Part shown: positions 1-64,000 of the stretch, one piece after another
Position numbering within the stretch: the first letter of the stretch is position 1
How the letters are laid out: every line of letters begins with the position of its first letter
NCBI GenBank assembly: GCA_964359735.1
Contig: CAYHTZ010000003.1
Span: 21,993-85,992 of the forward strand
Source: an uncultured Candidatus Saccharibacteria bacterium
Lineage (GTDB): Bacteria > Patescibacteriota > Andersenbacteria > UBA10190
DNA: 64,000 bases
Direction of reading: 5' to 3'
Program-made: the position numbers and the translations under genes
The notes under the pieces: generated by a model
The model's database searches: none
Told to the model about the DNA's origin: nothing
What the model saw: the letters and a program-made list of their open reading frames with translations, nothing else

Positions 1-225
1 AATGTGGTGCTTTTCCCTGACAGTGGAGCGAGAATTAAGCCGCTCGTAGCTAAGCTCAACGTATTGGAGACACAAAGCATGGAAGCAGGCGTGAAATTCG
101 CGTACCAGCATACCCGGGCGGGAGAGGCTGTCCTTCTCTCTACTGCCTCGCCGAGTTATAGTTTATGGACAAACTTTGAAGAACAAGGCAATGAATTTCA
201 AAAGTACACCCACGCACTCGCCTGA
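1..225 (+). CDS. murD: UDP-N-acetylmuramoylalanine--D-glutamate ligase MurD, C-terminal fragment (gene starts upstream of window)
   Basis: Open frame from window edge; C-terminal '...ASPSYSLWTNFEEQGNEFQ' resembles the MurD C-terminus (SPACASxDQFKNFEERGxxF). Directly upstream of ftsW-murG-murC (dcw order). Confidence 0.55.
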   Translation, partial: NVVLFPDSGARIKPLVAKLNVLETQSMEAGVKFAYQHTRAGEAVLLSTASPSYSLWTNFEEQGNEFQKYTHALA

Positions 226-1306
226 TATTTGGCTACTCCTCACCATCGTGGGCTTGGTGTTCCTTGGATTCATGATGGTGGGGTCGGCTTCAAGCGTGCT
301 CGCTGAGCGCTTTCGGGGAGATGTGTACTTTTTCCTAAAGCACCAAGTGCTCTTCGGCGGCGTGGCGGGAGTAGTTCTCTTTTGCTTAGGATACTTCGTG
401 CCGTACCGCAGCTGGCGACTTTTTGCTTTACCAGCGCTCATTGCTTCCCTAGTGCTCTTAGTGCTCGTATTTGTACCGGGCATCAGCCTACAGTATGGCG
501 GGGCTTCGCGCTGGATAGATATCGGACCGATTACGTTCCAGCCGACCGAACTCACAAAGCTGGCCTTTATTGTTTACTTGGCCGCTTTGCTGGAGCGGAA
601 AGGAGAGGAGATCCGCGACTTTCGCAAAAGTGTACTGCCGTTTGCAGTGATTACAAGTATTTTAACTGTCTTGGTTGCCCTCCAACCCGATTTCGGAACG
701 CTCTTCACTATCACCGCCATTGCGGGGGCGATGGTATTCGTGGCCGGCTTTCGCCTGCGCCACCTCGCACTGCTCATGGCGGGTGCTTTCGCAGTATTCC
801 TGGCCCTGATTACATCCGCGCGCCACGGGATTTCACGCCTCATTACATATCTCCACCCGGAGCTTGACCCGCAAGGAATCGGGTACCAAGTGAATCAGGC
901 GCTCCTAGCGGTGGGCACCGGGGGAATCTGGGGCCTGGGGCTCGGGCGCAGCCGGCAGAAATATCAGTTCTTGCCAGAGCCGGCGGGAGATTCGATATTT
1001 GCCATTATGGCCGAAGAATTGGGGCTGGTGCGTTCAGTGCTGCTGCTCCTGGCATTCGTTTGGATCGGCTGGCGGGGGTACACGATTGCCCGCCTCTCTC
1101 CGGATATGTTCGGGCGGCTCGTCGCAGCCGGCATCACCAGCTGGATTGTTATTCAAGCTTTCGTAAATATCGGGGCGATCTTGGCGATTATGCCGCTCAC
1201 AGGCATCCCTCTTCCCTTTATTAGCTACGGGGGGTCGTCACTCGCGATTTTACTTTTCGCCAGCGGGATTCTCCTGAATGTGAGTAAGTACACGGTGGTA
1301 GAATAA
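176..1306 (+). CDS. ftsW: SEDS family peptidoglycan polymerase FtsW/RodA
   Basis: 376 aa, about 10 TM helices, SEDS-like segments, C-terminal 'MPLTGIPLPFISYGGSSL' motif. Sits between murD and murG as in the dcw cluster. Confidence 0.85.
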   Translation: MKNKAMNFKSTPTHSPDIWLLLTIVGLVFLGFMMVGSASSVLAERFRGDVYFFLKHQVLFGGVAGVVLFCLGYFVPYRSWRLFALPALIASLVLLVLVFVPGISLQYGGASRWIDIGPITFQPTELTKLAFIVYLAALLERKGEEIRDFRKSVLPFAVITSILTVLVALQPDFGTLFTITAIAGAMVFVAGFRLRHLALLMAGAFAVFLALITSARHGISRLITYLHPELDPQGIGYQVNQALLAVGTGGIWGLGLGRSRQKYQFLPEPAGDSIFAIMAEELGLVRSVLLLLAFVWIGWRGYTIARLSPDMFGRLVAAGITSWIVIQAFVNIGAILAIMPLTGIPLPFISYGGSSLAILLFASGILLNVSKYTVVE

Positions 1307-1310
1307 TGGT

Positions 1311-2483
1311 ATGCGAATCGTTTTAACGGGCGGTGGAACGGGCGGACATTTGCTGCCGTTTGAGCCCATTATCGCCAGTTTGCGGATGCAATTCTTAGAA
1401 CAGCAGGCGACTCTGCCCAGTCGGCTTGACCCCGGGCAGCTTGAAATTGTTTTCCTGGGCCCGGTAGATGCGGCTACGCGATCATTTTTCTCCCAGTATG
1501 ATGTGCGAGCAATTCGTATCCCGTCTGGGAAACTGCGGCGCTACGCCTCGGGCCTCACCATTTTCGATTTACTGTGGAGATTACCGCTGGGAGTCGCTCG
1601 CGCGCTCGTCCTGATGTACTTCTTCATGCCTGATGCCGTGATCAGCCTCGGCGGATACGGGAGCGTACCTGGGATGCTGGCCGCAGTCTTCTATCGGATT
1701 CCGATTGTTTTACATGAAATGAATGCGGTGATGGGGCTGGCAAACCGAAGAATGGTTCGGCGAGCCGCGGTGGTAACTTTAGGGTTTGGCACACCTGCCC
1801 AGGTGCTGGGCAAGTATGCGTACAAAGGAGTAGTCACCGGCGACCCCGTACGCGAGGACATCCACCGTTTGACCAAACCGGAAGCGAAGCGCGAATTCCA
1901 CATCGAGGAGGGCGAACACGTGTTGTTGGTCACGGGAGGAAGCCAGGGGGCCAAACAACTCAACGAAGTTCTTCTGCAAATTTTGCCCAGAATCATTCTG
2001 GATACCACCATCATTCACTTAACAGGCAAGGATCACTTCACGGCTGTCTCCACGGTAGCGCAAGAACTCTTGGGGCAATCTTCGCGTAAGGATGCGTATC
2101 TGCCGTTTCCATATCTGACCACGACTATGGCGCATGCCTTAGTGGCCGCTGATTCCATCGTGACCCGGGCGGGTGCTAGTACTCTCTCGGAAATTGCCGC
2201 GCTCAAAACCCCAGCCCTGCTCATTCCTTTGGATAGTGCGGCGCACGATCACCAGCGTGCGAATGCCCAGGTGTTTGAGTCGGCCGGGGCAGCGCTCGTG
2301 CTAGACCCGGCAAATCTCACCCAGAATTTGTTCGAGAATAATGTACGGAGACTCGTCCTTGACGAGGAGGCACGGGAGCACATGGTGAGTAACCTAGCCG
2401 CAATAGACTATCCATCCGCCGCGCGGCAGATCGTGCAGATCGTACTCCAAGTTGCCAGTGGGTTCGCCCCGACAAAACCATGA
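1311..2483 (+). CDS. murG: Undecaprenyldiphospho-muramoylpentapeptide beta-N-acetylglucosaminyltransferase MurG
   Basis: N-terminal 'VLTGGGTGGHLLP' G-loop typical of MurG. 390 aa. Synteny ftsW-murG-murC. Confidence 0.9.
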   Translation: MRIVLTGGGTGGHLLPFEPIIASLRMQFLEQQATLPSRLDPGQLEIVFLGPVDAATRSFFSQYDVRAIRIPSGKLRRYASGLTIFDLLWRLPLGVARALVLMYFFMPDAVISLGGYGSVPGMLAAVFYRIPIVLHEMNAVMGLANRRMVRRAAVVTLGFGTPAQVLGKYAYKGVVTGDPVREDIHRLTKPEAKREFHIEEGEHVLLVTGGSQGAKQLNEVLLQILPRIILDTTIIHLTGKDHFTAVSTVAQELLGQSSRKDAYLPFPYLTTTMAHALVAADSIVTRAGASTLSEIAALKTPALLIPLDSAAHDHQRANAQVFESAGAALVLDPANLTQNLFENNVRRLVLDEEAREHMVSNLAAIDYPSAARQIVQIVLQVASGFAPTKP

Positions 2484-3718
2484 CGCTAGAAGCGGCTAAA
2501 ACAATCTTTATGCTCGGCATTGGAGGGACCGGCATGCGAGGGCTGGCGCGCCTTCTCTCTGCCCACGGGAAAACAGTGGTGGGCTCAGACCAGCAATACG
2601 ACGTGATTAAGAATTGGCCAGATCTCAAAGAGTACGACATTGTGCCTGAAGGAGAAGGCGAACGCTTGCTGAAAAAGGCGGACCTCCTGGTGCACACCGA
2701 CGCGGCCGAAAAAGATCACCCACTGATTAAGGCAGCCCAGCGGGAGAATATTCCCGTCCTGGCGTATCAAGAAGCACTGGGGGACTTTTCCCGCTCACTG
2801 ACAACAGTGGCGGTCACAGGCACTCACGGGAAGTCTTCCACGACGGCTTTTCTGGCTCACATTTTAATTGAGGCAGGAGCCGACCCCAATGTGCTCGTGG
2901 GGGCCCCTATGCCGGCGTGGGGTGGGAGTTCGAGAGTGGGGAAGAGCGATCTGTTTATTGTGGAGGCAGATGAATATAGGGAACACTTTCTGACATTCTC
3001 GCCGGCCCATGCCATCATTGTTTCTGTTGATTTCGACCACCCCGACTACTTCAAATCTCTGGAAGACGTGCAAGCGGCCTATGCGCGATTTAAGGCGCGC
3101 ATCGCGTCCGGAGGCGTTGTACTCACGACGGCGGATGTTCAGCATGAAATTGATGATGTGCCCTCTCCTTTGCCTGGGAGACACATGCAGCACAATGCCG
3201 CACTCGCGGTCAAGATGGCAGAGGTGTTGGGAGTGCCCCGCGAACAGGCAGTCGCAGCCCTCAAAACATTTCCGGGGATAGGTAGAAGATTCGAAAGGTT
3301 GGACAAGATTGGGAAGATGGATCTCTTCACAGACTATGGCCACCACCCTGCCGAGATTAAAGCCACCTTCCTGGCCACTCGAGGAAAGTTTGCCGGCCAG
3401 CGCATACTGACGCTGTTCGAAGCTCATACGTTAGAGCGCTTAAAAACTTTTTTTGACGGATACGTGGAAGCCTTATCAGGGGCAGATGGGGTACTCTTGG
3501 TACCAGTGTTTATACCGGCCGGGCGGGAGCACGAATCAGCGGAGGCAAGAGAGTGGCTCCAGAAATTAGAACGAAAACTTCCGGGTATTGTATGGCGTAT
3601 TGACGATTGGAAGGAGCTCCCAGCTCAACTTACGCAACTCTCGGATGAGTTTGACGTGGCCATTGCGTTCACCGCTGGACTCCTAGACGCAAAGTTGAGG
3701 ACTCTTTCCTTTACTTAA
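2480..3718 (+). CDS. murC: UDP-N-acetylmuramate--L-alanine ligase MurC (Mur ligase family)
   Basis: '[16 protein letters not shown]' MurC N-terminal Rossmann motif. '[12 protein letters not shown]' Mur-ligase P-loop. ATGA start/stop overlap with murG. Confidence 0.8.
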
Positions 3719-3731
3719 TAATATCTATGTA

Positions 3732-3759
3732 CCTCTCCATAGATCGATCTATGGAGAGG
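3732..3759. promoter_or_regulatory. 28-bp perfect palindrome CCTCTCCATAGATCGATCTATGGAGAGG (copy 1 of 3), candidate operator
   Basis: Read directly: perfect reverse-complement symmetry. Lies in the 61-nt gap between murC stop (3718) and the PEP-utilising domain gene (start 3780/3804). The same core recurs at 28416-28441 and 28890-28909 flanking a TrpR/YerC-like regulator gene. Confidence 0.5.
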
Positions 3760-3779
3760 TTGCCCGAAGAGGGCTTTCG

Positions 3780-4835
3780 TTGCATAGTCAGCTAGAGCTC
3801 GTAATGATCAAACTTTCGAAAGTATTCACACGTGAACGCTCACTGTTTTACATGCGCATGTGGAATGACAGCGATCGCATGGGCTTTTCCCGCTGGTTGA
3901 GTACTGATGTTCAGAACAATATGTTTTGGCGAGAGGGGAACATTAACAAGATTTCAGTTTGGTATGACCGAGAGGAATACGACCGGCTAGGAGAGCTAAC
4001 GGCCGAAAAACTCCACGTTGATTCAAAGTTATTTGAAAAAATGGTTCGTGTTTTTCACGATCTCTGGCGCCCGATAGCCCCATATGTGCAAAACGGTAAG
4101 CTCATAACATCTGCCGACGAGCTGGAAAAGTTCTACCAAGATGTGGTTGCGTGGTGGTCGGTGATGGCATTGATGTTTCTTATCCCTAATGTGCCAAGAA
4201 TCCCGAGGAAGCAACGTGAGGCGGCGCTGGCACTGCGCGAGAAGGTAGAACTTTTTTCAGATGCAATGGATCACCTCATGGTGCGCTATGTGGTAGAAGA
4301 ACTACCTCAATATAAAGAATTGGCGTGGGTTATGATGCCAGAAGAAGCTATCAAACTTGGTCGCGATGAGCTCTCTCAGTATGAGCTGGATAAGATCCGT
4401 GGGCGACTCCATGGATTCGCTCTCTTAAATGAAAAGATTTGCAGCAGGCAGGAATTGCCAGGCGCTTTAGCGAAGCAGGGAATACAGTTGGAGCAAGAAC
4501 ATACCACGGCGGGGCTGCATGAAATCAGTGGGACGCCGGCCAGCGCAGGAATCGCGCGAGGCAGGGTGCGCCAAATTTTGCTCAAGGAACAGATACACGA
4601 GCTCCAGAAGGGGGAGATCCTGGTGACAGAAATGACTAATCCTAATTACGTACCAGCCATGAAGAAGGCGTCGGCAATTGTCACTGATGAGGGAGGTATC
4701 ACCTGCCATGCGGCTATTGTCAGCCGGGAGCTGGGCAAGCCGTGCGTCATTGGCACTAAAATTGCAACGCGTGTCCTAAAAAACGGCGATGAAGTTGAGG
4801 TAGATGCAGACAAGGGAACAGTGAAGCTGCTTTGA
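3780..4835 (+). CDS. PEP-utilising enzyme mobile (His-swivel) domain protein, no PEP/pyruvate-binding barrel; N-terminal domain of unclear function
   Basis: C-terminus '[50 protein letters not shown]' is the phosphohistidine swivel domain of PEP synthase/PPDK/rifampin phosphotransferase-type enzymes. Start ambiguous: TTG 3780 or ATG 3804. Paralogue at 21879-23297. Confidence 0.7.
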
Positions 4836-4918
4836 CAAGAGATCGTCTGGCTTTAGGAACGGCTCTGGACAAATAGCCAGCAGTTTTGGTATTGTGTTTC
4901 GTTACAAGAACGTTAGTA

Positions 4919-4947
4919 TTGACGAAATGTCAAAAATACTTAATACT
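4919..4947 (+). promoter_or_regulatory. Candidate sigma70-type promoter (TTGACG, 17-nt spacer, AATACT) with an inverted repeat TTGACgaaatGTCAA overlapping the -35
   Basis: Sequence only. Located 9 nt upstream of the ATG at 4956 in a 120-nt non-coding gap. Confidence 0.3.
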
Positions 4948-4955
4948 CAACCGTT

Positions 4956-5972
4956 ATGGAGCACAGTGTAAATATCAACGACCTCACGGAGAAGCTGTTA
5001 AACAGCCTGGATGCCCGTTCCCGGGACATCGTTATTCGTAGATTTGGGCTTAAATCAGGCCAAGCGGAGACCCTGGAAAGCATCGGTAAGGAGTATGGAA
5101 TTACCCGTGAGAGGGTGCGCCAGATTGAGTCTTACACCAAAAAGACCCTGGCAACTTTACGGGAGCAAATAACCCCTCTGGTAGACTTGCTGGAAAAGAC
5201 CTTTGCGGAACACGGGGGGGTTATGGCCGAACCGCATGTCGTAGAGGTGATAGGCGCCGAACCCCAGGTTGTCCGTTTTTACCTGAATGTCTTGCCGGAA
5301 TACATATATGTCACTCACAAAGAGCTTTTCCACCCGCATTGGCGGCATGAACGGCGAGCAGGAGATGACGCCGATAAAATTGTGGAATGCGCTTGCGAAA
5401 TACTCGTTAAGAAGCAGCTGCCCCTTGAGGAGAGCGAGCTGATTGAAAGCGTAAAGGTACGGCTCGCAGGAGAGGGTGGCGCCTTACCTTCGCCTCACAT
5501 TATTGCGGCTTTTGTCGCCAGCAAACCGTTGGAGCGAACTGTGTTTCAGCAGTGGGGGCTAGCCGAGTGGCCGGAGGTGTCCCCCCGCGGAGTAGGTGAT
5601 AAGGCATACGCGGTGCTGCGTCGGCATGGGAAGCCCGCCCACTTCCGTGAAATCGCGAGCATGATTTCCGAGGCTAAATTTGATACGAAGGCAGCTAACC
5701 CCCAAACCGTGCACAATGAGTTGATTAAAGACGACCGCTTTGTACTGGTGGGGCGGGGGCTCTACGGGTTGAAAGAATGGGGATATGTGCCGGGCACCGT
5801 GGCGGATGTTTTAGAGGCAATCCTGCGCCGTGCCAAGGTTCCCATGACGCGCGAGGAGCTCACCGCCGAAGTGTTGAAACAAAGGATTGTTAAAAAGAAT
5901 ACCATTTTACTCGGCCTTCAGAACCACAAGCGGTTCGTGAGAACAGCTGATCAGCGGTACACATTGCGATGA
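4956..5972 (+). CDS. Sigma-70 region-4-like HTH + C-terminal HARE-HTH domain DNA-binding protein
   Basis: N-terminus 'ETLESIGKEYGITRERVRQIESYTKKTL' matches the sigma-70 region 4.2 signature (xTLEEVGxxFGVTRERIRQIEAKAL). C-terminal 'FVLVGRGLYGLKEWGY' matches the HARE-HTH signature seen in RpoE-delta N-terminal domains. Combination called from motifs only. Confidence 0.65.
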   Translation: MEHSVNINDLTEKLLNSLDARSRDIVIRRFGLKSGQAETLESIGKEYGITRERVRQIESYTKKTLATLREQITPLVDLLEKTFAEHGGVMAEPHVVEVIGAEPQVVRFYLNVLPEYIYVTHKELFHPHWRHERRAGDDADKIVECACEILVKKQLPLEESELIESVKVRLAGEGGALPSPHIIAAFVASKPLERTVFQQWGLAEWPEVSPRGVGDKAYAVLRRHGKPAHFREIASMISEAKFDTKAANPQTVHNELIKDDRFVLVGRGLYGLKEWGYVPGTVADVLEAILRRAKVPMTREELTAEVLKQRIVKKNTILLGLQNHKRFVRTADQRYTLR

Positions 5973-5988
5973 GGAGTAGCGAGAAGCA

Positions 5989-7332
5989 TTGTATACTGGA
6001 ATAATGCTTCTCGTCTCTCAAGGACTTAGCAGCAGCGCACCAAGTACGCTGCTCGTGCCGGAGTTCCTGGATATGGTGGTGACATTGGCGCCAGTGCTCT
6101 TAGGGTTGGCCTGGCTTCTGATAACATTTTTTGCCTTGTGGTTTGCGCGAGAACTGTATGGCTTTATCATTGCCGTGCCCATATATTTGGGGACGATAAA
6201 ATATACTATTCTGCAGGTAGTTTTGCCCGAGGATGCAGAGGAGACGCCGAAGTCGATGGAGGATGCGATCTCACACTGGGGCGGGATACACTACAATCCT
6301 GATGTGAAGGAGAGGTACTTTGATGGCTTTGTGGATTGGTGGTACAGCCTTGAGGTGCAATGCACTCCCGAGAAGGTGCGTTACTTTCTCTTTATCCCCA
6401 CTATATTCCGGCCTTTCTTTGAAGGCGTCATCTACGGCCAGTACCCCGAAGCAGAAATTCAAGAAGCCGAGGACTACACGCTGAACTATGATTACAGAAG
6501 AGTCCGGCAGGACTTCGAAGTGTACGGCACCGATATGATTTTGTCGCTGGACGATGTGTACCCGATTCGCTCGTATACTCAATACGGCGACCCCTTGTCT
6601 CCTACGGAAACATTCATTGATCCGCACCAATCCATGATTGAGGCTTACTCAAATGTTAACCCGGGCGAGGAATACTGGTTCCAAGTAATTGTTTGGCCGG
6701 CGAGTCCGGCTAAGAAAAAATCTTGGGTGGCGAAGGGGGAAAAAGAAATTGCTCAGATTACCGGGCGGGCAAAGGAGGCCGGCCCCGGCTTCTTTAAACA
6801 ACTGAGAAAGTTTTTTACGCGCATCCCTCAGGAGGTTGTGAACGTGCTGCGCGGCCGGCACGCCTCCGCCGGGGAGGAAGGAGAAGAGCAACTCGATGTC
6901 CACTTCTTCGATCCCGTGGAAACCATAAAAATGGAATCGATTTTGCGGAAAATTTCTCGAGATGTGTACCGCTGCATGGTGCGCCTGATATACATTGCGC
7001 CCAAGGGGAAGCTGCATAAGCCTAACATCGGCCGCGCCATTGGCCCTTTCAAGCAGTTTTGGGGCGCGAACGCATTTAGGCCTGATCCAAAAACAAAGTC
7101 GAATGGGGTGGATTACATCATGAAGGAGCGGCGCCGGCTTTACCGTGAACGCACTATCTTGGCCGAGTACCAGTGGCGGGACCCTTTGGGCATGGGACGC
7201 GGACCATATATGCTGACGGCGGAGGAAGTAGCCACGGTGTACCATTTCCCCACCAAATGGATACAGGCGCCTGTTTTAGAGCGCGCGAAAGCGGGAACCT
7301 ACTCGGCACCGGAGGAGGTACCGTATGTCTGA
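5989..7332 (+). CDS. Membrane protein (2-3 N-terminal TM helices + large soluble domain), partner of the downstream T4CP-like ATPase
   Basis: Hydrophobic N-terminus 'VVTLAPVLLGLAWLLITFFALWFA...IIAVPIYLG', then 360-aa hydrophilic domain. Stop overlaps the start of the next gene (ATGTCTGA), indicating translational coupling. Confidence 0.55.
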   Translation: MYTGIMLLVSQGLSSSAPSTLLVPEFLDMVVTLAPVLLGLAWLLITFFALWFARELYGFIIAVPIYLGTIKYTILQVVLPEDAEETPKSMEDAISHWGGIHYNPDVKERYFDGFVDWWYSLEVQCTPEKVRYFLFIPTIFRPFFEGVIYGQYPEAEIQEAEDYTLNYDYRRVRQDFEVYGTDMILSLDDVYPIRSYTQYGDPLSPTETFIDPHQSMIEAYSNVNPGEEYWFQVIVWPASPAKKKSWVAKGEKEIAQITGRAKEAGPGFFKQLRKFFTRIPQEVVNVLRGRHASAGEEGEEQLDVHFFDPVETIKMESILRKISRDVYRCMVRLIYIAPKGKLHKPNIGRAIGPFKQFWGANAFRPDPKTKSNGVDYIMKERRRLYRERTILAEYQWRDPLGMGRGPYMLTAEEVATVYHFPTKWIQAPVLERAKAGTYSAPEEVPYV

Positions 7333-9019
7333 AACACCTAAGATCCAAGAAATAACCGTGTTGGGGCAGACGAACTTCCGCGGGCAGGCGCGGGTGTTCG
7401 GCATCTACGAAGAAGACCGGCGGGGCCATGTCTATGTGTTGGGAAAGACAGGCATGGGAAAGACCACGCTGCTGCGGAATATGCTGGTGCAAGATATCCA
7501 AGGCGGCAAGGCGGTGGCACTCGTTGACCCGCATGGAGACCTAGCTAGTGAGCTGCTGGCTGCCGTGCCCTCGCGCCGATTGAACGATGTCATCTACTTC
7601 GACCCATCGGACGTGGCGTACCCCGTTGGCTTCAATGTGTTAGAAACTCCCAAGCCGGAGTATAAGTATCTCGTAGCCAGCGGCCTCATTGGCACGCTTA
7701 AGAAAATTTGGGCGGATTCGTGGGGGCCGCGGTTAGAATACATCTTGAGGAATACCATTTTAGCACTGCTTGATTACCCCGGCGCTACTATGCTCGGGAT
7801 ATCTCGTATGCTCACTGACAAAAAATACCGCGAACGGGTAGTGCGCAAAATTCAAGACCCGGTGGTGAGATCATTTTGGGTAAATGAGTTTGCTAACTAC
7901 AACGAGCGTTTTGCTAACGAAGCTATCTCTCCCATCCAGAACAAGGTAGGGCAATTTCTCTCCAGCGCCGTGATCCGCAATATTGTCTCGCAGCCGAAAA
8001 GTACCATTGACATCCATGACATTATGGACAACGGTAAGGTCTTGATTATGAATTTGTCGAAGGGGAAGATCGGGGAAGACAACTCGGCGCTCTTGGGAGC
8101 CATGATGATCACTCGCATCCAGCTGGCTGCCATGGACCGGGCGTATGTGCCGGAGAGCGAGCGGACAGATTTCTTTCTCTACGTGGATGAATTTCAAAAC
8201 TTCGCGACGGAATCGTTCGCCGGTATTCTTTCCGAGGCGCGCAAATACCGCCTGAATCTGGTGATTGCCCATCAATACATCACCCAGATGGAAGAACCTG
8301 TGCGCGATGCTGTCTTTGGAAACGTGGGCACCATCGTAGCCTATCGAGTGGGCGCCTTTGATGCCGAGTATTTGGAGAAGGAATTTGCACCATACTTTGT
8401 TCAATCGGACTTGGTAAACCTGGACCGATACTCAGCCTACATCCGCCTAATGATCCATGGCGTTACCAGCAAGCCATTCAGCATGAAGAACATTCCGCCG
8501 ACGCCGCAGTCGGAAGGAAATGCGGAGACGGTGCTCCGCGTCTCGCGCGAACGTTATGCCCGGCCGCGCGATATCGTGGAGGATAAAATCCTGCGGTGGA
8601 GCAGCAACACTGAGCCGAAACCGGTAAAGCGCACCCCCACGGCAGCCCCCCTTGCTCAAAAGCCCGTGCCGACGCAGCCCGCCCAGCCAGCCGCGCCGGC
8701 AAAACTTACTAAGGCTGTGCCGGCACCATTCCCGGCGATGTTCCAAACGCCGGTGGGAATGGCCGAGAGCGAGCCGCCAGAACCGGGGCCACTGATCACT
8801 GACCTCGCGAGCACACTCGCCGAAGAAGACCGCAAGCGCGGGCAGCAAAAAACTCAAGACCGAATTGGCAAGAAAATGTATGACACGTTGTGCGACCGCT
8901 GCGGGAAGGCGACGCAAGTACCTTTTCAGCCCACTCCGGGGAGGCCAGTGTATTGCCCAGAGTGCTTTGCGATTGTGAAAGCCGGGATTGAAGACCAGGA
9001 TTCGTCGATGCAGGGCTAA
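7325..9019 (+). CDS. VirD4/TraG/TraD-like (type IV coupling protein-like) P-loop ATPase with C-terminal zinc ribbon
   Basis: Walker A 'VLGKTGMGKTTLL'. Walker B-like 'LYVDEFQNFA' followed by 'LNLVIAHQYITQM' (the T4CP/FtsK-HerA clade pattern LDEF...Q...Q). P/A/Q-rich linker. C-terminal 'CDRCGK...YCPEC' CxxC-x17-CxxC. Confidence 0.65.
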   Translation: MSETPKIQEITVLGQTNFRGQARVFGIYEEDRRGHVYVLGKTGMGKTTLLRNMLVQDIQGGKAVALVDPHGDLASELLAAVPSRRLNDVIYFDPSDVAYPVGFNVLETPKPEYKYLVASGLIGTLKKIWADSWGPRLEYILRNTILALLDYPGATMLGISRMLTDKKYRERVVRKIQDPVVRSFWVNEFANYNERFANEAISPIQNKVGQFLSSAVIRNIVSQPKSTIDIHDIMDNGKVLIMNLSKGKIGEDNSALLGAMMITRIQLAAMDRAYVPESERTDFFLYVDEFQNFATESFAGILSEARKYRLNLVIAHQYITQMEEPVRDAVFGNVGTIVAYRVGAFDAEYLEKEFAPYFVQSDLVNLDRYSAYIRLMIHGVTSKPFSMKNIPPTPQSEGNAETVLRVSRERYARPRDIVEDKILRWSSNTEPKPVKRTPTAAPLAQKPVPTQPAQPAAPAKLTKAVPAPFPAMFQTPVGMAESEPPEPGPLITDLASTLAEEDRKRGQQKTQDRIGKKMYDTLCDRCGKATQVPFQPTPGRPVYCPECFAIVKAGIEDQDSSMQG

Positions 9020-9038
9020 ATGTGGTATAGTCAAGAGG

Positions 9039-9728
9039 ATGCGCGACATGGCGAGGGAAACAGAGAAAGTACCCATCGACCGACCATTTAATTTTAAAGA
9101 GGATGCCAACTGGCGGATTTTTCGCATTATGGCGGAGTTCGTCGAAGGCTTCGAGTTTTTAGCAGATCTGCGCAAAGAGGTGACGTTTTTTGGATCAGCA
9201 CGTTTCTCTGAGGAGTCCCGCTGGTACAAAGAGGCGCTGAAATTAGGGCGCCTGCTGGCCAAAGCTGGATTCACGGTGATCACGGGCGGGGGTCCGGGCA
9301 TTATGGAGGCCGGCAATCGAGGCGCCTATGAAGGCGGGGGGGAGTCGGTCGGTCTCGACATCGAATTACCAGCTGAACAGCGGCGCAACGCGTACGTGAA
9401 ACGCGGGATTGGATTCCACTACTTTTTCACACGCAAAGTTATGCTGAGAGCTTCTGCTCAAGCATATATCTTCTTCCCCGGAGGCTTTGGAACCGTGGAC
9501 GAATTTAGTGAGACAATTACGCTTATGCAGACTCAGAAAATGGAGCGCGTACCTGTTATCTGCATGGGCCGCGAGTTCTGGGAACCATTCCATGAGTGGG
9601 CGCGAACAATCATGCTCAGTAAGTTTGAAACCATCTCGCCTGAAGATCTTGACCTCTATACTATTGTGGATTCGGCAGAAGAAGTATTCGAGCTTATCAA
9701 GGATTCGCCAGAAAGAAAGTACTTTTGA
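9039..9728 (+). CDS. LOG family protein (TIGR00730; cytokinin riboside 5'-monophosphate phosphoribohydrolase-like Rossmann protein)
   Basis: 'VTFFGSARFSEES...VITGGGPGIMEAGNRGAYEGGGESVGL...FFPGGFGTVDEFSE' is the LOG/YvdD signature. Start set at ATG 9039 (AAGAGG just upstream); ATG 9048 is an alternative. The ORF-track start 8988 would overlap the previous gene. Confidence 0.85.
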   Translation: MRDMARETEKVPIDRPFNFKEDANWRIFRIMAEFVEGFEFLADLRKEVTFFGSARFSEESRWYKEALKLGRLLAKAGFTVITGGGPGIMEAGNRGAYEGGGESVGLDIELPAEQRRNAYVKRGIGFHYFFTRKVMLRASAQAYIFFPGGFGTVDEFSETITLMQTQKMERVPVICMGREFWEPFHEWARTIMLSKFETISPEDLDLYTIVDSAEEVFELIKDSPERKYF

Positions 9729-9773
9729 TCCACCAGTTTGAATCCAGTCAAGGGTCAGTGCTAGGCTTCTTGC

Positions 9774-11651
9774 ATGCGAAACATTAGTACAAATGAGCTG
9801 CGGGAACTCTACCAGCAATTCTTTGAGGGCAAAGGCCATACGCGGATTCCCAGCGCTCCGCTGGTGCCGGAGAACGACCCGACCACCCTTTTTACAGGAT
9901 CGGGAATGCAACCGCTCGTTCCGTACCTTTTAGGAGAGCCACACCCGCAAGGGAAGCGTCTCGTGAATTCGCAGAAATCATTTCGAGCCGAAGATATCGA
10001 GGAAATTGGTGACAACCGCCACACGACGTTTTTTGAAATGTTGGGCAACTGGTCACTCGGCGACTACTTCAAAGAAGAGCAGCTGTCGTGGATATTTGAG
10101 TTTTTGACTGAGGTGGTGGAGTTGGATCCCAGAAATTTATACGTAACTGTTTTTGCTGGCGATAAGAAAGCAAACATTCCCCGAGATACGGAATCCGTGG
10201 AAATTTGGAAGCGCTTGTTTCAAGAGAAGGGAATAGAAGCTCGTGACAGTGAGCTTCTCACTCCCCAGCAAGGAGGGCGGGAAGGCATGCAAGGAGGAAG
10301 AATTTTTTATTTCGGCGCTAGCAAAAATTGGTGGAGCAGAGCCGGACTCCCAGAGAACATGCCTCCCGGCGAGCCGGGCGGACCTGACTCCGAAATTTTC
10401 TATGATTTTGGAGCAGAGCATAATAGCGCTTTTGGCGAGCATTGCCATCCCAACTGCGATTGTGGCCGATTTATGGAAATTGGGAACTCTGTTTTCATGG
10501 AGTTTGTGAAACAGGCGGATGGCAGTTTTGTCTCTCTTCCTCAGAAAAACGTTGACTTCGGCGGCGGACTGGAGCGTATGGTGGCGGCGGCCCAACACAC
10601 TCCAGATATTTTTTCCGCGGTTGATCCATTGCGAGCGATCATTGAGCACATTGAGAACACGACTCACACCACCTATCAGAGCTCCGCGAACAAGGCTTCC
10701 TACCGGATCATGGCGGACCATATGCGTGCGGTGACGCTCCTTATCGGTGATGGCGTAGCTCCCTCGAACACGGATCGAGGATACGTGGTGCGTCGGTTGA
10801 TTCGACGCGCCGCGTACCACGCCCAGAAGCTAGCGGCTGAGGATGCTATCATCCAGCGGCTGGCCAACGTGGTCGCCGACCAATATGCCTCTGCCTACCC
10901 AGATGTAAAAAAACAATCGCGTCAGGTGGGGCACGCTATTCGGGAGGAAGTGCAAAAGTTTGGCGTGAGCTTGCGGCGGGCGCTAGTCAAGCTGGAGACC
11001 ATCTTAAACAAAGAATCGGGAATTTCTGGAGCAGAGATCTTCGAACTCAACACTGCCCATGGACTGCCACTCGATGCGATTTGGGATCGTCTCAAAGAGA
11101 GGAATATTCCCATCGGCTCAGGTGTTCAGGAGGACGTTCGGCGTAGGATTGCCGACCACCGGGAGAAATCCCGCACAGCGGGGACAGGGAAGTTTAAAGG
11201 AGGACTGGCTGACCACTCGGAAAAATCTGTCCACTACCACACGGCCACGCATTTGCTGCACCAGGCGCTGCGGGACGTGCTGGGAGAACATGTCTTTCAA
11301 AAGGGTAGCAATATTACGCCCGAGAGGCTCCGATTCGACTTTTCGCACACGGACAAAATGACACCCGACCAAATTCAGAAAATAGAAAACCTGGTGAACC
11401 AGAAAATCCAGGAGGATTTGCTCGTCCTCCGCGAGGAGACGACAGTCGCGGAAGCGAAGCAGAAGGGGGCGCTGGGCTTATTTGAAGAAAAGTATGCCGA
11501 CCGTGTGAGTGTATACTCTATGGGGAATTACTCCTGCGAAATTTGCGGGGGTCCGCATGTGGCACACACGGGGGAGTTGGGTCATTTCAAGATTACGAAG
11601 GAAGAGTCTGCCGGGGCTGGTGTACGCCGGATAAAAGCCGTATTAGAGTAG
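9774..11651 (+). CDS. alaS: Alanine--tRNA ligase (short form, 625 aa; catalytic + editing domains, C-terminal C-Ala domain apparently absent)
   Basis: N-terminal 'FFEGKGHTRIPSAPLVPENDPTTLFTGSGMQP...FEMLGNWSLGDYFKEE'. Editing-domain 'HTATHLLHQALRDVLG...GGPHVAHTGELG'. Confidence 0.9.
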   Translation: MRNISTNELRELYQQFFEGKGHTRIPSAPLVPENDPTTLFTGSGMQPLVPYLLGEPHPQGKRLVNSQKSFRAEDIEEIGDNRHTTFFEMLGNWSLGDYFKEEQLSWIFEFLTEVVELDPRNLYVTVFAGDKKANIPRDTESVEIWKRLFQEKGIEARDSELLTPQQGGREGMQGGRIFYFGASKNWWSRAGLPENMPPGEPGGPDSEIFYDFGAEHNSAFGEHCHPNCDCGRFMEIGNSVFMEFVKQADGSFVSLPQKNVDFGGGLERMVAAAQHTPDIFSAVDPLRAIIEHIENTTHTTYQSSANKASYRIMADHMRAVTLLIGDGVAPSNTDRGYVVRRLIRRAAYHAQKLAAEDAIIQRLANVVADQYASAYPDVKKQSRQVGHAIREEVQKFGVSLRRALVKLETILNKESGISGAEIFELNTAHGLPLDAIWDRLKERNIPIGSGVQEDVRRRIADHREKSRTAGTGKFKGGLADHSEKSVHYHTATHLLHQALRDVLGEHVFQKGSNITPERLRFDFSHTDKMTPDQIQKIENLVNQKIQEDLLVLREETTVAEAKQKGALGLFEEKYADRVSVYSMGNYSCEICGGPHVAHTGELGHFKITKEESAGAGVRRIKAVLE

Positions 11652-11655
11652 ATAT

Positions 11656-13020
11656 ATGCGGGATATTCGACCGGTACCTAAAAAACCTCCACTCGGAGGC
11701 ATGCCGCTGCCCAGCGAAGATGAGCTCTATGAAGTATCGCAATCGGCGAAGCAGCGGGGAAGCGAGCGAGCTTCAGTGCCAAGTAAAGCGCTGCGCGGGT
11801 CGCAAGTGCCGGTAACGAATGTGCACGTACCCGCTGAACCATCCCGGCCCCTGTTTGCGAAGGCACCACTCAGGGAGAAGAAACCTAAAACTCGCATCCG
11901 GCTGGGGAGCAAGGAGCGAGCGGCGGTATTAGTCCTCCTTTTAATTGTCGTGGTGGTGGTTTTGCTCAGTGCGGCTATTTTTTTGCCGCGAGCAGACGTT
12001 AAATTGATTTTACGAACGGCACCTCTTTTAGTGGATGAAGACCTGATTGTCCGCGCGGCGGCGGACGGCCCGAATGTTATTCCCGGAGCAACTTTTTTCC
12101 GACAGGTGTCAGTAGAAGGAACTGTCCCGGTCGAAAGTACCGAAATCGTGGGTACGAAGGCGACGGGCACGGTGCAGATTGTAAATCGCACTACTCAAGA
12201 GCAAAAAATCCGCGACAGAAGCCGGCTCATGACGAAAGAAGGGGTACTTTTTTACATGACACGGCATGTCATAGTTGCGCCGGACTCAAGAGCCAGCGTG
12301 GAAGTGGAGGCGGCCGAGGCGGGAGAAGTGGGGAATATTGCGCCGCAGCGGCTTAACTTTGCCGCACTCGACGCCTCGGCTCAGTCGGTAGTGTATGCCG
12401 AAGCAACCGCGGCCATCTCCGGCGGCAAGGGCGAGGAAGTGCGTGTGGTGCGTGAAGAAGATATTGAACGAGCCAGGATAGCCGCCAAAGAAGCCGCCCG
12501 CGCCAAGGTCCAAGAAGAAATTCAAAAAGAACTGCCCAGCGGCTGGGTGCTCCTGGAAGAGAGTTGGACAGCTGATTACGACTCTTTCAAGACAGACGGT
12601 GAGGTAGGCAGCCGGCAACCACAAATTGCTTACTCAGGCAATGCCACGGTACGCGTCTTAGGCTATGAATCAGCCAGGTTAGAAGAGCGTCTCCGCGCTG
12701 CGTTGGAAGAGAGGATCGACCAGGATTACGCGCTCTTCCCGGGGCCAATTTCCTACTCGAAAACAGTGAAAAGCGTGGATTGGGAGAAGGGAGAAGGGGT
12801 AATCGCGACCCGCGTCACCCACACTACGATTCCTGATTTTTCTTTAGAAACTCTCAAGGGGAAAATTGCGCGGCGTGGCGCAGATGAGGCGAAAACGTAC
12901 CTCGAAGGGCTTCCCGGGGTGCAGCGGGTAGAGCTGGCTTTTTCACCCTTCTGGGTGCGTTCGATCCCACGGATTGAAAAGCGAATTAACCTGGAAGTGA
13001 TCCCGGAGCGCCAGCCCTAA
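11656..13020 (+). CDS. Hypothetical membrane-anchored protein (basic cytoplasmic N-tail, single TM, large extracytoplasmic domain)
   Basis: ORF of 454 aa with TM 'AAVLVLLLIVVVVVLLSAAIFL'. No recognised domain. Confidence 0.5.
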   Translation: MRDIRPVPKKPPLGGMPLPSEDELYEVSQSAKQRGSERASVPSKALRGSQVPVTNVHVPAEPSRPLFAKAPLREKKPKTRIRLGSKERAAVLVLLLIVVVVVLLSAAIFLPRADVKLILRTAPLLVDEDLIVRAAADGPNVIPGATFFRQVSVEGTVPVESTEIVGTKATGTVQIVNRTTQEQKIRDRSRLMTKEGVLFYMTRHVIVAPDSRASVEVEAAEAGEVGNIAPQRLNFAALDASAQSVVYAEATAAISGGKGEEVRVVREEDIERARIAAKEAARAKVQEEIQKELPSGWVLLEESWTADYDSFKTDGEVGSRQPQIAYSGNATVRVLGYESARLEERLRAALEERIDQDYALFPGPISYSKTVKSVDWEKGEGVIATRVTHTTIPDFSLETLKGKIARRGADEAKTYLEGLPGVQRVELAFSPFWVRSIPRIEKRINLEVIPERQP

Positions 13021-13130
13021 GGGAATTTGACAGCCCGGAGGCTTCTCCTTATAGTGCTTCTATCTGCATTACAAGCTTTTGGGTTGAAGCAGAGGAAAGA
13101 GCTTATGCTCTTCGACTCCGCTCAGAGTAA

Positions 13131-13160
13131 GCCCGCTTGAAGTGCGGGTAATTTAATTTT
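13131..13160 (+). terminator. Weak hairpin (GCCCGC-ttgaagt-GCGGGT) followed by a T-rich tract; possible terminator after the 11656-13020 gene
   Basis: Seen in sequence. 6-bp stem including one G-U, then 'aatttaatttt'. Stability is modest. Confidence 0.3.
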
Positions 13161-13171
13161 AAGTACCCAGT

Positions 13172-13390
13172 CTGCCTAAAAGCGATTTCGTAGAGATTGA
13201 GGGGGTAATCACCGATACTCTTCCCAGCACGCAATTCCGCGTCAAGCTGGAAACAGGACAAGAAGTGATTGCCCATCTTTCCGGTAAGATGCGCCTTCAT
13301 AGAATCCGGGTTCTGCCTGGGGACCGCGTACGGGTCGCTTTCTCGCCGTACGATCTTACTAAAGGGAGAATTGTCAGCAGACTAGAGTGA
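13172..13390 (+). CDS. infA: Translation initiation factor IF-1 (no canonical start codon; CTG at 13172 proposed)
   Basis: In-frame translation '(L)[71 protein letters not shown]' is a full-length IF-1 (S1-like OB fold). Absent from the ORF track because there is no ATG/GTG/TTG between the upstream TAA (13160-13162) and the conserved N-terminus. Confidence 0.8.
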
Positions 13391-13392
13391 TT

Positions 13393-13506
13393 ATGAAAGT
13401 GCAAGCTTCCGTTAAAAGACGTTGTACGAAGTGCAAAATTGTCCGCCGCAGCGGCAAGTTGTACGTGATTTGCGACAATCCTAAACATAAGCAAAGACAG
13501 GGATAG
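13393..13506 (+). CDS. rpmJ: 50S ribosomal protein L36
   Basis: '[37 protein letters not shown]', 37 aa, C4-type zinc-binding L36 signature. Not in the ORF track (below length cut-off). Confidence 0.92.
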
Positions 13507-13508
13507 CT

Positions 13509-13901
13509 ATGCCAGTCCGTATTTCAGGAATTAACCTCCCCGACCAGAAGCGCATCGAAATTGCGCTCATGAGTATTTACGGTATCGGCCGAAAATTATC
13601 TGGCGCAATTTTACAGGAACTGGCGATTGACCCGAATGCTAAAACGCGCGATCTCACTTCTACCGAAGAACACAAGCTGCGCGAATACATCGAGAAAAAC
13701 CTCAAAGTTGAAGGAGACCTCAAGCGGGAGGTCGCCATGAATGTGAAGCACTTAAAAGATATCGGCAGCTTGCGCGGCACGCGGCACGCGAAACACCTAC
13801 CCGTACGCGGGCAGCGTACCCGCACGAATTCCCGCACGGTACGCGGCAACGTCAGGCGAACCGCCGGCAGCGGCCGTAAGGCATCGGCAGAAAAGACATA
13901 A
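13509..13901 (+). CDS. rpsM: 30S ribosomal protein S13
   Basis: 'RISGINLPDQKRIEIALMSIYGIGRKLSGAIL', C-terminal basic tail. Conserved rpmJ-rpsM-rpsK-rpsD-rpoA-rplQ order. Confidence 0.95.
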   Translation: MPVRISGINLPDQKRIEIALMSIYGIGRKLSGAILQELAIDPNAKTRDLTSTEEHKLREYIEKNLKVEGDLKREVAMNVKHLKDIGSLRGTRHAKHLPVRGQRTRTNSRTVRGNVRRTAGSGRKASAEKT

Positions 13902-13902
13902 T

Positions 13903-14292
13903 ATGGCAGAACCGAAGACAAAGAAAAAGGCAAAGGCACGACGCAAAGTTCGTGAAGGGAAGGTATTTATCCAATCCACGTATAACAATACGATTGTGAC
14001 GGTAACCGATACCTCTGGAAACGTGTTGGTCTCAAGCAGCGCCGGCCGGGTGGGATTCTCGGGGGCAAGAAAGGCAACGCCCTTTGCCGCACAGCAGGTA
14101 GTAACCAATATCGTGGAGCAGCTTCAGCCCATTGGACTGGAAGAAGTGCGTGTGTATGTGAAAGGCATCGGTTCGGCTCGCGAAGCGGCTGTGCGCAGCC
14201 TCTCCGGGGCCGGCCTCACTATTGCTTCAATTCGGGATATTACGCCGATTCCTCACAACGGGGTACGGCCTAAGAAACGACGGAGGGTATAA
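13903..14292 (+). CDS. rpsK: 30S ribosomal protein S11
   Basis: 'GKVFIQSTYNNTIVTVTDTSGNVLVSSSAGRVGFSGARKATPFAAQ'. Confidence 0.95.
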   Translation: MAEPKTKKKAKARRKVREGKVFIQSTYNNTIVTVTDTSGNVLVSSSAGRVGFSGARKATPFAAQQVVTNIVEQLQPIGLEEVRVYVKGIGSAREAAVRSLSGAGLTIASIRDITPIPHNGVRPKKRRRV

Positions 14293-14293
14293 T

Positions 14294-14812
14294 ATGCCGC
14301 TTCCCACTCAACAACACCAACGGCGGCGCCCCACCAGCAGATACGCACAGCAAATGCTGGAAAAGCAATCCTTAAAAGAAATTTACGGGCTGAGAGAAGA
14401 GCAGCTCAAGACATACTACCGCCAGGCGCTCTCCGCTCGCGGGGAAACCGGCCCATACATCATTCGGATGCTGGAGAGGCGGTTGGATAACGCTGTCTTT
14501 CGCTCGGGGATTGCACAAACCCGCCCACAAGCGCGGCAAATGGTGACACACGGGTTGTTCTTGGTAAATGGGCGCGGGGCGGATATCCCTTCCCGTCGGC
14601 TTACAGTAGGAGATGTGATCGCCATTAAAGAAGGGAAGCGCAAGAAAGCATTATTCGATAATTTCGAAAAGCGCATGCAGGGCGCGCGCCTCCCGAACTG
14701 GCTGGCGCTCGATGTAAAAGGGTACGGCTTCAAGGTAGTCGGCGAGCCGGCTCCAGAGGAAGCGGCTATCGGCGTGGATATTCGCGCCGTCGTGGAATTC
14801 TTCGCACGTTAA
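14294..14812 (+). CDS. rpsD: 30S ribosomal protein S4 (N-terminal zinc-finger region absent)
   Basis: 'LKEIYGLREEQLKTYYRQALSARGETGPYIIRMLERRLDNAVFRSGIAQTRPQARQMVTHGLFLVNGRGADIPS'. Start at ATG 14294 with GGAGGG 6 nt upstream. Confidence 0.9.
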   Translation: MPLPTQQHQRRRPTSRYAQQMLEKQSLKEIYGLREEQLKTYYRQALSARGETGPYIIRMLERRLDNAVFRSGIAQTRPQARQMVTHGLFLVNGRGADIPSRRLTVGDVIAIKEGKRKKALFDNFEKRMQGARLPNWLALDVKGYGFKVVGEPAPEEAAIGVDIRAVVEFFAR

Positions 14813-14838
14813 TTTTTAATTTCTTAACACAAGCTCTT

Positions 14839-15816
14839 ATGTTGTACCCCATCTACCTCCCCTCCCATGTGGAAATTGAGGATCACGGGAACTCCTCAGC
14901 CACCTTTACTATTCACCCATACCACCCTGGCTACGGGCCCACGGTGGCCAATGCGCTCCGGCGCGTACTGCTCTCCTCCCTTCCCGGGGCGGCCATCACC
15001 TCTATAAAAGTTGAGGGGGTTGACCATGAATTCACCACGATTCCAGGCATTAAAGAAGATATCGTGAGTCTCATCATGAACTTAAAACGCGTGCGGCTCA
15101 AAACTGAGTTGGAATCTCCAGTGGAAATCCGCCTCATAGTCTCGGGGGAGAAGCGGGCTACCGCTGGTGACTTTGAAACCCCACCCGAAGTTACGGTTGT
15201 GAACAAAGACCAACTCGTTGCGACGTTGACTGATAGCAAGGCTAAGCTTGAACTGCGCTGTACGGTGGAAGCAGGCCGCGGGTACCTCCCGGTTGAGGAA
15301 CGACGCGATGAGGCGCGGGCGATCGGCACGATTGCCATTGATGCGGTATTTACACCCGTGCAGAGAGTGAGCTTCAAAATTGAAAATGTGCGTGTTGGCC
15401 AAGACACGAACTACCATAAACTGCACCTGACCGTAGTCACCGACGGCACTATTACACCCCAGCAAGCATTACAACAGGCGGCATCTGTTTTGACGGACCA
15501 TTTCCAAGATTTAACTGGGGACTTTGCGGCGCGCCTCACTGCCTCGCGTCCTCAGGATGTTGTGCAGCCAGCACCGCTCCCAGAGATGAAGGAGCCGGAA
15601 AACACTTTGAGTCTGCTGCAGCTGCCTTCCCGCGTGCACAATGCACTCGAGCGAGTGGGAGTCACCACCGTAGAGCAAGTCTTGGAGCTTACCCCCGAAC
15701 AAATTCAGGATATTCCCGGGCTCGGCGCTAAGGCTGTAGACGACATTGCGAAGGCGCGGGACAGCTATGTGGCTACGGGAGGAAATGTATTTGGAGGCGC
15801 CAGCCATGAAGCATAA
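14839..15816 (+). CDS. rpoA: DNA-directed RNA polymerase subunit alpha
   Basis: N-terminal domain 'GPTVANALRRVLLSSLPGAAITSIKVEGVDHEFTTIPG'. C-terminal alpha-CTD 'LSLLQLPSRVHNALERVGVTTVEQVLELTPEQIQDIPGLG'. Confidence 0.95.
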   Translation: MLYPIYLPSHVEIEDHGNSSATFTIHPYHPGYGPTVANALRRVLLSSLPGAAITSIKVEGVDHEFTTIPGIKEDIVSLIMNLKRVRLKTELESPVEIRLIVSGEKRATAGDFETPPEVTVVNKDQLVATLTDSKAKLELRCTVEAGRGYLPVEERRDEARAIGTIAIDAVFTPVQRVSFKIENVRVGQDTNYHKLHLTVVTDGTITPQQALQQAASVLTDHFQDLTGDFAARLTASRPQDVVQPAPLPEMKEPENTLSLLQLPSRVHNALERVGVTTVEQVLELTPEQIQDIPGLGAKAVDDIAKARDSYVATGGNVFGGASHEA

Positions 15817-16174
15817 ACATGGCAATCGAATACTGAGCCGAGTGGCGGCCGACCGCCGACAGCTTCTCTCAAACTTAGCCGGAGCGGTACTTCGCCATGG
15901 TTCAATTGTGACCAGCGAAGCGAAGGGAAAGGAGCTCAAGAAGTTCCTCGAACCGCTGATTACCAAGGCCCGAAAGGGGACCAGTCTGCACGTCAGACGG
16001 AAACTCTTGAGCAGTCTCTTTCATCAAGAAGACGTAGAGCGGCTTTTTGCAGTGGCTCGTGCCAATGCGGAGAGAGCAGGGGGGTATTTGAGACTGACCC
16101 GCCTGCCGGCGCGGCGCGGGGATGACGGGCAAGAGGTACGAGTTGACATCATTGATACCGAAGCGAAAGAATAA
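15806..16174 (+). CDS. rplQ: 50S ribosomal protein L17
   Basis: 'MKHKHGNRILSRVAADRRQLLSNLAGAVLRHGSIVTSEAKGKELKKFLEPLITKAR'. ATG 15806 with GGAGG upstream. Overlaps rpoA end by 11 nt. Confidence 0.9.
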   Translation: MKHKHGNRILSRVAADRRQLLSNLAGAVLRHGSIVTSEAKGKELKKFLEPLITKARKGTSLHVRRKLLSSLFHQEDVERLFAVARANAERAGGYLRLTRLPARRGDDGQEVRVDIIDTEAKE

Positions 16175-16182
16175 AGGTTTTT

Positions 16183-16638
16183 ATGGCTACGAAGAAACAA
16201 GGTAGGCAGGAGGCCAAACACCATGAGGCGGCGGCTGACACATCCGAATGGCATCTTCTAGATGCCAAAAACAAGATTCTCGGACGGCTCGCCAGCGAAG
16301 TGGCTCATCTCCTCTTGGGCAAGCACCGCGCTGATTTTGCCAAACATGTTATCCCCTCTGTGAATGTGATAGTGATTAACGCTAAAGACGTGGCTGTCAC
16401 AGGCCGCAAGGAAACGCAAAAGCTCTACCGCCACCATACGGGGTACCCAGGGCATCTCAAGGAGCGGACGCTGGCGGAACAGCGTAGGCGCGACCCACGC
16501 CGGATTGTGCAACTGGCTGTGCAAGGGATGCTGCCGAAAAATGGCTTGCGCAAAGCGCGCATGAGCCATCTCAAGGTATACGCCGGGGCTGAGCACCCGC
16601 ATATGGCCCAAGTCGAAAAAGTAGTAAGTAGTAAGTAG
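16183..16638 (+). CDS. rplM: 50S ribosomal protein L13
   Basis: 'WHLLDAKNKILGRLASEVAHLLLGKHRADFAKHVIPSVNVIVINAKDVAVTGRKETQKLYRHHTGYPG'. Confidence 0.95.
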   Translation: MATKKQGRQEAKHHEAAADTSEWHLLDAKNKILGRLASEVAHLLLGKHRADFAKHVIPSVNVIVINAKDVAVTGRKETQKLYRHHTGYPGHLKERTLAEQRRRDPRRIVQLAVQGMLPKNGLRKARMSHLKVYAGAEHPHMAQVEKVVSSK

Positions 16639-16651
16639 TAAGTATCAAGCT

Positions 16652-17047
16652 ATGGTAGAGAAATCACAATTATATGGATTAGGCAGGCGTAAGACGGCGA
16701 TTGCTAAAGTTGTCCTCGTCCCTGATGCAGAAGAGCGCACTGTCAACGGCCAACCTTTTTTGAATTATTTCCCCACGATTAGCATGCAGCAGCGGGCTTT
16801 GCTTCCCTTGAACGTAACTTCCCAAGAAGCAAAATTTGGTTTTCAGGTCAAGGTGGTCGGTGGCGGCAAACACGGCCAAGCCGATGCAGTCCGGCTTGGG
16901 ATTGCTCGGGCGCTCCTTAAAGTTGACGAAGGTTGGCGTAAGCAACTCCGGGCGTCTGGCCTCTTAACCCGCGACCCGCGCGCTAAAGAGCGCAAGAAAC
17001 CCGGCTTAAAACGCGCTCGCCGCGCTCCACAGTTCAGCAAGCGGTAG
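16652..17047 (+). CDS. rpsI: 30S ribosomal protein S9
   Basis: 'YGLGRRKTAIAKVVL...GGGKHGQADAVRLGIARALL...RDPRAKERKKPGLKRARRAPQFSKR'. Confidence 0.95.
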   Translation: MVEKSQLYGLGRRKTAIAKVVLVPDAEERTVNGQPFLNYFPTISMQQRALLPLNVTSQEAKFGFQVKVVGGGKHGQADAVRLGIARALLKVDEGWRKQLRASGLLTRDPRAKERKKPGLKRARRAPQFSKR

Positions 17048-17062
17048 AGGCCCGCACAATCA

Positions 17063-18385
17063 TCACTCAAGCACCAGACGCGCTCGCACCAGCGAAGTTA
17101 CTCCGGTAGGGTTGCGTTTCAGGTAGTAGAGCCGCTCTCCGTCCTCACCTACGGCGACGGCCGCGTCACTCAAATTGGTAGAGTCAATGACATGGCTTTG
17201 CGCATGATCGCGCGTGTCAATTTCAGTTAGCACAACCTGATCTCCTACTTGGTAGATTAAGTGTTGCCCGCCGGCAAACCACTGGGGATGGCGAATGATT
17301 TGTGAAAGGCGAGTGACTAAATGTAGGCGGTGAGCGGGCACATGGGATAAGCGTTCGTCGCTGATATTGTAGACTACCAGCTCATTGGGAGCTGTCTGTA
17401 TGTACAAAAGTTGGCCATCGGGCGAGAACCCGAGTGAGGAGGCAGAGGCGACGAGAGGCTGGAATTTGTCTTCCTCCAACAGCTCGACACTGCCGTCGGC
17501 GTACCAAACTGCAGTACGATCCTCCGGAGAAGTGATCAGGCGCGCGACCGGCCGGGTGAGTTTCACACTTGGTCCGCCGACGGCTTCGCCAAGGAGCGTA
17601 AGCCGCCTGATCTCTTGGCTGGCCGTAGCTATGTATATTTCTTGCTTACTGAGAGAAAAGACGGACACGTTTTCGGCTATGATATGTTGCTGTCCAGTAC
17701 TGCTATCATAGGCACGAAGTACCTTCTGAGAAGTCAGAAAAAGGAGTTTCCCCGGAGTCCGCGGATCCCAGGCAATGGCGTCAGGAGACGCCAAAGTAGG
17801 AAGAGGCAACGTATGCCGTGCGCCCTCCGTCAGGGAAATAAGATCGAAGCGACTATTTGAATAGCTCACCAAGAGCAGCGTGCTATCCGGCGACCACAAA
17901 AGACTTCGCGGAGTAGCCAGCAGCTTCAGTGGGGGCAGGATCAAGTCATGATCTTCATCTTGCACAGCCAGGGTATCCTTCTCGGTTGAGGCCACGAGAG
18001 CCCGACTGGGGGACAACGTAAAATGGGTGGTGTTGGGAACAAACTCCTCTGAGGAAACTGCTTCCGGAATGAGCCTGATTGCCCGGGCTTCGCTCGTGAT
18101 ACCGGTCACCAAGGGCAGGCGCTTTCCCCAGGGGCGGTACCCCTCATGCTCTATCGCGACATCTACGACTACGCCTCCGCGCCCTGAGACGGTATACGGA
18201 GTAGTGCCTTGGTAGGTACCATCCACGAGCACCCGTGCCCCACTGGGGATTGACTCCAGTAGCAAGACCCCTACGCGTTCACTGGCCGGGCGAAAGCCCA
18301 AGGCGTAGAACACGACCGCCGGCGTTATCAAAATAAACACCACGAAACACACGGCGAGGAGGAAGAGGCGGAAACGTCGATTCAT
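17063..18385 (-). CDS. Membrane-anchored PEGA-domain + TolB-like beta-propeller (PD40/WD40-like) protein
   Basis: N-terminal TM. 'LESIPSGARVLVDGTYQGTTPYTV' is a PEGA-type motif. The remainder is repetitive beta-propeller-like sequence. Confidence 0.55.
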   Translation of the reverse strand: MNRRFRLFLLAVCFVVFILITPAVVFYALGFRPASERVGVLLLESIPSGARVLVDGTYQGTTPYTVSGRGGVVVDVAIEHEGYRPWGKRLPLVTGITSEARAIRLIPEAVSSEEFVPNTTHFTLSPSRALVASTEKDTLAVQDEDHDLILPPLKLLATPRSLLWSPDSTLLLVSYSNSRFDLISLTEGARHTLPLPTLASPDAIAWDPRTPGKLLFLTSQKVLRAYDSSTGQQHIIAENVSVFSLSKQEIYIATASQEIRRLTLLGEAVGGPSVKLTRPVARLITSPEDRTAVWYADGSVELLEEDKFQPLVASASSLGFSPDGQLLYIQTAPNELVVYNISDERLSHVPAHRLHLVTRLSQIIRHPQWFAGGQHLIYQVGDQVVLTEIDTRDHAQSHVIDSTNLSDAAVAVGEDGERLYYLKRNPTGVTSLVRARLVLE

Positions 18386-19536
18386 TGGGAACGCTTGAAA
18401 AGTAAACTTAAGCTAACCACGGCGGCAACTAACGCCCCAGCTTGGGTGAAGAGGCTGCCAAAGTCAACTTGGGTTAAAAGGTATCCTCCTGCGAGGGCCC
18501 CAAAAGCGGTGCCGAGAGGCGAGAGCATGGTGTCAATGACAGCGGCTGGCTCGCTGGTTTTAGATGAGCGGGATAGGAAAGCGGAGCGGCCGGAATTGGC
18601 GGAGAGCGCTCCCGCACCGCGAAGGGCGGCAAGCGTCAAGATACCCACAAATTCAAGGCGATGAGAGAGAATCCCAAATACAAAGGACCCCGCGGCGTAC
18701 AGAAGGCTGCCGCCATACACGTTGCGGGAGCTGCGCTGCTGCAAGGCGTACCGGGCGACCACCCAGGAAATGGGCACAAACAGAGCGGAGAAGACAGCGC
18801 CATAGAGAAGAATCATGTTCTGGCTCCAGCCGAGGTGTTCGAGAAAGAGTACAAAAAAAGGCTGGTAGATACCTCCGACTACCAGCACTACGAACGAAGG
18901 CAGGAGTAACGGCCAGGCGTGACCCAAGACTTTTTTCCCGAACTCGCGGTACGCTTCGCGCGAGGGTAAGGGTGGGGCCGCCTGGCGGACAATCTGAACT
19001 ACCCTTCGCTGAAGTGTGACATACAAAATGTTGGCGAGGTGGACAGCCAAGCTCACCAAAAATACCCCGGGAAATCCGAAGAAGAAAATAACCGCCGCCC
19101 CGACCGCCGGAGCGAGAACTTCAGCAGCATTCGGGGCAGCGTAAAAGTACCCAAAGGTACGATCCAGGTGGGGAAGCTCGGCGCGAGCCAAGAGAGATCG
19201 AACAGAAACAAAGAAGCAGGCCGCAGAGAGCCCTAACACTACTTGCATCACGTAAAAGACGGCCGGGGGGTGCGCGGCCATCATCACCAAAGAATACGCG
19301 GCATAACCAGCAATCCCTAGTAGCATGAAGTGTATGGGGCGAGTTTTGCTGTTTAAGGCACCGACAACGGGGGCGAAAAGGGCGATCGGCAGGTAAATCA
19401 GGAGATACGTGTAACCTACGGCGGGGAGAGATAACCCAAGCTTCACCAGGTAGAGAGGAAAGAAGAAAGAAAAGAGCTTGTAACCAAACATTAAAAGGAA
19501 ATGCGATACGAATGCGACGCGGGAAACCGTCTCCAT
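18382..19536 (-). CDS. MFS-type transporter (about 12 TM helices)
   Basis: 384 aa, uniformly hydrophobic with periodic TM segments. 4-nt overlap with the downstream gene. Confidence 0.6.
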   Translation of the reverse strand: METVSRVAFVSHFLLMFGYKLFSFFFPLYLVKLGLSLPAVGYTYLLIYLPIALFAPVVGALNSKTRPIHFMLLGIAGYAAYSLVMMAAHPPAVFYVMQVVLGLSAACFFVSVRSLLARAELPHLDRTFGYFYAAPNAAEVLAPAVGAAVIFFFGFPGVFLVSLAVHLANILYVTLQRRVVQIVRQAAPPLPSREAYREFGKKVLGHAWPLLLPSFVVLVVGGIYQPFFVLFLEHLGWSQNMILLYGAVFSALFVPISWVVARYALQQRSSRNVYGGSLLYAAGSFVFGILSHRLEFVGILTLAALRGAGALSANSGRSAFLSRSSKTSEPAAVIDTMLSPLGTAFGALAGGYLLTQVDFGSLFTQAGALVAAVVSLSLLFKRSQ

Positions 19537-19610
19537 ACCGCAGATGGTAGCACAAACTTTTTGGAATATTTTTCTTGATTTGACAAGCTCTCGGAGGTAT
19601 GATGAGGTTC

Positions 19611-20870
19611 ATGTCGAAATTTGTGATTCAGGGTGGCAAGCCGCTTGCCGGAGAGGTAGAAGTGTATGGGTCAAAGAATGCCGTCCTGCCACTGATTGCA
19701 GCGAGCCTTCTGACCACGGAGCCCTTCACTATTTCTAATGTGCCGGATATTTCCGATGTCAGCACAATGCTCGCCATACTTTCTGGCTGGGGCGCCAAGG
19801 TGAAAAGAGAAGATGGCCAGAGGGGAACGCTGGTAATTGAAACTCAATCTGTTAAAACTGACGGCGCCCAGGACGAGGCGGTCGGGAAGCTTAGGGGTTC
19901 GATCCTTTTCTTAGGGGCCCTCTTGGGAAGAGAGCGTAACGTCAGCCTGCCGCGGCCAGGAGGAGATGTGATAGGCGCCCGGCCGATTGATGTGCATTTG
20001 GATGGCTTCCGGCAGCTGGGTGCTGAAATCAACGAGGAAGGGGATCAGGTGCTAATTTCCGGCCAGGCAATGCAGGCGGGAGAGGTGACGCTCTCAGAAT
20101 TTTCGGTGACGGCCACCGAGAATATGTTGCTGGTCGCCGCGACCCTGCCGGGGAAAACTACCATATACACTGCCGCGGCTGAGCCGCACGTAGTGGCACT
20201 GGCCGGGGCCCTCACCCGCATGGGAGCGAGTATCACGGGGGCAGGTACGCATACTCTGGTGGTAGAAGGCAGTACCAAGCTGGCCGGGGCTACGGTTGAA
20301 AATATTTCGGATATGCTTGAGGCCGGATTTTTTATTCTACTCGCGGCGGCAACAAAATCAGATATGAATATCCGCCAGGTGCCTACGCAGGATTTGCGCC
20401 TCTTTTTTAAGAAGCTCACTCAGATCGGGGTCGCGTACTCAGTTGACCACGACACAGTTACCGTCCGCCCAGCTCCGCTACGCGCTTTTCGCTTGCAAGT
20501 CCTGCCGCACCCTGGCATCGCCACCGACTTGCAGGCGCCGTTTGCTGTGCTGGCTACTCAGACGCAGGGAAGTTCATTGATTCATGACCCGCTCTACGAA
20601 AGCCGTTTCAAGCACATAGATGAGCTCGCAAAAATGGGAGCAGACGCGGTGGTTTGCGATCCTCATCGCGTGATCATTAATGGCCCCACACCTCTCGCGG
20701 GCCGCGAGATCCCGAGCCTCGACATACGCAGTGGGGCTACTCTCGTTATGGCTGGGCTTACCGCCCGCGGGCAAACTACGATTCGGGAAGCAGAAATAGT
20801 GGACCGGGGATATGCACGGCTGACAGAGCGGCTCCAGGCTCTGGGGGCTGATATTCAACGAATCGAATGA
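19611..20870 (+). CDS. murA: UDP-N-acetylglucosamine 1-carboxyvinyltransferase MurA
   Basis: 'MSKFVIQGGKPLAGEVEVYGSKNAVLPLIAASLL' is the MurA N-terminus. ATG 19611 preferred (GGAGG 13 nt upstream) over the ORF-track ATG 19599. Confidence 0.9.
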   Translation: MSKFVIQGGKPLAGEVEVYGSKNAVLPLIAASLLTTEPFTISNVPDISDVSTMLAILSGWGAKVKREDGQRGTLVIETQSVKTDGAQDEAVGKLRGSILFLGALLGRERNVSLPRPGGDVIGARPIDVHLDGFRQLGAEINEEGDQVLISGQAMQAGEVTLSEFSVTATENMLLVAATLPGKTTIYTAAAEPHVVALAGALTRMGASITGAGTHTLVVEGSTKLAGATVENISDMLEAGFFILLAAATKSDMNIRQVPTQDLRLFFKKLTQIGVAYSVDHDTVTVRPAPLRAFRLQVLPHPGIATDLQAPFAVLATQTQGSSLIHDPLYESRFKHIDELAKMGADAVVCDPHRVIINGPTPLAGREIPSLDIRSGATLVMAGLTARGQTTIREAEIVDRGYARLTERLQALGADIQRIE

Positions 20871-21877
20871 ATATTACCCGCCAAATTGCCATCGATCTCG
20901 GGACTACCAGTACGTTGATGTACGTGCCTAAGAAGGGAATTGTGCTCAATGAGCCATCGGTGGTGGCGGTATCGCTGGATGAGAATGCGGTACTGGCCAT
21001 CGGCAATGACGCGAAAGAAATGATTGGCCGCACTCCCGAAACAATTGTGGCCCATCGGCCGCTGAAAGACGGGGTGATTGCGGACTACCGCGTCACGGAA
21101 GCAATGCTCCGCTACCTACTGCAAAAGGCAGGCGCATCCACGCGGTTCCTGCGTCCCGAGGTTCTCGTGAGCGTACCGGCCGGGATCACCAGCACCGAAC
21201 GCCGAGCGGTGGTAGATGCGGCGCTCTCCGCGGGAGCCCGCGCTGCCTTCCTGATAAAAGAACCGGTAGCCGCCGCGATTGGGGCAGGCATTCCGATCGG
21301 GGAAAGCTCTGGGCATATGATCGTAGATATTGGGGGAGGAACTACTGAAGCCGCTGTCATTTCCCTCGGAGGTATTGTGGTAGCCCATTCAGCCCGGGTA
21401 GCTGGCAATCGCTTTGACGAGGCGATTGCCGACCACGTGCGTAAGCGCTATGGCGTTGTGATCGGAGAACAAACGGCTGAGGTGATTAAAAAAACGATTG
21501 GATCAGCCGTCATTGAAGAGACGCCGCGCGAGATGGCGATCCGCGGGCGCGACCTGGCTTCGGGGCTGCCTCGCGAGACCACAATTTCTTCCCACGAAAT
21601 CGCCGAGGCACTGCGCCATCCCTTGGAAGAGGTGTTGCAAGCCATTAAATATGTTTTGCAAGATACGCCACCAGAGCTCGCAGCCGACGTTATCGATAAA
21701 GGCATTGTGCTTTCCGGCGGCGGAGCGTTACTCAAAAATATTGACCAACTTATCTCCCGTACGATTACGGTGCCGGTGTACGTGGCAGACGACCCACTCG
21801 TGTGTGTGGTAAAAGGGGCGGGAGCAGCGCTCGAGAACATCAACGCCTACAAGCGCAGTGTCTTGCTGACGAGGTAA
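20867..21877 (+). CDS. mreB: Rod-shape-determining actin homologue MreB (paralogue 1)
   Basis: 'IAIDLGTTSTLMYVPKKGIVLNEPSVVAV', 'DIGGGTTEAAVISLGGIV'. ATGA overlap with murA. Confidence 0.9.
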   Translation: MNITRQIAIDLGTTSTLMYVPKKGIVLNEPSVVAVSLDENAVLAIGNDAKEMIGRTPETIVAHRPLKDGVIADYRVTEAMLRYLLQKAGASTRFLRPEVLVSVPAGITSTERRAVVDAALSAGARAAFLIKEPVAAAIGAGIPIGESSGHMIVDIGGGTTEAAVISLGGIVVAHSARVAGNRFDEAIADHVRKRYGVVIGEQTAEVIKKTIGSAVIEETPREMAIRGRDLASGLPRETTISSHEIAEALRHPLEEVLQAIKYVLQDTPPELAADVIDKGIVLSGGGALLKNIDQLISRTITVPVYVADDPLVCVVKGAGAALENINAYKRSVLLTR

Positions 21878-21878
21878 T

Positions 21879-23297
21879 GTGAGCGAAGATTGGGTAAAAG
21901 TCGTGGAAAGGCGTGGTCAAAGTGTCCTTATAAGTTCCTATTTCTATAATGGCGTTCGAACTAAGTACTTTCGTAAAACACTGGGAGTTGAGCACGGAAT
22001 TGATCACTACTTGATTGTAGATTTTTTTAACTATTACCTGGAATCTGAAGTGCTCAGATTCCAGGAGGCGATCAAGAGCGAAATTGAAAGCAACGACGCC
22101 AAATTCATTTCTCAGGCTCTTGAACAGCTCACGCGCAAGGGAGAGGAGTTAACTCATCTCGCCACAACTATTTCCAGAACAAAGAATCTGACTGCGCATC
22201 CAGCTTCGTTACTTCAAGAGTTTTCGGAGTTGTGTCTTGAATTTGGCCCTGCTATGTATTTCCCCATTCTCATCGAGCCGATAGTAGAGGCAAGGGCTCT
22301 AAACATTATTCAGCGGAGAATCCCCAAAGAAACCGAAAAATACTTTGCTCTCCTGACTGCTTCTCATCAGCCCACTGATGGAACAAAGGAACTGGTAAGC
22401 TTCTACAGACTTGCCGAGATGTATCACAAGAATCATCGGAAAATCACACTTCCAATTAAGCAAGCAGTTGATAAACACTTGCGGCAATTTGGTTGGCTAG
22501 CATTTACCAAATTCGTTGGCCGCCCATGGACTCAGCGAAGCATCATGGCACGCCTTGAGAAAATACCCAATCCCGGGGAAAGGTTACGTGAGCTCGAGAG
22601 ACAATACAAGCAAGAAAAAATTCAGGTTGAGAAGATCTTTAAGGAATATCAATTTACTAAAGCTGAGCGCGAATTTCTTCGGGAAGTCCAGCATCTGGCT
22701 TACTTTCGAACCTATCGGGTTGATGTGTACTCGAAAGCTGGTTATTTAATTAAGGATTTGCTCAGAATCATTTCCCGCAGACTCGATTTAACGGTTGCGG
22801 AGACAGTCTGGCTCACGTATGAAGAGATTCTTTCTCACCTTAGACGAGGGAAAAAATTCCCTAGGAAGATTGCCCGAAAACGTCAATACGGGACTTGGCA
22901 GCTGCTTTTTGAAAAAGGAAAAATGACGTTTCAGTACGAACCGCCATTCTTGGTGAAGGAACAAAAGCTCGATATTAACATTGTCAAAGGAACTCCCGCC
23001 TGTAGTGGGAAAGCCGAAGGACCCGTTGCGATAATCCGCGGAGTCAAGGAATTCGATAAAATGACTGATAAGGCCATTCTTGTCACCTCTATGACCACAC
23101 CAGACTTTGTGCCCCTAATGCAGCAAGCCGCTGCCATTATAACTGACGAGGGCGGCATAACGTGTCACGCAGCTATCGTTTCGCGAGAGCTCGGCGTGCC
23201 ATGTGTCATTGGCACTAAAATTGCGACCAAGGCTCTCAAAGACGGCGATGTCGTAGAAGTGGACGCAGATAAGGGACTAGTGCGAAAGCTGGCCTAG
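21879..23297 (+). CDS. PEP-utilising enzyme mobile (His-swivel) domain protein, long paralogue of 3780-4835
   Basis: C-terminus '[51 protein letters not shown]' nearly identical to the 3780 gene. The upstream 370 aa align with the 3780 protein over its length plus an extra N-terminal region. Confidence 0.7.
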   Translation: MSEDWVKVVERRGQSVLISSYFYNGVRTKYFRKTLGVEHGIDHYLIVDFFNYYLESEVLRFQEAIKSEIESNDAKFISQALEQLTRKGEELTHLATTISRTKNLTAHPASLLQEFSELCLEFGPAMYFPILIEPIVEARALNIIQRRIPKETEKYFALLTASHQPTDGTKELVSFYRLAEMYHKNHRKITLPIKQAVDKHLRQFGWLAFTKFVGRPWTQRSIMARLEKIPNPGERLRELERQYKQEKIQVEKIFKEYQFTKAEREFLREVQHLAYFRTYRVDVYSKAGYLIKDLLRIISRRLDLTVAETVWLTYEEILSHLRRGKKFPRKIARKRQYGTWQLLFEKGKMTFQYEPPFLVKEQKLDINIVKGTPACSGKAEGPVAIIRGVKEFDKMTDKAILVTSMTTPDFVPLMQQAAAIITDEGGITCHAAIVSRELGVPCVIGTKIATKALKDGDVVEVDADKGLVRKLA

Positions 23298-23527
23298 GAA
23301 ACCTTAGCGGAGTCCAACTTTCCAGTATCCCGGCGCATGCGATCGCGTTTTTCGAGCATACGAACTTCATATTCGAGTCGCGCAACTGCTTGGGGTATCC
23401 AAGCCATTTTCTCTACGTGTCTTTTGATGCGCTCGAGATACATGATCAGCACTTGACCAAGCTCTTCTGCCGTGCGCTCAGGCGCGTTTATCCACTCCTC
23501 GCCGTATTTCTTAGGACGGCACGACAT
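23294..23527 (-). CDS. Hypothetical small protein (77 aa)
   Basis: Charged, helical-looking minus-strand ORF directly downstream of the 23534-23806 ORF. The competing + strand ORF 23390-23773 is F/L-rich low-complexity. Confidence 0.35.
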   Translation of the reverse strand: MSCRPKKYGEEWINAPERTAEELGQVLIMYLERIKRHVEKMAWIPQAVARLEYEVRMLEKRDRMRRDTGKLDSAKVS

Positions 23528-23533
23528 GCGCGA

Positions 23534-23806
23534 TTAGAAAAAGCCGAGATGGCGCTGAATGGCCCGAATTTTATCTTTGATCCAAGAAATTTCGTCCTTG
23601 TTGGCCGAGGATACATCCTTGTGAATATTTTCAGTGATAGCTTTGAACTCATAAAGAATTTTCTCAGTTTGTTCCTCCATTTTCGACGAAAGGCGTGTTT
23701 CCAACTGATTCAAGTCAAGGTGAATATCTTCCTGCAACTCAGCGAGATGGTCCAACGCTGCAGGTTCTTTTGACTTAATCCAGGCCTTCCGGACTTTCAT
23801 GATCAT
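23534..23806 (-). CDS. Hypothetical small coiled-coil protein (90 aa)
   Basis: K/E-rich heptad-like sequence 'LAELQEDIHLDLNQLETRLSSKMEEQTEKILYEFKAITENIHK'. ATG at 23806 lies in the palindromic ATGATCAT. Confidence 0.4.
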   Translation of the reverse strand: MIMKVRKAWIKSKEPAALDHLAELQEDIHLDLNQLETRLSSKMEEQTEKILYEFKAITENIHKDVSSANKDEISWIKDKIRAIQRHLGFF

Positions 23807-23863
23807 TAGTGTATCAGATGGTTGCCCTTCGACAAGCTCAGGGTAAAACAGTAAACTGTTTTG

Positions 23864-25006
23864 ATGTCTAAGGGGGATTTTAGAATTGCTTTAGTGCATG
23901 ACGAACTGATACGCCGGGGCGGGGCGGAGGTAGTATTTGAGGAATTGGTGCGGATTTTCCCACACGCAGATATTTACACTCTATACGCCGGAGAGCCATG
24001 GTTGAACCTGGGAGAAATTCAAAAACCTATCGCGACCTCGTTTTTGCAACGTTTCCCCACATGGTTCCGGCGCCACCCGGGCAGGGTTTTACCATTCCTG
24101 CTTCCGGCCGCGGAGCAATTCGACTTCTCTGCCTACGACATCGTGCTCTCGAGTGCCAGTGCTTTTGCCAAAGCTATTATCACCCGCTCGGGCGTGCCTC
24201 ACGTGTGTTACTGCCACACGCCTACACGATACCTTTGGGAGCCCACTCAGCTTGCGCTTCGCGGGCCAAAGTTGCTAGCCATGCCGTTGCTTCATTACTT
24301 ACGTATGGCCGATTACGCTGGTGCTCAGCGCGTTGATTATTACCTGGCAAATTCAAAATACACGCAGCAACGGATTAAAAAGTATTACGGTAGAGAAAGC
24401 GAGGTGGTGTATCCACCAATACGAACAGAGTTCTACACTCCCAAAAGTTCAGGCTCAGCTTTCGCTGAGGCTTCCGCCGGCAGGCAGCGACCCTTTCTAG
24501 TCGTAGGGAGACTCACGCCAACGAAACATTTTGAACAGGCGATTGCGGTCTGTGAGAAGTTGCAGTTGCCAATCCTGGTGGTAGGCGGCGGCCAGGCCGG
24601 AGCGGAACTCACGCGACGGGCGGGCAAATACACTACTTTTACGGGGACGGTTTCTGACGAAGAGCTGCGCACGTACCTGCGCCGCGCACGGGCAGTCCTC
24701 ATCCCAGGCGTGGAAGATTTTGGCATGGTTGCGGCGGAGGCTCTCGCGTGCGGAACACCAGTAGTGGCTCAAGCGCGCGGCGGTGTCAAAGAAATTATGA
24801 CAGATGGGCGCCATGGTATTTTATACGACGGGCAAGGAGTAGAAGCCCTGGCTGAGGGGCTCCGGCGCTTCTCGGCAGCCGAGGCGAGGTTTCAGCCGGA
24901 GGCGCTCCAGCAGCAGGCCATGCAATTTTCGTCAGGAATTTTCCACAATTCGATTACAAAATACATTGCGAAAATTCTGGAACGCCGCCACAGTACATAT
25001 GGATGA
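23864..25006 (+). CDS. Glycosyltransferase family 4 (GT-B, group 1)
   Basis: 'RIALVHDELIRRGGAEVVFEEL' N-terminal GT4 domain. C-terminal 'VVGGG...E.FGMVAAEALACGTPVVA' E-x7-E region. Confidence 0.8.
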   Translation: MSKGDFRIALVHDELIRRGGAEVVFEELVRIFPHADIYTLYAGEPWLNLGEIQKPIATSFLQRFPTWFRRHPGRVLPFLLPAAEQFDFSAYDIVLSSASAFAKAIITRSGVPHVCYCHTPTRYLWEPTQLALRGPKLLAMPLLHYLRMADYAGAQRVDYYLANSKYTQQRIKKYYGRESEVVYPPIRTEFYTPKSSGSAFAEASAGRQRPFLVVGRLTPTKHFEQAIAVCEKLQLPILVVGGGQAGAELTRRAGKYTTFTGTVSDEELRTYLRRARAVLIPGVEDFGMVAAEALACGTPVVAQARGGVKEIMTDGRHGILYDGQGVEALAEGLRRFSAAEARFQPEALQQQAMQFSSGIFHNSITKYIAKILERRHSTYG

Positions 25007-25290
25007 GATATACCCTTTCCACGCATGGCGTCGTGTTATCAGCCTTCAACCGCCGTCAGATAGAGGAGAAGGCAGCGCGCCTCTCGAAGTACTTACAGCA
25101 TCCCCTGCCAATTGAAATTACGCTGAGACGAGAAGGGAAAGGCCTGATTACATGTGGAGTCACATACGGAGAGGGGAAACGCGTACTGCATGCGGAACGC
25201 AGCCACCAATCCCTGGAAGCGGGGCTTGATGAGGCGCTCGAGGCTTTGAAAAAAGAAATTATACGCACTCGCGAACGAAGCCGCGCCTAG
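25003..25290 (+). CDS. hpf: Ribosome hibernation promoting factor / RaiA (short HPF)
   Basis: 95 aa 'MRYTLSTHGVVLSAFNRRQIEEKAARLSKYL...ITLRREGKG...HAERSHQSLEAGLDEALEALKKEIIRTRE' fits the HPF/YfiA fold pattern. Immediately upstream of secA, the hpf-secA arrangement common in Gram-positive-type genomes. Confidence 0.75.
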   Translation: MRYTLSTHGVVLSAFNRRQIEEKAARLSKYLQHPLPIEITLRREGKGLITCGVTYGEGKRVLHAERSHQSLEAGLDEALEALKKEIIRTRERSRA

Positions 25291-25346
25291 GAACTTTCGG
25301 GCTTGCACAGTAGCCTAAAGCGATTATACTGGCTATTCTTTTACGT

Positions 25347-27983
25347 ATGGCACTTTTTGGGCTTTTCAAAACTACTTCTCGTCATGAGAAGGCCGCTACC
25401 ACCTATACCGGAACGGTAGAGGCTATCAATAAACTCGCGCCTGAAATGAAAGCGCTTTCTGATGAGGCGTTGGCCGCACGCGTTACCCAGCATAAGGGAA
25501 AAAGCTGGGAAGACCTGCAAACACATGTGGCTGAAATTTTTGCGGCGGTGAGAGAAGCATCCGACCGGACCTTAAAGCTGCGGCACTTTGACGTGCAGCT
25601 CACCGGGGGGCTGGCGCTGCTGGAGGGAAGGATCGCGGAAATGAAAACTGGAGAGGGTAAAACTCTGGTGGCAACGCTGCCTCTCACCTTCGCGGCGCTC
25701 GCAGGCCGCGGGGCTCACTTGGTGACAGTCAATGACTACCTCGCTCGCCGAGACGCCGAATGGATGGCGCCTATTTACCGTTTCTTTGGTCTGTCGGTGG
25801 GGATAGTGGTGCCGGGGCAATCCAGCGAAGAGAAACGTGCGGCGTATGCGGCTGACGTCACCTACGGCACAAATAATGAATATGGCTTTGATTACTTGCG
25901 CGACAATATGGCGCAGCGGCGAGAAGACTTGACCCAGCGGGAGCTTACCTATGCGATTGTGGATGAGGTCGACAGCATCTTAATTGATGAGGCGAGAACA
26001 CCTCTCATTATCTCGGCGCCGGATGCCGAATCCACGCAGCTTTATGTGCAATTCGCGAGGCTGGTGCCACAGCTCAAAGAGAACGTTCACTATAACTTGG
26101 ACGAAAAGCGCAAGGCGGCGACATTGACAGACGATGGGGTAAATGAAGTGGAACGAATTTTAGGTATGAGCAATATCTATGAGGAAAAGGGCGTCCGGTT
26201 TGTGCACCATTTAGAACAGGCACTCCGGGCTCATTCGCTCTATCATCGCGATAAAGATTACGTGGTACAAGACGGACAAGTAAAAATAGTCGACGAGTTT
26301 ACCGGACGTATTCTCGAGGGCAGGCGGTATTCTGAGGGCCTCCACCAAGCGCTGGAAGCTAAGGAAGGAGTAGCAGTACAGCAAGAAAGCCGGACACTCG
26401 CTACAATCACTTTCCAGAATTACTTCCGTTTGTACCAACGGCTCGCCGGCATGACCGGCACCGCCGTCACCAGCGCCGAAGAGTTTGAGCGCGTATACAA
26501 CTTAGAAGTGGTAGTCGTTCCCACCGACAAGGCCATGGTTCGAAACGATAGAACCGACCGCGTGTTCGTGAATGAAAATGCAAAGTTCCAGGCCGTGGTG
26601 AAAGAGATTAGGGAACGCCACGCTAAAGGGCAGCCGGTGCTGGTGGGCACCATTGCGATCGAAAAATCGGAGCGCTTATCGGCCTATTTGCAACGGGAAG
26701 GAGTCCCGCATGAGGTGCTGAATGCTAAACACCACGCGCGCGAGGCGGAAATTGTGGCCAAGGCGGGGCAGAAGGGAACAGTCACTATTTCAACTAACAT
26801 GGCCGGCCGCGGTACTGACATTAAGCTGGGTCAAGGAGTGGTGGATCTCGGCGGGTTATTCATTCTGGGCACTGAGCGGCATGAAGCCCGGCGCATCGAC
26901 AACCAGTTGCGGGGAAGATCTGGCCGCCAAGGAGACCCAGGAGAAACACAGTTCTTTGTCTCACTGGACGATGATGTCATGCGCATCTTCGGAGGAGATC
27001 GGATTAAGAACCTCATGCAACGCCTCAAGTTGCCGGAAGACGAGCCCATCGAAAACCGAATGGTCAGCCGCGCTATTGAAAGCGCGCAGGAGCGGGTAGA
27101 GGGCTACTACTTCGACATGCGCAAACATGTCCTCTCCTACGACGACGTGTTGAATCGCCAGCGCAATGCAATTTATACCTTGCGTAAGAGTGTCTTGCTC
27201 GACGGCAAGTGGAAAGATTTTGGCAAGGAATCGCGGGAATTACCCGCCGCCATTCAAGATGTCATCCGCGACCAAGCCGGGGAGTTTGTACGAGCGCACA
27301 CCGGTGAGGGCAGACCGGAAGATTGGGATTTGGAGGAGTTGCGCGAGATTGTATTCACGCTGACGGGCAAGCGGGAGACATTTTCGGTGGATGATTCTGA
27401 CGGCATAGAATCCGCTCGAGAGAAATTGACTGAAGACGTAGCCAAGGCGCTCCTGGGACGGTTAGCAGAACGTGAAAAACAATTTGGCAGCGATGTTATG
27501 CGCGCGCTCGAGCGTGCCGCTACACTGCGGGCAATTGACACGTACTGGATGGAGCACCTAGATACCATGGATTACCTGCGGACGGGGATTGGGCTGCGCG
27601 GCTACGGCCAGAAAGACCCGTTGGTTGAATACCAGCGAGAGGGGCACCAGCTCTTCCAGCGCCTCCTAGCTACCATCAAAGGCACGATCGTGGAAATTGT
27701 GTTCAAGGCTGAGCCCACTATGGCTGAGCGGGCGTCGGCAGAGGAGCAGCCCAAAGGGGTTACCGCCCAACACCAAGAAGTCTCCTTGCACCAAACGGCG
27801 ACCGGGGCCGCCTCCGCTCCGGCCGGAGCTTCGGCGAGCCAAGGCAGCCAGCGCGTACAAACGTCAGTCGAGCCACTCAAAAACCCTTACAAAAATGTCG
27901 GCCGCAACGACCCATGCCCGTGCGGCAGTGGCCTAAAGTACAAGAAGTGCGGCCTGATTAATGCCCCTCAACACCGTGGATAA
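25347..27983 (+). CDS. secA: Preprotein translocase ATPase SecA
   Basis: 'MKTGEGKTLVATLP' Walker A, DEAD-like 'VDEVDSILIDEARTPLIIS', C-terminal zinc-binding 'CPCGSGLKYKKCG'. 878 aa. Confidence 0.95.
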   Translation: MALFGLFKTTSRHEKAATTYTGTVEAINKLAPEMKALSDEALAARVTQHKGKSWEDLQTHVAEIFAAVREASDRTLKLRHFDVQLTGGLALLEGRIAEMKTGEGKTLVATLPLTFAALAGRGAHLVTVNDYLARRDAEWMAPIYRFFGLSVGIVVPGQSSEEKRAAYAADVTYGTNNEYGFDYLRDNMAQRREDLTQRELTYAIVDEVDSILIDEARTPLIISAPDAESTQLYVQFARLVPQLKENVHYNLDEKRKAATLTDDGVNEVERILGMSNIYEEKGVRFVHHLEQALRAHSLYHRDKDYVVQDGQVKIVDEFTGRILEGRRYSEGLHQALEAKEGVAVQQESRTLATITFQNYFRLYQRLAGMTGTAVTSAEEFERVYNLEVVVVPTDKAMVRNDRTDRVFVNENAKFQAVVKEIRERHAKGQPVLVGTIAIEKSERLSAYLQREGVPHEVLNAKHHAREAEIVAKAGQKGTVTISTNMAGRGTDIKLGQGVVDLGGLFILGTERHEARRIDNQLRGRSGRQGDPGETQFFVSLDDDVMRIFGGDRIKNLMQRLKLPEDEPIENRMVSRAIESAQERVEGYYFDMRKHVLSYDDVLNRQRNAIYTLRKSVLLDGKWKDFGKESRELPAAIQDVIRDQAGEFVRAHTGEGRPEDWDLEELREIVFTLTGKRETFSVDDSDGIESAREKLTEDVAKALLGRLAEREKQFGSDVMRALERAATLRAIDTYWMEHLDTMDYLRTGIGLRGYGQKDPLVEYQREGHQLFQRLLATIKGTIVEIVFKAEPTMAERASAEEQPKGVTAQHQEVSLHQTATGAASAPAGASASQGSQRVQTSVEPLKNPYKNVGRNDPCPCGSGLKYKKCGLINAPQHRG

Positions 27984-28404
27984 CGACCACCAGAAACAGA
28001 GAATTCTGGGCTTTCTCAAACATCACCAGATAGGTGTAATTGCCACTACCAAGAGCGGTTTGCAGCCAGAAGCGGCGGCGGTTGAATATGGAGAAACAGA
28101 AGACTTGGAACTTATCATTGATACGTTTGTGAATTCCCGAAAATGGGGGAATATCCAGAAAAATCCCCGGGTAGCCTTTGTCGTTGGTTGGGATCAAGAT
28201 ATTACAGTGCAATACGAAGGCAGGGTAACTCAATTGCAGGGTGAAGAGCTTACGAAGAGTAAGAATACTTACTTTGCGAAAAATCCACGCGCTCAAAAAT
28301 GGGAAGGGAGAGAAGGGGTTATATATTTCAAGATTGTTCCCACCTGGATTCGCTATACAGATACAAATAAGAATCCTTGGGAAATATTTGAACTCACCTT
28401 TTAG
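27961..28404 (+). CDS. Pyridoxamine 5'-phosphate oxidase-like FMN-binding split-barrel protein
   Basis: 'ILGFLKHHQIGVIATTKSGLQPEAAAVEYGE...NPRVAFVVGWD' typical PNPOx-like family pattern. 147 aa. Confidence 0.7.
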   Translation: MPLNTVDNDHQKQRILGFLKHHQIGVIATTKSGLQPEAAAVEYGETEDLELIIDTFVNSRKWGNIQKNPRVAFVVGWDQDITVQYEGRVTQLQGEELTKSKNTYFAKNPRAQKWEGREGVIYFKIVPTWIRYTDTNKNPWEIFELTF

Positions 28405-28415
28405 AACTCATCAAT

Positions 28416-28441
28416 CTCTCCATAGATCGATCTATGGAGAG
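28416..28441. promoter_or_regulatory. 26-bp perfect palindrome CTCTCCATAGATCGATCTATGGAGAG (copy 2 of 3)
   Basis: Read directly. Lies between convergent stops of the PNPOx-like gene (28404) and the TrpR/YerC-like gene (28432-28434, overlapping). Could act as a bidirectional hairpin or second operator. Confidence 0.45.
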
Positions 28442-28884
28442 GCTCTGCGAGAGCCGACCACAGATTCGGAAATGCCGCGAGTGATGAGATCAATAATCAG
28501 CCAGCGTGGATCGCGATGTCGGAGACGGGGAATGAGGTTACGCCTGTGCTGCTCACGCCACTTCTCATCACGCCGTTGCCTAGCACGGATTTCGTGATAG
28601 TCGCGTACAACATGCTTAAGCCAGCCATCAACTGATTGAATAGTCGAAAAACCAATGCCAGTTTCTTCACGGACAGTATAGTACGACTTCCCCTGCAATA
28701 AGCCCTCAGCAGCCTGCAAACGGCGGCCAATCATGATGAGCTCGCTTGCTGTAAGCAGTCTCGACAAGAATTCGTATAACTCTTTTTTCGTCTTCAAGCC
28801 GTGGAGCGCTTCCACGAGAGGGTCAATAATCGCCTTCCGTTCTTTCATGCTCAGGGCGGCGTAATCAAACCGGGGCATACTCAT
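28432..28884 (-). CDS. TrpR/YerC/YecD-family DNA-binding protein (Trp-repressor-like HTH)
   Basis: 'LLTASELIMIGRRLQAAEGLLQGKSYYTVREETGIGFSTIQSV' matches the YerC/YecD TrpR-like HTH (LLTPxExxMxxxRLQxAxxLLxGxSYREIxxxTGxSxATISR). ATG 5 nt from the 28890-28909 palindrome. Confidence 0.75.
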   Translation of the reverse strand: MSMPRFDYAALSMKERKAIIDPLVEALHGLKTKKELYEFLSRLLTASELIMIGRRLQAAEGLLQGKSYYTVREETGIGFSTIQSVDGWLKHVVRDYHEIRARQRRDEKWREQHRRNLIPRLRHRDPRWLIIDLITRGISESVVGSRRASP

Positions 28885-28889
28885 ACCTT

Positions 28890-28909
28890 ACCATAGATCG
28901 ATCTATGGT
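28890..28909. promoter_or_regulatory. 20-bp perfect palindrome ACCATAGATCGATCTATGGT (copy 3 of 3) in the divergent promoter region
   Basis: Read directly. Sits between the divergent starts of the TrpR/YerC-like gene (28884, -) and the TIM-barrel gene (28951, +). Confidence 0.5.
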
Positions 28910-28950
28910 GATATGGACGAAGAGTCTGACATATCGTAGGTTAGATCTTT

Positions 28951-29874
28951 ATGATCATCGGATTCAAAACTGGGCCGAGGAATTGGGATGTGGCGCAAAA
29001 AATCGTGGAGGAAGACGGCGCCACTATGTGCGAAGCGTGGTTTAACGTGGGGAAAGAAAGTGAATACCAAGAAATGTTTGCCTGGCTGCAAGAGCACAGT
29101 GTGAAAATCGGGCTGCATCACTGGGGCCTGGCGCAGAAGGAATTTAAAACCAATCTCTCCACGAACAATTCGGCGGTGCGCAAAGAAAGCCTGGCACAGA
29201 TGAAACACACTATCGACATCGGTAAAGAAATTGGCGCAGCGTATGTGAATGTACACCCGGGGGCACGGTGGCTGGAACGGATTAATTTTTCCACGGATGA
29301 CCAAGAACGAGTAGAAGGAAGCGAAACTCCACCGGACGCAGCGCGGGACCTGCTGCTTGCCGGAGCAGCCGAGCTCAACTCTTATGCCGAAGAGCGTGCT
29401 GTATTGTTTACCGTAGAAACCTTGCCGGGAAGGGAAGCGTACAATTCTCTCAGGCGCGAGGGCATCTATGACTCAGGCAACCCTCCGCTGGCATGGATCG
29501 AAGAAATAGGTTCCCGCGGCGGATATGTTGCCAATGACATTACTCACAGCGCCTCGGTAGTAGCCTTGGCGGATAGCTCGCCGGCAGGCATGTGGCAGGG
29601 CCTGCTGGATTTCACCCGTCGCGTGGCTCCGCACACAAAACTCGTGCATGTGAACACGATGATCCCTCCTTTCGACGGCAGGGATTCTCATAATGGATTG
29701 CTGCCGGCCGATTTTTCCCAAGGCAGCGTTCCTACTCGCGAGCAAATCGTACAATTGCTCTCTTTATTCGCTCAACGAGACGACGTGTACGTTGTGCCGG
29801 AACCCCAAATTCAGTTTACCCGGGAAAACTTCCTGGCACTCAAGGAAATTGCCGAAGAGGCCAAAGTCGCTTAG
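28951..29874 (+). CDS. Sugar phosphate isomerase/epimerase-like (xylose isomerase-like TIM barrel) protein, putative
   Basis: 'MIIGFKTGPRNW...VKIGLHHWGL...NLSTNNSAVRKESLAQMKHTIDIGKEIGAAYVNVHPG' resembles the AP-endonuclease-2/xylose-isomerase-like TIM-barrel family. Family assignment from pattern only. Confidence 0.5.
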   Translation: MIIGFKTGPRNWDVAQKIVEEDGATMCEAWFNVGKESEYQEMFAWLQEHSVKIGLHHWGLAQKEFKTNLSTNNSAVRKESLAQMKHTIDIGKEIGAAYVNVHPGARWLERINFSTDDQERVEGSETPPDAARDLLLAGAAELNSYAEERAVLFTVETLPGREAYNSLRREGIYDSGNPPLAWIEEIGSRGGYVANDITHSASVVALADSSPAGMWQGLLDFTRRVAPHTKLVHVNTMIPPFDGRDSHNGLLPADFSQGSVPTREQIVQLLSLFAQRDDVYVVPEPQIQFTRENFLALKEIAEEAKVA

Positions 29875-29884
29875 GCTGGATTTT

Positions 29885-31213
29885 GTGACGCGCGAACGAA
29901 AACGACAACTCTTTAGCCTGCTTATCATAGGGATCCTCGCGGTCGTGGCCGTCTGGTTTAACACTCCTTGGCGGCCGCAGGTACAGATAGGCTCATTTGA
30001 ACGGGATTTAAGCCTCCGGTTAGGCCTTGATCTCCAAGGAGGGTCCCACCTGATCTACCGCGCGGATATTAAGGGGGTTCCTGAAGCAGAAATCGAAGAG
30101 GCGGTCGCGGGCGTGCGCGATGTGATTGAGCGCCGGGTGAACGCGTTTGGCATTTCAGAGCCTATTGTCCAGACCAGTAAGGTGGGTGAGGAGCGGCGGA
30201 TTGTGGTAGAGCTGGCGGGGGTACATAACCCTGAGACAGCGATATCTCTCATCGGGGCTACCCCCCAGCTCGACTTCCGCAAAGAAGTATCCGCCACCGT
30301 CAATGTGGATGACCAAACCGGCATCACGGGGCCAACCTTTGAGCGGACAGCGCTCACGGGCCGGCACCTGAAACGAGCCACGGTGGATTTCGACCAGGTA
30401 CTGGGGGCTCCGCAGGTGGGACTCGAGTTTGATGGCGAGGGCAGCGACCTCTTTGCCGCCTTAACTCGGGAAAGCGTCGGGAAGCGGGTAGCTATCTACC
30501 TAGATGGCATTCCCATTAGCGCCCCAGTGGTACAAACAGAAATCACAAACGGCCAAGCCATCATCAGCGGGGGATTCTCTTTGGAAGAAGCCAAACAGCT
30601 GGCCCGCAACTTGCGCGCCGGGGCACTGCCTGTCCCGATTGAACTGATTGGGCAGCAAACGATTGGCCCGACTTTGGGGCGGCTTTCGATACAGGAGAGC
30701 ATTGCCGCCGGGCTGTTGGGGCTTATCGCCGTAGCCGCTTGGATGATAACGTTTTACCGTCTGCCGGGACTCATTGCCTCGATAGCATTGGTGTTATATG
30801 CCGTGTTCTTCTTGGCCATCATTCGGGCGCTTGGAGTAACCATGACACTGGCAGGGGTGGCTGGTTTCATTCTGTCGATTGGAATGGCGGTAGACGCCAA
30901 CGTGCTCATCTTTGAACGCCTCCGAGAAAACCTCCGGGCAGGCAAGACTATTCGCTACGCGCTGACCGACGGCTTTCGAGAAGCGTGGAGCTCAATCCGG
31001 GACTCCAATGTGACTGGGCTGCTGTCGGCCATCATTATGTATTACTTTGGGTCATCGATCATCCGAGGTTTTGCCGTGACGCTGGCGATTGGCACCCTCC
31101 TTTCTATGTTCACGGCTATTACGATAACGCGTGCCTTGCTCCACCTGGTTATGGCCTGGAAGGCAACACACCGTCCCTTCTTACTCGCAGTGAAAAGCAT
31201 GAAAGCGCTATGA
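29885..31213 (+). CDS. secD: Protein translocase subunit SecD
   Basis: 'LGLDLQGGSHLIYRAD' SecD signature, RND-like C-terminal 6-TM bundle. Start assigned to GTG 29885, the first candidate after the upstream stop at 29874. The ORF-track start 29693 overlaps the previous gene. Confidence 0.85.
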   Translation: MTRERKRQLFSLLIIGILAVVAVWFNTPWRPQVQIGSFERDLSLRLGLDLQGGSHLIYRADIKGVPEAEIEEAVAGVRDVIERRVNAFGISEPIVQTSKVGEERRIVVELAGVHNPETAISLIGATPQLDFRKEVSATVNVDDQTGITGPTFERTALTGRHLKRATVDFDQVLGAPQVGLEFDGEGSDLFAALTRESVGKRVAIYLDGIPISAPVVQTEITNGQAIISGGFSLEEAKQLARNLRAGALPVPIELIGQQTIGPTLGRLSIQESIAAGLLGLIAVAAWMITFYRLPGLIASIALVLYAVFFLAIIRALGVTMTLAGVAGFILSIGMAVDANVLIFERLRENLRAGKTIRYALTDGFREAWSSIRDSNVTGLLSAIIMYYFGSSIIRGFAVTLAIGTLLSMFTAITITRALLHLVMAWKATHRPFLLAVKSMKAL

Positions 31214-32079
31214 TTGTGAACCCAAAACTCTGGTTCTGGATTTCCCTGATTACCATTGCAGCCAGTGTTCTCATTATCGTTTTGGTCCGCCCGCTGTGGG
31301 GTATTGATTTCGTGGGCGGTTCGCTGCTTGAGGTTAAAGCTCCCGAAGAAAACTTGGAAAAGGTACAGGTACTGCTGGAGGACACGTTCAGTATTAGCTC
31401 GACTATTCAACCCACCCCGGAAGGCACACTCATTATTCGCACTCCCGTACTCACGAGCGAGCAGCATCAAAAAATCCTCGGGGCGCTGACTGCCGAAGGG
31501 TTAGCAGAAGAGGAACTTCGCTTCGAAGCGGCCGGGCCCACCATCGGAGCGGCGCTGCGCCGGCAGGCCATCGTGGCGCTGGTTCTCTCGATTGTACTGA
31601 TGATTGCCTACCTGGCTTACACATTCCGGGGAGCCGCCGGCCTCACCAACCCATGGAAGTTCGGCGTGGCTGCGGTGTATGCGGTGCTCCATGATTTACT
31701 TTTAGTCACTGCCATATTTGCACTGCTGGGAAAAACCTGGAACGTGCCGGTAGACTCCTTATTTGTGACGGCGCTCCTGGCTATTTTCGGCTATTCCGTT
31801 AACGACACCATCGTACTTTTCAACCGTATGGCCACCAATTGGGTAGCTCGTCGCAGCGGCAACCTGCTGACGAACATCGACCAGGCCATCCGGGAGACGC
31901 TGATGCGTTCCATTAATACTTCTATGACCATTTTGCTTGTGCTGGTGACCATGCTCCTCTTCGGAGGGACAACGCTGCGCTGGTTCGTGGTGGCTCTCAC
32001 CCTAGGCACCATTACGGGGGCATACTCCACTATTTTTGTAGCGACGCCATGTCTCTACTATCTGACGAAGCGGCGATAG
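31210..32079 (+). CDS. secF: Protein translocase subunit SecF
   Basis: 'MIVNPKLWFWISLITIAASVLIIVLVRPLWGIDFVGGSLLEV' is the SecF N-terminus, followed by a 6-TM domain. ATGA overlap with secD. Confidence 0.9.
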   Translation: MIVNPKLWFWISLITIAASVLIIVLVRPLWGIDFVGGSLLEVKAPEENLEKVQVLLEDTFSISSTIQPTPEGTLIIRTPVLTSEQHQKILGALTAEGLAEEELRFEAAGPTIGAALRRQAIVALVLSIVLMIAYLAYTFRGAAGLTNPWKFGVAAVYAVLHDLLLVTAIFALLGKTWNVPVDSLFVTALLAIFGYSVNDTIVLFNRMATNWVARRSGNLLTNIDQAIRETLMRSINTSMTILLVLVTMLLFGGTTLRWFVVALTLGTITGAYSTIFVATPCLYYLTKRR

Positions 32080-32741
32080 AAAAAAACAATACGTGGTTGC
32101 ACGAGTGGTTTAAAAGGAGCACGCAGGCACCGGCGCTCCTCATTGTAGGAGAGTGGGAAGGCCTCTCAGAAGGACCAGTGGCTGCCCTACCTACTCAAGA
32201 CCGCTACCTTCTCGAAACCTCTCGCCGGTCCATTAGTATTGAGGATATACGTAACCTGATTCGAGCTAGCATCAGCACGACACCTTTTGGCAAGCGGCTC
32301 ATTATTATTCCAGACTGCGAACGCCTCTCCTTACCGGCTGCCCAGGCTTTACTCAAATTTTTAGAAGAGCCAACGGCGGGAAATCGAGTACTGCTCACCA
32401 CCCGTTTCCCTCGCCGGCTACTCCCCACCATCCGCTCCCGCGTCGATATTCTCCGTTTCAAACAGCTTGAGCGTAGGAGACCTGAGGCGCCGGAAGTGCG
32501 TATTGACCCGGCCGAGCTCATGACTGCGAAGAGCCGCCGGCCTCTCACCGAAGAGGAACTCACCTACATCGGCCAGGTGATAGATGTCCACCTCGCTCGC
32601 GGCGGGAATGTCGGTCCCATTTACCGCGCGCTGCTGCGGCTGCGAGATTACTACAAGATCCGGGCGGCGGGTGGAAACGAAAAGTTAGCTGCAGATGTTC
32701 TCCTGGCGAGTTTGCTTGAACTTGGACATGAAACACGATAA
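32049..32741 (+). CDS. holB: DNA polymerase III delta' subunit-like clamp-loader protein (short)
   Basis: 'AAQALLKFLEEPTAGNRVLLTT...LLPTIRSRV' matches clamp-loader sensor-1/SRC motifs (NALLKTLEEP...TIRSRC). No Walker A, consistent with delta'. Confidence 0.6.
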   Translation: MSLLSDEAAIEKNNTWLHEWFKRSTQAPALLIVGEWEGLSEGPVAALPTQDRYLLETSRRSISIEDIRNLIRASISTTPFGKRLIIIPDCERLSLPAAQALLKFLEEPTAGNRVLLTTRFPRRLLPTIRSRVDILRFKQLERRRPEAPEVRIDPAELMTAKSRRPLTEEELTYIGQVIDVHLARGGNVGPIYRALLRLRDYYKIRAAGGNEKLAADVLLASLLELGHETR

Positions 32742-32744
32742 CTT

Positions 32745-33311
32745 TTGACTATGCCGCTCCAGGATGCATACGATATGTTTAACCTAGGGAAGGAAGAGGC
32801 TTTGGAGTGGTTTCAGCTAGAAACTGTGAGCTTGCGCAGCGGACGAGTGAAGCCGGACCTGGTCACGAAGCTCCAAGTTGAACATTACGGCACTCGCAAT
32901 CCGCTGCAGAGTCTGGCGGGTATTTCCAGCATTGATGCACGCACGTTAGCCATTTCCCCGTATGACCCGGGAACTATTCGAGCGATCGAGAAGGCACTTG
33001 CTGATGCCGACCTCGGCGTTAACCCGACCGTTGACGGCCAAATCATACGCTTGTCATTTCCATCACTTACCGAAGAGGTGCGCGAACGCACAGTCAAGCA
33101 GCTGCATAAGAAGGCGGAAGAGGCGAGAGTGAGACTCAGGCAAGCGCGGGATGAGGCCTTAAAAATGGTGCGTGAAGAAAAAGAAGCTAGCACCATTACG
33201 GAGGACGATTTTTACAACGGAAAAGAAAAGTTGGATGAGATGATTCAGGCCGCCAACGAAGAGATCGAGCAGCTGATGCAAAAAAAGGAAGAAGAAGTAC
33301 GCGCGGTATAA
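32745..33311 (+). CDS. frr: Ribosome recycling factor
   Basis: 188 aa 'VSLRSGRVKPDLVTKLQVEHYGTRNPLQSLAGISSIDARTLAISPYDPGTIRAIEKA...LTEEVRERTVKQLHKKAEEARVRLRQAR'. Confidence 0.9.
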   Translation: MTMPLQDAYDMFNLGKEEALEWFQLETVSLRSGRVKPDLVTKLQVEHYGTRNPLQSLAGISSIDARTLAISPYDPGTIRAIEKALADADLGVNPTVDGQIIRLSFPSLTEEVRERTVKQLHKKAEEARVRLRQARDEALKMVREEKEASTITEDDFYNGKEKLDEMIQAANEEIEQLMQKKEEEVRAV

Positions 33312-33352
33312 GGCCCTAGCGGATTCATGAGTTTGCCAGTAGGATAGAGGGC

Positions 33353-34429
33353 ATGTTATTCGTGACCATCATTGTTTTTGCAGTTCTCCTCTTGGCCCTC
33401 GTTCTTGTACACGAGTGGGGGCATTTAATTGTGGCGAAAAAGGCGGGCTGTACCGTAGAGGAATTCGGGTTTGGGTTTCCACCCAGGATTTTATCAAAAG
33501 TGTGGCACGGTACGCGCTACTCGCTGAACCTGCTGCCGATCGGTGGGTTCGTAAAAATTGAAGGGGAAGATATGCAGGACCCGAATCCGGGACCGGAGAG
33601 CTTTGCCACTAAATCAGCGGGATGGAGAATCGCCATTCTGGCAGCGGGGGTTACGGCTAACGTGGCTCTTGCCATTGTCTTGCTTTCTCTCCAAGCGGGA
33701 ATAGGCATGCCGACGCTGGTGACAGCAGAAAATGGGCGCGAACTCACCGATTTAAAAACATACATTCTGAAGGTGGCTCCCGGCTCTCCGGCGGTGGAGG
33801 CTGGCATCAAAGAACTGGACAGAATTGTGCGCGTCAATGAAGCACCCAATCCATCAATTGAACAGGTGCAAGCGGCTATCGCCGCGGCCAAGGGAAAAGA
33901 AGTAGTGGTAGAGGTAGAGCGGCAGGGCCAGCATAAAATAGTCACGGTACACCCACGCGAGAATCCGCCGCCGGGAGAAGGCCCGATGGGCATTAGCTTA
34001 GGAGCAGCGGGACTGGCCCGTGCTCCTTGGTGGCAAGCACCATTTATCGGTTTACAACGAACCGGGGAAATGTTGGTGGCTATCATTGCTCAATTCTCCG
34101 CCATCATTTCCCGTCTCGTGACCAGCGGGAGCGTAGGCGAAACGCTGACCGGGCCGATTGGGATAGCTGTCTACACCAACGAAGCGACCCAAATGGGTTT
34201 GCCGTATATCCTTGAATTCGGCGCACTGATTAGCCTTAACTTGGCTTTAATCAACATTTTGCCGCTACCGGCGCTGGACGGGGGGAGGATTCTCTTTGTA
34301 GTGTTAGAGAAGATCGCCGGTAGGCGGTTTCCTGGCAAGATCGAGCAAGTGACACACACGATAGGATTTGTGCTTCTCATTTTGCTGATGGTGCTCATTA
34401 CATTCCGTGATGTTCAGCGGTTCTTCTAG
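33353..34429 (+). CDS. rseP: RIP metalloprotease RseP (site-2 protease, M50 family, with PDZ domain)
   Basis: 'LVHEWGHLIVAKKAG' HExxH. PDZ-like 'ILKVAPGSPAVEAGIKELDRIVRVNE'. C-terminal 'LNLALINILPLPALDGG' LDG motif. Confidence 0.85.
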   Translation: MLFVTIIVFAVLLLALVLVHEWGHLIVAKKAGCTVEEFGFGFPPRILSKVWHGTRYSLNLLPIGGFVKIEGEDMQDPNPGPESFATKSAGWRIAILAAGVTANVALAIVLLSLQAGIGMPTLVTAENGRELTDLKTYILKVAPGSPAVEAGIKELDRIVRVNEAPNPSIEQVQAAIAAAKGKEVVVEVERQGQHKIVTVHPRENPPPGEGPMGISLGAAGLARAPWWQAPFIGLQRTGEMLVAIIAQFSAIISRLVTSGSVGETLTGPIGIAVYTNEATQMGLPYILEFGALISLNLALINILPLPALDGGRILFVVLEKIAGRRFPGKIEQVTHTIGFVLLILLMVLITFRDVQRFF

Positions 34430-34584
34430 CGCGAGTATTATTGTGTTCTCGGACACGCGTCGGCCGCCCAGCGGGCGAGCCGCGCTCGTTCTCAGCTCGC
34501 CACTGTCAAGCAACATGCCTTGACAGACCCTGCTGGCTTCGCTTCCGTGCGGTCCTCGAACACAACATTACTCGCTTAAAACTT
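34430..34584 (+). promoter_or_regulatory. 155-nt GC-rich structured leader upstream of proS (multiple hairpins; not a T-box)
   Basis: Stems seen: GGCGAGC...GCTCGCC (7 bp) and CTGTCAAG-caacatgc-CTTGACAG (8 bp). No ORF. Function unknown. Confidence 0.25.
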
Positions 34585-36294
34585 ATGCGATACTCTCAAT
34601 TCTTCTTAAAAACGAGCAAAGACGCCAAGGAGTTCGACTCCGTAAATGCCACGCTACTCCAAAAGGGCGGCTTTATTCACCAAACCATGGCCGGCGTGTA
34701 CACGTTTTTGCCGCTGGGACTGCGCGTACTTAACAAAATTGAAAATATTGTGCGCGAGGAAATGGATAAACTGGGCAGTGAACTCCTGATGCCGGCGCTC
34801 TCCCCCAAAGAGTTGTGGCAAACAACCGGTCGGCTAGAAACGGTTGACGTTCTATTCGAAGCGCGCGGAGCAAACGAGGCTTCGCGTAAGAAAAATGATG
34901 CAAGCTATGTGCTGAACGCCACCCACGAGGATGTTTTAACGCCCATAGCGCAGCAGTTCAGGCCAAGTTATAAAGATTTGCCAGCAGCCGTATACCAGAT
35001 TCAGACAAAGTTTCGAAACGAACCCAGAGCTAAATCGGGGTTGCTTCGTGGCCGTGAGTTTCGCATGAAAGACCTATATTCTTTTCATGCTTCCGAAGAA
35101 GACTTCGAGGATTTCTACGAGAAAATGAAAGTTGCCTACACAAACACTTTTCAGCGCCTGGGAATAGGTAATGATACATATGTCGTGATGGCGTCGGGAG
35201 GTTCATTTTCGAAGCATTTTTCGCACGAATTCCAGACGAGGTGTGATACAGGCGAAGATGTTGTTTTCCATGCAATGACCGCAAATGTCCTATTTAACCG
35301 CGAAATTGCCCCCAGTCATGCTCCTCCGCTTACCCAACAAGGAGAAGCGGAATTGCCCATTCAGGAGGTTGAGGGAAAAGGCTTGATTGGCGTTGAGCCA
35401 CTGGCTGAGTATCTCAAGATTCCAGTAGAGAAGACTACAAAGACCATTTTGTTTGAAACTCAGGAAGGTGAGGTTATTGCGGCAGCTGTGCGAGGCACAT
35501 ACGAGATAAATGAAAATAAGTTGGAGAAAATTGTAGGGAAGGAATTTCGACTTGCGAGTCCAGAAACGGTGAAGCAAGTGACCGGCGCAGAGGTGGGCTA
35601 TGCTGGTCTACTTAATCTTCCTTCCGAAGTTCAAATCTATATGGACGAATCAGTAAAAGGTAGAAAAAATTTCGAGACAGGAGCCAATCGGACACACTAT
35701 CATACTATTAACGTAAACTTTGGTCGCGACCTCCCAGAACCTGATCAGTTTTACGATATCAAGGTTGCCCGAGAAGGAGATTTGCATCCGGAAACAGGTG
35801 AGGTATATGAGGTATTTCGAGCATCTGAAGTGGGTAACGTTTTTCGCTTGGGAACCAAGTTTACGGAGGCATTCGGCTATACATACACCGACGAGAAAGG
35901 AACGCAGCAGCCGGTGCTCATGGGATCATATGGAATCGGCACAAGTAGGATAATGGGCGTATTGGTGGAGAAGTTCCATGATGACAGAGGTATTATCTGG
36001 CCATCACAGGTAGCGCCGTTTCAGGTGTACTTGGCGGAGTTGAGCGCGGACCTGCTAGTTCAGCGGGCAGGCGCGAGCGCTTACGAGCAATTAACTAAGG
36101 CTGGAATCGAGGTACTGTATGACGACCGAAAAAACGCTTCAGCTGGCGAAAAATTGGCCGATGCTGACCTGCTCGGCATCCTATGGCGGCTGGTAGTGTC
36201 GAAAAAAACTGGCGATAAAGTTGAAGTAAAGAGGCGGACAGAGGATAGTGTAGAGATGATGGGGGTTAAAGAGTTCCTTCGCCATGCGTTTTAG
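34585..36294 (+). CDS. proS: Proline--tRNA ligase (archaeal/eukaryote-like short type, no INS editing domain)
   Basis: 'MRYSQFFLKTSKDAKEFDSVNATLLQKGGFIHQTMAGVYTFLPLGLRVLNKIENIVREEMDKLG' class II ProRS N-terminus. 569 aa from ATG 34585. Confidence 0.9.
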   Translation: MRYSQFFLKTSKDAKEFDSVNATLLQKGGFIHQTMAGVYTFLPLGLRVLNKIENIVREEMDKLGSELLMPALSPKELWQTTGRLETVDVLFEARGANEASRKKNDASYVLNATHEDVLTPIAQQFRPSYKDLPAAVYQIQTKFRNEPRAKSGLLRGREFRMKDLYSFHASEEDFEDFYEKMKVAYTNTFQRLGIGNDTYVVMASGGSFSKHFSHEFQTRCDTGEDVVFHAMTANVLFNREIAPSHAPPLTQQGEAELPIQEVEGKGLIGVEPLAEYLKIPVEKTTKTILFETQEGEVIAAAVRGTYEINENKLEKIVGKEFRLASPETVKQVTGAEVGYAGLLNLPSEVQIYMDESVKGRKNFETGANRTHYHTINVNFGRDLPEPDQFYDIKVAREGDLHPETGEVYEVFRASEVGNVFRLGTKFTEAFGYTYTDEKGTQQPVLMGSYGIGTSRIMGVLVEKFHDDRGIIWPSQVAPFQVYLAELSADLLVQRAGASAYEQLTKAGIEVLYDDRKNASAGEKLADADLLGILWRLVVSKKTGDKVEVKRRTEDSVEMMGVKEFLRHAF

Positions 36295-36324
36295 CGACCG
36301 CGTCCTGGTAAGTTTTCTCAGGAC

Positions 36325-37341
36325 ATCGGGATTGATTTAGGCACTGCCAATACGCTCGTGTACGTGCGAGGCAAAGGCATTGTGATCAACGAGCCGTCAG
36401 TAGTGGCGCTTAACAAGAAAACGAATGAAGTGCTAGCCATTGGAAAGGAAGCCCAACGTATGGTGGGCAAAACGCCGGCTCACATCGTCGCCGTCCGCCC
36501 TTTGAAAGATGGCGTTATTTCCGACTTTGAAGTGACCGAACAAATGCTGCGTTACTTTATTCAGAAAGTTCATGAAGAGGCCTTCGCACTCTTGGCGCGG
36601 CCGCGGGTGGTAGTAGGGCTCCCTAGCTCGGTTACGGAGGTAGAACGAAGAGCAGTAGAAGAAGCGAGCCTCCGAGCCGGCGCCCGGGCGGTATTTTTGA
36701 TTGAAGAGGTTATGGCGGCGGCCATTGGCACGAGGCTGCCTGTCCATGAGGCCACTGGCAGCTTTATCGTCGACGTGGGTGGGGGAACAACAGATATCGC
36801 GGTCATATCGTTAGGCGGCATTGTGGTTAGTAAGACGCTGCGCGTGGCTGGAGACGAGATGAATGAAAGCATTGTCCAGTACGGACGTGATAATTTTAAT
36901 ATCTTAATCGGAGAAAGAACTGCCGAGGACCTGAAAATTCGTATCGGGGCAGCCACTGAGCTTCCTGAGATGTTAGAAGCCCCGCTGCGGGGCCGAGATC
37001 TGGTGACTGGGCTGCCTAAGGAGGTAGTGATTAATGCGATGCAAGTGCGAGAGGCGCTGTTGCGCCCTACCAGCGCGATTGTGGAGGCAGTGAAGGGAGT
37101 GGTAGAGGAAACTCCGCCTGAACTCATCGCTGACATTATTGACCAAGGTATCCACTTGGCGGGTGGCGGGTCGCTCTTGCGCGGCCTGGACCAGGTTATA
37201 TCGGCGGCAACCCAAATTCGAGCGCGCGTGGTAGATGACCCGCTGACGGCGGTGGTGCGCGGCACAGGCGTAGTTCTCGAAGACGTGGAAGCGCTCCACG
37301 AAGTGCTGCTCCCCAGCGTGCATGGCACACAGTTGAAATAG
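36325..37341 (+). CDS. mreB: Rod-shape-determining actin homologue MreB (paralogue 2); start codon non-canonical/uncertain
   Basis: '(FSQD)IGIDLGTANTLVYVRGKGIVINEPSVVAL...' The essential IDLGT phosphate-1 motif is encoded upstream of the first GTG (36358). Only ATC (36325) or ATT (36331) are available in frame after the proS TAG stop at 36292-36294. Followed by mreC-mreD-PBP2. Confidence 0.8.
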   Translation: MGIDLGTANTLVYVRGKGIVINEPSVVALNKKTNEVLAIGKEAQRMVGKTPAHIVAVRPLKDGVISDFEVTEQMLRYFIQKVHEEAFALLARPRVVVGLPSSVTEVERRAVEEASLRAGARAVFLIEEVMAAAIGTRLPVHEATGSFIVDVGGGTTDIAVISLGGIVVSKTLRVAGDEMNESIVQYGRDNFNILIGERTAEDLKIRIGAATELPEMLEAPLRGRDLVTGLPKEVVINAMQVREALLRPTSAIVEAVKGVVEETPPELIADIIDQGIHLAGGGSLLRGLDQVISAATQIRARVVDDPLTAVVRGTGVVLEDVEALHEVLLPSVHGTQLK

Positions 37342-38109
37342 ATGAGGCTACGCGGAAAAATACTCGTTGGTATTTTAGCAATCCTTATCGCGGGGCTGGC
37401 CGCACTGCAAGCACCAGTCCTGACACGGGTCAGGGGCTTGGCCTGGGATGGGTGGGTGGGGAGTACCGGCTACCTATTTTCAGCGGGAGAGACTGAGGTT
37501 TCACCGGATGTCCTATCCCAACTCGGGGAACTGCGGGCGGAGAACGTGAGGCTCTCGGCTACGCTCATGCGCTTTCAGCGGCTCGAACGCCAGTTGGGAG
37601 AAATAACGCTGCGAAATTTTACGGCTATTCCGGCCTTGGTGGGCTCACAAACTTCAGACACCTTCCGTTCCCAGTACTTTCTCAACCGCGGGGCTCTGGA
37701 TGGCGTTACCCTCCACGCCCCCGTGGTCACTCAGGGCTCAGTGCTGGTGGGTACAGTGGCTGAGCTTTCTCCCAGGAGTTCAGTGGTCCAGCTGCTGCTT
37801 CACCCGGCGACGAGCATTCCGGTCGAGGTGGTGCTCCCCGATGAGGAAAAGGGGATCACACGAGGGTTAGTACAAGGGCAGTCGTACACAGGCATTCTCT
37901 TAACCACGGTGCCCCGGGACAAGGAACTGTCGACAGGAGCCGCGGTGGTGACCAGCGCTCACGAAGACGGTTTTCCCTACGGACTTACAGTCGGCACCGT
38001 CGCAAAAATCCAAAGCACGGAACGAGACGCCTACCAAAGCGCCTCTCTGGATTTACCGTACGACCCTGATGCGCTTGAAGCCGTCCAGGTTTTAATACCA
38101 TTCAAGTGA
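37342..38109 (+). CDS. mreC: Rod shape-determining protein MreC
   Basis: N-terminal TM, coiled-coil 'LRAENVRLSATLMRFQRLERQLGE', C-terminal beta-domain. Sits immediately after mreB. Confidence 0.65.
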   Translation: MRLRGKILVGILAILIAGLAALQAPVLTRVRGLAWDGWVGSTGYLFSAGETEVSPDVLSQLGELRAENVRLSATLMRFQRLERQLGEITLRNFTAIPALVGSQTSDTFRSQYFLNRGALDGVTLHAPVVTQGSVLVGTVAELSPRSSVVQLLLHPATSIPVEVVLPDEEKGITRGLVQGQSYTGILLTTVPRDKELSTGAAVVTSAHEDGFPYGLTVGTVAKIQSTERDAYQSASLDLPYDPDALEAVQVLIPFK

Positions 38110-38110
38110 T

Positions 38111-38569
38111 ATGGCGGGACGTACCCCATGGTGGTTCTGGCTGGCAGCTCTCATCGCTACCTGGTGGATCCCTTTTGTCTTGCTGATGGCGGTTATTCTT
38201 ACATACACGGCTACTCACCCGCGGCGTTGGCTCGTGGTGTTGGCAATTCTCGGAGAACTCTTGACTGCATTGCCGTTGGGAATTGTATCGTGCGTTATAT
38301 TTACTCCTCTCTTAATGCAGCGTCTTTTACCTTCGGAGAAAAGTTTCCCCTCGTTCTCTCTTTTGGGCATTCTTTTCCTCACGATTACTGTCCAGTATCT
38401 TATCTTGGGAAGTTTTGATTTGGGATCGGCCATTGTGCGCGAGGGTGTGGGGACAGCCGAGCGTTACATACCGTACCTGCCGCTTGCTACTGGTATCGTG
38501 AGCGCCACGCTGGCGGCTTTCGTGCTTTTTTCTTCGCGGGCACTGGCGCGCGCGAACAGAATGCCATGA
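38111..38569 (+). CDS. mreD: Rod shape-determining protein MreD (putative)
   Basis: 152-aa polytopic membrane protein between mreC and PBP2. Call rests on position and hydropathy. Confidence 0.5.
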   Translation: MAGRTPWWFWLAALIATWWIPFVLLMAVILTYTATHPRRWLVVLAILGELLTALPLGIVSCVIFTPLLMQRLLPSEKSFPSFSLLGILFLTITVQYLILGSFDLGSAIVREGVGTAERYIPYLPLATGIVSATLAAFVLFSSRALARANRMP

Positions 38570-40356
38570 TGTTTGATGATGACGTGATTGTAGCCCCTGA
38601 CAGGCTACCCTCCGCTAGGGTACCGCCGCGCTTCTGGGTACTGAGTGCGAGTATGGGAGTGGTACTCGCCCTGCTGGTGGGGAGAAGCTTTACGTTGCAA
38701 ATTCTGCGGGGAGAAGATTTTCGCAGAACCGCTGAAGGCAACCGCGTGGCGGCCCTGCCCATTGCGGCCCCCCGCGGCATTCTGTACGACGCCAGCGGGA
38801 AGGCATTGACAGAAAACATTGCCAGCACGGATGTTCTCCTGGACCCCTCCACCCTTCCGGCAGAGGAAGACGAGGCCTACCTTCTCGAAAAGATTCCTGC
38901 TCTGCTTTCTGGAATTACTCCTGAGGCTGTGAGGGAGGGAATCCACCGAGCCAGGGAGCTTAAGCGCCCCGTTGTTCTCAAGAAAGCTGCTTCACATATG
39001 GAGGTGCTGGCCCTGGAAGCAGCGCAGCAGGAGATCGCCGGTGTGCGGCTGGTATCGGCGCTCGTACGTAAATACCCCTATGGTGAAGACTTGGCCCACG
39101 TGGTTGGATATACCGGGGCGGTTACAGCCGAGGAGCTGGAGAGGAACCCAAGTCTCTTGCCGATTGACACCACTGGTAAAATAGGCCTCGAAAAAACATA
39201 CGAGGATAGCCTTAGGGGAAGGCCAGGCTATGTGTATTCCGAGGTCAATGCGGCAGGCAGGCCGCAGAAAGACCTCGGCAGACAGCAGCCGACGGCGGGA
39301 AAAGATCTCGCACTCACGATTGATGTAGAATTGCAACAATTTATCGCTGGGCAGCTCCGGGACGGGAAGCGGCAGGGAGCAGTCGTGGTGCTTGATCCTC
39401 GAGATGGAGCTATCAAAGCATTGGTAAGTTTTCCTACGTTTGATCCTAATGTATTCTCCCAGCCCGGGCAGGGGGAGGCAGCCGCGTCAGCCACGAACGA
39501 ACCTTCGCAGCCTTTATTTAACCGGGCGTTAGCCGGCGCCTACCCGCCAGGTTCGACTATTAAACCTTTTTTGGCAGTCGGGGGGCTCGCGGAAGGCGTG
39601 ATAGATGAGCAAACCACCGTGCTCTCGAGCGGAGGTATTCGGATAGGGCAGTGGTATTTCCCCGATTGGAAGGCAAGCGGACACGGCAGTACCGATGTAA
39701 AAAAGGCGATTGCCGAATCCGTTAACACCTTCTTTTACTTGTTGGCCGGCGGAGACGAGACACGAACGGGGCTAGGGGTTGAGCGGGCAACCGAGTACTT
39801 GGGGCTGTTCGGCTGGGGGAGTACTCCTGAAATTGACCTCCCGGGTGCGGAAGATGGATTCCTACCGTCAAAAGCTTGGAAAGAAAAAACAAAGGGAGAG
39901 CGCTGGTACATTGGAGATACCTACCACTTGGGCATCGGGCAGGGAGGTGTTTTGGTTACCCCCTTACAACTGGCCGACTCCACCGCCGCCATTGCCAATG
40001 GCACTCACTCGATACAGCCTCATTTGAGCAGCGACGTCACGGGGAAGAGAAAGCGCCTGCCATTTCACGCAGAGCACATAACGATCGTACGCGAGGGGAT
40101 GCGTCAAACAGTGACGGAGGGTTCAGGCAGGCGTCTCTCCAGTTTCCCGGTAGCAATAGCGGGGAAAACAGGCACGGCGCAGGTAGGCGGTACTGATAAA
40201 ACTCACGCCTGGTTCACTAGTTTTGGGCCGTACGAGGAACCACAGCTGGTGATAACAGTCCTGCTTGAGTATGCCGGCGAAGGCGATGATGAAGCAGTGC
40301 CATTTACGGAAACTATCTGGCGGTGGTGGCTCGAAAACCGCCATGTAGCACGCTGA
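38566..40356 (+). CDS. mrdA: Penicillin-binding protein 2 (class B transpeptidase)
   Basis: N-terminal TM. 'PGSTIKPF' SxxK motif, 'AGKTGTAQV' KTG motif. ATGA overlap with mreD. Confidence 0.85.
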   Translation: MMFDDDVIVAPDRLPSARVPPRFWVLSASMGVVLALLVGRSFTLQILRGEDFRRTAEGNRVAALPIAAPRGILYDASGKALTENIASTDVLLDPSTLPAEEDEAYLLEKIPALLSGITPEAVREGIHRARELKRPVVLKKAASHMEVLALEAAQQEIAGVRLVSALVRKYPYGEDLAHVVGYTGAVTAEELERNPSLLPIDTTGKIGLEKTYEDSLRGRPGYVYSEVNAAGRPQKDLGRQQPTAGKDLALTIDVELQQFIAGQLRDGKRQGAVVVLDPRDGAIKALVSFPTFDPNVFSQPGQGEAAASATNEPSQPLFNRALAGAYPPGSTIKPFLAVGGLAEGVIDEQTTVLSSGGIRIGQWYFPDWKASGHGSTDVKKAIAESVNTFFYLLAGGDETRTGLGVERATEYLGLFGWGSTPEIDLPGAEDGFLPSKAWKEKTKGERWYIGDTYHLGIGQGGVLVTPLQLADSTAAIANGTHSIQPHLSSDVTGKRKRLPFHAEHITIVREGMRQTVTEGSGRRLSSFPVAIAGKTGTAQVGGTDKTHAWFTSFGPYEEPQLVITVLLEYAGEGDDEAVPFTETIWRWWLENRHVAR

Positions 40357-40395
40357 GGTGTCAAATTTTTATGACAAGGCTGTGAACAACCCTGC

Positions 40396-40424
40396 TTGAC
40401 CGAGTAATCCCGGCTACCTACACT
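40396..40424 (+). promoter_or_regulatory. Candidate sigma70-type promoter TTGACC, 17-nt spacer, TACACT upstream of greA
   Basis: Seen in sequence, 26 nt upstream of the greA ATG (40451). Confidence 0.4.
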
Positions 40425-40450
40425 GCAAGACACTAAAATTAAATCATCCT

Positions 40451-40909
40451 ATGAAAGACCGGTACCTTACCAAGGAGGGGTTATCTGATCTCAAAACGAA
40501 GCTTCAAGTCTTGAAGACTGAGCGAAGGCGCGAGATTGCTGAGGCTATTCACACAGCCAAGGAGCAGGGAGATCTTTCGGAAAATGCTGAGTACGTGAGT
40601 GCGAAAGAAGAACAGCGAAGGTTAGAGGAAGAAATTGCAGAACTCGAGGCGACGGTTAAGCATGCTAAGCTGATTACCAAATCAAGTGATCTGGCGCACG
40701 TGGACTTGGGCGATACCGTGACACTCCAGTGCAACGGCCTGGAAAAGACATACGTGATTGTAGGGTCTGATGAAGCTAACCCGTTGGAGGGGAAAATCAG
40801 CAACGAGTCTCCAATGGGCCAAGCCCTTTTGGGTAAGCAGAGAGGAGAGATAGTAAAGATCCCAACACCCGTGGGAGAGAAGGACTGCGAAATAGTAGGG
40901 ATCAGCTGA
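40451..40909 (+). CDS. greA: Transcription elongation factor GreA
   Basis: 'LTKEGLSDLKTKLQVLKTERRREIAEAIHTAKEQGDLSENAEYVSAKEEQRRLEEEIAELE' coiled-coil, plus FKBP-like C-terminal domain. Confidence 0.9.
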   Translation: MKDRYLTKEGLSDLKTKLQVLKTERRREIAEAIHTAKEQGDLSENAEYVSAKEEQRRLEEEIAELEATVKHAKLITKSSDLAHVDLGDTVTLQCNGLEKTYVIVGSDEANPLEGKISNESPMGQALLGKQRGEIVKIPTPVGEKDCEIVGIS

Positions 40910-40918
40910 CGCGGATCA

Positions 40919-40990
40919 AGAAAATAGAAATTGGAAATTGAGAAAATAGGGGTTGCCAATCTCTATTTTCTATTTTCTGTTTTCTATTTA
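40919..40990. repeat. Intergenic A/T-rich inverted repeat (AGAAAATAG...CTATTTTCT) followed by tandem heptamers (TTTTCTA/TTTTCTG x4)
   Basis: Seen in sequence between greA stop and lysS start. Possible terminator hairpin plus simple-sequence repeat. Confidence 0.4.
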
Positions 40991-41000
40991 CTCTTACATC

Positions 41001-42476
41001 ATGGCTGAAGAGCGCCTAGAGGAAATACGCGAGGCCAGGCTCGAAGCCCGCCGGCAACTGCTTGAGGCGGGTCTTCCCCCGTATCCAGCTGAGGTACGCC
41101 GCACGCACACCTTGCGGGAAGTTCATGATGCCTTCGCCAAGCTCCTGAAAGACAACCCTTCGCTGATGGTGCTGGGAAGAGTTACGAGTATGCGTAAGCA
41201 TGGAGCAGTGGTGTTTCTGGACCTGACCGATGCCTCAGGCACCCTGCAGTTACAAGTCACGCGCGGCGAGGTGGAGTCAGAAATTTTTGACCGACTGGAA
41301 CTCCTCGATACAGGAGATTGGATCCAAGCGGTGGGCAAAGCGGTAAAGACGCAGCGGGGGGTTAAAACACTGCTGGTGCAAGCCTGGCATATCGTCAGCA
41401 AGGCGATCCGGCCCCTGCCTTCGCAGTGGTATGGGCTGCGCGACCATGAGAAGCGGTACCGAGAGCGGGAAGTGGATCTCTTGCTCAACCCGGAGGTGCG
41501 GCGAACATTCGAAATGAGAAGCAACATTATCCGCTGGGTCCGGGAGTTCATGCACACTGAAGGGTACACGGAAGTGGAAACGCCTGTGCTCTCGCACCAA
41601 GCCGGAGGAGCGGCGGCGCGGCCGTTTCAGACCCATCACAACGCCTTGAACATGCCGCTGTATCTCCGGATCGCCACGGAAATCCACCTGAAACGCTTGC
41701 TGGTGGATGGATTTGAAAAAGTCTTTGAACTGGGCGTGCGCTTTCGCAACGAAGGCATGGACCGTCAGCACAACCCTGAGTTTACAATGCTGGAGTCGCA
41801 ATGGGCCTACGCAGACTACGAAGACCTCATGGATTTTACCGAAGAAGCCCTCTACCGGCTGACGACTGAACTCTTGGGCACGAGCGAGGTCACCTGGCAG
41901 GGAAAAGCCCTTTCATTCCAGAGACCATTTACGCGAGTCCGCTACGTCGATGTCGTGAGCAAGCGGATCGGCGTGGATATCTTGAAGGAAAAAAACACGG
42001 ATGTATACGTCAAGATTTTTGAAAAAGAGAAACTGCCCTTACCAGAAGTTACCACCTACTACCAACTCGTGGATGAACTCTATAAAGAGTTGATCCGCCC
42101 CACGCTCATCCAACCTACCATTGTCTACGATTACCCCGCAGAAATGGTGCCGCTGGCGAAGCGCAGTCTCACCGACCCAAGAATCGCGGAAAAATTCCAA
42201 ACTCTGGCGGCGGGGATGGAACTGAATAACTGTTACACCGAACTCAACGACCCGGTGTTGCAACGCGAAGCGTTCGAAGAGCAAATGAAAGCGCGCGCAG
42301 CAGGGGACAGCGAGGCCCAAGAAATTGACGAGGAATACTTGCGCGCGATGGAATATGGCATACCGCCGAATGCAGGTTGGAGTCTGGGAATTGACCGCGT
42401 GGTGATGCTTCTCACCGATTCTCCCAGTATCCGTGATGTAATTTTATTCCCGCTCTTAAAGCCTGACAATGATTGA
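41001..42476 (+). CDS. lysS: Lysine--tRNA ligase (class II)
   Basis: OB anticodon-binding '[29 protein letters not shown]'. Motif 2/3 region '[12 protein letters not shown]...', 'NCYTELNDP', '[20 protein letters not shown]'. Start ATG 41001. Confidence 0.9.
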
Positions 42477-43773
42477 TATTGAAATCATCCGGCGGGAGAA
42501 GAGCCGTGTGCAGGAAGCTGCTAGAAATAAGAACGTTACGGTTGACCTTGACCGGCTGCTCAAACTAGACGAGAAGCGTCGAGAACTTGCCCAAGGAGTT
42601 GCGAGTGTCGAGCAAAAACGCAATAAAGTGGCCAAGGCGGGGCAGGGGGGCAGACCGAGCGTTGAAGCAATTGCTCAAGGCAAAGAATTAAAAGAGGAGG
42701 TTGCCCGCCTTCAGGCGCAACTCGAGGAAATAGAGAAAGAGCTCGCACCTTTACTTGAAGCAGTACCAAACATTCCGAGCGAGGACACCCCGATCGGGAA
42801 AGATGAATCGGCGAATGTTGTCGTACGGCACGTGGGGAAGGTGCCCACATTTGATTTTCAGCCTAAAGAGCACTGGGAACTAGGGGAGGCTCTAGGAATT
42901 ATTGATATAGAGACGGCTGCGAACATATCCGGTTCTAGGTTTTACTACCTCAAGGGTGAGCTCGTTTGGCTCGAACTTGCGCTTATTCAGCATGCATTTC
43001 GTGTACTCACAGATACAAACACTCTGCGCAGTATTGCTGAGAAAGCAGGGGTACGTGTTCCAGTAACGCCCTTTCTGCCGGTACTGCCGCCGGTCTTAAT
43101 GAAGTCTGAGGTTATGCAGAAAATGGCACGGCTTGAACCGCGTGAGCAACGTTACCATACACCGACAGATGACCTGTACCTCGTGGGTAGCGCGGAGCAC
43201 ACGCTTGGACCTATGCACATGGGTCACACCTTTCGCGAGGAAGATCTACCCCGACGGTACGTAGGTTTCTCGACCGCTTTCCGCCGAGAGGCGGGCACGT
43301 ATGGAAAGGATACGCGCGGGATCCTACGTGTCCACCAGTTCGACAAGGTGGAGCTAGAATCCTTCACTCTGCCTGAGACAGGCGTGGCAGAGCAGGATTT
43401 TATGGTGGCAATTCAGGAGCATCTTATGCAGTCTCTCGGTGTTGCCTACCAAGTTGTCTTGAAGTGCACCGCCGATATGGGCACCCCTAATGCGCGGGGG
43501 ATTGATATCGAAACATGGCTGCCTGGACAAAATCGATACCGCGAGACTCACTCAGCCGACTACATGTCTGACTACCAGGCGCGTCGGCTTAATACGAAGG
43601 TCAAGAGGGCCAGCGGGAAGAAGGAGCTGGTACACATGAATGACGCCACCGTGTTCGCGATTGGGCGCACGCTCATTGCCGTTATGGAAAACTATCAGCT
43701 GCCCGACGGCTCAATTGCTGTGCCAGAAGTTTTAAAACCTTACGTTCCATTCGAGCGAATTGCACGTACGTGA
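42469..43773 (+). CDS. serS: Serine--tRNA ligase
   Basis: N-terminal coiled-coil arm '[21 protein letters not shown]...', class II core '[22 protein letters not shown]'. Confidence 0.9.
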
Positions 43774-43793
43774 GTACGTGAGATACTGACTCC

Positions 43794-44681
43794 ATGCGGC
43801 TTACCTTCCTCTGGAAAAGGGTTTTAACGTACGTACCGTCAGTTTTCTTAGGACTGCTTATCGCCGTGCCGGTCTTCAGCTTGGTTTGGTTTGTGCTTTT
43901 TACCGACACCTTCACGGTGCAAACTGTCACTGTTGTAGATGCACGACCGCAGACGGTGGAGCAAATTATGGGTGTGGCCCAGCGCATGCAAGGGAAGAAT
44001 ATCTTGTTTTTGCAAACTGATATTCTGGAGCAGCAAATTCTTACCGAACTGGCGCAAGTACGCATCGTCCATGCCGCGCGTAAACTCCCGGGAACTCTTA
44101 AGCTCGTGATTCAAGAAAAAACACCACAGGCGTTGCTGTTGGCATCGTCTACGTATTACTTCCTCGATGAAGGAGGCACAGCCTACGAAGAAGCGCGCCT
44201 CGACACCTTGCCGGGGGTGGTGCTGCCTACACTAAAAGTGAGCGGCGGCGAGGCTACCGTCACGATTGGGACGCAAGTGGTAGAGCCAGCCTTCATTCAG
44301 TTCGTTGAGCACGTGCAAACAGAGCTGCCGAACTTGGTGGCCGCCCAAGTGGTGGAAATCCGCATTCCCTCTCTCTCCGCTCGGGAAGTTCACTTTTCTT
44401 TAAGTAACAACTGGGAAGTGCGATTTGATAGCACCCGGGGAGCACAGTCTCAGCTCAACGTGCTTCGTCAGCTCATTACCAGCACCATACCTCCGGCAGA
44501 ACAGCAAACTTTAGAGTATATCGATTTGCGCATTCCTCAGCGTGTCTACTACAAGTCGAGAGGCAAGGCGGCTACTCCCGCTGCCACTGCGACACCATCA
44601 CCTCGCCCTGATGCGGAAACACCTCCTGATACTTCTCCTCGCGAGTCCGCTCCCACGGAGGCGGAAGCACAAGGGGAGTAG
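43794..44681 (+). CDS. FtsQ/DivIB-like cell-division protein (TM + POTRA) with P/A/T-rich disordered C-tail
   Basis: N-terminal TM 'VFLGLLIAVPVFSLVWFVLF'. POTRA-like 'FTVQTVTVVD...KNILFLQTDILEQQILTELAQVRIVHAARKLPGTLKLVIQEKTP'. Assignment by pattern. Confidence 0.5.
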   Translation: MRLTFLWKRVLTYVPSVFLGLLIAVPVFSLVWFVLFTDTFTVQTVTVVDARPQTVEQIMGVAQRMQGKNILFLQTDILEQQILTELAQVRIVHAARKLPGTLKLVIQEKTPQALLLASSTYYFLDEGGTAYEEARLDTLPGVVLPTLKVSGGEATVTIGTQVVEPAFIQFVEHVQTELPNLVAAQVVEIRIPSLSAREVHFSLSNNWEVRFDSTRGAQSQLNVLRQLITSTIPPAEQQTLEYIDLRIPQRVYYKSRGKAATPAATATPSPRPDAETPPDTSPRESAPTEAEAQGE

Positions 44682-46170
44682 CGCCAAAACCAGTTGTGTC
44701 GATTACCCACAATGAATGGTCTTCGCTGGCCACTACGCTTTCCCAGGAGGCCACGTCGTCGGGCACGAGCGCCGCTACGCCAGCGTAGTGGGGCAGCGCC
44801 TTGGGATCGGCGATGAGCTTGAGAGGAGGCAGCGGCACGGCCCGGTGCCCAGCATGAAAAACGGCAGGTAAAAAAATGAAGGGCGATGAAACATACAGTT
44901 TCTCTTCAGGCTGGAGTTGATTTGCGAGAGACACTACGGCTGCCTGCAACCCGGGACGGCGCGCGATTTCAAGCTCCTGCTGGTAGGCAAGCGCGGCGGA
45001 GAGGGAGAGGACAAGGACGCAGAGCCCAAGCGTCCAAGCGAGGCCTCGCGAGCGGAACCGTGTCAAAAGAGCGGCCAAGGCTACCCCAAAAAATATGTGC
45101 GCGAAAATGAGGAAACGATCGTGATAGAGGCTTTGGCCCATCACTGATATCACAATAATGAACGCGATCGGTACGACAGTGAGCGTCGCCACGAAATAGG
45201 CAGCGGCGTGCGACCGTGACTCGCCGACAACCAGCCAGAGGAAGGCGAGGAGGGTAAGCATCAACGCAAAATAAGCCCAGCCTTTGGCTACTGGTTCAAG
45301 CGTAGGTGCCGCAAAATGATAAAATGTGGTGATAGCCGTAGTCGCACTGAATTCGGGAACCCAAAAATTACCCTGCAGGCGTTGGACTTGTTGTACGAGA
45401 GTGGGCAGCCAGGGCAAATACATGAGGGCGGCAGCGAGGAAGGCCAGGGCGGCATGGCGAGCCAAAGGTTCCCGAACCACTTCATACAAGCGGGCGCGCG
45501 TGCGGACAAACAGCATACCTACGACAAAGAGCATCTGGGCCGCGAGCGTGAGAAAACCAAAGTTATGCACGTATACAAGCATAGCGGCGAGTACGCTGTA
45601 CGCTGCCCAGCTGAGAAGCGGGCGCGCGGAAGGGTTGCGCCCGAGACTGAGACGGCATGAGCGTAGGAGCAACCAGCTGGAAAGAAGAACGAGCGCGGGA
45701 ACAAGCGTGTACATCCGTGCATCCCACGCAAAGGGAATCTGCCAGGCTGAGACAGCGGTGAACGCGGCGGCGAGAATACCTGTCTCGCGCGAACGCCAGC
45801 TTGAGGCCGCAAACAGGTACGCTGAGGCGACTGCGACTCCCGCGAAAGCTACAGAAAGAGAACGCAGGCCTAGCAGTGAAGATCCAAAGACCCAGGTCCA
45901 CGCTTTGAGCAAGAGATAGTAGAGCGGGGGATGGACATCGGCCGCCGTGCGGCTGATTATTTCTGCAACAGGGAACAGCGTGATCCGCCACGTGAAAGCT
46001 TCATCAAACCAAATACTGCGGCTCGTCAACGGGTGCACGCGCAGGGCGATGCTCCCGGCGACCACTACCAAAAGAATTGTGAGTGCAAGACGGCGAGACA
46101 TACGGTTTTGAGTTCTACCTTTGAAAGGTATACTATAGAGGTCAAGACAGACAAAACACAGAAAGAGCAC
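44572..46170 (-). CDS. GT-C fold glycosyltransferase (family 39/ArnT/PMT-like, dolichyl-/undecaprenyl-phosphate sugar dependent)
   Basis: 'SIWFDEAFTWRI' DE motif in the first periplasmic loop, more than 10 TM helices, C-terminal soluble domain. 532 aa. Confidence 0.65.
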   Translation of the reverse strand: MLFLCFVCLDLYSIPFKGRTQNRMSRRLALTILLVVVAGSIALRVHPLTSRSIWFDEAFTWRITLFPVAEIISRTAADVHPPLYYLLLKAWTWVFGSSLLGLRSLSVAFAGVAVASAYLFAASSWRSRETGILAAAFTAVSAWQIPFAWDARMYTLVPALVLLSSWLLLRSCRLSLGRNPSARPLLSWAAYSVLAAMLVYVHNFGFLTLAAQMLFVVGMLFVRTRARLYEVVREPLARHAALAFLAAALMYLPWLPTLVQQVQRLQGNFWVPEFSATTAITTFYHFAAPTLEPVAKGWAYFALMLTLLAFLWLVVGESRSHAAAYFVATLTVVPIAFIIVISVMGQSLYHDRFLIFAHIFFGVALAALLTRFRSRGLAWTLGLCVLVLSLSAALAYQQELEIARRPGLQAAVVSLANQLQPEEKLYVSSPFIFLPAVFHAGHRAVPLPPLKLIADPKALPHYAGVAALVPDDVASWESVVASEDHSLWVIDTTGFGATPLVLPPPWERTREEKYQEVFPHQGEVMVSQWQRE

Positions 46171-46193
46171 TCAATCAAAGCACACAAACAATT

Positions 46194-46736
46194 ATGCCCC
46201 TTGATCCTAAAGCAGTTGCCCTAATCCGCCAGCGTTTGGATGAAGCCGAGCGGAATATTCAATACGCATTACGCGCGCTTGAGGAAGACCCCAATTCGCT
46301 CGCTCCTAAGGAGCTTCCCGGGGCAGGGGATGTGCCAGCCAAAGAAGAACACGTGGGAGAGCGTGTCATTGAAGGCGTGTTTGACGGGCAAAATATGCAG
46401 GGAAACGACGGCGAGGAGTACCCGGTTCCTCCCAATTACGCCTCAAAATCGAAACTGGTTGAGGGCGATGTTCTGAAACTAACGATTGGCGCTGATGGCT
46501 CGTTTATTTACAAGCAAATTGGACCGGTGGAGCGGCGGCGCGAGGTAGGTGTGCTCACGGTGGACCCCCACGGGAATTTTGGCGTGAAGGTGGGAGATCG
46601 ATGGTACAAGGTGCTGCTCGCGAGCGTCACATTTTACAAAGCTGAGGAAGGAGACGAAGTTACAATTTTGCTGCCGAAAAATGCCGAAGCACAGTGGGGC
46701 GCAGTTGAGTATGTGATTCACCAGCATGCCGGCTAG
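46194..46736 (+). CDS. Hypothetical protein (180 aa, acidic)
   Basis: ORF with reasonable composition in the correct strand context. No recognised motif. Confidence 0.45.
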   Translation: MPLDPKAVALIRQRLDEAERNIQYALRALEEDPNSLAPKELPGAGDVPAKEEHVGERVIEGVFDGQNMQGNDGEEYPVPPNYASKSKLVEGDVLKLTIGADGSFIYKQIGPVERRREVGVLTVDPHGNFGVKVGDRWYKVLLASVTFYKAEEGDEVTILLPKNAEAQWGAVEYVIHQHAG

Positions 46737-46744
46737 GCAAGTCT

Positions 46745-47263
46745 ATGGCCCATGAGACAATAATCGCACTCCTGGAGCGATACGTGCCTGAACGCTACGT
46801 GGGCTCGGCCAAGCAATTCCTGAAATTTGCGGTGGTAGGCTCGGTCGGCGCCATCGTGGATTTCGGCAGCTACAACATTATGACGCGCCTCTTCGACTGG
46901 AACACGATTTACCACGTTTTCGGCCTTCAGATTATCGCCGCCAACCTGGTGAGCGTCTTCGTGGCGATTATGTGTAATTTTCTTTTGAATAAGTATTGGA
47001 CATTCCGTAACCCGAGCAAATCTGTGCTGCAGCAGGGGGCCGGCTACTTTACGCTCAACTTCATTACCTTTGTGCTGAACCAAATTCTGACTTCTTTCTT
47101 CGCGTTTCAAGTGCCGATCGTGGGGGCGGTCTTCGGGAATCAGCGAGATAATGCAGCTAAGGTAATTTCAGTCGGCTTTATTCTCTTTATCAATTTTTTT
47201 GGCAGCAAATTCATAATCTTCCGCAAAAAGCCTGTGCAAACAGTAGAGAATTCTGTAGGGTAA
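46745..47263 (+). CDS. GtrA-family membrane protein (polysaccharide/glycosylation-associated)
   Basis: 'FAVVGSVGAIVDFGSYNIM...ANLVSVFVAIMCNFLLNKYWTFRN' GtrA signature, 4 TM. Confidence 0.75.
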   Translation: MAHETIIALLERYVPERYVGSAKQFLKFAVVGSVGAIVDFGSYNIMTRLFDWNTIYHVFGLQIIAANLVSVFVAIMCNFLLNKYWTFRNPSKSVLQQGAGYFTLNFITFVLNQILTSFFAFQVPIVGAVFGNQRDNAAKVISVGFILFINFFGSKFIIFRKKPVQTVENSVG

Positions 47264-47272
47264 GGTTGAAAT

Positions 47273-48682
47273 ATGACCACACTCTACCGGAAATACCGGC
47301 CCCGGGAGTTCCAGGACATCATGGGGCAGGACCACGTCACCAAGACGTTAGCCGCCGCTGTCGAGAAGCAGAGAATTGCCCACGCGTATCTCTTTTACGG
47401 CGCACGGGGAACGGGAAAGACCACGACCGCTCGTGTACTGGCACAGAATTTGGGAGCTTCGGGACTCAACGTGATTGAAATTGATGCGGCTTCCAACCGG
47501 GGCATCGACGACATTCGCTCACTCCGGGAGAACGTGGCGCTCTCGCCCACGGAAGGAAAATACAAAGTGTACATCATTGACGAAGTGCACATGCTCACAA
47601 AAGAAGCTTTCTCAGCATTGCTTAAAACACTCGAGGAGCCGGTAAAACACGTGGTTTTCATTTTGGCTACGACTGAGCTCCACAAGGTGCCGGCGACAAT
47701 TATCTCGCGCTGCCAGGTCTACCGTTTTCGCCGAGCCACCGATGAGGAAATGCGGCAGCGCCTGTCATGGATCTTGCAGCAGGAGAAGCGGGAGGTAGCG
47801 GATGACGCGATAGACTTCCTCGTAGCCCGCAGCGACGGCTGCTACCGGGATGCTGAGTCTCTCCTAGGACAAGTGCTCACCTGGAAAGAGGGGAAGATAA
47901 CCGCGGAGGACCTGGCCTCATTCCTGGGATTGCCAGAGCGCGAACTGTTAGAGCAATTTCTGGCGGCACTGGTGGGCGGTAGCGCCCAGGCGGCGCTCTC
48001 CACCATCGACGCCGTCTACAACGAAGGGGTAGACCCAGACCAATTCCTCCATGAATCCATACGCGCGGCGCGGGACGAAGCCCTTCGACTTGCTACGCTC
48101 GCTCAGGGTAAAGCCGCAGATATGCAAAAGTTATCACGGTTACCGGTAATTATTCGCGCCTTACTACAGGCGGTACAAGATTTGGCGTACGTGCCGGAGC
48201 CCCGGGTAGCGCTACAGCTGGCGGCGCTCTCTGTGACAACTTCGAGTGAAATCGTGCCCCGGGGTTCGCAGGCTGCTCCGCCACCTGCGAAAGCATTGGC
48301 GCCGGCTCTTATCAAAAGTAAAAAAGCCCCCGAGCAGCCAGGCAACGTGAGTGCCGTCAAAAAAGTCTGGGCCAAGCTCATCACGAACGTAAAATCCGCC
48401 AACCCTGTGGCCTCAACGTTTTTGCGGGCAACAGATCCGACAGCGTGGGGAGAAGGTATCATAACAGTGCGAGTGCAATATCCACTGCACCGCAACTTTT
48501 TTGAGAGGCCGGAGAACAAAAAAATAGTGGAAGAAGAGCTGAGCAAACTTTTAGACACTCCCGTGACGGTGCGCTTTCAGTTAGAAGAGCCGACCATAAC
48601 TTCAGGAGTGGCAGTTCAACAGGTCCAGAAGCAAGAAGAGGACCTCTTCGAGGCGGCCAAGCAAGTGTTTGCAAAGAAGTAA
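47273..48682 (+). CDS. dnaX: DNA polymerase III subunit gamma/tau
   Basis: 'LYRKYRPREFQDIMGQDHVTKTLAAAVEKQRIAHAYLFYGARGTGKTTTARVLAQ', 'IIDEVHMLT', 'TIISRCQ'. Confidence 0.9.
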   Translation: MTTLYRKYRPREFQDIMGQDHVTKTLAAAVEKQRIAHAYLFYGARGTGKTTTARVLAQNLGASGLNVIEIDAASNRGIDDIRSLRENVALSPTEGKYKVYIIDEVHMLTKEAFSALLKTLEEPVKHVVFILATTELHKVPATIISRCQVYRFRRATDEEMRQRLSWILQQEKREVADDAIDFLVARSDGCYRDAESLLGQVLTWKEGKITAEDLASFLGLPERELLEQFLAALVGGSAQAALSTIDAVYNEGVDPDQFLHESIRAARDEALRLATLAQGKAADMQKLSRLPVIIRALLQAVQDLAYVPEPRVALQLAALSVTTSSEIVPRGSQAAPPPAKALAPALIKSKKAPEQPGNVSAVKKVWAKLITNVKSANPVASTFLRATDPTAWGEGIITVRVQYPLHRNFFERPENKKIVEEELSKLLDTPVTVRFQLEEPTITSGVAVQQVQKQEEDLFEAAKQVFAKK

Positions 48683-48685
48683 TTT

Positions 48686-49540
48686 TTGTGGTTTGATACG
48701 GGTATGCCAGAAGGTCAAGAGGTGAGTCACTTTCGCAAGGTAAGCGCTCGCGTCGATCAGTACCCAGCAGGGTCAGTGGGTGCTCAGATTGATGGGAATC
48801 TCGTGCAAATCAGCGCTGCGTTGGCTACCGCAAAGGCTGATACTGATCCACGCGCTCGAAAACGAGAGTTGGCTCTTACTAGACTACAGACGTTTTACGG
48901 TGATTTGCGTTTAGAGCTGGACGCGGAAGATAAACTTGCCACTCCCGATTCCGCTTTGACGGTCGCAGCGGGAATACTTGCAAAAGCAATTGAACGAGAA
49001 GAGGTATTGCCAGCCGAGGCGCTCTTGAAAACTGCCCAGTTAGCTAACGGATTCGGAGATCTGCGAGACTTTGTTGCGAAGACTCCGCGCATGCGGCCGG
49101 TCGGCTGGGAAGCGTCTCAGCGCGCCGAGGTGGGGGTAAAACCAGTAGAATACCCACCAGGCTCGGTAGGAGAACTCTTGCAGCGGGCACTCGACAGTGT
49201 TACGCATGGGCTTGCTGAAGAAGGAAACCCCACAGGGGAGCTGATAAGCGAAAGAGCGCTAAGACTCAGGCGATTAGATACGTTCTACCGTGCTCTGGGA
49301 AATTTACTAGAGACCCAGAAACTGACTCTGGTTGATCACCCTACAGTGGTGAACACGATCGGTGCAATGGCGAGAGCGGTGGATAGAGGGGAGTTATCGA
49401 TAACCGACGCTTTGGTTAGAATTCCTCCCCTAGTTATGCATTACTCGCGAATAGGACAGCGAGGTGGAGGACACCCGCTATTCAGAACGGTCGGGCACGA
49501 GGAAGAAATTGATCCACCGAACCCACCTGACAAGCAGTGA
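48686..49540 (+). CDS. Hypothetical protein with a two-fold internal repeat
   Basis: Repeat units 'YPAGSVGAQIDGNLVQI...RARKRELALTRLQTFYGDLRLELD' and 'YPPGSVGELLQRALDSV...SERALRLRRLDTFYRALGNLLE'. No known domain. Confidence 0.45.
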   Translation: MWFDTGMPEGQEVSHFRKVSARVDQYPAGSVGAQIDGNLVQISAALATAKADTDPRARKRELALTRLQTFYGDLRLELDAEDKLATPDSALTVAAGILAKAIEREEVLPAEALLKTAQLANGFGDLRDFVAKTPRMRPVGWEASQRAEVGVKPVEYPPGSVGELLQRALDSVTHGLAEEGNPTGELISERALRLRRLDTFYRALGNLLETQKLTLVDHPTVVNTIGAMARAVDRGELSITDALVRIPPLVMHYSRIGQRGGGHPLFRTVGHEEEIDPPNPPDKQ

Positions 49541-49606
49541 TCAGCAGTTTTGTTGAGATCACCTGGCTTGCGAAAGCTGTGGTTTGACCGTTACATAGAA
49601 CGTATA

Positions 49607-49704
49607 TTCCCGGGGTCGTCTAACCACCGCCTCAAGCGGGGCTCCGCCAAAGGCGGGAGTGGCTCCCGCAGCAGCGGAGTTCCGCCAGCTGGCGGGAACA
49701 GGAC
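49607..49704 (+). repeat. tRNA 5'-half-like repeat unit A (starts TTCCCGGGGTCGTCTAA; conserved CCGCC-AAA-GGCGG hairpin; internal expansion)
   Basis: Shares its first 16 nt with the tRNA-Gln at 50030 and about 80% identity with unit B (49959-50028). Ends ...GAACAGGAC, 7 nt before the GIY-YIG ATG. Confidence 0.5.
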
Positions 49705-49710
49705 TTGCCT

Positions 49711-49974
49711 ATGTCTTACTTCACTTACGTTCTCCAGAGTCAAAAAACAGGTCGGTATTACGTAGGTTCAGCTACAAACATCCCAGCGCGACTTAAAAGA
49801 CATAACTCCGGGTATGTACGATCAACAAAAGCGGGTCTCCCTTACATTTTGGTTTATCAAGAGGAGCATCCAACTAAACAAGATGCGTATCGTCGAGAAA
49901 GAGAAATCAAAAGGTATAAAGGTGGAAATGCTTTCAAAAAGCTAGTACAATCGTCACACTCCGGGATCGTCTAA
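49711..49974 (+). CDS. GIY-YIG nuclease family protein (small, YhbQ/UPF0213-like)
   Basis: 'YFTYVLQSQKTGRYYVGSATNIPARLKRHNSG...PYILVYQEEHPTKQDAYRREREIKRYKG' gives GIY...YIG, R and E of the GIY-YIG fold. Stop codon TAA lies inside repeat unit B (atcgTCTAA). Confidence 0.75.
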   Translation: MSYFTYVLQSQKTGRYYVGSATNIPARLKRHNSGYVRSTKAGLPYILVYQEEHPTKQDAYRREREIKRYKGGNAFKKLVQSSHSGIV

Positions 49975-50028
49975 TGGCCACCGCAGTAGCGGGGTCCCGC
50001 CAAAGGCGGGGACAGGACTCTGGAGGTA
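49959..50028 (+). repeat. tRNA 5'-half-like repeat unit B (CTCCGGGATCGTCTAA...GTCCCGCC-AAA-GGCGGGGAC hairpin...ACAGGACTCTGGAGG)
   Basis: Diverged copy of unit A. Ends 1 nt before the intact tRNA-Gln, whose 5' 16 nt it repeats. Confidence 0.5.
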
Positions 50029-50029
50029 T

Positions 50030-50103
50030 TCCGGGGTCGTCTAAAGGCAGGACGGGAGGCTTTGGACCTCCTAATATAGGTTCGATTCCTATCCCCGGAA
50101 CCA
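50030..50103 (+). tRNA. tRNA-Gln (anticodon UUG), CCA encoded
   Basis: Hand-folded. Acceptor TCCGGGG/CCCCGGA 7 bp. D-arm GTCT-AAAGGCA-GGAC. Anticodon stem GGAGG/CCTCC with loop CTTTGGA (U33, anticodon TTG). T-arm ATAGG-TTCGATT-CCTAT. Discriminator A + CCA. Confidence 0.8.
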
Positions 50104-50154
50104 CGTCGGCAAAATTTTGACTTTTGGGGGATTTTTATAATAGTGTGATGCCAT

Positions 50155-52194
50155 ATGATAAACGCTTTGAGCTTTTCGCTGATTGTGCCGGTGGCCGCAC
50201 TGCTTTTTGTGTGGTGGCTGTACCGGTGGATCATGGCGAAAGATCCGGGCTCGGCAGAAATGCAGGAGATCGGGGGTGCCATTCAGGAAGGGGCGGCCGC
50301 ATTCTTAAAGCGTCAATATAAAACCATTGCCGTGATCGGCATCGTGGTAGCGGTAGCCCTCTGGGTCATGTACAGCTTGCTGGGAAAGGGGGATTTGGGG
50401 CAGCACACAGCGGTTTCTTTCCTCTTAGGAGCCATTCTCTCAGCTGTTTCAGGAGTGATCGGCATGATGGTGGCCGTACGCACCAATGTGAGAAGTGCGG
50501 CCGGAGCCAAGCACGGCTTTGCCGAGGCGCTCACGATTGCGCTACGGGGCGGGGCTGTCTCGGGTATCACGATTGTGGCGCTCAGTTTAATCGGCATCGC
50601 CGGGCTATTCATGGTGTATCAGTGGCTCGGATTTGCAACTGAAGAAATTCCTTCCTTGATCGTCGGCTTCGGTTTCGGAGCTTCTTTGGTGGCTTTGTTC
50701 GCGCAACTGGGCGGCGGCATCTACACCAAAGCGGCGGACGTCGGCGCAGATTTAGTCGGAAAAATTGAAGCAGGTATTCCCGAAGACGATCCGCGTAACC
50801 CGGCAGTCGTGGCAGACTTGGTGGGCGATAATGTAGGGGATTGCGCCGGGCGCGGAGCAGATTTATTTGAGTCAACCGCGGCGGAAAATATTGGGGCCAT
50901 GATCCTGGGCGTAGCGCTCTTTCCCGTGTTCGGGGTAGCGGGCATTTTCTACCCCTTGGTACTACGCGCGTTTGGGCTGATTGCTTCTGTGGTTGGCGTC
51001 ATGGCGGCTCGTAGCAGAAACACGGATAGCCCGATGGCGGCTTTGAATCGGGGTTTCTACGTCACGGCGGCGCTAGCGGCCGTAGCGTTTTACTTCGTGA
51101 CCGACCAAATGCTCGGGAACACCTGGTTCTTCTGGACGGGTTTGGTGGGTATCGCTACAAGTCTTGTCTTCATCTACATCACACAGTATTACACCGAAGC
51201 GAAGTACCGCCCGGTTAAGGAAATAGCTGAGGCTTCTCAAACAGGGCACGGCACAAACATTATTTCCGGTTACGCCGTGGGTTTGGAATCAACCGGGCTG
51301 ACGGTGCTCACAATTTCCATCGCACTCTTCGTGGCATATAAGCTCGGGGTCATGTCGGGAGTGGAAGGCGGGGGACTCTACGGCACGGCAGTGGCCACGA
51401 TGGGAATGTTAGCCACGGCGGCATACGTGCTCGCTATGGACACGTTTGGGCCGATTGTCGACAACGGCGCAGGTATTGCAGAGTTCGCAGGCGCGGGAGA
51501 TTCCATGCGCGAAGTTATGGATAAATTGGATGCAGCCGGCAACACGACGAAAGCTTTAACGAAAGGGTATGCCATCGGCAGCGCGGCCTTGGCAGCGTTC
51601 TTGCTCTTTACGGCGTACTTGGAAGAAGTTCACCTCGAAGTGGTGGACTTAGCCAAAGTGGAAGTCTTCATCGGGGCTTTGGTAGGTGCCACGCTGGTGT
51701 TTGTGTTCTCCTCATTCGCGATTCGCGCGGTCAGCAGGGCAGCGTACTCCATCATCAACGAAGTTCGCCGGCAGTTTAAGGAACGCCCAGGGATCATGGC
51801 CGGCACAGAAAAGCCGGATTACTCTCGAGCAGTGGACATTACGACGCAGGGTGCGCTCAAGCAAATGATTTTGCCGGGTATGCTGGCAGTGGTTGTGCCC
51901 GTGGCCGTCGGCCTCTTACTGGGAGCTGAAGCGGAAGCGGGACTCATTATGGTAGGCACGATCGCAGGCATTTTGATGGCCACGCTGATGAACAACGCCG
52001 GTGGAGCCTGGGATAATGCGAAGAAATGGATTGAGCAAGGCAACTTGGGCGGTAAAAAATCTCCGACCCATCAAGCGGCTGTTACCGGGGACACAGTAGG
52101 CGACCCATTTAAGGACACCGCCGGGCCTTCACTGCACGTTTTGATCAAACTCCTGGCCACGCTGACCTTGGCGCTCGCCCCACTGTTTATCTAG
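50155..52194 (+). CDS. hppA: Membrane-bound H+/Na+-translocating pyrophosphatase
   Basis: 'GGGIYTKAADVGADLVGKIEAGIPEDDPRNPAVVADLVGDNVGDCAGRGADLFES' and 'GDTVGDPFKDTAGPSL' signatures. 679 aa, about 16 TM. Confidence 0.9.
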   Translation: MINALSFSLIVPVAALLFVWWLYRWIMAKDPGSAEMQEIGGAIQEGAAAFLKRQYKTIAVIGIVVAVALWVMYSLLGKGDLGQHTAVSFLLGAILSAVSGVIGMMVAVRTNVRSAAGAKHGFAEALTIALRGGAVSGITIVALSLIGIAGLFMVYQWLGFATEEIPSLIVGFGFGASLVALFAQLGGGIYTKAADVGADLVGKIEAGIPEDDPRNPAVVADLVGDNVGDCAGRGADLFESTAAENIGAMILGVALFPVFGVAGIFYPLVLRAFGLIASVVGVMAARSRNTDSPMAALNRGFYVTAALAAVAFYFVTDQMLGNTWFFWTGLVGIATSLVFIYITQYYTEAKYRPVKEIAEASQTGHGTNIISGYAVGLESTGLTVLTISIALFVAYKLGVMSGVEGGGLYGTAVATMGMLATAAYVLAMDTFGPIVDNGAGIAEFAGAGDSMREVMDKLDAAGNTTKALTKGYAIGSAALAAFLLFTAYLEEVHLEVVDLAKVEVFIGALVGATLVFVFSSFAIRAVSRAAYSIINEVRRQFKERPGIMAGTEKPDYSRAVDITTQGALKQMILPGMLAVVVPVAVGLLLGAEAEAGLIMVGTIAGILMATLMNNAGGAWDNAKKWIEQGNLGGKKSPTHQAAVTGDTVGDPFKDTAGPSLHVLIKLLATLTLALAPLFI

Positions 52195-52209
52195 TGATAG
52201 GCTGCACGT

Positions 52210-53298
52210 ATGGTGCAGGCCTTGAGTGTTTCGCAGTTTGTAGAGCTCATAAATGTCACCCTCTCTGAACTAGAGGACATTACCGTGGAAGGGGAAGTCG
52301 GGGAATACAAAGTCATCCACAACAAGTGGGTTACGTTCCAACTGAAGGATGAACGCTCAAACGTAGGCTGTTTTATGCCGGTGTGGGAACTCAGAACAGC
52401 CGTGGAGGATGGAATGCTGGTACGTGTAGTCGGGCAGCCGAAATTGCGCGATAAAGGTTTTTTCAGTTTTGTGCTGAGAGCCGTACAACCAGCGGGCGAG
52501 GGGTCGCTCAAGCGAGCGTTTGAGCTGTTGCGCATGAAGCTCTCAGAAGAGGGGCTATTCGCGGCGGAGCGCAAACGGCCGTTGCCGCAATTTCCTCAGC
52601 ATGTGGCACTCATCACCTCGCGCGATGCGGCGGCCTACAGCGACTTCCTCAAGATTCTCAAGGGAAGGATCGGCGGGCTTACCATCTCGTTCATTCATAC
52701 CCAAGTACAGGGAGAAGACGCACCCGCGCAGTTAATCCGGGCGCTCGAGCAGGCGAATACAGATTTAAAAGATTTAGATGCGATTGTGATGGTGCGCGGC
52801 GGCGGCAGCTTGGAAGACTTACAAGCGTTTAACGATGAACATGTGGTGCGCGCAGTGGCCGCCTCCCGTACACCCACCATTATTGGCATCGGACACGAAC
52901 GGGATGTAACGCTGGCGGAGCTGGCGGCAGACGTACGCGCGTCAACTCCCAGTAATGCGGCGGAGCTCCTGGTGAGATCCCGCCAAGAACTTTTTCTGCA
53001 ACTCTCCGGCTGGCAGAATTTTCTCTCGAACCGAGTGCAGGAGCATTTACAACGACAACGGCACTTTATAGAACACGGCGTCAGTGTTCTCAAGGGGCAG
53101 ATGCGCGCCACCATGCAACACGTGGCCCAACTCGTGCGCATGCTGAAATCCCTTTCTCCCGAGGAAACCTTAAAGCGTGGATACAGCATTACCCAGACAG
53201 TTGAGGGGACAGTACTGAAAGAGACGAACCAAGTGAAAGTAAAGCAGAGAATTAAAACACGGCTATGGAAAGGGGAGTTTGACTCAATAGTGAAATAA
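52210..53298 (+). CDS. xseA: Exodeoxyribonuclease VII large subunit
   Basis: N-terminal OB-fold 'LSVSQFVELINVTLS...ITVEGEVGEYKVIHNKWVTFQLKDERSNVGC', catalytic core 'VALITSRDAAAYSDFLKIL...MVRGGGSLEDLQAFNDEHVVRAV'. Confidence 0.85.
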   Translation: MVQALSVSQFVELINVTLSELEDITVEGEVGEYKVIHNKWVTFQLKDERSNVGCFMPVWELRTAVEDGMLVRVVGQPKLRDKGFFSFVLRAVQPAGEGSLKRAFELLRMKLSEEGLFAAERKRPLPQFPQHVALITSRDAAAYSDFLKILKGRIGGLTISFIHTQVQGEDAPAQLIRALEQANTDLKDLDAIVMVRGGGSLEDLQAFNDEHVVRAVAASRTPTIIGIGHERDVTLAELAADVRASTPSNAAELLVRSRQELFLQLSGWQNFLSNRVQEHLQRQRHFIEHGVSVLKGQMRATMQHVAQLVRMLKSLSPEETLKRGYSITQTVEGTVLKETNQVKVKQRIKTRLWKGEFDSIVK

Positions 53299-53352
53299 CA
53301 TCCCTCTTGACATTCTAGTGATAGTTCTGCATGTTAATTTCGGATCTACCTT

Positions 53353-54657
53353 ATGCCTTTGTTTGAACAATCATTGCCAGAACACCGAGGCCAGCTCGGC
53401 GAAAGGTTGTCACAGACATTATCTCAAGCGAGAACTCAAGTAGGCGCTTATGAATATAAGACTGGGTCAGCAACCGTTCCCGAAGCGGAGCGCGCTGCCC
53501 ACCAATTTGCCGCGGCCAGCGGATATACCATGCTGCTCGCAGAATTCAATCGGGGTTCGCAAATGGATGTTGACATGGCTCGAGCAGCGGCGATTGAAGG
53601 AAGGCGCCAACTTGCGGGGGCGCAGGAGCTTATCGGACAAATACGAGAGGCGATCGGTTCAGACGATAGCTCGCTGCCGCAGCTTGCGACACGACTTTTT
53701 CATCACCTCATGGATCTGCGCGCTTCGGCGCTTGCCACAGGTCGGGTTTTGGTAGAACAGTACGAGATAACGAGAGATCGTGCCCTGAGCTCGGATGAAA
53801 CTATCAATTTATTCCAGACTGAGTTCCTGGGGCTCTTACGACAGATTAGTGCAGACGGGGATCTGTGCGAAGTGCTAAGTACCCAGGTTGATTCTAATCT
53901 TCCTCTGGCTTTCATCAGACACATGCAGGCAGGAGAAACTCTCGAGGTTTCTTCGTTCATTCGCGGCGGCAGTCCGGACGATGTGGAGCGTCTGGAACAA
54001 TCTCAACTCACGCTGTTACTCCTGCGGTCCTTCATGGACAGAACTTCTTATGCCAAGCTGCTAACTGGCCACTTAACCGATGATCCAGGCAAGCGCCCGA
54101 ACTACTTCGAAAGACATGAACTTGAGGGATTTGTAGCCCGCCACGTGAAAGCGGGGCTAGCACCTGAGGAAATTGCACTCTTGGTAAAGCTACAAATACT
54201 TAAGAATACATACCGGGATGACCCTGCTGGATGGGGGGACCTTCTCTACAATAACGCTATCTACGCTATGCTTTTTTCAAGGGCAACCGATGACTTTGGG
54301 GGAGGAGGCAGCACAATTGAATACGTTAGAGAATTCCAGATGATGGGGCCTGATACATACATTTCGGCCAATGAGAAGATCCTTGACTACCTCATTCAAG
54401 CGCGAGGCAACGGATCCTTCGAACAAATGCTGGTCTGGGGGAGAAGTGTTAAATATGGGACACTTCCTTACGATGAAAGTCTTTTGCGGCCATTATATGA
54501 GCATACGGGCGGGTATCGGGATGCAGTTCAAAAGTACCTTAAAGGAGAACTGACGAAGGACAGTTGGGCCGAGGCCTATGGCAGGTACTACCGACTGTGT
54601 GACCATTTGGAACATTTGCTAAAAGTAGCTGACGAGGAAGATAGCCAGGAAAAATGA
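53353..54657 (+). CDS. Hypothetical cytoplasmic alpha-helical protein (434 aa) inserted between xseA and xseB
   Basis: Clean ORF with normal composition. No motif recognised. Confidence 0.5.
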   Translation: MPLFEQSLPEHRGQLGERLSQTLSQARTQVGAYEYKTGSATVPEAERAAHQFAAASGYTMLLAEFNRGSQMDVDMARAAAIEGRRQLAGAQELIGQIREAIGSDDSSLPQLATRLFHHLMDLRASALATGRVLVEQYEITRDRALSSDETINLFQTEFLGLLRQISADGDLCEVLSTQVDSNLPLAFIRHMQAGETLEVSSFIRGGSPDDVERLEQSQLTLLLLRSFMDRTSYAKLLTGHLTDDPGKRPNYFERHELEGFVARHVKAGLAPEEIALLVKLQILKNTYRDDPAGWGDLLYNNAIYAMLFSRATDDFGGGGSTIEYVREFQMMGPDTYISANEKILDYLIQARGNGSFEQMLVWGRSVKYGTLPYDESLLRPLYEHTGGYRDAVQKYLKGELTKDSWAEAYGRYYRLCDHLEHLLKVADEEDSQEK

Positions 54658-54699
54658 CGCCGTTTCCATCATTTTGGTGGATTCTGTTACACTCTTCTC

Positions 54700-54912
54700 A
54701 TGCCAAAAAAGAAATTCAATTTTGCGAAAGCGTACCAGGAACTGGAGCAGATTGTGCAGGAGTTTGAGTCACGGGAGATTGATTTAGAAAAAGACCTGCC
54801 GAAGTTCGAGCGGGGAATGGAGTTGGCGCAGCAGCTCACGAAGCAACTTAAGGAGATGGAAAACAAAGTGGTTGAAGTGGAGCGAAAATTTGGGAATAGC
54901 GAAGACGTATGA
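54700..54912 (+). CDS. xseB: Exodeoxyribonuclease VII small subunit
   Basis: 70 aa 'FAKAYQELEQIVQEFESREIDLEKDLPKFERGMELAQQLTKQLKEMENKV' is the XseB helical-hairpin signature. Confidence 0.8.
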   Translation: MPKKKFNFAKAYQELEQIVQEFESREIDLEKDLPKFERGMELAQQLTKQLKEMENKVVEVERKFGNSEDV

Positions 54913-56291
54913 ATCTCCCACCCCTTCTTGCATCTCCCCCTCCGGCAGGGGGAGCAAAGTATTTTCGAGTTCCTAAAGCATTTTGGCGTGTCCTGCTCTG
55001 GGTGAACGTGGCTATTATTTTGTGGTACTGGTGGCAGGGTTCGAGCACTCTGTTTACAGCAGGGTGGGGCAGTGTGCTGGTGGCGCTGGGGAAACTTTCA
55101 GGGTTACTCGCGGCCGGAAGCGTGCTCTTGCAGTTTGCCTTCATGGGCAGGAATCCTTGGCTGGAGCGTTCGTTCGGTTTGGATAAGCTCGCACGCATTC
55201 ACGCCAGAAGCGGCAAACGCAGTTTTTACTTTCTTGTTCTTCACCCCATTTTGATAACGCTGGGGTACGCAATCTTGTCCCAGACTAATGTGATCAGTCA
55301 ATTTTTGACGTTTTGGTTTAGCTACCCGTACGTGTGGTGGGCCTCCCTCGCGTTGATACTTTTCGTGGTTGTAATCGCGACATCAATTATGATCGTGCGA
55401 ACGAGGCTGCCTTACGAGGCTTGGTACTTTGTGCACCTGCTGGTATACGTGGCGGTTTTCCTTTCGCTGTGGCATCAGTTCGTGGTGGGCACGGATTTAC
55501 TGGCGAGCCGAGTCTTTTATACCTATTGGGTCGGTATCTATACAGTTGTTCTCGGTAGTCACCTTATTTTCCGCTTCGGGCGGCCGGTGTACCTATTTTT
55601 TCGCCATCAGTTCCGAGTGAGTCGAATATTTCGGGAAAACTACAACACAGTTTCGATCTACTTTACGGGGAAGAGCACAGACCAATTTAATATCTACCCG
55701 GGGCAATTTATGATTCTGCGGTTTTTCACGAAAGGCCTTTGGTGGCAGGCGCATCCATTTTCGCTCTCGCGAGTGCCAGACGGAAAAGAAATCCGAATAA
55801 CGGCGAAGGCAGTAGGCGATTTTACTCAGAAACTTGGCAGTGTCCCGGTGGGTACAAAAGTTTTGATTGACGGTCCCTATGGAATATTCACAGAGTGGAC
55901 TAATGAATCGCCTAAGGTGCTGTTTATCGCGGGTGGCATTGGCATTACCCCCATTCGATCCCTGATGGAGCGTCTCGTATCCCGAGGCCGCGAGGCAGTG
56001 TTGCTTTACGCTAACAAAACCGAAAAAGATATCGTTTTCAAAAAAGAATTAGAAGAGGTGGTTAAGCGATATGGGGGGGATATTGTTCATGTGTTGAGTG
56101 ACGAGCCAGCCTATGCTGGGGAAAAGGGATTTATTGATACGAATAAAATCAAGCGCTTGGTGCCCGACGTGGCCAAGCGGGATGTGTACCTGTGTGGGCC
56201 GCCACCCATGATGAAAGCCGTGATCGCTGCGCTGCAAAACTTAGGCGTGTCCGCCGAACGAATTCACTGGGAACGATTTGCGCTGGAATAA
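54909..56291 (+). CDS. Ferric-reductase-like transmembrane domain + FAD/NAD(P)-binding (FNR-type) oxidoreductase
   Basis: 6-TM heme-b-type domain with conserved His spacing, 'HPFSLS' FAD-binding motif, 'LFIAGGIGITP' NAD(P)-binding glycine-rich motif. ATGA overlap with xseB. Confidence 0.7.
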   Translation: MNLPPLLASPPPAGGAKYFRVPKAFWRVLLWVNVAIILWYWWQGSSTLFTAGWGSVLVALGKLSGLLAAGSVLLQFAFMGRNPWLERSFGLDKLARIHARSGKRSFYFLVLHPILITLGYAILSQTNVISQFLTFWFSYPYVWWASLALILFVVVIATSIMIVRTRLPYEAWYFVHLLVYVAVFLSLWHQFVVGTDLLASRVFYTYWVGIYTVVLGSHLIFRFGRPVYLFFRHQFRVSRIFRENYNTVSIYFTGKSTDQFNIYPGQFMILRFFTKGLWWQAHPFSLSRVPDGKEIRITAKAVGDFTQKLGSVPVGTKVLIDGPYGIFTEWTNESPKVLFIAGGIGITPIRSLMERLVSRGREAVLLYANKTEKDIVFKKELEEVVKRYGGDIVHVLSDEPAYAGEKGFIDTNKIKRLVPDVAKRDVYLCGPPPMMKAVIAALQNLGVSAERIHWERFALE

Positions 56292-56293
56292 AT

Positions 56294-56671
56294 ATGGTTC
56301 CTCCTTTTCTTCCAGATTTTGACTTGGCTCTCCTTGCGTTGCGGCTCGCGCTGGGAATAGTGTTCCTGGCGCATGGGCCGATAAAGTTCGTAAAAACACA
56401 GGAGATGGCGAAGGGGTTGGGCATAGCCGAGAATTCGGTGCGTGCTATTGGGACGTTAGAAGTGCTGGGGTCTGCCTCAGTAATCTTAGGAATATGGTCC
56501 CAGGTGGGTGCGGCCTTGCTGGTGATCGTTATGCTGGGGGCCATCTACTTCAAAACGCAAAAATGGGGTAAGAACTTCACCGGCGAGGGCGGCTGGGAAT
56601 TTGAATTTACGTTGCTGGCCGCGGCACTGGCTATTTTCTTTGCCGGCTCCGGCGCCTATGCACTCTTTTGA
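56294..56671 (+). CDS. DoxX-family membrane protein
   Basis: 'ALLALRLALGIVFLAHGPIKF...' DoxX signature, 4 TM. Start ATG 56294 (the ORF-track start would overlap the upstream gene). Confidence 0.65.
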   Translation: MVPPFLPDFDLALLALRLALGIVFLAHGPIKFVKTQEMAKGLGIAENSVRAIGTLEVLGSASVILGIWSQVGAALLVIVMLGAIYFKTQKWGKNFTGEGGWEFEFTLLAAALAIFFAGSGAYALF

Positions 56672-56702
56672 AGTTTTACCTGCGAACGCCTAGACTAAAA
56701 AT

Positions 56703-57809
56703 ATGCGCCTATCAGCTACTCTCGCAGTTTCCCTGAGCCTACTTTTAGTTCCCATGGTAGGACTCGCGGCGGTATTTGTAACCGACGAAGAAACAGCGCA
56801 GTTGACTGAATCAGTGAGCGATGACGTATATGCCGCGAGCCAGACAGTGCGCATTTCTGGAAATGTAACAGGAGACGTAGCGGCGGCCGGGGAGAAAGTG
56901 GAGATTACTGGCAACGTAACACAGGACGTGCACGCGGCTGGGGAAACGGTAAGCCTTGAAGGCGAGGTTGGTGATGATGTGCATGCGGCGGGAGCAAACG
57001 TGGCACTCTTGGGAAAAGTAGCGGGTGACGCTTTCTTGGCGGGATCCGAGGTTATGGTGGGTGAGGAAGCATCGGTTGGCGGAGATGTATATGCGGGTTC
57101 TTCGAATTTGGTTATCTCCGGCAACGTACAGGGAGATGTATGGGCGGCTGGGCAGGTCCACGTTACGGCGGGAGCGGTGATCAACGGAGGTCTCCTCGTT
57201 ATGAGCAACGAAGCTCCAGTGATCGATGAAGGGGCTCAAATCGCTGGCGAAGTGAAATTGGAAGCGTTGACACACGATGACCGCGAGCGCCCCTTTCAGC
57301 TCATGGGGTGGGTACGGTCAGTGGTTTCTCTCTTTATAGTTTCGCTGGTGCTCGTGTACGGTGCACGGGCGCTTACCACATCAACGGTACGCACGGTGGT
57401 AACGAAGAGCTGGCGATCCCTCTTAGTGGGAGGGCTCTGGACTCTTCTTTTTGTTCCGGTCAGCCTTATCTTGCTCGTTACTATCGCGGGTATTCCTCTC
57501 GCTTTGGGGGTGCTGGCGTTCAGTGTTCTCGCGTATATCATGGCAACAGGCATCGCTGCTGCCCACGTAGGCCGGTGGATCATGGGGAAAGTGGCTCGAG
57601 AGGGCACCCAGGAAATAACCTGGGCGCATGCGTTGTTGGGAGCCGTAGTGTATGAAAGCGTACAACTCCTGCCCGGGGTGGGAGAACTCCTCACATTTAT
57701 TTTGGTTCTCTTCTTCTTGGGGGCAACTCTCTTAACATTCTTTAACTTAATCCGCCACCATTATGGCAAACCAAGTGCAGGCGCTCAGCAAAACCCAGCC
57801 TCCGCATAA
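56703..57809 (+). CDS. Bactofilin-repeat (polymer-forming cytoskeletal, DUF583-like) protein with signal/TM N-terminus and C-terminal multi-TM domain
   Basis: Repeats 'ISGNVTGDVAAAGEKVEITGNVTQDVHAAGETVSLEGEVGDDVHAAGANVALLGKVAGDAFLAG...' typical of bactofilin beta-helix rungs. Hydrophobic C-terminal third. Confidence 0.55.
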   Translation: MRLSATLAVSLSLLLVPMVGLAAVFVTDEETAQLTESVSDDVYAASQTVRISGNVTGDVAAAGEKVEITGNVTQDVHAAGETVSLEGEVGDDVHAAGANVALLGKVAGDAFLAGSEVMVGEEASVGGDVYAGSSNLVISGNVQGDVWAAGQVHVTAGAVINGGLLVMSNEAPVIDEGAQIAGEVKLEALTHDDRERPFQLMGWVRSVVSLFIVSLVLVYGARALTTSTVRTVVTKSWRSLLVGGLWTLLFVPVSLILLVTIAGIPLALGVLAFSVLAYIMATGIAAAHVGRWIMGKVAREGTQEITWAHALLGAVVYESVQLLPGVGELLTFILVLFFLGATLLTFFNLIRHHYGKPSAGAQQNPASA

Positions 57810-58374
57810 AACTACAGCGGGCAAGGCCCGGGAAGATGCTTGGGATTTACTCAATAAGTACACAAAAAATAAAAACCTAATTAAGCACTCGCTGGCGGTG
57901 GAAGCGGCGATGCGCCACTATGCCAATATTTTTGGAGAGGACCCAGCGCTCTGGGGAATGGTCGGGCTCCTGCATGATTTTGACTACGAAACGTATCCGA
58001 CTTTAGACAAACATCCGTACGAAGGTCAGAAGATCTTAGAGCAAGAAGGCTATCCGGAAATTATCCGACACGGCATTATGGCCCATGCGCCCCACACAGG
58101 CACGCCGCGTGTCACAAAGATGGAAAAAGCAATCTTCGCGGTGGATGAGCTGACCGGGTTTATAGTGGCATGCGCACTCGTAAAGCCGAACAAGAAGTTA
58201 GCCGAAGTGGATGTGGAATCTGTGAAAAAGAAAATGAAATCAAAAGGCTTCGCGGCGGCGGTGAAGCGGGAAGACATTGAGCTCGGAGCGCAAGAACTTG
58301 GACTTACGCTGGAAGAACACATTCAGCATGTGCTGACAGCTATGCAAGGGATTTCAGCCGAGCTCGGGTTGTAA
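57763..58374 (+). CDS. HD-domain phosphohydrolase (HDIG-like)
   Basis: 'IKHSLAVEAAMRHYANIFGEDPALWGMVGLLHDFDYE...HGIMAHA' H...HD...H...D metal ligands. Confidence 0.75.
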   Translation: MANQVQALSKTQPPHKTTAGKAREDAWDLLNKYTKNKNLIKHSLAVEAAMRHYANIFGEDPALWGMVGLLHDFDYETYPTLDKHPYEGQKILEQEGYPEIIRHGIMAHAPHTGTPRVTKMEKAIFAVDELTGFIVACALVKPNKKLAEVDVESVKKKMKSKGFAAAVKREDIELGAQELGLTLEEHIQHVLTAMQGISAELGL

Positions 58375-59007
58375 CTTGCCCGGGCGAATAATTTCTATTT
58401 TCCCATTTTCGAGTTTGCCGATGGTGGTGGGGGGGTTGTGAGCAAGTGTGCCGCCATCGAGAATAGCGGCGAGAGAGAGATTGTAGGTGGTGCCTTGTGT
58501 GGGATCCGGCCCTCCTCCGCCAAGGCTTCGGCGGGCGGGCGCAACAGTACCGGGAAAATACTCCAGAATTTTTTCTGGAGTATATGCAGGTGGTGCGCCC
58601 GAAATGTTGGCGCTGGTGGCGGTGAGAGGAACATTAACGACATCGGCCAATTGCTGCATGAGCGGGTGATCGATTATACGCAGGCCGACTTTATCATCTT
58701 GAGCCAAATGCTCAAGATCTGGCTTCGGTTTTAGGAGCAGCGTTAACGGCTGGCCTTGATACTTTTCCCAAAGAGTCTGTTCATCTTTCGATATTACGAA
58801 ATATCGAAACATCAACTCATCTTCCATAAAAACCGTAAAGGTTTTTTCTTGGGGGCGCTGCTTTAAGGTGCGCAGGCGCTGTAAGGCATGGCCTTGCAGG
58901 GCATCACAGGCCAAGGCATAGGCAGTACCCGTAGGGATGGCAACAATGCGCCCTTCTTGAATGAATCTCGCGGCCTGCCCGATATCTTTTGCTATAATGG
59001 CATACAC
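58354..59007 (-). CDS. tsaC: L-threonylcarbamoyladenylate synthase TsaC/YrdC/Sua5 family
   Basis: '(M)YAIIAKDIGQAARFIQEGRIVAIPTGTAYALACDA...LTATSANISGAPP' YrdC-domain signature. GTG start at 59007. Confidence 0.85.
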   Translation of the reverse strand: MYAIIAKDIGQAARFIQEGRIVAIPTGTAYALACDALQGHALQRLRTLKQRPQEKTFTVFMEDELMFRYFVISKDEQTLWEKYQGQPLTLLLKPKPDLEHLAQDDKVGLRIIDHPLMQQLADVVNVPLTATSANISGAPPAYTPEKILEYFPGTVAPARRSLGGGGPDPTQGTTYNLSLAAILDGGTLAHNPPTTIGKLENGKIEIIRPGKLQPELG

Positions 59008-59922
59008 ATGGCTAAAAGTACGATCTTCTTTGCCTGCTTGGCAATCGTATTTGCGGGAACGACCGTCGCGGTTTCCTGGCGGCTTATCGCGGGAAAGGGT
59101 ACGCCGGCCCCGCAGGTGGAGGGGGTCAACATTGCCTTAGGCCTGCCTACCGGACAGGCAGGGCTCCTCAGCGAAGGAGGAGGGGAAACCGAGGGGCTTT
59201 TTCGGGCGGGAAGCGCGCTGGTTTGGAACACAGAGACGGATGCAATTCAATTCGAACAGAATGGGTTTGAGCGGCGGCCGATCGCCAGTATCACCAAGCT
59301 GGTGACAGCCATGGTAGCCCTTGACCACGGTATTCCCTGGGAGGAGGCTGCAACCATCGAGCTCGAGGAATACGTACAAGGAGGACGGCTTTTACTCCAC
59401 CCCGGCGAGACGGTGAGTGTACGAGATTTATTCCATGCCTCGCTTGTGGCGTCCGCAAATAATGCCACCCTCGCGTATGTGCGCGCCCTCAAGATCTCCG
59501 AGGAAGAGTTCGTGCGCGAAATGAACCGCAAGGCAGTCTCCCTCGGCCTCGAACAAACTGAATTTACGGACGTCACAGGGCTGGATGTAGGGAATATCTC
59601 CACTGCCTACGAGGTGGCGCGCCTCGCTGAAGCCGCCTTTACCTATCCGGAGATTGCGGCCGCGAGTAGCCTCAAGGAATACACCATGCACGTAGGCGGC
59701 AGCGGGAGAGAGCATACGCTCCGCAACAGCAATAAACTGATCACCGAGTGGGGAATAGAGGTAAGCGGCAGTAAAACGGGGTACTTGTACGAGGCGCGCT
59801 ATTGCTTGGTGGTGCGGGGGGCGGGGGGCGCAGCGAATACGCTGGCGGTCGTGCTTGGAAGTCCCAGCGAGATCGAAAGCCTGGCAGAAATGAAAAAGTT
59901 GTTGCAGCGGGCCCCGCTGTGA
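59008..59922 (+). CDS. D-alanyl-D-alanine carboxypeptidase (peptidase S11, low-molecular-weight PBP)
   Basis: 'IASITKLVTAMVAL' SxxK motif, 'SANNA' SxN motif, 'GSKTGYL' KTG motif, N-terminal signal/TM. ATG 59008 with TATAAT 10 nt upstream. Confidence 0.8.
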   Translation: MAKSTIFFACLAIVFAGTTVAVSWRLIAGKGTPAPQVEGVNIALGLPTGQAGLLSEGGGETEGLFRAGSALVWNTETDAIQFEQNGFERRPIASITKLVTAMVALDHGIPWEEAATIELEEYVQGGRLLLHPGETVSVRDLFHASLVASANNATLAYVRALKISEEEFVREMNRKAVSLGLEQTEFTDVTGLDVGNISTAYEVARLAEAAFTYPEIAAASSLKEYTMHVGGSGREHTLRNSNKLITEWGIEVSGSKTGYLYEARYCLVVRGAGGAANTLAVVLGSPSEIESLAEMKKLLQRAPL

Positions 59923-59936
59923 TATACTAAAAGCCT

Positions 59937-60392
59937 GTGGCAGAGGAATTTAAACCCAACATTTACCCGATTATCTACTGGGCCCTAGCGTACGGCGTCA
60001 TTGCCGGGTTCTTACTTTTCCTGGTGTATCTCCTGTCCCGCTACATTACGGTTGTATGGTTCCCGGTATTCGCCGTAGGGCTCATATGGGGAGCCTACCG
60101 CAATTACCGCAAGCAGAAACGTGTCTGGTCACAAGCGTCAGGAGTACCGCTTGCCGCCAAACCTCCGCTCCAGGAATTCCGAGACGCGATTAGCGATGTG
60201 GTAGATGCCTCCCGAGACATGGTGGCCCAACAGCGCGCCGAAGATGAAGCTATCGCGTCTGAGGTAGCGGAAGCGGAAGCAGATGCTATTGAAGAAGAGG
60301 CTGCGTACGCCAGAGGGTTCCGGCGCGAAATAGAATCTCAAAGATCAACTGAAACTACGCCTCCTCCGCCACCGCCCCCTGCGGCTGCGTAA
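59937..60392 (+). CDS. Hypothetical small membrane protein with acidic/poly-Pro C-terminus
   Basis: 2 TM helices, 'TTPPPPPPPAAA' tail. 3' end overlaps the convergent dehydrogenase gene by 38 nt. Confidence 0.4.
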   Translation: MAEEFKPNIYPIIYWALAYGVIAGFLLFLVYLLSRYITVVWFPVFAVGLIWGAYRNYRKQKRVWSQASGVPLAAKPPLQEFRDAISDVVDASRDMVAQQRAEDEAIASEVAEAEADAIEEEAAYARGFRREIESQRSTETTPPPPPPPAAA

Positions 60393-61683
60393 CGGCCATT
60401 TGAGTCCGGCCAATACCGTAGTAGAGAACTCCGGCAGAGGCAACTTGCGCGGGATCCAGGGCATTCTTGCCGTCAACCAGCAAACGGATCTGGTGGCGGC
60501 GCAGAGCCGCCGGCGTCAAAGCTTTAATGAATTGCGTATGGTTGGTAGCGAGCATGACTGCATCAGCAGCAGCGAGGGCTTCTTCCAACGTCGCGACGTT
60601 CGAGGACGCCGGGAAGTACGGATCAAAGACAACAACTTGAAAGCCGCCTTCCTCAAGGAGCCGGCGCACCTCAATGGCCGGGCTTTCCCGGTCGTCGGCA
60701 GTGTCCTTCTTATACGAAACGCCGAGTACGGCCACGGTTAGGTCACGCTCACGTACGTGGAGCTCCGCGAGCCCGCGGCGCAGCAACTCCACGGTAAAGG
60801 CCGGCATGCTGTTGTTTATCTCGCGGGCCAGTTTCAAGAATTGGTGGTCAAACCCCACGCTATGTCCACGCTCGATCATGTAGTAAGGGTCTACGCCGAT
60901 GCAGTGCCCACCCACGCCGTTACCGGGGAAGTGGGCGAGGAAAGCAAAAGGTTTGGTTGAAGCACCTTCAATCACGTTCATAACATCAATGCCCAGACGG
61001 TCGAACGAACGGGCCATTTCATTGACAAAGGCAATGTTCACATCACGAAAACTATTCTCGAAAATTTTCACGGCTTCGGCCTCAGTCACCGAATTCATAA
61101 CCTTCACCGGCGCTTCCAGGATGCTGGTATAGAAATGCAGTGCGCTTGCCTCTGCCTCTTTTGTATACGCACCTAAGACACGGGGAATGTTACGTACTGT
61201 CCATTTTTTGTCACCGGGGTTAATGCGCTCAGGACAGTAGGCAACGCGTAGCTCCTTCAGCCCCCCCCGGCTCTGAATGAGAGGCAGCACCACTTCATCC
61301 ATCACGCCGGGGTTGACGGTTGATTCTACAATGAGCGTTTGCTTCGCTTTGAGGTGGGGTAGGATATCTTTTACCGATCCGATGAGAGGGGCCAGATCCG
61401 GCTGTTTATCATGAGTGACTGGCGTGGGGACGGCGATGACGATGACATCGGCGTGGGCTACTACGGCAGGGTCAGTTGAGGCAACAAGCGGAAACTTTTC
61501 GAGTGCCTGATCTTCTACCACATCTTTGACGGGGGAGACACGGCGGTTAATAGCCTCTACCTTCTTTTGGTCGATATCGTACCCGACCACGTCCCAGCCT
61601 TTTTCCTTGGCGAGCACAGCGAGAGGCAGGCCTACGTATCCCGTGCCTACGACTGCAAGTTTGCCAAGTTTTTTCATGCGCAA
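60355..61683 (-). CDS. Nucleotide-sugar dehydrogenase (UDP-glucose/GDP-mannose dehydrogenase family; UDP-ManNAc-dehydrogenase-like)
   Basis: 'KLAVVGTGYVGLPLAVLAKEKGWDVVGYDIDQKKVEAIN' Rossmann N-terminus, central 'GGHCIGVDP' catalytic Cys motif. 442 aa. Confidence 0.85.
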   Translation of the reverse strand: MRMKKLGKLAVVGTGYVGLPLAVLAKEKGWDVVGYDIDQKKVEAINRRVSPVKDVVEDQALEKFPLVASTDPAVVAHADVIVIAVPTPVTHDKQPDLAPLIGSVKDILPHLKAKQTLIVESTVNPGVMDEVVLPLIQSRGGLKELRVAYCPERINPGDKKWTVRNIPRVLGAYTKEAEASALHFYTSILEAPVKVMNSVTEAEAVKIFENSFRDVNIAFVNEMARSFDRLGIDVMNVIEGASTKPFAFLAHFPGNGVGGHCIGVDPYYMIERGHSVGFDHQFLKLAREINNSMPAFTVELLRRGLAELHVRERDLTVAVLGVSYKKDTADDRESPAIEVRRLLEEGGFQVVVFDPYFPASSNVATLEEALAAADAVMLATNHTQFIKALTPAALRRHQIRLLVDGKNALDPAQVASAGVLYYGIGRTQMAVTQPQGAVAEEA

Positions 61684-61784
61684 ATAATGATATAAATTAA
61701 AGGTCTTGTCAATATAGCAAGCTAGCTAAGCTTGCAGTGGGTGGTATACTTAGACACATTCATATATAAATATACACCTTACAT

Positions 61785-62042
61785 ATGGCAAACAAACCCG
61801 TCACCATTTACAGCACACAAACATGCCAGTACTGCCGAGCCACGAAAGCATTTTTGCAGGAGCATAGTATTCCCTATAAGGATATTGACGTTGGCAGTGA
61901 TCCGGAAAAGGCTCGAGAAATGATTCAGAAGTCCGGACAAATGGGAGTGCCCGTCATCTTGATTGGAGAAGGACCGGAGGAGCAGCACATCGTGGGGGTT
62001 GACCAAGCGCGTATCGCCAGTGCTCTTGGCATAACGACATAA
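61785..62042 (+). CDS. Glutaredoxin-like protein (NrdH/Grx family)
   Basis: 'VTIYSTQTCQYCRATKAFL' CxxC, 'GVPVILIG'. 85 aa. Confidence 0.75.
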   Translation: MANKPVTIYSTQTCQYCRATKAFLQEHSIPYKDIDVGSDPEKAREMIQKSGQMGVPVILIGEGPEEQHIVGVDQARIASALGITT

Positions 62043-62061
62043 CCGAGGCACACTGAGCCGT

Positions 62062-62994
62062 ATGTCAGAACGCGTTTTTGACGTGGCGATTGTTGGATAT
62101 GGCCCGGCTGGGATCACGGCGGGAATTTATACGGCGCGGCGCAGGCTCACGTCCGTGCTTTTTGGAGACATCCCGGCAGGGGAAGTAGTTAACTCGGGCG
62201 AAATCGAGAACTGGCCGGGAGACCGCACTACCGAGGGGACGGTGCTTGCCGATAAGATGGTACAGCACGTTCGCGACCACAGTGATATGGTTACGATTGT
62301 ACCGAAGAAGATCACACGGGTGCGCAAAGAAGAAAAACTGTTTCAGATAGAAGTTGAAGATAAGAGCACGTACCAGGCAAAAACGGTGATTTACGCCACC
62401 GGCCGCCACCCTCGGCTACTCAACATTCCGGGCGAGAAAGAGTTCAAAAATAAAGGTGTTTCATACTGCGCCAACTGTGACGCACCTCTCTTTGCGGATA
62501 AGACAGTCGCAGTGATTGGCGGGGGAGACTCAGGAGCCGAAGCGGTGATTATGCTTCAGCGTATTGCCAAAAAAGTGTACTTGCTTCACATCGATGAGAA
62601 GCTGCGAGCGGAACCAATTCTGGTGGATAATTTTCAGCAGAGTCCGAATGTAACTGTGCTCACGCGGGCAAAGACGACACATATCTTCGGAGATACATTT
62701 GTCACCGGACTTGAGTACGAAGATCTCTCCACCGGTGAAAAGAAGAGTCTAACTCTTGACGGTATTTTTGTAACCATTGGGGCTATTCCTAATACGGAAC
62801 CAGTCTCGCAGCTTGTACCTCTCGATGAGCAGGGAGCAGTGGTGGCCGACCGATACGGAAAAACGAGCGTGGAAGGGTTCTTTGCCGCGGGGGATGTCAC
62901 CGATACCCGTGATGCGCAAATTGTGGTGGCGGCGGGGCAAGCCTGTTCAGCCGCACTTTCGGTGGATGATTACCTCAGCCGAAATAAGTTCTAA
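62062..62994 (+). CDS. trxB: Thioredoxin-disulfide reductase
   Basis: 'FDVAIVGYGPAGITAGIY' FAD motif, redox-active 'CANCD', 'VAVIGGGDSGAEA' NADPH motif. Confidence 0.85.
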   Translation: MSERVFDVAIVGYGPAGITAGIYTARRRLTSVLFGDIPAGEVVNSGEIENWPGDRTTEGTVLADKMVQHVRDHSDMVTIVPKKITRVRKEEKLFQIEVEDKSTYQAKTVIYATGRHPRLLNIPGEKEFKNKGVSYCANCDAPLFADKTVAVIGGGDSGAEAVIMLQRIAKKVYLLHIDEKLRAEPILVDNFQQSPNVTVLTRAKTTHIFGDTFVTGLEYEDLSTGEKKSLTLDGIFVTIGAIPNTEPVSQLVPLDEQGAVVADRYGKTSVEGFFAAGDVTDTRDAQIVVAAGQACSAALSVDDYLSRNKF

Positions 62995-62997
62995 CCT

Positions 62998-63759
62998 ATG
63001 CCAATAGGAGAGGTCTGGCGAACGCTACGGCGGCGGCTGCCGGCTTCCCACTACGTCCTCGTGGTCATGCTTTTCTTCGCCGGGCTGGAGGCAACGTTTG
63101 CCTTGCAAAGATTCGTAGCGATTTCTCTCCTCACTCTCTTCGGGCTGGTGACGGCGGGGGTGCTGGTTCTGCGCAAGGAAGAAAGCGAGGATTTTCACTT
63201 CACCCAGGCTTTTTTGCCGATCTTGGCCGCCATTGGGCTTACGGCATTCGCTCTCTTCTTGCCAGCCAGCCCGCTCCTCCACCTCTACTTCTTAGCGGCG
63301 AGTATTATATTCTACTTTTTGCTTCAGTTCGCCGCGAGGCTGGCGTACCCTACCTGGAACTGGGGCGTATCGGCCCTGGTTCTATTTGTGGATTTAGCCG
63401 CCGTGCTGGGCTGGCACTTTCATATGGCGAAATCGCTCACCATAACGCTCGCGCTTACCTGGCTCATTACGCTCTTACTCGCCTGGCAAGCGCTGCGCCG
63501 TATTGCGGCTGCCCGTTCAGAAGCATTCCTTTTGGCGCTCTGTATAAGCTTGGCGGTGGCCGAGATTATTTGGGTACTGCAGTTCACGCCCTTTCACTTC
63601 TTTGCCCAGGCAGGGATAGGGCTCACAGCCTATTACCTTCTTCTCCAGGGACTGACGCGCAGTTTTGAAAGGCGCCTGGCCCGTCAAGACATGGTAGAAT
63701 ATATGCTGATTGGAGGCGCAGCTTTTATTATTCTTTTTCTTTCTGTGCAGTGGATATGA
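62998..63759 (+). CDS. Hypothetical polytopic membrane protein (7-8 TM)
   Basis: Hydropathy only. Confidence 0.45.
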   Translation: MPIGEVWRTLRRRLPASHYVLVVMLFFAGLEATFALQRFVAISLLTLFGLVTAGVLVLRKEESEDFHFTQAFLPILAAIGLTAFALFLPASPLLHLYFLAASIIFYFLLQFAARLAYPTWNWGVSALVLFVDLAAVLGWHFHMAKSLTITLALTWLITLLLAWQALRRIAAARSEAFLLALCISLAVAEIIWVLQFTPFHFFAQAGIGLTAYYLLLQGLTRSFERRLARQDMVEYMLIGGAAFIILFLSVQWI

Positions 63760-64000
63760 TCCTAAATCCTAAGCCAGCCAGCGGTGAACACGTAATTCGC
63801 CTGTCCCTAACGTGGGTGGTGCTGATTGGGGTGGCCGTGCTTGCGCTTGGCGCCATGGGGGGAATGATTGCGCAGTGGTGGTGGCAACCGAACCTCCCGC
63901 CTCTCCCGACAACTGAAGATAGGCTCATTACCACCATTCAGGAAGTAACTATCTCTCCGAGCACAGCCACGGCGGAACTCACGAAGAATCATGAGCGCTC
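63756..64000 (+). CDS. Hypothetical protein, N-terminal fragment (continues beyond window); single TM then soluble
   Basis: ATG 63756 overlaps the previous stop (ATGA). Open to window end: 'MILNPKPASGEHVIRLSLTWVVLIGVAVLALGAMGG...'. Confidence 0.3.
   Translation, partial: MILNPKPASGEHVIRLSLTWVVLIGVAVLALGAMGGMIAQWWWQPNLPPLPTTEDRLITTIQEVTISPSTATAELTKNHER

Follow-up and report, generated by a model that had tools for sequence, protein, structure and literature searches.

In Escherichia coli, the trp, aroH, and trpR operators of TrpR are dyads of 18 to 20 bp that overlap the promoter, and the regulator gene is autoregulated. Members of the broader group of TrpR/HisR proteins also bind palindromes of 18 to 20 bp and often autoregulate (PMC9413887). 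One of them, YerC, is HisR, the histidine repressor of Firmicutes. Its operator is the 20-bp palindrome cacTTTA-N6-TAAAgtg, and autoregulation is seen in about half of the genomes; the structure of HisR from Eubacterium eligens is available as 3G1C (PMC9413887). In the literature, we found no regulator-operator pair described for the Patescibacteria (CPR), and no description of the dyad motif discussed below or of a CPR TrpR-like regulon.

Here, we present a concrete candidate for such a pair, comprising an 18- to 30-bp site, a 148-aa protein, and three natural targets, all of them encoded in a single 64-kb stretch of DNA (referred to below as the window). The DNA comes from a Patescibacteria-type, ultra-small organism sampled from Hainich groundwater (well H51, 0.1-µm filter fraction). 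In our assessment, the palindrome at positions 3731 to 3760 is probably a DNA operator of the TrpR/HisR (YerC)-family protein encoded on the minus strand at positions 28432 to 28878 and acts in the manner proposed below. The class of mechanism, a palindromic operator of an autoregulated TrpR-family repressor, is well known, so that this is an ordinary gene switch in a little-studied lineage. What appears to be new is the motif, the C-terminal extension of the protein, the putative pair of operators that brackets the regulator gene, and the CPR host.

Three copies of the palindrome in the window

The original prediction described a perfect 28-bp palindrome located between murC and a gene for a protein with a PEP-utilizers (phosphohistidine swivel) domain. 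The 28-mer CCTCTCCATAGATCGATCTATGGAGAGG is indeed present at 3732 to 3759, and the dyad is perfect, although its length had been underestimated: the palindrome (site 1) spans 30 bp, from 3731 to 3760 (ACCTCTCCATAGATCGATCTATGGAGAGGT). It also lies closer to murC than the 21 nt given in that prediction, since the murC stop codon ends at 3718; the 30-bp palindrome is located 12 nt past this stop, and the 28-mer begins 13 nt after it. Three replicate metagenomes of one well, each assembled independently (L003 to L005), contain the identical site 1, which rules out an assembly artifact.

The window contains exactly three copies of the 18-bp core of site 1 (CCATAGATCGATCTATGG; 3737 to 3754), located at 3737, 28420, and 28891. 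The view that three copies exceed chance expectation is borne out by dinucleotide-preserving shuffles of the sequence, which contained on average 0.02 matches, with none of the 100 shuffles reaching three. As had also been proposed, the dyad at 3731 to 3760 is the same element as the two dyads that flank the gene of the TrpR/YerC-like protein, and all three copies are either intergenic or overlap a stop codon. Site 2, a perfect 26-bp palindrome at 28416 to 28441, is found between the TrpR-like gene and the convergent gene of a PNPOx-like protein (27961 to 28404, plus strand) and overlaps the TAG stop codon of the former; the 28-mer recurs here, at 28415 to 28442, with a single mismatch. Site 3, a perfect 20-bp palindrome at 28890 to 28909, lies directly 5′ of the TrpR-like gene, just ahead of its start, with a divergent gene for a xylose isomerase-like TIM-barrel protein on the other side. 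Read on the minus strand, site 3 forms part of a longer feature (28885 to 28909) that includes an extended -10-like element, TGG-TAAGGT (28885 to 28893), which ends 6 nt before the ATG at 28878.

Searches for weaker sites in the window returned only CCAGTGATCGATGAAGGG at 57216 to 57233, which is asymmetric, lies inside a bactofilin-domain gene (56703 to 57809), and is probably a chance match. A scan of 185,579 representative genomes with the 18-mer produced just two unrelated matches, both inside coding sequence. The corresponding scan of metagenomes produced 7 loci, including the window's own site 2 (L008) and an informative, partial orthologous locus (L012). Loci L001, L002, L006, L009, L010, and L011 were judged to be chance matches, several of them inside ORFs; a search of viral contigs for further family loci found none.

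The TrpR-like protein and its orthologous loci

The TrpR-like ORF was first read as encoding a 150-aa protein (28432 to 28884, minus strand). Because its orthologues all begin with MPRFDY, MAKFDY, or MGKFNY, the start was assigned to the second ATG, at 28878, which yields a 148-aa protein (28432 to 28878, minus strand) that begins with MPRFDY and carries at its C terminus a conserved extension of about 50 aa. Residues 21 to 99 of this protein match the Trp_repressor domain (Pfam ID PF01371; 45.0 bits with a cutoff of 27; E value of 1.1e-11), which is carried by 8 of 8 homologues; with the YerC/YecD model TIGR02531, the score of 41.3 bits is a borderline miss against the cutoff of 42.2. The AlphaFold model (pLDDT of 78) has a TrpR-like all-helical fold, with a helix-turn-helix (HTH) formed by helices D and E, and the C-terminal extension is modeled as a prolonged helix followed by one more helix. 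The best Foldseek matches are 3KOR, 3FRW, and 3G1C (TM scores normalized to the target of 0.69 to 0.79), followed by the E. coli TrpR structures 1TRR and 1TRO. By sequence, too, the nearest solved structures are 3FRW, 3KOR, and 3G1C and then E. coli TrpR.

The protein resembles HisR (YerC) in its membership in the PF01371 family, in its nearest solved structures, in the presence of a palindromic putative operator of about 20 bp, and in the location of such a site before its own gene. It differs from HisR in the motif, which is CCA-N3-ATCGAT-N3-TGG, as opposed to the HisR consensus cacTTTAnnnnnnTAAAgtg, and in the residue that aligns with the conserved DNA-contacting Arg84 of TrpR/HisR, which is an invariant Ser here and forms part of the likewise invariant helix GFSTIQSVD. 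Further differences include the C-terminal tail of about 50 aa, the second site past the stop codon, and the CPR/Patescibacteria host. HisR controls genes of histidine biosynthesis or transport; no his genes were found within the 64-kb window. The likeness to E. coli TrpR lies in the fold, both of its structures being among the fold matches, and in a putative operator dyad of 18 to 20 bp that overlaps the predicted promoter of the regulator's own gene, whereas the sequence similarity is marginal (E values of about 0.1 to 0.6), the operator sequence is different, and the locus described here has an extra downstream site.

A profile search against 1.84 billion representative proteins retrieved 292 relatives at an E value of ≤1e-10, most of them 135 to 165 aa long, so that the long form constitutes a sizeable subfamily. 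The long-form relatives that were inspected (P0249 to P0272) end in a hydrophobic motif of the FLLINLLLD, DPRWLLIDLL, or HFLLINLLLD type. In contrast, the short HisR/TrpR proteins lack this hydrophobic C-terminal motif of the long form, whose extension in the window comprises residues 100 to 148 (28432 to 28578). Oligomerization and membrane association are both possible roles for this motif.

For the comparison of the regulator loci, 8 homologues were identified in a collection of 5.8 billion proteins, the contigs of five of these were fetched, and L012 was added from the 18-mer scan of metagenomes. The resulting six orthologous loci, which come from other metagenomes and encode proteins with 51 to 75% identity, share the layout of the window. 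A dyad is found 5′ of the regulator ATG in all six loci for which the upstream sequence is available (the window and L013 through L017), with 12 to 13 nt separating its TGG from the ATG. The core of the dyad is CCA-N3-ATCGAT-N3-TGG, where the central ATCGAT and the outer CCA and TGG are invariant apart from single mismatches. The N3 triplets vary by genome (TAG/CTA, TAC/CTA, CAT/ATG, or TTC/GAA), with symmetric changes, and the two sites of any given genome agree. The promoter-proximal arm extends in each of the six loci into TGG-TAAGGT, TAACAT, TAGGAT, or TAGAAT, which fits the extended -10 pattern TGnTAnnnT (here, TGGTAnnnT or, more narrowly, TGGTA(A/G)nnT) and ends 6 to 7 nt before the regulator ATG. 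No Shine-Dalgarno sequence was found between the extended -10 element and this ATG in the six loci. This arrangement suggests an extended -10 promoter and a leaderless mRNA for the regulator gene, with the dyad covering the -10 element and the spacer.

A second dyad is located 9 to 85 nt past the regulator stop codon, usually between convergent genes. It is present in 5 of the 6 loci in which both ends of the gene are visible (the window, L013, L014, L015, and L017), as well as in the partial locus L012; L016 lacks the downstream dyad. In L012, the identical 28-mer is found 3′ of the yerC-like orthologue, whose product is 70% identical to that of the window and whose flanks have diverged. The genes around the regulator vary from locus to locus and include those for PNPOx, ASCH, ParB, DprA, and dTDP-sugar isomerase, which leaves the regulator gene as the sole constant partner of the dyad. 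No copies of the dyad other than those at the regulator gene were found in the 11 to 20 kb of the related loci.

The invariance of ATCGAT, the agreement of N3 within each genome, and the sites in promoter position argue for a cognate operator rather than a generic or structural hairpin, and the TrpR/YerC-like regulator very likely recognizes the dyad. An operator shared with this regulator is well supported by the phylogenetic footprinting. The recognition helix, GFSTIQSVD, is invariant across the eight orthologues, although N3 varies; accordingly, N3 changes without an obvious specificity code, and covariation of the recognition helix with the operator was ruled out as a simple code. The start of the first HTH helix is variable (Y/E/Q67 and T/H/N68) in the few sequences at hand.

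From these comparisons, we infer binding of the dyad, repression rather than activation, control by an effector, and a function for the downstream site. The regulator, presumably a dimer as in TrpR, would read CCA-N3-ATCGAT-N3-TGG together with pyrimidine-rich outer arms (CCYNCCA...TGGNRGG). The site at its own gene overlaps the extended -10 element of the predicted leaderless transcript, which would result in autorepression. For the second site, just past the stop codon, two roles are conceivable: an auxiliary operator that permits looping, or a roadblock to convergent transcription. As a functional analogy only, this resembles O1/O2 of LacI and OE/OI of GalR: here, a promoter site and an identical downstream site are separated by 470 to 565 bp and would permit looping. 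However, LacI and GalR belong to an unrelated protein family, the downstream site lies here beyond the gene and not inside it, and the C-terminal helices are a candidate for any oligomerization beyond a dimer. Among the observations that count against the operator reading are the length and perfection of the 26- to 30-bp palindromes, which exceed those of most operators and would also allow a stable RNA or DNA hairpin to form, and the location of half of all sites at the 3′ ends of convergent genes, where terminators might be expected.

The inserted segment and the possible role of site 1

The window was confirmed to encode FtsW, MurG, a Mur ligase, a PF00391 protein, and a PF01371 protein. 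In two relatives (L020 and L021), whose MurC is 68% identical to that of the window, the genes are arranged in the order mraY, murD/L, ftsW, murG, murC, and a gene combining sigma-70 region 4 with a HARE-HTH domain (the sigma-r4 gene), and neither the PEP-domain gene nor any dyad or palindrome is found between murC and the sigma-r4 gene. The murC gene of the window aligns with those of the relatives through TTGAGGACTCT (3695 to 3705; murC codons L-R-T-L) and then diverges. Homology resumes from 4867 with GGACAAATAG (4867 to 4876), the counterpart of the end of murC in the relatives (..LDK*), which is followed by a conserved promoter-like intergenic region. Between these points lies a plus-strand segment of about 1.16 kb (3706 to 4866) that carries the dyad and the PEP-domain gene, is absent from the syntenic relatives, and is inserted into the 3′ end of murC. 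The junctions are marked by an imperfect direct repeat, with TTGAGGACTCT on the left and TTAGGAACGGCTCT (4853 to 4866) on the right, the latter directly followed by the murC-end remnant (together, 4853 to 4876). On its 5′ side, the insert has a lower GC content (0.45 to 0.47) than the flanks (0.53 to 0.58); terminal inverted repeats are lacking, and the dyad is found at just one of its ends. The same difference could also stem from a precise deletion in L020 and L021, which is less likely than an insertion into the murC 3′ end. Because the dyad and the PEP-domain gene are missing together from L020 and L021, the dyad belongs with this gene rather than with a conserved end of the dcw cluster, and the link between dyad and gene is strengthened by the fact that both form one insertion in the window.

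Judging from the position of site 1, the PEP-domain gene is a plausible member of the regulon of the TrpR-like regulator, and the co-insertion strengthens this assignment. A single insertion brought the third site and the PEP-swivel gene into the dcw cluster and most likely put the acquired gene under the TrpR-like regulator. This illustrates how a putative regulatory site can arrive with an acquired gene, here inserted at the end of an essential cell wall operon. At site 1, the bound regulator could either occlude a promoter that fires close to or at the palindrome or block transcripts reading through from murC. A promoter-like element consisting of TTGAGG (3695 to 3700) and AATAAT/TAATAT (3717 to 3724) with an N16/18 spacer is present on the plus strand (3695 to 3724). 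It is a consensus match only, at chance frequency, as the promoter scan found 6 promoter-like sites versus 6.1 expected. Transcription from this element would begin at about position 3730, at the first base of the palindrome, with the operator at +1 to +30. No convincing promoter was found for the PEP-domain gene, and there is no good one between the dyad and the gene.

The latter observation is in line with a protein-dependent roadblock or insulator, where the regulator at site 1 would chiefly stop dcw read-through into the inserted gene, as opposed to controlling a promoter of that gene, and at site 2 would likewise stop convergent transcription into the regulator gene. Such a role draws on the same predicted binding as the operator reading, and it also fits the arms of site 1, CCTCTCC...GGAGAGG, which are of the type seen at the downstream sites (site 2 and those of L012, L015, and L017) and not of the promoter type, TGGTAGGAT. 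Since site 1 has arms of this 3′-end type, a roadblock to murC read-through is slightly favored over promoter occlusion as the action at this site. However, transcription from the promoter-like element described above would start with the first base of the palindrome, in line with classical operator placement, and roadblock and operator action cannot be separated by sequence alone; we regard the roadblock as an improbable explanation of the dyad as a whole.

Another possibility is that the dyad functions as an RNA hairpin, protein binding being irrelevant, and either ends the ftsW-murG-murC transcript (at site 2, both convergent transcripts) or stabilizes the mRNA end. A strong RNA stem of 13 bp, capped by a UCGA loop, is predicted, with free energies of -21.8 to -29.1 kcal/mol and z-scores of -4.4 to -5.5, and few other strong hairpins are found in the window. 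Site 1 follows the murC stop at the 12-nt distance given above, convergent genes flank site 2 and its counterparts at the orthologous loci, and a stable GC-containing stem-loop right past a stop codon is a feature of intrinsic (Rho-independent) terminators. Unlike these, however, the dyads are not followed by a U-tract, whichever strand is read; their tails read TTGCCCGA, CTCTGCGA, and ATTGATGA, and terminator scans did not report them. The dcw-syntenic relatives L020 and L021 lack a hairpin after murC. The sequence itself is kept, as seen in the identical 28-mer of L012 and the invariant ATCGAT, whereas a structural hairpin needs pairing only. The motif is also present at the untranscribed promoter of the regulator, between divergent genes, and the two sites of one genome share their N3, which is not required of a cis-acting hairpin. 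The terminator reading is thus not supported, and we consider it unlikely; the proposed termination of the dcw-type murG-murC unit at this site is contradicted by the missing U-tract, the relatives without a hairpin after murC, and the conservation of sequence beyond pairing.

A mobile or selfish dispersed palindrome, such as a REP/RAYT-like element or a cassette recombination site with the TrpR-like gene as the protein of the element and the PEP-domain gene as its cargo, is very unlikely: the small regulator gene is bracketed by palindromes in different neighborhoods across genomes, as are RAYT genes by REP elements, with an extra intergenic copy elsewhere, and the dyad and the PEP-domain gene are inserted, with a lower GC content than in the flanks and a direct repeat resembling a target-site duplication, but the bracketed 148-aa protein is a TrpR-fold HTH regulator that matches only the Trp_repressor and YerC/YecD profiles and has no HUH (Y1) transposase, DDE, or tyrosine/serine recombinase domain, copies are very few (three in 64 kb, and in the related loci only at the regulator gene), the insert has the dyad at one end without terminal inverted repeats, and the secA-...-dyad-yerC order is syntenic between the window and L012, so that no movement of the unit is visible among close relatives.

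Two further ideas were rejected. A link to restriction-modification or Dam methylation through ATCGAT/GATC is contradicted by the 14 observed ATCGAT sequences versus 10.8 expected, the normal frequency of GATC, and the variants without GATC in L015 to L017. The idea that the GGAGAGG arm chiefly serves to hide a Shine-Dalgarno sequence was discarded, since this arm is 20 nt from the TTG at 3780, is out of frame with nearby starts, and is palindromic on both strands.

Within the operator reading, a wider and more tentative proposal is that a TrpR/HisR-like subfamily, probably specific to Patescibacteria and distinguished by the C-terminal extension, brackets its own gene by two identical operators, forming either a repression loop or a protein-dependent terminator or roadblock in genomes that are poor in intrinsic terminators, and that the operator travels with inserted cargo genes. 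We consider this proposal possible but doubtful. If true, it would mean that acquired genes, here an RPH-like phosphotransferase module in the 3′ end of murC, are wired straight into the circuit of the regulator.

The PEP-swivel gene and other genes of the window

The gene downstream of site 1 had been predicted to start at 3780. The TTG codon at this position is a possible start, with AGAGGG 6 nt upstream and the dyad 20 nt away, and would yield a 351-aa protein. However, ATG 3804 is the more probable start because the resulting 343-aa protein (3804 to 4835, plus strand) matches the NCBI call (P0009) and the orthologues of 343 to 345 aa. A small GC hairpin, GCCC-gaaga-GGGC, followed by TTTCGTT, is located on the plus strand at 3762 to 3774 and overlaps the Shine-Dalgarno-like AGAGGG motif of TTG 3780. 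Exact look-ups of P0009 and of the 150-aa version of the TrpR-like ORF found neither of them on record.

The PEP-domain protein contains PF00391 alone, at its C terminus (95.5 bits), with a TDEGG..CH motif, including H302, that is invariant across 56 homologues. Its AlphaFold model (pLDDT of 95) finds its best matches among solved structures in the Listeria rifampin phosphotransferase (RPH-Lm; 5FBT and related entries), covering the substrate-binding and swivel-His domains only. In contrast to the complete rifampin phosphotransferase, it has no ATP-grasp domain, and the search for such a domain (PPDK_N) found none either in this protein or elsewhere in the window. CPR and DPANN genomes encode thousands of members of the swivel-domain family, most of which lack annotation. 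Because the putative target gene belongs to this large, uncharacterized family of "headless" rifampin phosphotransferase-like proteins, which is common in these two groups, knowing its regulator could help find the substrate.

The PEP-domain protein is not the orphan that the original prediction took it to be, as the window encodes a second swivel-domain paralogue at 21879 to 23297. This 472-aa protein is 62% identical to the product of 3804 to 4835 over the last 103 residues only, and there is no dyad near its gene, which directly follows murA (19599 to 20870) and mreB (20867 to 21877). The nearest homologues of the PEP-domain protein, in L018 and L019 (approximately 52% identity, possibly paralogues), have no upstream dyad. 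In L018 (7450 to 20119), a PPDK_N (ATP-grasp) gene is followed by nine genes for PEP-utilizers swivel-domain proteins of 340 to 513 aa, with purine biosynthesis genes adjoining. This array suggests split kinases, in which one nucleotide-binding subunit would serve interchangeable substrate modules.

Several other features of these regions deserve mention. The intergenic stretch 5′ of the gene for the sigma-70 region 4 and HARE-HTH protein is strongly conserved between the window (4884 to 4955), L020 (11222 to 11297), and L021 (10626 to 10721). It contains an inverted repeat, GTAACGT...ACGTTAC, and after it TTGACG-17-AATACT, with 8 nt between the end of the latter and the ATG, which suggests a further leaderless, regulated promoter. 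The protein encoded downstream (4956 to 5972) combines an N-terminal sigma-70 region 4 with a HARE-HTH domain (RNA polymerase delta-like; TIGR04567, 46 bits) in residues 215 to 275, an unusual architecture that is kept in L004, L020, and L021. The part of the dcw cluster that lies upstream of the window includes a fused MurL-epimerase/Mur-ligase of 790 to 880 aa (PF26299, PF26298, and Mur_ligase_M), which is encoded at 2536 to 5187 in L003, 5401 to 7791 in L020, and 4829 to 7207 in L021.

The window also encodes two full-length MreB paralogues, one in the mreB gene that precedes the swivel-domain paralogue (20867 to 21877) and the other at 36358 to 37341, where it is followed by mreC and a PBP2-type transpeptidase gene, as well as a membrane H+-pyrophosphatase (50155 to 52194). 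Finally, a 454-aa protein with a weak match to the Baseplate_J-like domain is encoded at 11656 to 13020 and, syntenically, at 17065 to 18408 of L021, between alaS and rpsM-rpsK-rpsD-rpoA; this is an odd location for a phage baseplate-like domain.

Follow-up and report, generated by a model that had tools for sequence, protein, structure and literature searches.

A Patescibacteria protein with sigma-70 region 4 and four predicted HARE-type winged helices as a possible promoter-associated factor

Introduction

A large part of bacterial diversity belongs to the Patescibacteria (CPR), and to our knowledge the majority of the essential genes that are core to and enriched in this lineage are without an assigned function. 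The family studied here is among them, and its domains raise a question: what is the role of a protein in which region 4 of a sigma-70 factor (r4) stands without the other sigma regions and is followed by winged helices of the HARE-HTH type? We analyzed one such gene, referred to as the r4-HARE gene, within a window of 64 kb, i.e. the whole stretch of DNA under study, in which positions are counted from the first letter. The reading that we favor, with a probability of roughly 45%, is that its product is a general promoter (-35)-associated transcription factor or a promoter-occupancy factor, and not an initiation sigma factor.

Results

Domain architecture of the r4-HARE protein

The first possible start codon of the r4-HARE gene coincides with the start of the open reading frame at 4956 and yields a product of 338 aa (Table 1). 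The frame begins 13 aa ahead of r4, and since an in-frame TAA is located at 4941-4943, 12 nt before it, an N-terminal extension of the protein is impossible. An identical protein is deposited at NCBI as 'HTH domain-containing protein [Patescibacteria group bacterium]'; the family is already catalogued and is uncharacterised. Our literature search found no paper that discusses a HARE-type HTH protein in CPR. Aravind and Iyer (2012) reportedly mentioned bacterial HARE-HTH proteins that combine features of sigma factors and of the alpha subunit, and the r4-HARE architecture may be the one that they meant.

Table 1. Positions of the r4-HARE gene, its domains, upstream elements and downstream genes in the 64-kb window.
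Feature	Position	Strand	Basis
Alternative promoter-like site TGGACA-18-TATTGT, extended -10 TG	4866..4895	+	consensus scan
Promoter-like site TTGACG-17-AATACT	4919..4947	+	consensus scan, 9/12 matches
Short inverted repeat TTGAC-gaaat-GTCAA, 5-bp arms, two -35-like half sites	4919..4933		read from sequence
r4-HARE gene, 338 aa, sigma r4 and four HARE-type winged helices	4956..5972	+	ORF, Pfam, NCBIfam, AlphaFold model
Sigma-70 region 4 domain, aa 7-67; recognition helix TRERVRQIE, aa 50-58	4974..5156	+	PF04545, Foldseek, PDB profiles
Winged helix 1 (WH1), aa 69-131; variable, slightly acidic	5160..5348	+	model, hhalign, conservation, charge
Winged helix 2 (WH2), aa 138-202; variable	5367..5561	+	model, hhalign
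Winged helix 3 (WH3), the Pfam HARE-HTH, aa 213-275; delta-NTD-like, basic, highly conserved	5592..5780	+	PF05066, TIGR04567
Winged helix 4 (WH4), aa 282-337; basic, conserved	5799..5966	+	model, hhalign, charge
DUF8128 (PF26449) membrane protein, long N-terminal TM helix	5989..7332	+	homologues with PF26449; model
VirD4/TraD/TrwB-like P-loop ATPase	7325..9019	+	PF10412, PF01935, PF02534; TraD and CD1115 models
C-terminal treble-clef zinc finger of the ATPase, CxxC-x17-CxxC	8870..8971	+	PF23477, E 7e-16; TIGR04272

An earlier note on this DNA had read a region 4 motif without sigma regions 1-3 and, toward the C-terminus, a HARE-HTH signature from GITRERVRQIE (aa 48-58) and VLVGRGLYGLKEWGY (aa 263-277). 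Profile searches bore out both assignments: in Pfam, Sigma70_r4 (PF04545) matched aa 14-61 (E 8e-13, 48.1 bits; cut-off 24.1) and HARE-HTH (PF05066) aa 216-275 (E 2e-14, 54.1 bits; cut-off 25.9), and no match was obtained for sigma region 2 (PF04542) or region 3 (PF04539). Among the NCBIfam models, the RNAP delta model TIGR04567 scored 46.2 bits on aa 215-275 (cut-off 42). The RpoD, RpoS and MzaA models of the same collection matched the r4 part alone and far under their cut-offs; against the NCBIfam sigma models the protein reached 25-56 bits (cut-offs 43-800), and against the sigma superfamily model TIGR02937 it reached 30.9 bits (cut-off 42.9). Pfam, NCBIfam, the structure model and Foldseek agree with the earlier view that the protein is not a classical sigma factor.

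The AlphaFold model (pLDDT 92, pTM 0.81) predicts that four homologous winged helices of the HARE type, WH1 to WH4, come after r4, so that the combination of r4 with HARE-HTH holds as noted before, with four such helices rather than one. Their homology was also detected by hhalign, with probabilities of 91-93% for WH1 against WH2 and WH4, 91-96% for WH2 against the other three, and 95.7% and 91.3% for WH4 against WH2 and WH3, respectively. In Foldseek, r4 of the model superposes on r4 of SigA and RpoS with 42-48% identity and an rmsd of 0.6-1.9 Å, and its PDB profile matches were r4 of RpoS, SigA and RpoD (E 1e-15 to 1e-10). The top PDB sequence match of WH3, RNAP delta (8x6g_E), is marginal (E 0.24). 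We also considered that r4 might be joined by an intramolecular flap-tip mimic, the top Foldseek match being a chimera of SigA r4 and the beta-flap tip (106 columns). We consider this idea uncertain, because helix 69-85, which is amphipathic, may equally be the normal C-terminal helix of sigma r4, as judged from PDB alignments (1ku3, residues 15-83).

Conservation and charge of the family

The family comprises 590 clusters at 50% identity (E <= 1e-30) spread over the Patescibacteria, and the best 120 relatives all cover 95-100% of the query and all carry both PF04545 and PF05066. The recognition helix TRERVRQIE is invariant in 38 close relatives and at least 90% conserved among 145 divergent representatives, in which WH3 and WH4 reach about 90%; in WH3 this degree of conservation extends over the stretch QTVHNELIKDxRFVLVGRGxYxLxEWGY. 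It is via these recognition-helix residues that region 4.2 of sigma factors contacts the -35 element. The corresponding helix of E. coli sigma70, which we take to be TRERIRQIE, differs solely in having I in place of V. Because no sigma factor gene is present within the 64-kb window, the within-genome comparison was made in another Patescibacteria genome (L028), whose own sigma factor contains a helix that matches TRERVRQIE.

Charge follows the same division as conservation. The median net charge is +4 for r4, +5 for WH3, +5 for WH4 and +12 for the whole protein, and the variable WH1 and WH2 are not basic. In the window's protein, the sequence past WH3 is a folded basic winged helix with a net charge of +7.

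Essentiality of a counterpart and a possible relation to RNA polymerase

In a Tn-seq study of Southlakia epibionticum, SEML1_0294 was essential (ES at all three time points) and flagged as core and Patescibacteria-enriched; its insertions dropped from 24 in the input DNA to 1-2 post selection, as for rpoD and dnaG (PMC10633639). Architecture, length and synteny suggest that SEML1_0294 is an ortholog of the window's protein. The adjacent gene, which encodes a fused DUF8128-ATPase protein, was NE, keeping 82-120 insertions with reads down just about 4-fold (PMC10633639). Since this downstream neighbor is NE, a polar effect can be ruled out for SEML1_0294.

Essentiality like that of rpoD would also be in line with an RNAP accessory factor, in which r4 sits on the beta-flap tip and the HARE-HTH part on the beta' shelf/jaw, and which rides on core or holoenzyme and modulates initiation or recycling without any sequence-specific DNA binding of its own. 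We regard this as possible but doubtful. It is favored by the sigma 4.1-4.2 core, which is whole in r4 and includes the RFGL and TLE-IG motifs, and by WH3, which exceeds the NCBIfam cut-off for RNAP delta and has delta as its top PDB match. In addition, for SEML1_0294 the DPAM assignment of the equivalent domain (Wang et al.) is ECOD e7f75L1 of PDB 7f75 (PMC10633639), which is one of the SigA-containing complexes among our PDB profile matches. However, the acidic tail on which delta function depends is absent, and the conserved basic modules point to contact with nucleic acid. The flap tip is at one end of RNAP and the shelf/jaw at the other, yet the model is compact (pTM 0.81), and without DNA reading there would be nothing to keep the -35-reading residues invariant.

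One family member (P0206) is an in-frame fusion with a complete sigma70, which would again favor an accessory factor, but this is a single case and adjacency to rpoD does not recur. Neither this fusion nor an equally single one to DnaA-C (P0240) was retained as a functional link. The same holds for a fusion to SecF (P0193), which reflects adjacency, as the gene immediately upstream is secF in at least 19 loci.

Downstream genes and their linkage to the r4-HARE gene

Downstream of the r4-HARE gene, the earlier note had described a T4CP-like DNA-translocase module. The pair of genes is real, and the linkage of orthologues to it was confirmed, but its two members are not equally tied to the r4-HARE gene. 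The DUF8128 gene follows it in 52 of 58 orthologous loci (31-54% identity), directly so in 50 of the 58, and in a reverse test starting from DUF8128 homologues of 24-28% identity the order r4-HARE then DUF8128 was kept. The VirD4/TraD-like ATPase gene follows in sequence in 23 of 46 loci; elsewhere yceG and mnmA are present instead. Thus, the tight partner is the DUF8128 membrane protein, and adjacency of the ATPase is limited to half of the lineages. Some loci of Gracilibacteria and Peribacteria have the r4-HARE gene without DUF8128. The surroundings are of a housekeeping type (ftsW-murG-murC, secF, yceG, mnmA, alaS), and neither a mobile element nor a defence island was found around the r4-HARE loci.

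The DUF8128 gene probably starts with the ATG at 6004. In a Foldseek search of the PDB with its model (pLDDT 82), the nine best matches were all TrwK/VirB4 (E 3e-5 to 5e-4, probability about 1.0), with alignments of about 440 columns at TM-scores of just 0.30-0.34 and 7-10% identity; the NCBIfam VirB4 model scored far under its cut-off. DUF8128 may therefore resemble the N-terminal domain of VirB4, which we treat as a fold-level lead and not as proof. No paper mentioning DUF8128 was found in our literature search.

The ATPase gene begins within the DUF8128 gene, overlapping its stop by 8 nt, and no terminator was seen between the r4-HARE gene and the downstream genes; the r4-HARE gene is co-transcribed with both. 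The ATPase exceeds the Pfam cut-offs of PF10412 (32.8 bits; cut-off 20.5) and PF02534 (20.3; cut-off 20.1), matches TrwB (1e9r) weakly in the PDB (E 2e-4), and its zinc finger scores 58 bits with TIGR04272 (cut-off 36). It has no TM segment, and its P-loop region, as matched by AAA and TrwB profiles, starts close to residue 30, right behind the start of the protein; the TM helix of the pair sits on the separate DUF8128 polypeptide. Neither T4SS nor relaxase genes were found near the pair in the window or in orthologous loci. Likewise, virB4 is close to just 148 of 5,713 T4CP homologues of Patescibacteria, in which orphan VirD4-like T4CPs are abundant and suspected to be exapted (PMC12102498).

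The conserved order in 52 of 58 loci, together with the reverse test, raises the possibility that the r4-HARE protein is the DNA-recognition or adaptor subunit of DUF8128 and ATPase, which would then be a membrane-anchored motor of the FtsK/HerA superfamily split over several genes. There are precedents for such readers, as FtsK-gamma reads KOPS and TraB of Streptomyces reads clt repeats. The missing terminator, the overlapping downstream starts and the suspected exaptation of orphan T4CPs would all fit an adaptor, as would the occurrence of DUF8128 and ATPase as one fused protein in two loci of our set (L050 and P0360) and in SEML1_0293 of S. epibionticum (PMC10633639). Yet it is in S. epibionticum that the HTH gene is essential and the fused DUF8128-ATPase dispensable, and therefore the core role of the protein is not service to that module. 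The non-adjacent ATPase in half of the lineages and the Gracilibacteria and Peribacteria loci without DUF8128 also speak against an adaptor, and overall we consider this reading unlikely.

The promoter region and the inverted repeat

Promoter-like sites are in no excess upstream of the r4-HARE gene compared with shuffled sequence (3 seen, 4.5 +/- 2.1 expected). An mRNA starting from TTGACG-17-AATACT would be leaderless or near-leaderless with the ATG at 4956. A TTGAC is present upstream of the gene in 62 of 67 orthologues, and in about ten of them it is located 32-42 nt before the ATG, matching the position of the -35 box of the window's site. This suggests that the r4-HARE gene almost always has a canonical promoter of its own.

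The promoter proposed earlier and the inverted repeat over its -35 element both exist, but the form TTGAC-N5-GTCAA occurs in just 5 of 67 orthologous upstream regions, and we therefore rejected a conserved operator. The repeat was not reported by the repeat finder at its thresholds. Upstream of family members, TTGAC-type boxes in pairs are more frequent than in controls (12 of 62 versus 7 of 161, Fisher p = 8e-4), which we regard as a weak lead and not as a feature.

Both the inverted repeat and the enriched paired boxes would suit a protein whose sole function is local control of its own operon, as an autoregulator or repressor that acts on -35-like half sites at its promoter. This appears very unlikely to us, as a regulator would not be expected to be essential when its operon is dispensable, the operator lacks conservation, and paired boxes are missing in about 80% of loci. 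Moreover, a local repressor would not typically have three DNA-binding modules conserved to such an extreme degree throughout a superphylum.

A role in an anti-phage or DNA-modification-sensing system, as known for many HARE-HTH proteins and for MzaA, is highly improbable: MzaA is the top NCBIfam and PADLOC match of the r4 part, the ATPase matches PADLOC mad8 (E 6e-17) and a Dehalococcoidia relative (L071) adjoins a GHKL-type ATPase, but these matches are limited to generic domains and lie far under cut-offs (MzaA, 55.8 bits versus 800), no other defence components are nearby, and the context is housekeeping, the family core and the counterpart essential. Membership in MZA or MADS was rejected, since only the r4 part of MzaA is matched (33.8 bits in PADLOC), the mad8 match is that of a generic ATPase and partner genes are absent. 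A phage origin was rejected as well, as no viral model matched the whole r4-HARE protein at E <= 0.001.

Discussion

On the best reading of these results, the r4-HARE protein is neither a sigma factor nor a delta subunit, and it is more than an accessory of a translocase. Its N-terminal domain is a near-copy of primary sigma region 4 with all residues of the -35-reading helix kept, and in the working model of a general -35-associated factor, r4 would bind TTGACA-like boxes. WH3 and WH4 would hold the adjacent DNA and/or dock on RNAP in the manner of delta's HARE-HTH domain, and the variable WH1 and WH2 might serve as a spacer or a partner surface. The protein could act on its own promoter too, and it might target a membrane-anchored machine of DUF8128 and ATPase to DNA, with an essential role independent of that machine. 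The analysis establishes which domains are present, their fold, how conservation is distributed, the linkage of the genes and that the counterpart is essential, while -35 binding, RNAP contact, autoregulation and any interaction with DUF8128 are what we infer, the DNA specificity being suggested solely by the identity of the recognition helix.

Several observations argue for this model. The domain scores exceed curated cut-offs, the structure model is confident and r4 superposes closely on that of sigma factors. The recognition helix is conserved, the basic domains are r4, WH3 and WH4 and not WH1 or WH2, and the gene almost always has a promoter of its own, with TTGAC upstream in 62 of 67 loci and an enrichment of paired boxes there. 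SEML1_0294 is essential, and the neighborhood is housekeeping rather than mobile or defence-related. On the other hand, reading all -35 boxes would set the protein against sigma-A at each of them, with no obvious benefit. Paired boxes are found in about 18% of loci and the inverted repeat in still fewer, and the strong synteny with DUF8128 is not accounted for by a purely transcriptional role. Furthermore, the HARE-HTH domain of delta binds the beta' shelf/jaw of RNAP and not DNA (PMC7749165).

A bolder version, to which we give little credence, is that the r4-HARE protein is a lineage-specific essential initiation component that works at -35 boxes or the beta-flap and couples promoters or RNAP to the membrane-bound VirB4/VirD4-like translocase. 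It would act in place of, or alongside, region 4 of sigma-A, offering a second -35-reading head together with delta-like winged helices. If true, RNAP would have an accessory subunit of a new kind, and a type IV secretion ATPase would have been put to a new use.

The domains place the family in transcription or DNA handling. The presence of the -35-reading part of the housekeeping sigma alone, together with an indispensability of the counterpart like that of rpoD in the one species tested, suggests an extra, unrecognised component of promoter recognition or RNAP organisation in Patescibacteria. The conserved association with VirB4/VirD4-like ATPase parts on separate genes is relevant to the role of the orphan coupling-protein homologues of these bacteria. 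As S. epibionticum is genetically tractable, these hypotheses are directly testable.

Compared with known systems, the r4-HARE protein is closest in its N-terminal domain to region 4 of the primary (group 1/2) sigma-70 factors RpoD, SigA and RpoS, with which it shares the fold, 42-53% identity and the helix TRER(V/I)RQIE. It differs from them in the four winged helices that come after r4 and in the absence of regions 1.1, 2 and 3, and hence it is unable to melt the -10 element or to bind the beta' clamp helices.

With the delta subunit of Bacillota RNAP (RpoE), WH3 has the HARE-HTH domain and the wing motif RF-x-VG-x-LYGL-x-W in common. However, this domain is internal and not N-terminal in the r4-HARE protein, which combines four repeats with r4 and is basic, not acidic. 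Delta is dispensable in B. subtilis, whereas the counterpart of the r4-HARE protein is essential. The acidic disordered C-terminal region of delta, with a net charge of -47 (PMC7749165), is absent. Other HARE-HTH (PF05066) proteins, such as those associated with restriction/modification and ASXL/HB1, belong to the same winged-helix domain family but occur with nucleases, methylases or chromatin enzymes, whereas r4-HARE loci are housekeeping and without modification genes.

The operon as a whole resembles FtsK-gamma, SpoIIIE-gamma and Streptomyces TraB in possessing a membrane anchor, a P-loop motor of the FtsK/HerA superfamily and winged-helix modules, but here these are three separate polypeptides, and essentiality applies to the reader but not to the motor. 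With regard to VirB4 (TrwK) and VirD4 (TrwB/TraD), the DUF8128 model resembles VirB4 structures and the ATPase the TrwB, TraD and VirD4 profiles; in contrast to these systems, the pair is split, or fused with DUF8128 preceding a VirD4-like NBD, and carries a C-terminal zinc finger. Finally, r4 outside a complete sigma factor is a feature that the r4-HARE protein shares with the stand-alone Sigma70_r4 proteins of phages and with MzaA, from all of which it is distinguished by its four-winged-helix tail.

Domain architecture and predicted structure of the r4-HARE protein

An in-frame TAA (4941-4943) closes the r4-HARE reading frame on its upstream side; the gene begins at the next start codon and cannot be longer. 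Pfam recognised two domains, Sigma70_r4 (aa 14-61; E 8e-13; 48.1 bits, gathering score 24.1) and HARE-HTH (aa 216-275; E 2e-14; 54.1 bits, gathering score 25.9), which confirms the ORF combining sigma-70 region 4 (r4) with HARE-HTH that had been proposed in the earlier note, whose two quoted motifs lie at aa 48-58 and aa 263-277. Sigma regions 2 and 3 had no Pfam match, in line with the claim that r4 is the only sigma region present, and the NCBIfam models of RpoD, RpoS and MzaA were matched at their region-4 end only (25-56 bits, cut-offs 240-800). Lacking regions 2 and 3 and failing all sigma models, the protein is not a sigma factor; the note had rightly set it apart from the classical ones. 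Residues 215-275 reached 46.2 bits with the RNAP delta-subunit model TIGR04567 (cut-off 42), and the protein is not a delta subunit either: it is basic, has no acidic tail and possesses, in addition, r4 and three more repeats.

An AlphaFold model computed from 38 relatives was confident (mean pLDDT 92, pTM 0.81) and placed four tandem HARE-type winged helices, WH1-WH4, after r4. Profile-profile comparison of the four (hhalign, with profiles drawn from 146 sequences) identified them as homologous repeats (probabilities 91-96%, E 1e-6 to 1e-8) and found no relation of any of them to r4. Both domains of the originally described architecture thus stand, with four winged helices instead of one. In Foldseek searches of the PDB, the N-terminus superposed on SigA/RpoS region 4 (42-48% identity, rmsd 0.6-1.9 Å), and the remainder matched only generic tandem winged-helix arrays (SelB C-terminus, RPC62, Dcc1). 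Profile searches of PDB sequences returned region 4 of RpoS, SigA, HrdB and RpoD (E 1e-15 to 1e-10); for the C-terminal half alone, the best match was the RNAP delta subunit 8x6g_E, which was marginal (E 0.24) and has an RF-x-VG-x-LYGL-x-W wing in common with it. Directly after r4 lies an amphipathic helix (aa 69-85, 5160-5210; hydrophobic at 72, 75, 76, 79, 82 and 83), which reads LLxxxF in close relatives and was aligned by Foldseek with a sigmaA-r4/beta-flap-tip chimera. This helix might fill the flap-binding groove of r4, or may be no more than the helix with which a sigma r4 normally ends.

Features of the r4-HARE locus and domains of its product
Feature	Position	Strand	Remarks
Protein with PEP-utilizers mobile domain	3780-4835	+	351 aa; domain at aa 276-346
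Promoter-like site TTGACG-17-AATACT	4919-4947	+	consensus scan, 9/12 matches
r4-HARE ORF	4956-5972	+	338 aa
r4 domain	aa 7-67		helical; AlphaFold model
WH1	aa 69-131		helix-helix-helix-strand-strand; AlphaFold model
WH2	aa 138-202		helix-helix-helix-strand-strand; AlphaFold model
WH3	aa 213-272		helix-helix-helix-strand-strand, Pfam HARE-HTH; AlphaFold model
WH4	aa 282-337		helix-helix-helix-strand-strand; AlphaFold model
DUF8128 membrane protein	5989-7332	+	447 aa; PF26449
VirD4-like ATPase	7325-9019	+	564 aa; TrwB, TraD, VirD4, HerA profiles
Treble-clef zinc finger CxxC-x17-CxxC	8870-8971	+	C-terminal end of ATPase, after Pro/Ala-rich linker
LOG / TIGR00730 family gene	8988-9728	+	

Family and conservation

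An identical protein is listed at NCBI as 'HTH domain-containing protein [Patescibacteria group bacterium]'. Each of the best 120 relatives is full length and carries both domains, and most belong to Candidatus Andersenbacteria. Searched exhaustively, the representatives at 50% identity yielded 590 clusters at E <= 1e-30, nearly all of 330-400 aa. Full-length orthologous loci on one-genome-per-species contigs (66, at 31-54% identity) span Saccharibacteria, Parcubacteria/Paceibacteria, Doudna-, Uhr-, Kaiser-, Niyogi-, Falkow-, Buchanan-, Gracili- and Peribacteria. Among 145 representatives, the r4 recognition helix ITRERVRQIE is kept at least 90%, WH3 is a conservation focus (QTVHNELIKDxRFVLVGRGxYxLxEWGYxPGTV) and WH4 a third one; WH1 and WH2 vary. 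The three conserved modules r4, WH3 and WH4 have a basic median net charge (+4, +5 and +5, with +12 for the whole protein), unlike WH1 and WH2, which are neutral or acidic. In region 4.2 of sigma factors, these helix residues contact the -35 hexamer. Relative to E. coli sigma70, the r4-HARE helix has a single change, V in place of I, and at one locus (L028) it equals the r4.2 helix of the sigma factor in the same Patescibacteria genome.

P0206 (800 aa), a single case, joins a complete sigma70 (r2, r3, r4) in frame with an r4-HARE protein, the r4 helix of the latter having drifted to TRQRIQQIK; rpoD did not recur next to the r4-HARE gene among the 66 loci. The r4 and HARE-HTH combination also occurs outside Patescibacteria, since a Dehalococcoidia MAG encodes a 713-aa protein (L071:9458-11599) with an internal sigma r4 (ITRERVRQIE), HARE-HTH and a C-terminal zinc ribbon. 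Its gene adjoins a GHKL-type ATPase-like ORF (7459-8982), without DUF8128, in what looks like a conflict system or mobile element.

Gene neighbourhood

The r4-HARE gene is separated from the DUF8128 gene by 16 nt (TTG at 5989) or 31 nt (probable ATG at 6004), the ATPase start overlaps the DUF8128 stop by 8 nt, and no terminator-like site was found between the three genes in the window. The LOG gene overlaps the ATPase gene end by 32 nt, which suggests a single transcription unit.

Linkage to the downstream pair, which the earlier note had suggested checking across genomes, held for DUF8128: of the 58 orthologous loci with sufficient sequence downstream, 52 have it as a same-strand downstream gene, 50 within 900 nt. 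For the ATPase it held in half the loci only (within 5 kb in 23/46). The loci with no ATPase nearby have yceG/mltG and mnmA after DUF8128. A reverse search from DUF8128 homologues only 24-28% identical again found a Sigma70_r4 + HARE-HTH gene upstream. DUF8128 and ATPase are fused in P0360 and in L050, where the product has 1015 aa and its N-terminal part is homologous to DUF8128 of the window (E 1e-21); the two therefore constitute one functional unit. P0360 (775 aa, L084:177-2504) lies on a short contig with unannotated ORFs and a zf_Tbcl protein nearby; no r4-HARE gene is visible on it, its upstream sequence covering only 176 nt.

A long TM helix stands at the N-terminus of the DUF8128 model (pLDDT 82). 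Among the PDB matches of this model, TrwK/VirB4 of the R388 type IV secretion system takes all nine top places (E 3e-5 to 5e-4, ~440 aligned columns). As TM-scores are only ~0.3, this predicted likeness to VirB4 is a fold-level lead. Patescibacteria hold 5,713 VirD4-like homologues in 2,918 genomes, only 148 of them near virB4, and these may be exapted (PMC12102498).

The wider context is housekeeping (ftsW-murG-murC, secF, alaS, ribosomal genes), and PADLOC returned nothing beyond generic domain similarity in the neighbourhood. Upstream secF occurs in at least 19 loci (L002, L004-L007, L011-L014, L016-L018, L020, L024, L033, L036, L048, L049, L054), ~100-1200 nt away except in L016 (~4.5 kb), which accounts for the apparent 'SecF fusion' P0193 and extends the conserved order to secF, r4-HARE, DUF8128 and, in some loci, ATPase. 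Window 1-16000, with gene names taken from translations and tblastn labels and mostly without profile confirmation, runs ftsW, murG, murC, r4-HARE cluster, a 625-aa alanyl-tRNA synthetase and rpsM-rpsK-rpsD-rpoA-rplQ, and reads as a Patescibacteria (Andersenbacteria-like) chromosome segment. The protein encoded at 3780-4835 carries only a C-terminal phosphohistidine domain, its 250-aa N-terminal part having no Pfam match, and resembles a swivel domain, of the kind in PEP synthase / rifampicin phosphotransferase, standing on its own.

Essentiality of the Southlakia epibionticum counterpart

SEML1_0294 of S. epibionticum ML1 (Wang et al. 2023; 1050 bp) carries PF04545 (aa 27-72) and PF05066 (aa 225-283), parsed as one tri-helical and three winged domains, and adjoins, on the same strand, SEML1_0293 (2766 bp, TrwB domain at residues 402-719) (PMC10633639). 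The latter has the layout of the L050 fusion; orthology of SEML1_0294 to the window protein rests on matching architecture, length and synteny. In the Tn-seq table, SEML1_0294 is a core, Patescibacteria-enriched family scored ES at all three time points, with 24 insertions in input DNA and 1, 1 and 2 after selection, and is not discussed in the main text (PMC10633639). The same table shows a comparable loss for rpoD and dnaG. SEML1_0293 is scored NE (82 insertions in input; 87, 120 and 110 after selection), with normalised reads dropping from 5817 to 1372 (PMC10633639). Because this downstream gene is dispensable, the essentiality of SEML1_0294 is not a polar effect, nor is its essential role exerted via the translocase.

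Promoter regions and candidate mechanisms

Promoter-like sites of the kind preceding the r4-HARE gene are no commoner in this sequence than after shuffling. Across orthologues, a TTGAC box lies upstream in 62/67, usually with a good -10, and in ~10 of those it stands 32-42 nt before the ATG, as in the window, implying leaderless or near-leaderless mRNAs. The inverted repeat noted earlier over the -35 (TTGAC-gaaat-GTCAA) is real but short, and its conservation fell away, only 5/67 loci having it. A second -35-like box, tandem (11-12 bp apart) or inverted, was present in 12 of 62 promoter-bearing upstream regions versus 7 of 161 controls (odds ratio 5.3, one-sided Fisher p = 8e-4). Such paired boxes are not a defining feature of the family, and are compatible, for some lineages, with binding of r4-HARE to -35-like boxes in its own promoter. 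Four loci (L029, L030, L040, L044) have two tandem TTGAC boxes 11-12 bp apart, one helical turn, with a single -10, ~80-100 nt upstream of the r4-HARE start.

The best-supported reading, to which we assign a probability of roughly 0.45, is that of an essential, basic, promoter-associated DNA-binding factor, with r4 as the putative reader of -35-like boxes, while WH3/WH4 would grip the DNA alongside, dock on RNAP, or do both. Its chief competitor, which we consider rather unlikely, is a subunit-like RNAP accessory factor; r4 would then sit on the beta-flap tip and the delta-like winged helix on the beta' shelf/jaw, the site bound by the HARE-HTH domain of delta (PMC7749165). By analogy with FtsK-gamma or TraB, the protein might be a DNA-reading adaptor of the DUF8128-ATPase motor, which its synteny with DUF8128 makes attractive; such a role cannot be its essential function, and we regard it as improbable. 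A purely local autoregulator is disfavoured as a slim prospect, and a defence component still more so, having next to no credence.

In the literature searched, papers on HARE-HTH with sigma or delta concerned other proteins, none mentioned DUF8128 and none tied a HARE-type HTH protein to CPR, the original HARE-HTH paper lying outside that search. The family is catalogued and even scored essential, with no functional description found in the literature. Its domains are known ones, combined in a lineage-specific and uncharacterised way, and the S. epibionticum counterpart is essential.

Follow-up and report, generated by a model that had tools for sequence, protein, structure and literature searches.

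A putative DUF8128-family membrane protein and a coupling-protein-like ATPase in a conserved gene pair of Patescibacteria

The window analysed here, a 64-kb stretch of DNA from a member of the Patescibacteria, carries on its forward strand two overlapping genes, one for a membrane protein (5989..7332) and one for a P-loop ATPase (7325..9019), which are preceded on the same strand by a gene for a 338-aa protein with a Sigma-70 region 4 and two HARE-HTH winged-helix domains (4956..5972). The initial annotation of this DNA had described two overlapping ORFs, for a membrane protein of 447 aa and an ATPase of 564 aa, in a reduced-genome organism; both ORFs are present, and the assignment of the organism to the Patescibacteria agrees with that description. 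The membrane protein has 447 aa when read from the TTG at 5989 and 442 aa when read from the ATG at 6004, and the identical NCBI-annotated protein (P0121), of 442 aa, fits the ATG. The ATG of the ATPase gene overlaps the TGA of its partner within the 8 nt ATGTCTGA (7325..7332, forward strand), as seen on inspection of the sequence, and a Shine-Dalgarno sequence, GGAGGAGG, lies 6 nt upstream of this ATG, an arrangement that is consistent with translational coupling. The exact 8-nt overlap is not conserved among orthologous loci, in which the distance between the two genes ranges from -89 to +235 nt; tight spacing is nevertheless usual, with about half of the gaps within ~20 nt. In a scan of positions 3600-10000, promoter and terminator sites were no commoner than expected by chance.

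The motifs that had been named for the ATPase, its Pro/Ala linker and its CxxC-x17-CxxC signature were all found in the translated sequence. The T4CP-like P-loop core, supported by Pfam and NCBIfam profiles, motifs and ortholog alignment, comprises residues 1 to ~432 (7325..8620, forward strand) and contains Walker A (40-47, within GKTGMGKTTLL at 40-50), a predicted all-alpha insertion (~100-230), Walker B (286-289, within YVDEFQNF at 286-293) and the HQY residues (316-318, within AHQYITQ at 315-321), with ~240 residues between Walker A and Walker B. The core is followed by a low-complexity linker recognized on inspection of the sequence (residues ~433-515; 8621..8869, forward strand), in which the Pro/Ala-rich stretch itself occupies ~430-490 and which is unconserved among the aligned orthologs, and then by a treble-clef zinc ribbon (residues 516-549) with a short tail (8870..9019, forward strand). 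The ribbon cysteines, C523xxC526-x17-C544xxC547, lie in a region matched by zf_Tbcl_2 (58.1 bits, cut-off 27) and TIGR04272 (58 bits, cut-off 36), and an alignment of 18 ATPase orthologs shows no variation in these four cysteines or in the residues of Walker A, Walker B and HQY. Among the remaining profiles, TrwB_AAD_bind (32.8 bits, cut-off 20.5) and DUF87 (31.9 bits, cut-off 23.2; a generic P-loop match) are clearly exceeded, T4SS-DNA_transf is barely over its cut-off (20.3 against 20.1 bits) and TraG-D_C falls slightly below it (20.4 against 22 bits). The ATPase fails the T4CP equivalog models of NCBIfam by a wide distance (TIGR03743, 48 against 366; TIGR03754, 35 against 648; NF045973, 31 against 250), as it does the VirB4 model TIGR00929 (19.6 bits, cut-off 643), and FtsK_SpoIIIE is absent from its Pfam matches at E<=0.01. 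A profile search of PDB sequences returned TrwB (1e-5) and DotL (7e-4) as the only solved relatives. Taken together, these matches support placing the window ATPase in the FtsK-HerA group, as a VirD4/TrwB-like protein that ends in a zinc ribbon, and the earlier placement among coupling proteins and FtsK/HerA-type ATPases is upheld by TrwB_AAD_bind, DUF87 and zf_Tbcl_2, all above their cut-offs. The hydropathy profile of the ATPase contains no transmembrane or hydrophobic segment.

The partner can provisionally be assigned, through annotations of its homologs, to the DUF8128 family (PF26449), a feature that the initial annotation had missed and for which our literature search found no publication. 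Most homologs of the partner, at identities between 23% and 60-61%, bear precomputed PF26449 hits, while none is listed for the closest relatives (100% and 66%); the ortholog in the related locus L081 bears a weak PF26449 label. The family comprises 3,385 representative clusters at E<=1e-3, and its conserved features are a motif EE(V/L)ATxYHFP and a proline-containing tail. Two to three N-terminal transmembrane helices and a large soluble domain had been proposed for this protein, and the soluble domain stands but the helix count does not: hydropathy and charge distribution point to a single conserved N-terminal helix, with positive charges confined to its C-terminal side, whereas the second hydrophobic stretch is unconserved and, in the AF2 model (pLDDT 85.9, pTM 0.81), opens the soluble domain as its first beta-strand. 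The predicted topology is thus N-out/C-in, which would place the soluble alpha/beta domain in the cytoplasm. When the model was compared with the PDB by Foldseek, the nine best matches were all TrwK/VirB4 (E 3.6e-5 to 3.3e-4), the next being unrelated (E 3.5e-3). Global TM-scores between DUF8128 and the VirB4 N-terminal domain, computed on predicted models, are low (~0.3); the DUF8128 profile matched neither the VirB4 N-domain nor anything else among PDB sequences, a Pfam scan of all 58 DUF8128 members at E<=10 produced no recurrent family, and CagE_TrbE_VirB has no Pfam match on the partner. The modelled cytoplasmic domain may therefore be said to resemble the VirB4 N-terminal fold, a likeness that the initial annotation did not contain.

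The same two modules also occur in one polypeptide. A single-chain paralog of ~830 aa, in the order transmembrane helix, DUF8128 and ATPase and devoid of the zinc ribbon, is widespread in Patescibacteria, and at least 120 proteins of 767-858 aa bear both PF26449 and PF10412; the window pair is thus this architecture divided between two genes, a relationship that the initial annotation had missed. The two forms may share a genome or even a locus: L024 encodes an 831-aa fused protein together with a split pair, and in L084/L085 a split pair with its upstream DNA-binding gene lies 6 kb from a fused paralog. P0210 and the window pair are colinear. Over the C-terminal half of the fused paralog, the window ATPase core shows 42% identity; the ATPase domains of fused and split forms constitute two paralogous clades. 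The fused paralogs P0360 and P0367, labelled as 'type IV secretion system DNA-binding domain-containing protein', have in common with the window pair the two modules, their order and sometimes the genome, but differ in being single polypeptides without zinc ribbon and without a HARE-HTH neighbour. The ribbon is kept in most split-type orthologs, has been lost in a few clades and is missing from fused paralogs. The structure of a natural fused paralog was modelled, with a domain arrangement of moderate confidence only (pTM 0.57); its top PDB match is full-length VirB4 (~900 columns, E 3e-12), followed by TrwB (TM 0.58-0.65, rmsd 5-7 A), HerA and Cag-beta, and an all-helical region of the model (H502-607) is the counterpart of the insertion between Walker A and Walker B of the window ATPase. 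Outside Patescibacteria, Bacillus phage G gp156 (PHROG 5156; 825 aa) is likewise a fusion of a DUF8128-like module and a T4CP-like ATPase, but it is phage-encoded, less than 30% identical and without the N-terminal transmembrane helix. It adjoins gp155, a VirB4/TraG-P-loop-like ATPase.

The tight link between the ATPase and the membrane protein that had been suggested from the window holds well beyond it: among 80 species-level loci, which represent many Patescibacteria lineages, 67 have the partner gene immediately before that of the ATPase and in the same orientation. The 11 clear exceptions belong to one derived clade, in which the ATPase gene has been relocated beside nrdDG, and the partner must there be encoded elsewhere or be dispensable. 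Membership of the upstream gene in the unit, also suspected initially, is borne out by its position directly before the DUF8128 gene in 54 of the 61 assessable loci. Its product matches Sigma70_r4 (48 bits) and, in two stretches, HARE-HTH (54 bits) in Pfam, as well as TIGR04567, the RNAP delta N-domain (46.2, cut-off 42), and may be an adaptor or regulator that binds DNA or RNAP; our literature search on HARE-HTH combined with sigma domains found nothing relevant. Synteny suggests a functional link of this gene to the pair, but it could alternatively encode a neighbouring housekeeping transcription factor that is functionally separate.

The surroundings are those of a core chromosomal region. 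In the lineage of the window, the genes for FtsW, MurG and MurC are found upstream of the pair, and a LOG-family gene and the genes for AlaRS, SecA, SecD, DnaX and several aminoacyl-tRNA synthetases downstream, together with ribosomal protein and RpoA genes as seen in L081, the locus of a 72%-identical relative that supplied the annotated context. A housekeeping setting without VirB4, relaxase or integrase had been claimed from the beginning, and none of the three was detected by Pfam among 28 window proteins, a set made up of the 25 ORFs of at least 368 aa and three smaller neighbours. VirB4, relaxase and integrase were likewise undetected by Pfam in L081, and T4SS genes were not encountered in the 80 loci within flanks of up to 10 kb on each side, whose recurrent neighbour families, judged by sequence and not by Pfam, are housekeeping genes. 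Near the pair there is no NurA, no adjoining competence gene and no repeat boundary, and the GC content of the 6-10 kb region equals the window average.

These data bear directly on the idea that the pair is a decayed remnant of an ICE, a plasmid, a prophage or a defence island, which could appeal to the T4CP-family matches of the ATPase, to its match with the PADLOC profile mad8 (MADS defence system; 60 bits) and to the homologs in Bacillus phages. However, the same gene order recurs amid housekeeping genes in many Patescibacteria lineages, the catalytic motifs are intact and invariant, the scanned window proteins include no integrase, relaxase or VirB4, repeat boundary and GC deviation are lacking, no other MADS genes accompany the pair, its neighbours being housekeeping genes, and 2.9 million viral contigs yielded just 11 homologs, all distant and partner-less. 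A remnant is therefore highly improbable and was rejected on the grounds of synteny and housekeeping context, in agreement with the initial view that this is no ordinary ICE or plasmid relic. The pair is instead a set of core genes, passed on vertically with the chromosome of Patescibacteria.

A large part of bacterial diversity belongs to the Patescibacteria, which combine tiny genomes with dependence on host cells. In organisms with so few genes and such dependence, a protein that ~96% of genomes retain, as a rule in duplicate, must matter. That figure comes from Quinonero-Coronel et al. (2025, Microb Genom, PMC12102498), who reported T4CP homologs in 2,918 of 3,035 Patescibacteria genomes (96%), amounting to 5,713 copies, of which merely 148 lie near virB4, and who raised exaptation as a possible explanation. 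The ATPase family is accordingly already known, as orphan T4CPs, a precedent that the initial annotation had overlooked, and the split two-gene unit is a variant of the reported family. Those orphan proteins are almost certainly the same as the ones described here, an equation based on shared features: they are likewise T4CP-profile-positive, present in about two copies per genome and located apart from virB4. In the accessible part of that article there is no mention of DUF8128, as partner or as domain, of a zinc ribbon, of a sigma-r4/HARE-HTH neighbour or of a division into split and fused forms.

Like TrwB of R388, VirD4, TraD/TraG and PcfC (PF10412/PF02534), the window ATPase has a P-loop nucleotide-binding domain in which an all-alpha insertion, here predicted from the paralog model, separates Walker A from Walker B; unlike these conjugative T4CPs, which have their own N-terminal transmembrane domain and are associated with a relaxase, a mating-pair-formation T4SS or both, it has an additional zinc ribbon, its transmembrane helix resides on the separate DUF8128 protein and no such system lies nearby. 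The build of VirB4/TrwK-type ATPases and VirB3-VirB4 fusions, a membrane-proximal N-domain followed by an FtsK/HerA-type ATPase, seems to recur at the fold level in the predicted models of the partner and the fused paralog, but the window unit consists of two genes, its ATPase half is closer to T4CPs and VirB3, VirB6 and VirB8 are not adjacent. With FtsK/SpoIIIE and HerA the ATPase shares the ASCE P-loop superfamily, an expected hexameric ring and the logic of membrane-associated DNA pumping, and differs from them in the absence of an FtsK_SpoIIIE profile match, a gamma domain, a HAS-barrel and a NurA partner.

The two genes probably encode two halves of one machine, a DUF8128 membrane anchor or adaptor and a soluble T4CP-family motor, whose most likely role, by analogy, would be that of a membrane-tethered hexameric translocation motor. 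In such a machine, DUF8128 would contribute one transmembrane helix and a cytoplasmic module like the VirB4 N-domain, the ATPase would form a hexameric ring as TrwB, VirB4, HerA and FtsK do, and the partner would hold this ring at the cytoplasmic face of the membrane. ATP would then drive the movement of a polymer, most likely nucleic acid, or the hand-over of a substrate to an envelope channel, and the sigma-r4/HARE-HTH protein may deliver or select that substrate. A physical contact between DUF8128 and the ATPase, the hexamer, the kind of substrate and the part of the sigma-r4/HARE-HTH protein are inferences, and the motor may serve the chromosomally encoded patescibacterial T4SS or, as the initial annotation had supposed, stand alone. 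The homolog in S. epibionticum has been reported as non-essential (PMC12102498), which makes an indispensable role less likely, unless the two paralogs can replace each other. The likeness of DUF8128 to the VirB4 N-domain, along with the fused, split and Bacillus phage forms, offers concrete constructs for biochemistry, and the architecture bears on the divergence of VirB4 and coupling proteins.

In a more specific version of this two-part motor, which we regard as doubtful, the pair would supply the coupling protein that has gone unrecognized in the patescibacterial T4SS, a system essential for epibiotic life. DUF8128 would here dock on the VirB3/VirB6/VirB8 complex encoded near the origin and recruit protein or DNA substrates, and its VirB4-N-terminal-like fold, if the model is correct, would suit it to docking on that same membrane complex. 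The family membership of the ATPase agrees with this role, as do the patescibacterial T4SS clusters without a recognizable coupling protein (PMC10633639), the presence of T4CP homologs in nearly all genomes and the frequent distance of T4CP genes from virB4 (PMC12102498); by our own reasoning, frequencies of 96% for T4CP and 80% for VirB4 are approximately those expected from incomplete MAGs for a two-copy and a one-copy gene. Nevertheless, the small number of homologs near virB4, the contrast between an essential T4SS and a non-essential homolog in S. epibionticum and the near absence of relaxases from the phylum, all described in PMC12102498, argue against it, as do the lack of T4SS genes among the scanned proteins of the 64-kb window and in the flanks of the 80 loci and a conserved neighbour that is a DNA-binding protein and no T4SS part. 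Were the split motor this coupling protein, it would show how substrates reach the T4SS; were it not, it would represent a new membrane-bound translocase.

Another reading is a DNA translocase independent of the T4SS, acting in FtsK/SpoIIIE/SftA-like segregation, dimer resolution or septum clearance, or in DNA uptake or export, with the sigma-r4/HARE-HTH protein providing DNA recognition and the zinc ribbon binding DNA or a partner. We consider it rather unlikely. Vertical inheritance within the core chromosome, next to genes of division and the envelope (ftsW-murG-murC in the lineage of the window; secDF, ftsE and an FtsB-like gene in others), speaks for it, and so do the conserved DNA-binding neighbour, the two paralogs per genome, comparable to SpoIIIE and SftA, the proximity of the fused paralog to dnaX at the loci of both fused proteins checked (L083; L084/L085) and the exaptation considered by the authors of PMC12102498. 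The association with the dcw cluster is, however, confined to few lineages, competence genes are not adjacent, the roles given to the zinc ribbon and the HARE-HTH protein are guesses and Pfam FtsK_SpoIIIE is not matched; moreover, the presence of an annotated ftsK in the Saccharibacteria strain TM7x (PMC10768705) weakens the idea of an FtsK replacement. A broader reading, which we regard as unlikely, would make these near-universal core genes of Patescibacteria a distinct VirB4/VirD4 branch, in which a coupling-protein-like motor has a VirB4-like N-module, attached in cis or in trans, and translocates chromosomal DNA or nucleoprotein under the guidance of the sigma-r4/HARE-HTH protein and free of any conjugative T4SS. 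If true, it would disclose a previously unrecognized housekeeping system for handling DNA, which might stand midway in evolution between VirB4 and T4CPs.

Immediately downstream of the pair, the LOG-family gene appears to overlap the end of the ATPase gene by 32 nt; an in-frame ATG at 9039 follows the ATPase stop, and the longest-ORF rule has probably created the overlap.

The two genes of the pair lie on the plus strand, the partner at 5989-7332 as an ORF of 447 aa with a TTG start (NCBI lists the identical protein with 442 aa, starting at the ATG at 6004) and the ATPase at 7325-9019 (564 aa); both ORFs are real, the TGA of the former and the ATG of the latter overlap within ATGTCTGA, and GGAGGAGG sits 6 nt 5' of this ATG, in agreement with the overlapping pair described in the initial annotation. 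Every ATPase motif quoted there was also recovered, and Walker A (GKTGMGKT, residues 40-47), Walker B (YVDEFQNF, residues 286-293), AHQYITQ (residues 315-321) and the cysteine arrangement C523xxC-x17-C544xxC are invariant among 18 orthologs. The best-supported interpretation is that the two genes are the co-translated halves of a single motor. Downstream, the longest ORF of a LOG-family gene (8988-9728) starts with TTG at 8988, which makes it share 32 nt with the 3' end of the ATPase gene; the likelier start is an ATG at 9039, in the same frame and past the ATPase stop.

The VirD4/TraG-like affinity proposed from these motifs is reflected in the Pfam profiles, where the ATPase exceeds the cut-offs of TrwB_AAD_bind (32.8 bits; cut-off 20.5), DUF87 (31.9 bits; cut-off 23.2) and T4SS-DNA_transf (20.3 bits; cut-off 20.1), falls slightly below that of TraG-D_C (20.4 bits) and scores 58 bits against zf_Tbcl_2. 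Its CxxC-x17-CxxC domain is supported by NCBIfam, the T4CP and VirB4 equivalog models of the same collection give scores far under all cut-offs, and the sequence contains no hydrophobic segment. The window protein is a non-canonical variant of the T4CP-family ATPases, and at least 8,000 homologs occur among the matches listed in the database search. According to Quinonero-Coronel et al. 2025 (PMC12102498), 5,713 VirD4-type T4CP homologs are present in 2,918 of 3,035 Patescibacteria genomes, only 148 of the 5,713 being close to virB4; the homolog of S. epibionticum is non-essential, and exaptation is left standing as a possibility by the authors. The window ATPase is one ortholog among thousands, and the oddity of the family is already in print; since these homologs are published and no mention of DUF8128 was found in the literature, the family is known as an unexplained observation.

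The window belongs to a Patescibacteria (CPR) genome, and database proteins that equal or nearly equal its own bear the labels 'Patescibacteria group bacterium' or 'Candidatus Andersenbacteria'. The larger window ORFs encode housekeeping proteins (FtsW, MurG, MurC, LOG-family protein, AlaRS, SecA, SecD, ProRS, PBP2, Lys/AspRS, SerRS, DnaX, H+-PPase and others), GC content near the pair equals the window average, and neither VirB4, relaxase nor integrase was found among the 28 window proteins scanned (25 ORFs of at least 368 aa and three smaller neighbours), which upholds the setting noted initially. An annotated close relative (L081) has the order ftsW-murG-murC-sigma r4/HARE-HTH-DUF8128-ATPase-LOG-alaS-...-rpsM-rpsK-rpsD-rpoA. 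For the synteny sample, one genome per species was scanned and the best 80 of 595 relatives' loci were used, from Moran-, Magasanik-, Falkow-, Uhr-, Buchanan-, Kerfeld- and Andersenbacteria and other Patescibacteria. Of these 80, 67 have a DUF8128 gene as the immediate 5' neighbour of the ATPase on the same strand, with approximately half of the gaps within ~20 nt (range, -89 to +235 nt), and the sigma-region-4/HARE-HTH gene adjoins the partner upstream in 54 of 61 assessable loci, its place being taken by secD-secF in five of the other seven; the association suggested for the three genes is hence a recurrent one. Because this synteny recurs across loci, the triad represents a conserved unit in variable housekeeping surroundings, a pattern that fits vertical inheritance and on which a mobile-element remnant was rejected. 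Eleven of the 13 loci that depart from the pair arrangement belong to one derived clade (L007, L013, L019, L041, L044, L045, L046, L064, L068, L071 and L080; ATPase at ~10001), where the zinc-ribbon ATPase is placed after nrdR-nrdD-nrdG; in several of them, the gene directly 5' of the ATPase encodes a small protein (89-143 aa; C-terminal TM helix) that could be a replacement anchor. With nucleic-acid recognition assigned to the zinc ribbon and to the sigma-r4/HARE-HTH protein, the pair might act as a T4SS-independent DNA translocase, which we regard as unlikely; as a replacement of FtsK, this role is weakened because ftsK is annotated in TM7x (PMC10768705).

In the partner, hydropathy, charge distribution and the structural model point to a single conserved TM helix instead of the 2-3 helices initially assigned, and, as all positive charges are C-terminal to this helix, the protein is predicted to be N-out with a cytoplasmic soluble domain. 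Its homologs bear DUF8128 (PF26449), and a search with its profile retrieves 3,385 representative clusters. The AlphaFold2 model, obtained from 58 sequences, is confident (pLDDT 85.9, pTM 0.81), and in it a long N-terminal helix leads into alpha/beta domains; in Foldseek searches against the PDB, its top nine matches are R388 TrwK/VirB4 chains (E 3.6e-5 to 3.3e-4, probability 0.99-1.0), with low global TM-scores of ~0.33, and the tenth is unrelated (E 3.5e-3). No sequence link between DUF8128 and VirB4 emerged in profile searches, and the resemblance is one of predicted fold, homology not being demonstrated.

The window pair is the split version of a single-chain protein. In locus L024, which carries a split pair, an additional 831-aa ORF (11200-13695) combines an N-terminal TM helix with DUF8128 (2e-27 with the partner HMM) and ATPase (1e-128) domains and lacks the zinc ribbon; a search with this ORF retrieved at least 120 proteins 767-858 aa long, each bearing both PF26449 and PF10412 and many annotated as 'type IV secretion system DNA-binding domain-containing protein'. 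Such fused paralogs (L083:10001-12535 and L084:10001-12499, among others) can share genomes with the split pair, and in L084/L085 only 6 kb lie between the fused paralog and the split triad. The fused paralog is located near dnaX in L083 and L084/L085, preceded by a gene whose small product (155-161 aa) has no Pfam match. Identity between the window ATPase and the fused protein's C-terminal half is 42%, and the split/fused junction corresponds to the linker that leads from a conserved EELATxYHFP motif to the N-terminus of the ATPase. In a neighbour-joining tree of the ATPase domains, fused-type and split-type sequences form two paralogous clades, and a second fused protein, P0210, which is colinear with the window pair (ATPase 52% identical), takes the basal position in the split clade. 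The AlphaFold2 model of the fused paralog (pLDDT 78.6, pTM 0.57) matches in the PDB, in this order, full-length VirB4/TrwK (~900 alignment columns, E 3e-12), TrwB (TM 0.58-0.65, normalised to TrwB; rmsd 5-7 A), HerA and Cag-beta.

Gene structure, family, motif conservation and the TM-free ATPase, together with pair and triad synteny, the fused paralogs and the fold matches, are the observed parts of the best-supported model, a tethered motor, in which the DUF8128 protein would tether and organise the T4CP-type ATPase at the cytoplasmic membrane face, and the ATPase, by analogy, may assemble as a hexameric ring; the interaction of the two proteins, the ring assembly and the substrate are what we infer. 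The earlier reading as a translocation module holds in part, namely for a T4CP-like ATPase that is paired with a membrane protein and is not a remnant. The essential T4SS of S. epibionticum is without recognisable coupling protein or relaxase (Wang et al. 2023, PMC10633639), and the pair might supply the coupling protein that the patescibacterial T4SS lacks, a possible but doubtful assignment. In its favour, VirB3/VirB6/VirB8 could offer a docking site for the VirB4-like N-module, the frequencies of T4CP homologs (96%) versus VirB4 (80%) approximate the expectation for a two-copy versus a one-copy gene in incomplete MAGs, and redundancy of the two paralogs could account for the non-essentiality reported. 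As far as we searched, the DUF8128 module and its predicted VirB4-like fold, the split/fused dichotomy, the zinc ribbon and the HARE-HTH neighbour appear to be undescribed.

Relatives were also found in phages. PHROG 5156, an 824-position profile with function unassigned in PHROG, matches the ATPase with 198 bits and the partner with 28 bits, in the order expected. In the jumbo Bacillus phage G (L086; JN638751.1, 89194-93336), gp155 and gp156 are adjacent; gp156 (825 aa), mis-annotated as 'MsbA-like', is a fusion of DUF8128-like and T4CP-like ATPase parts, like the fused paralog, and gp155 is a VirB4/TraG-P-loop-like ATPase. CP-51-like and TP-84-like phages (CP-51, JL, Shanette, TP-84) carry weaker homologs. 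In 2.9 million viral contigs, only 11 ATPase homologs were detected, distant and without partner; these IMG/VR sequences (L087-L097) are ATPase-only proteins of ~360-680 aa, most of 400-450, and DUF8128 and HARE-HTH genes are absent from their contigs. The L087 homolog has 59% identity to the window ATPase, and some of the contigs carry a second ATPase of ~700 aa adjacent. Among defence proteins, PADLOC mad8 (MADS) matches the window ATPase over most of the profile (60 bits, E 6e-17), which suggests that mad8 is a related T4CP-like ATPase; other MADS or defence genes are absent near the ATPase.

Elsewhere in the window, two proteins (3780-4835 and 21879-23297) have a C-terminal PEP-utilising-enzyme mobile domain as sole recognisable domain, their N-terminal regions having no Pfam match. 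GC content dips to 0.463 at 22001-24000, versus ~0.53-0.56 elsewhere, close to a glycosyltransferase gene (23861-25006), and this stretch may be foreign DNA. Two ORFs, at 44572-46170 (minus strand, 532 aa) and 53353-54657 (plus strand, 434 aa), have no Pfam match; the former overlaps ORFs of the opposite strand and is possibly not a real gene. Finally, a 454-aa protein (11656-13020) with an N-terminal TM segment shows a weak Baseplate_J-like match (30 bits), and its family recurs 3' of alaS in several related loci.
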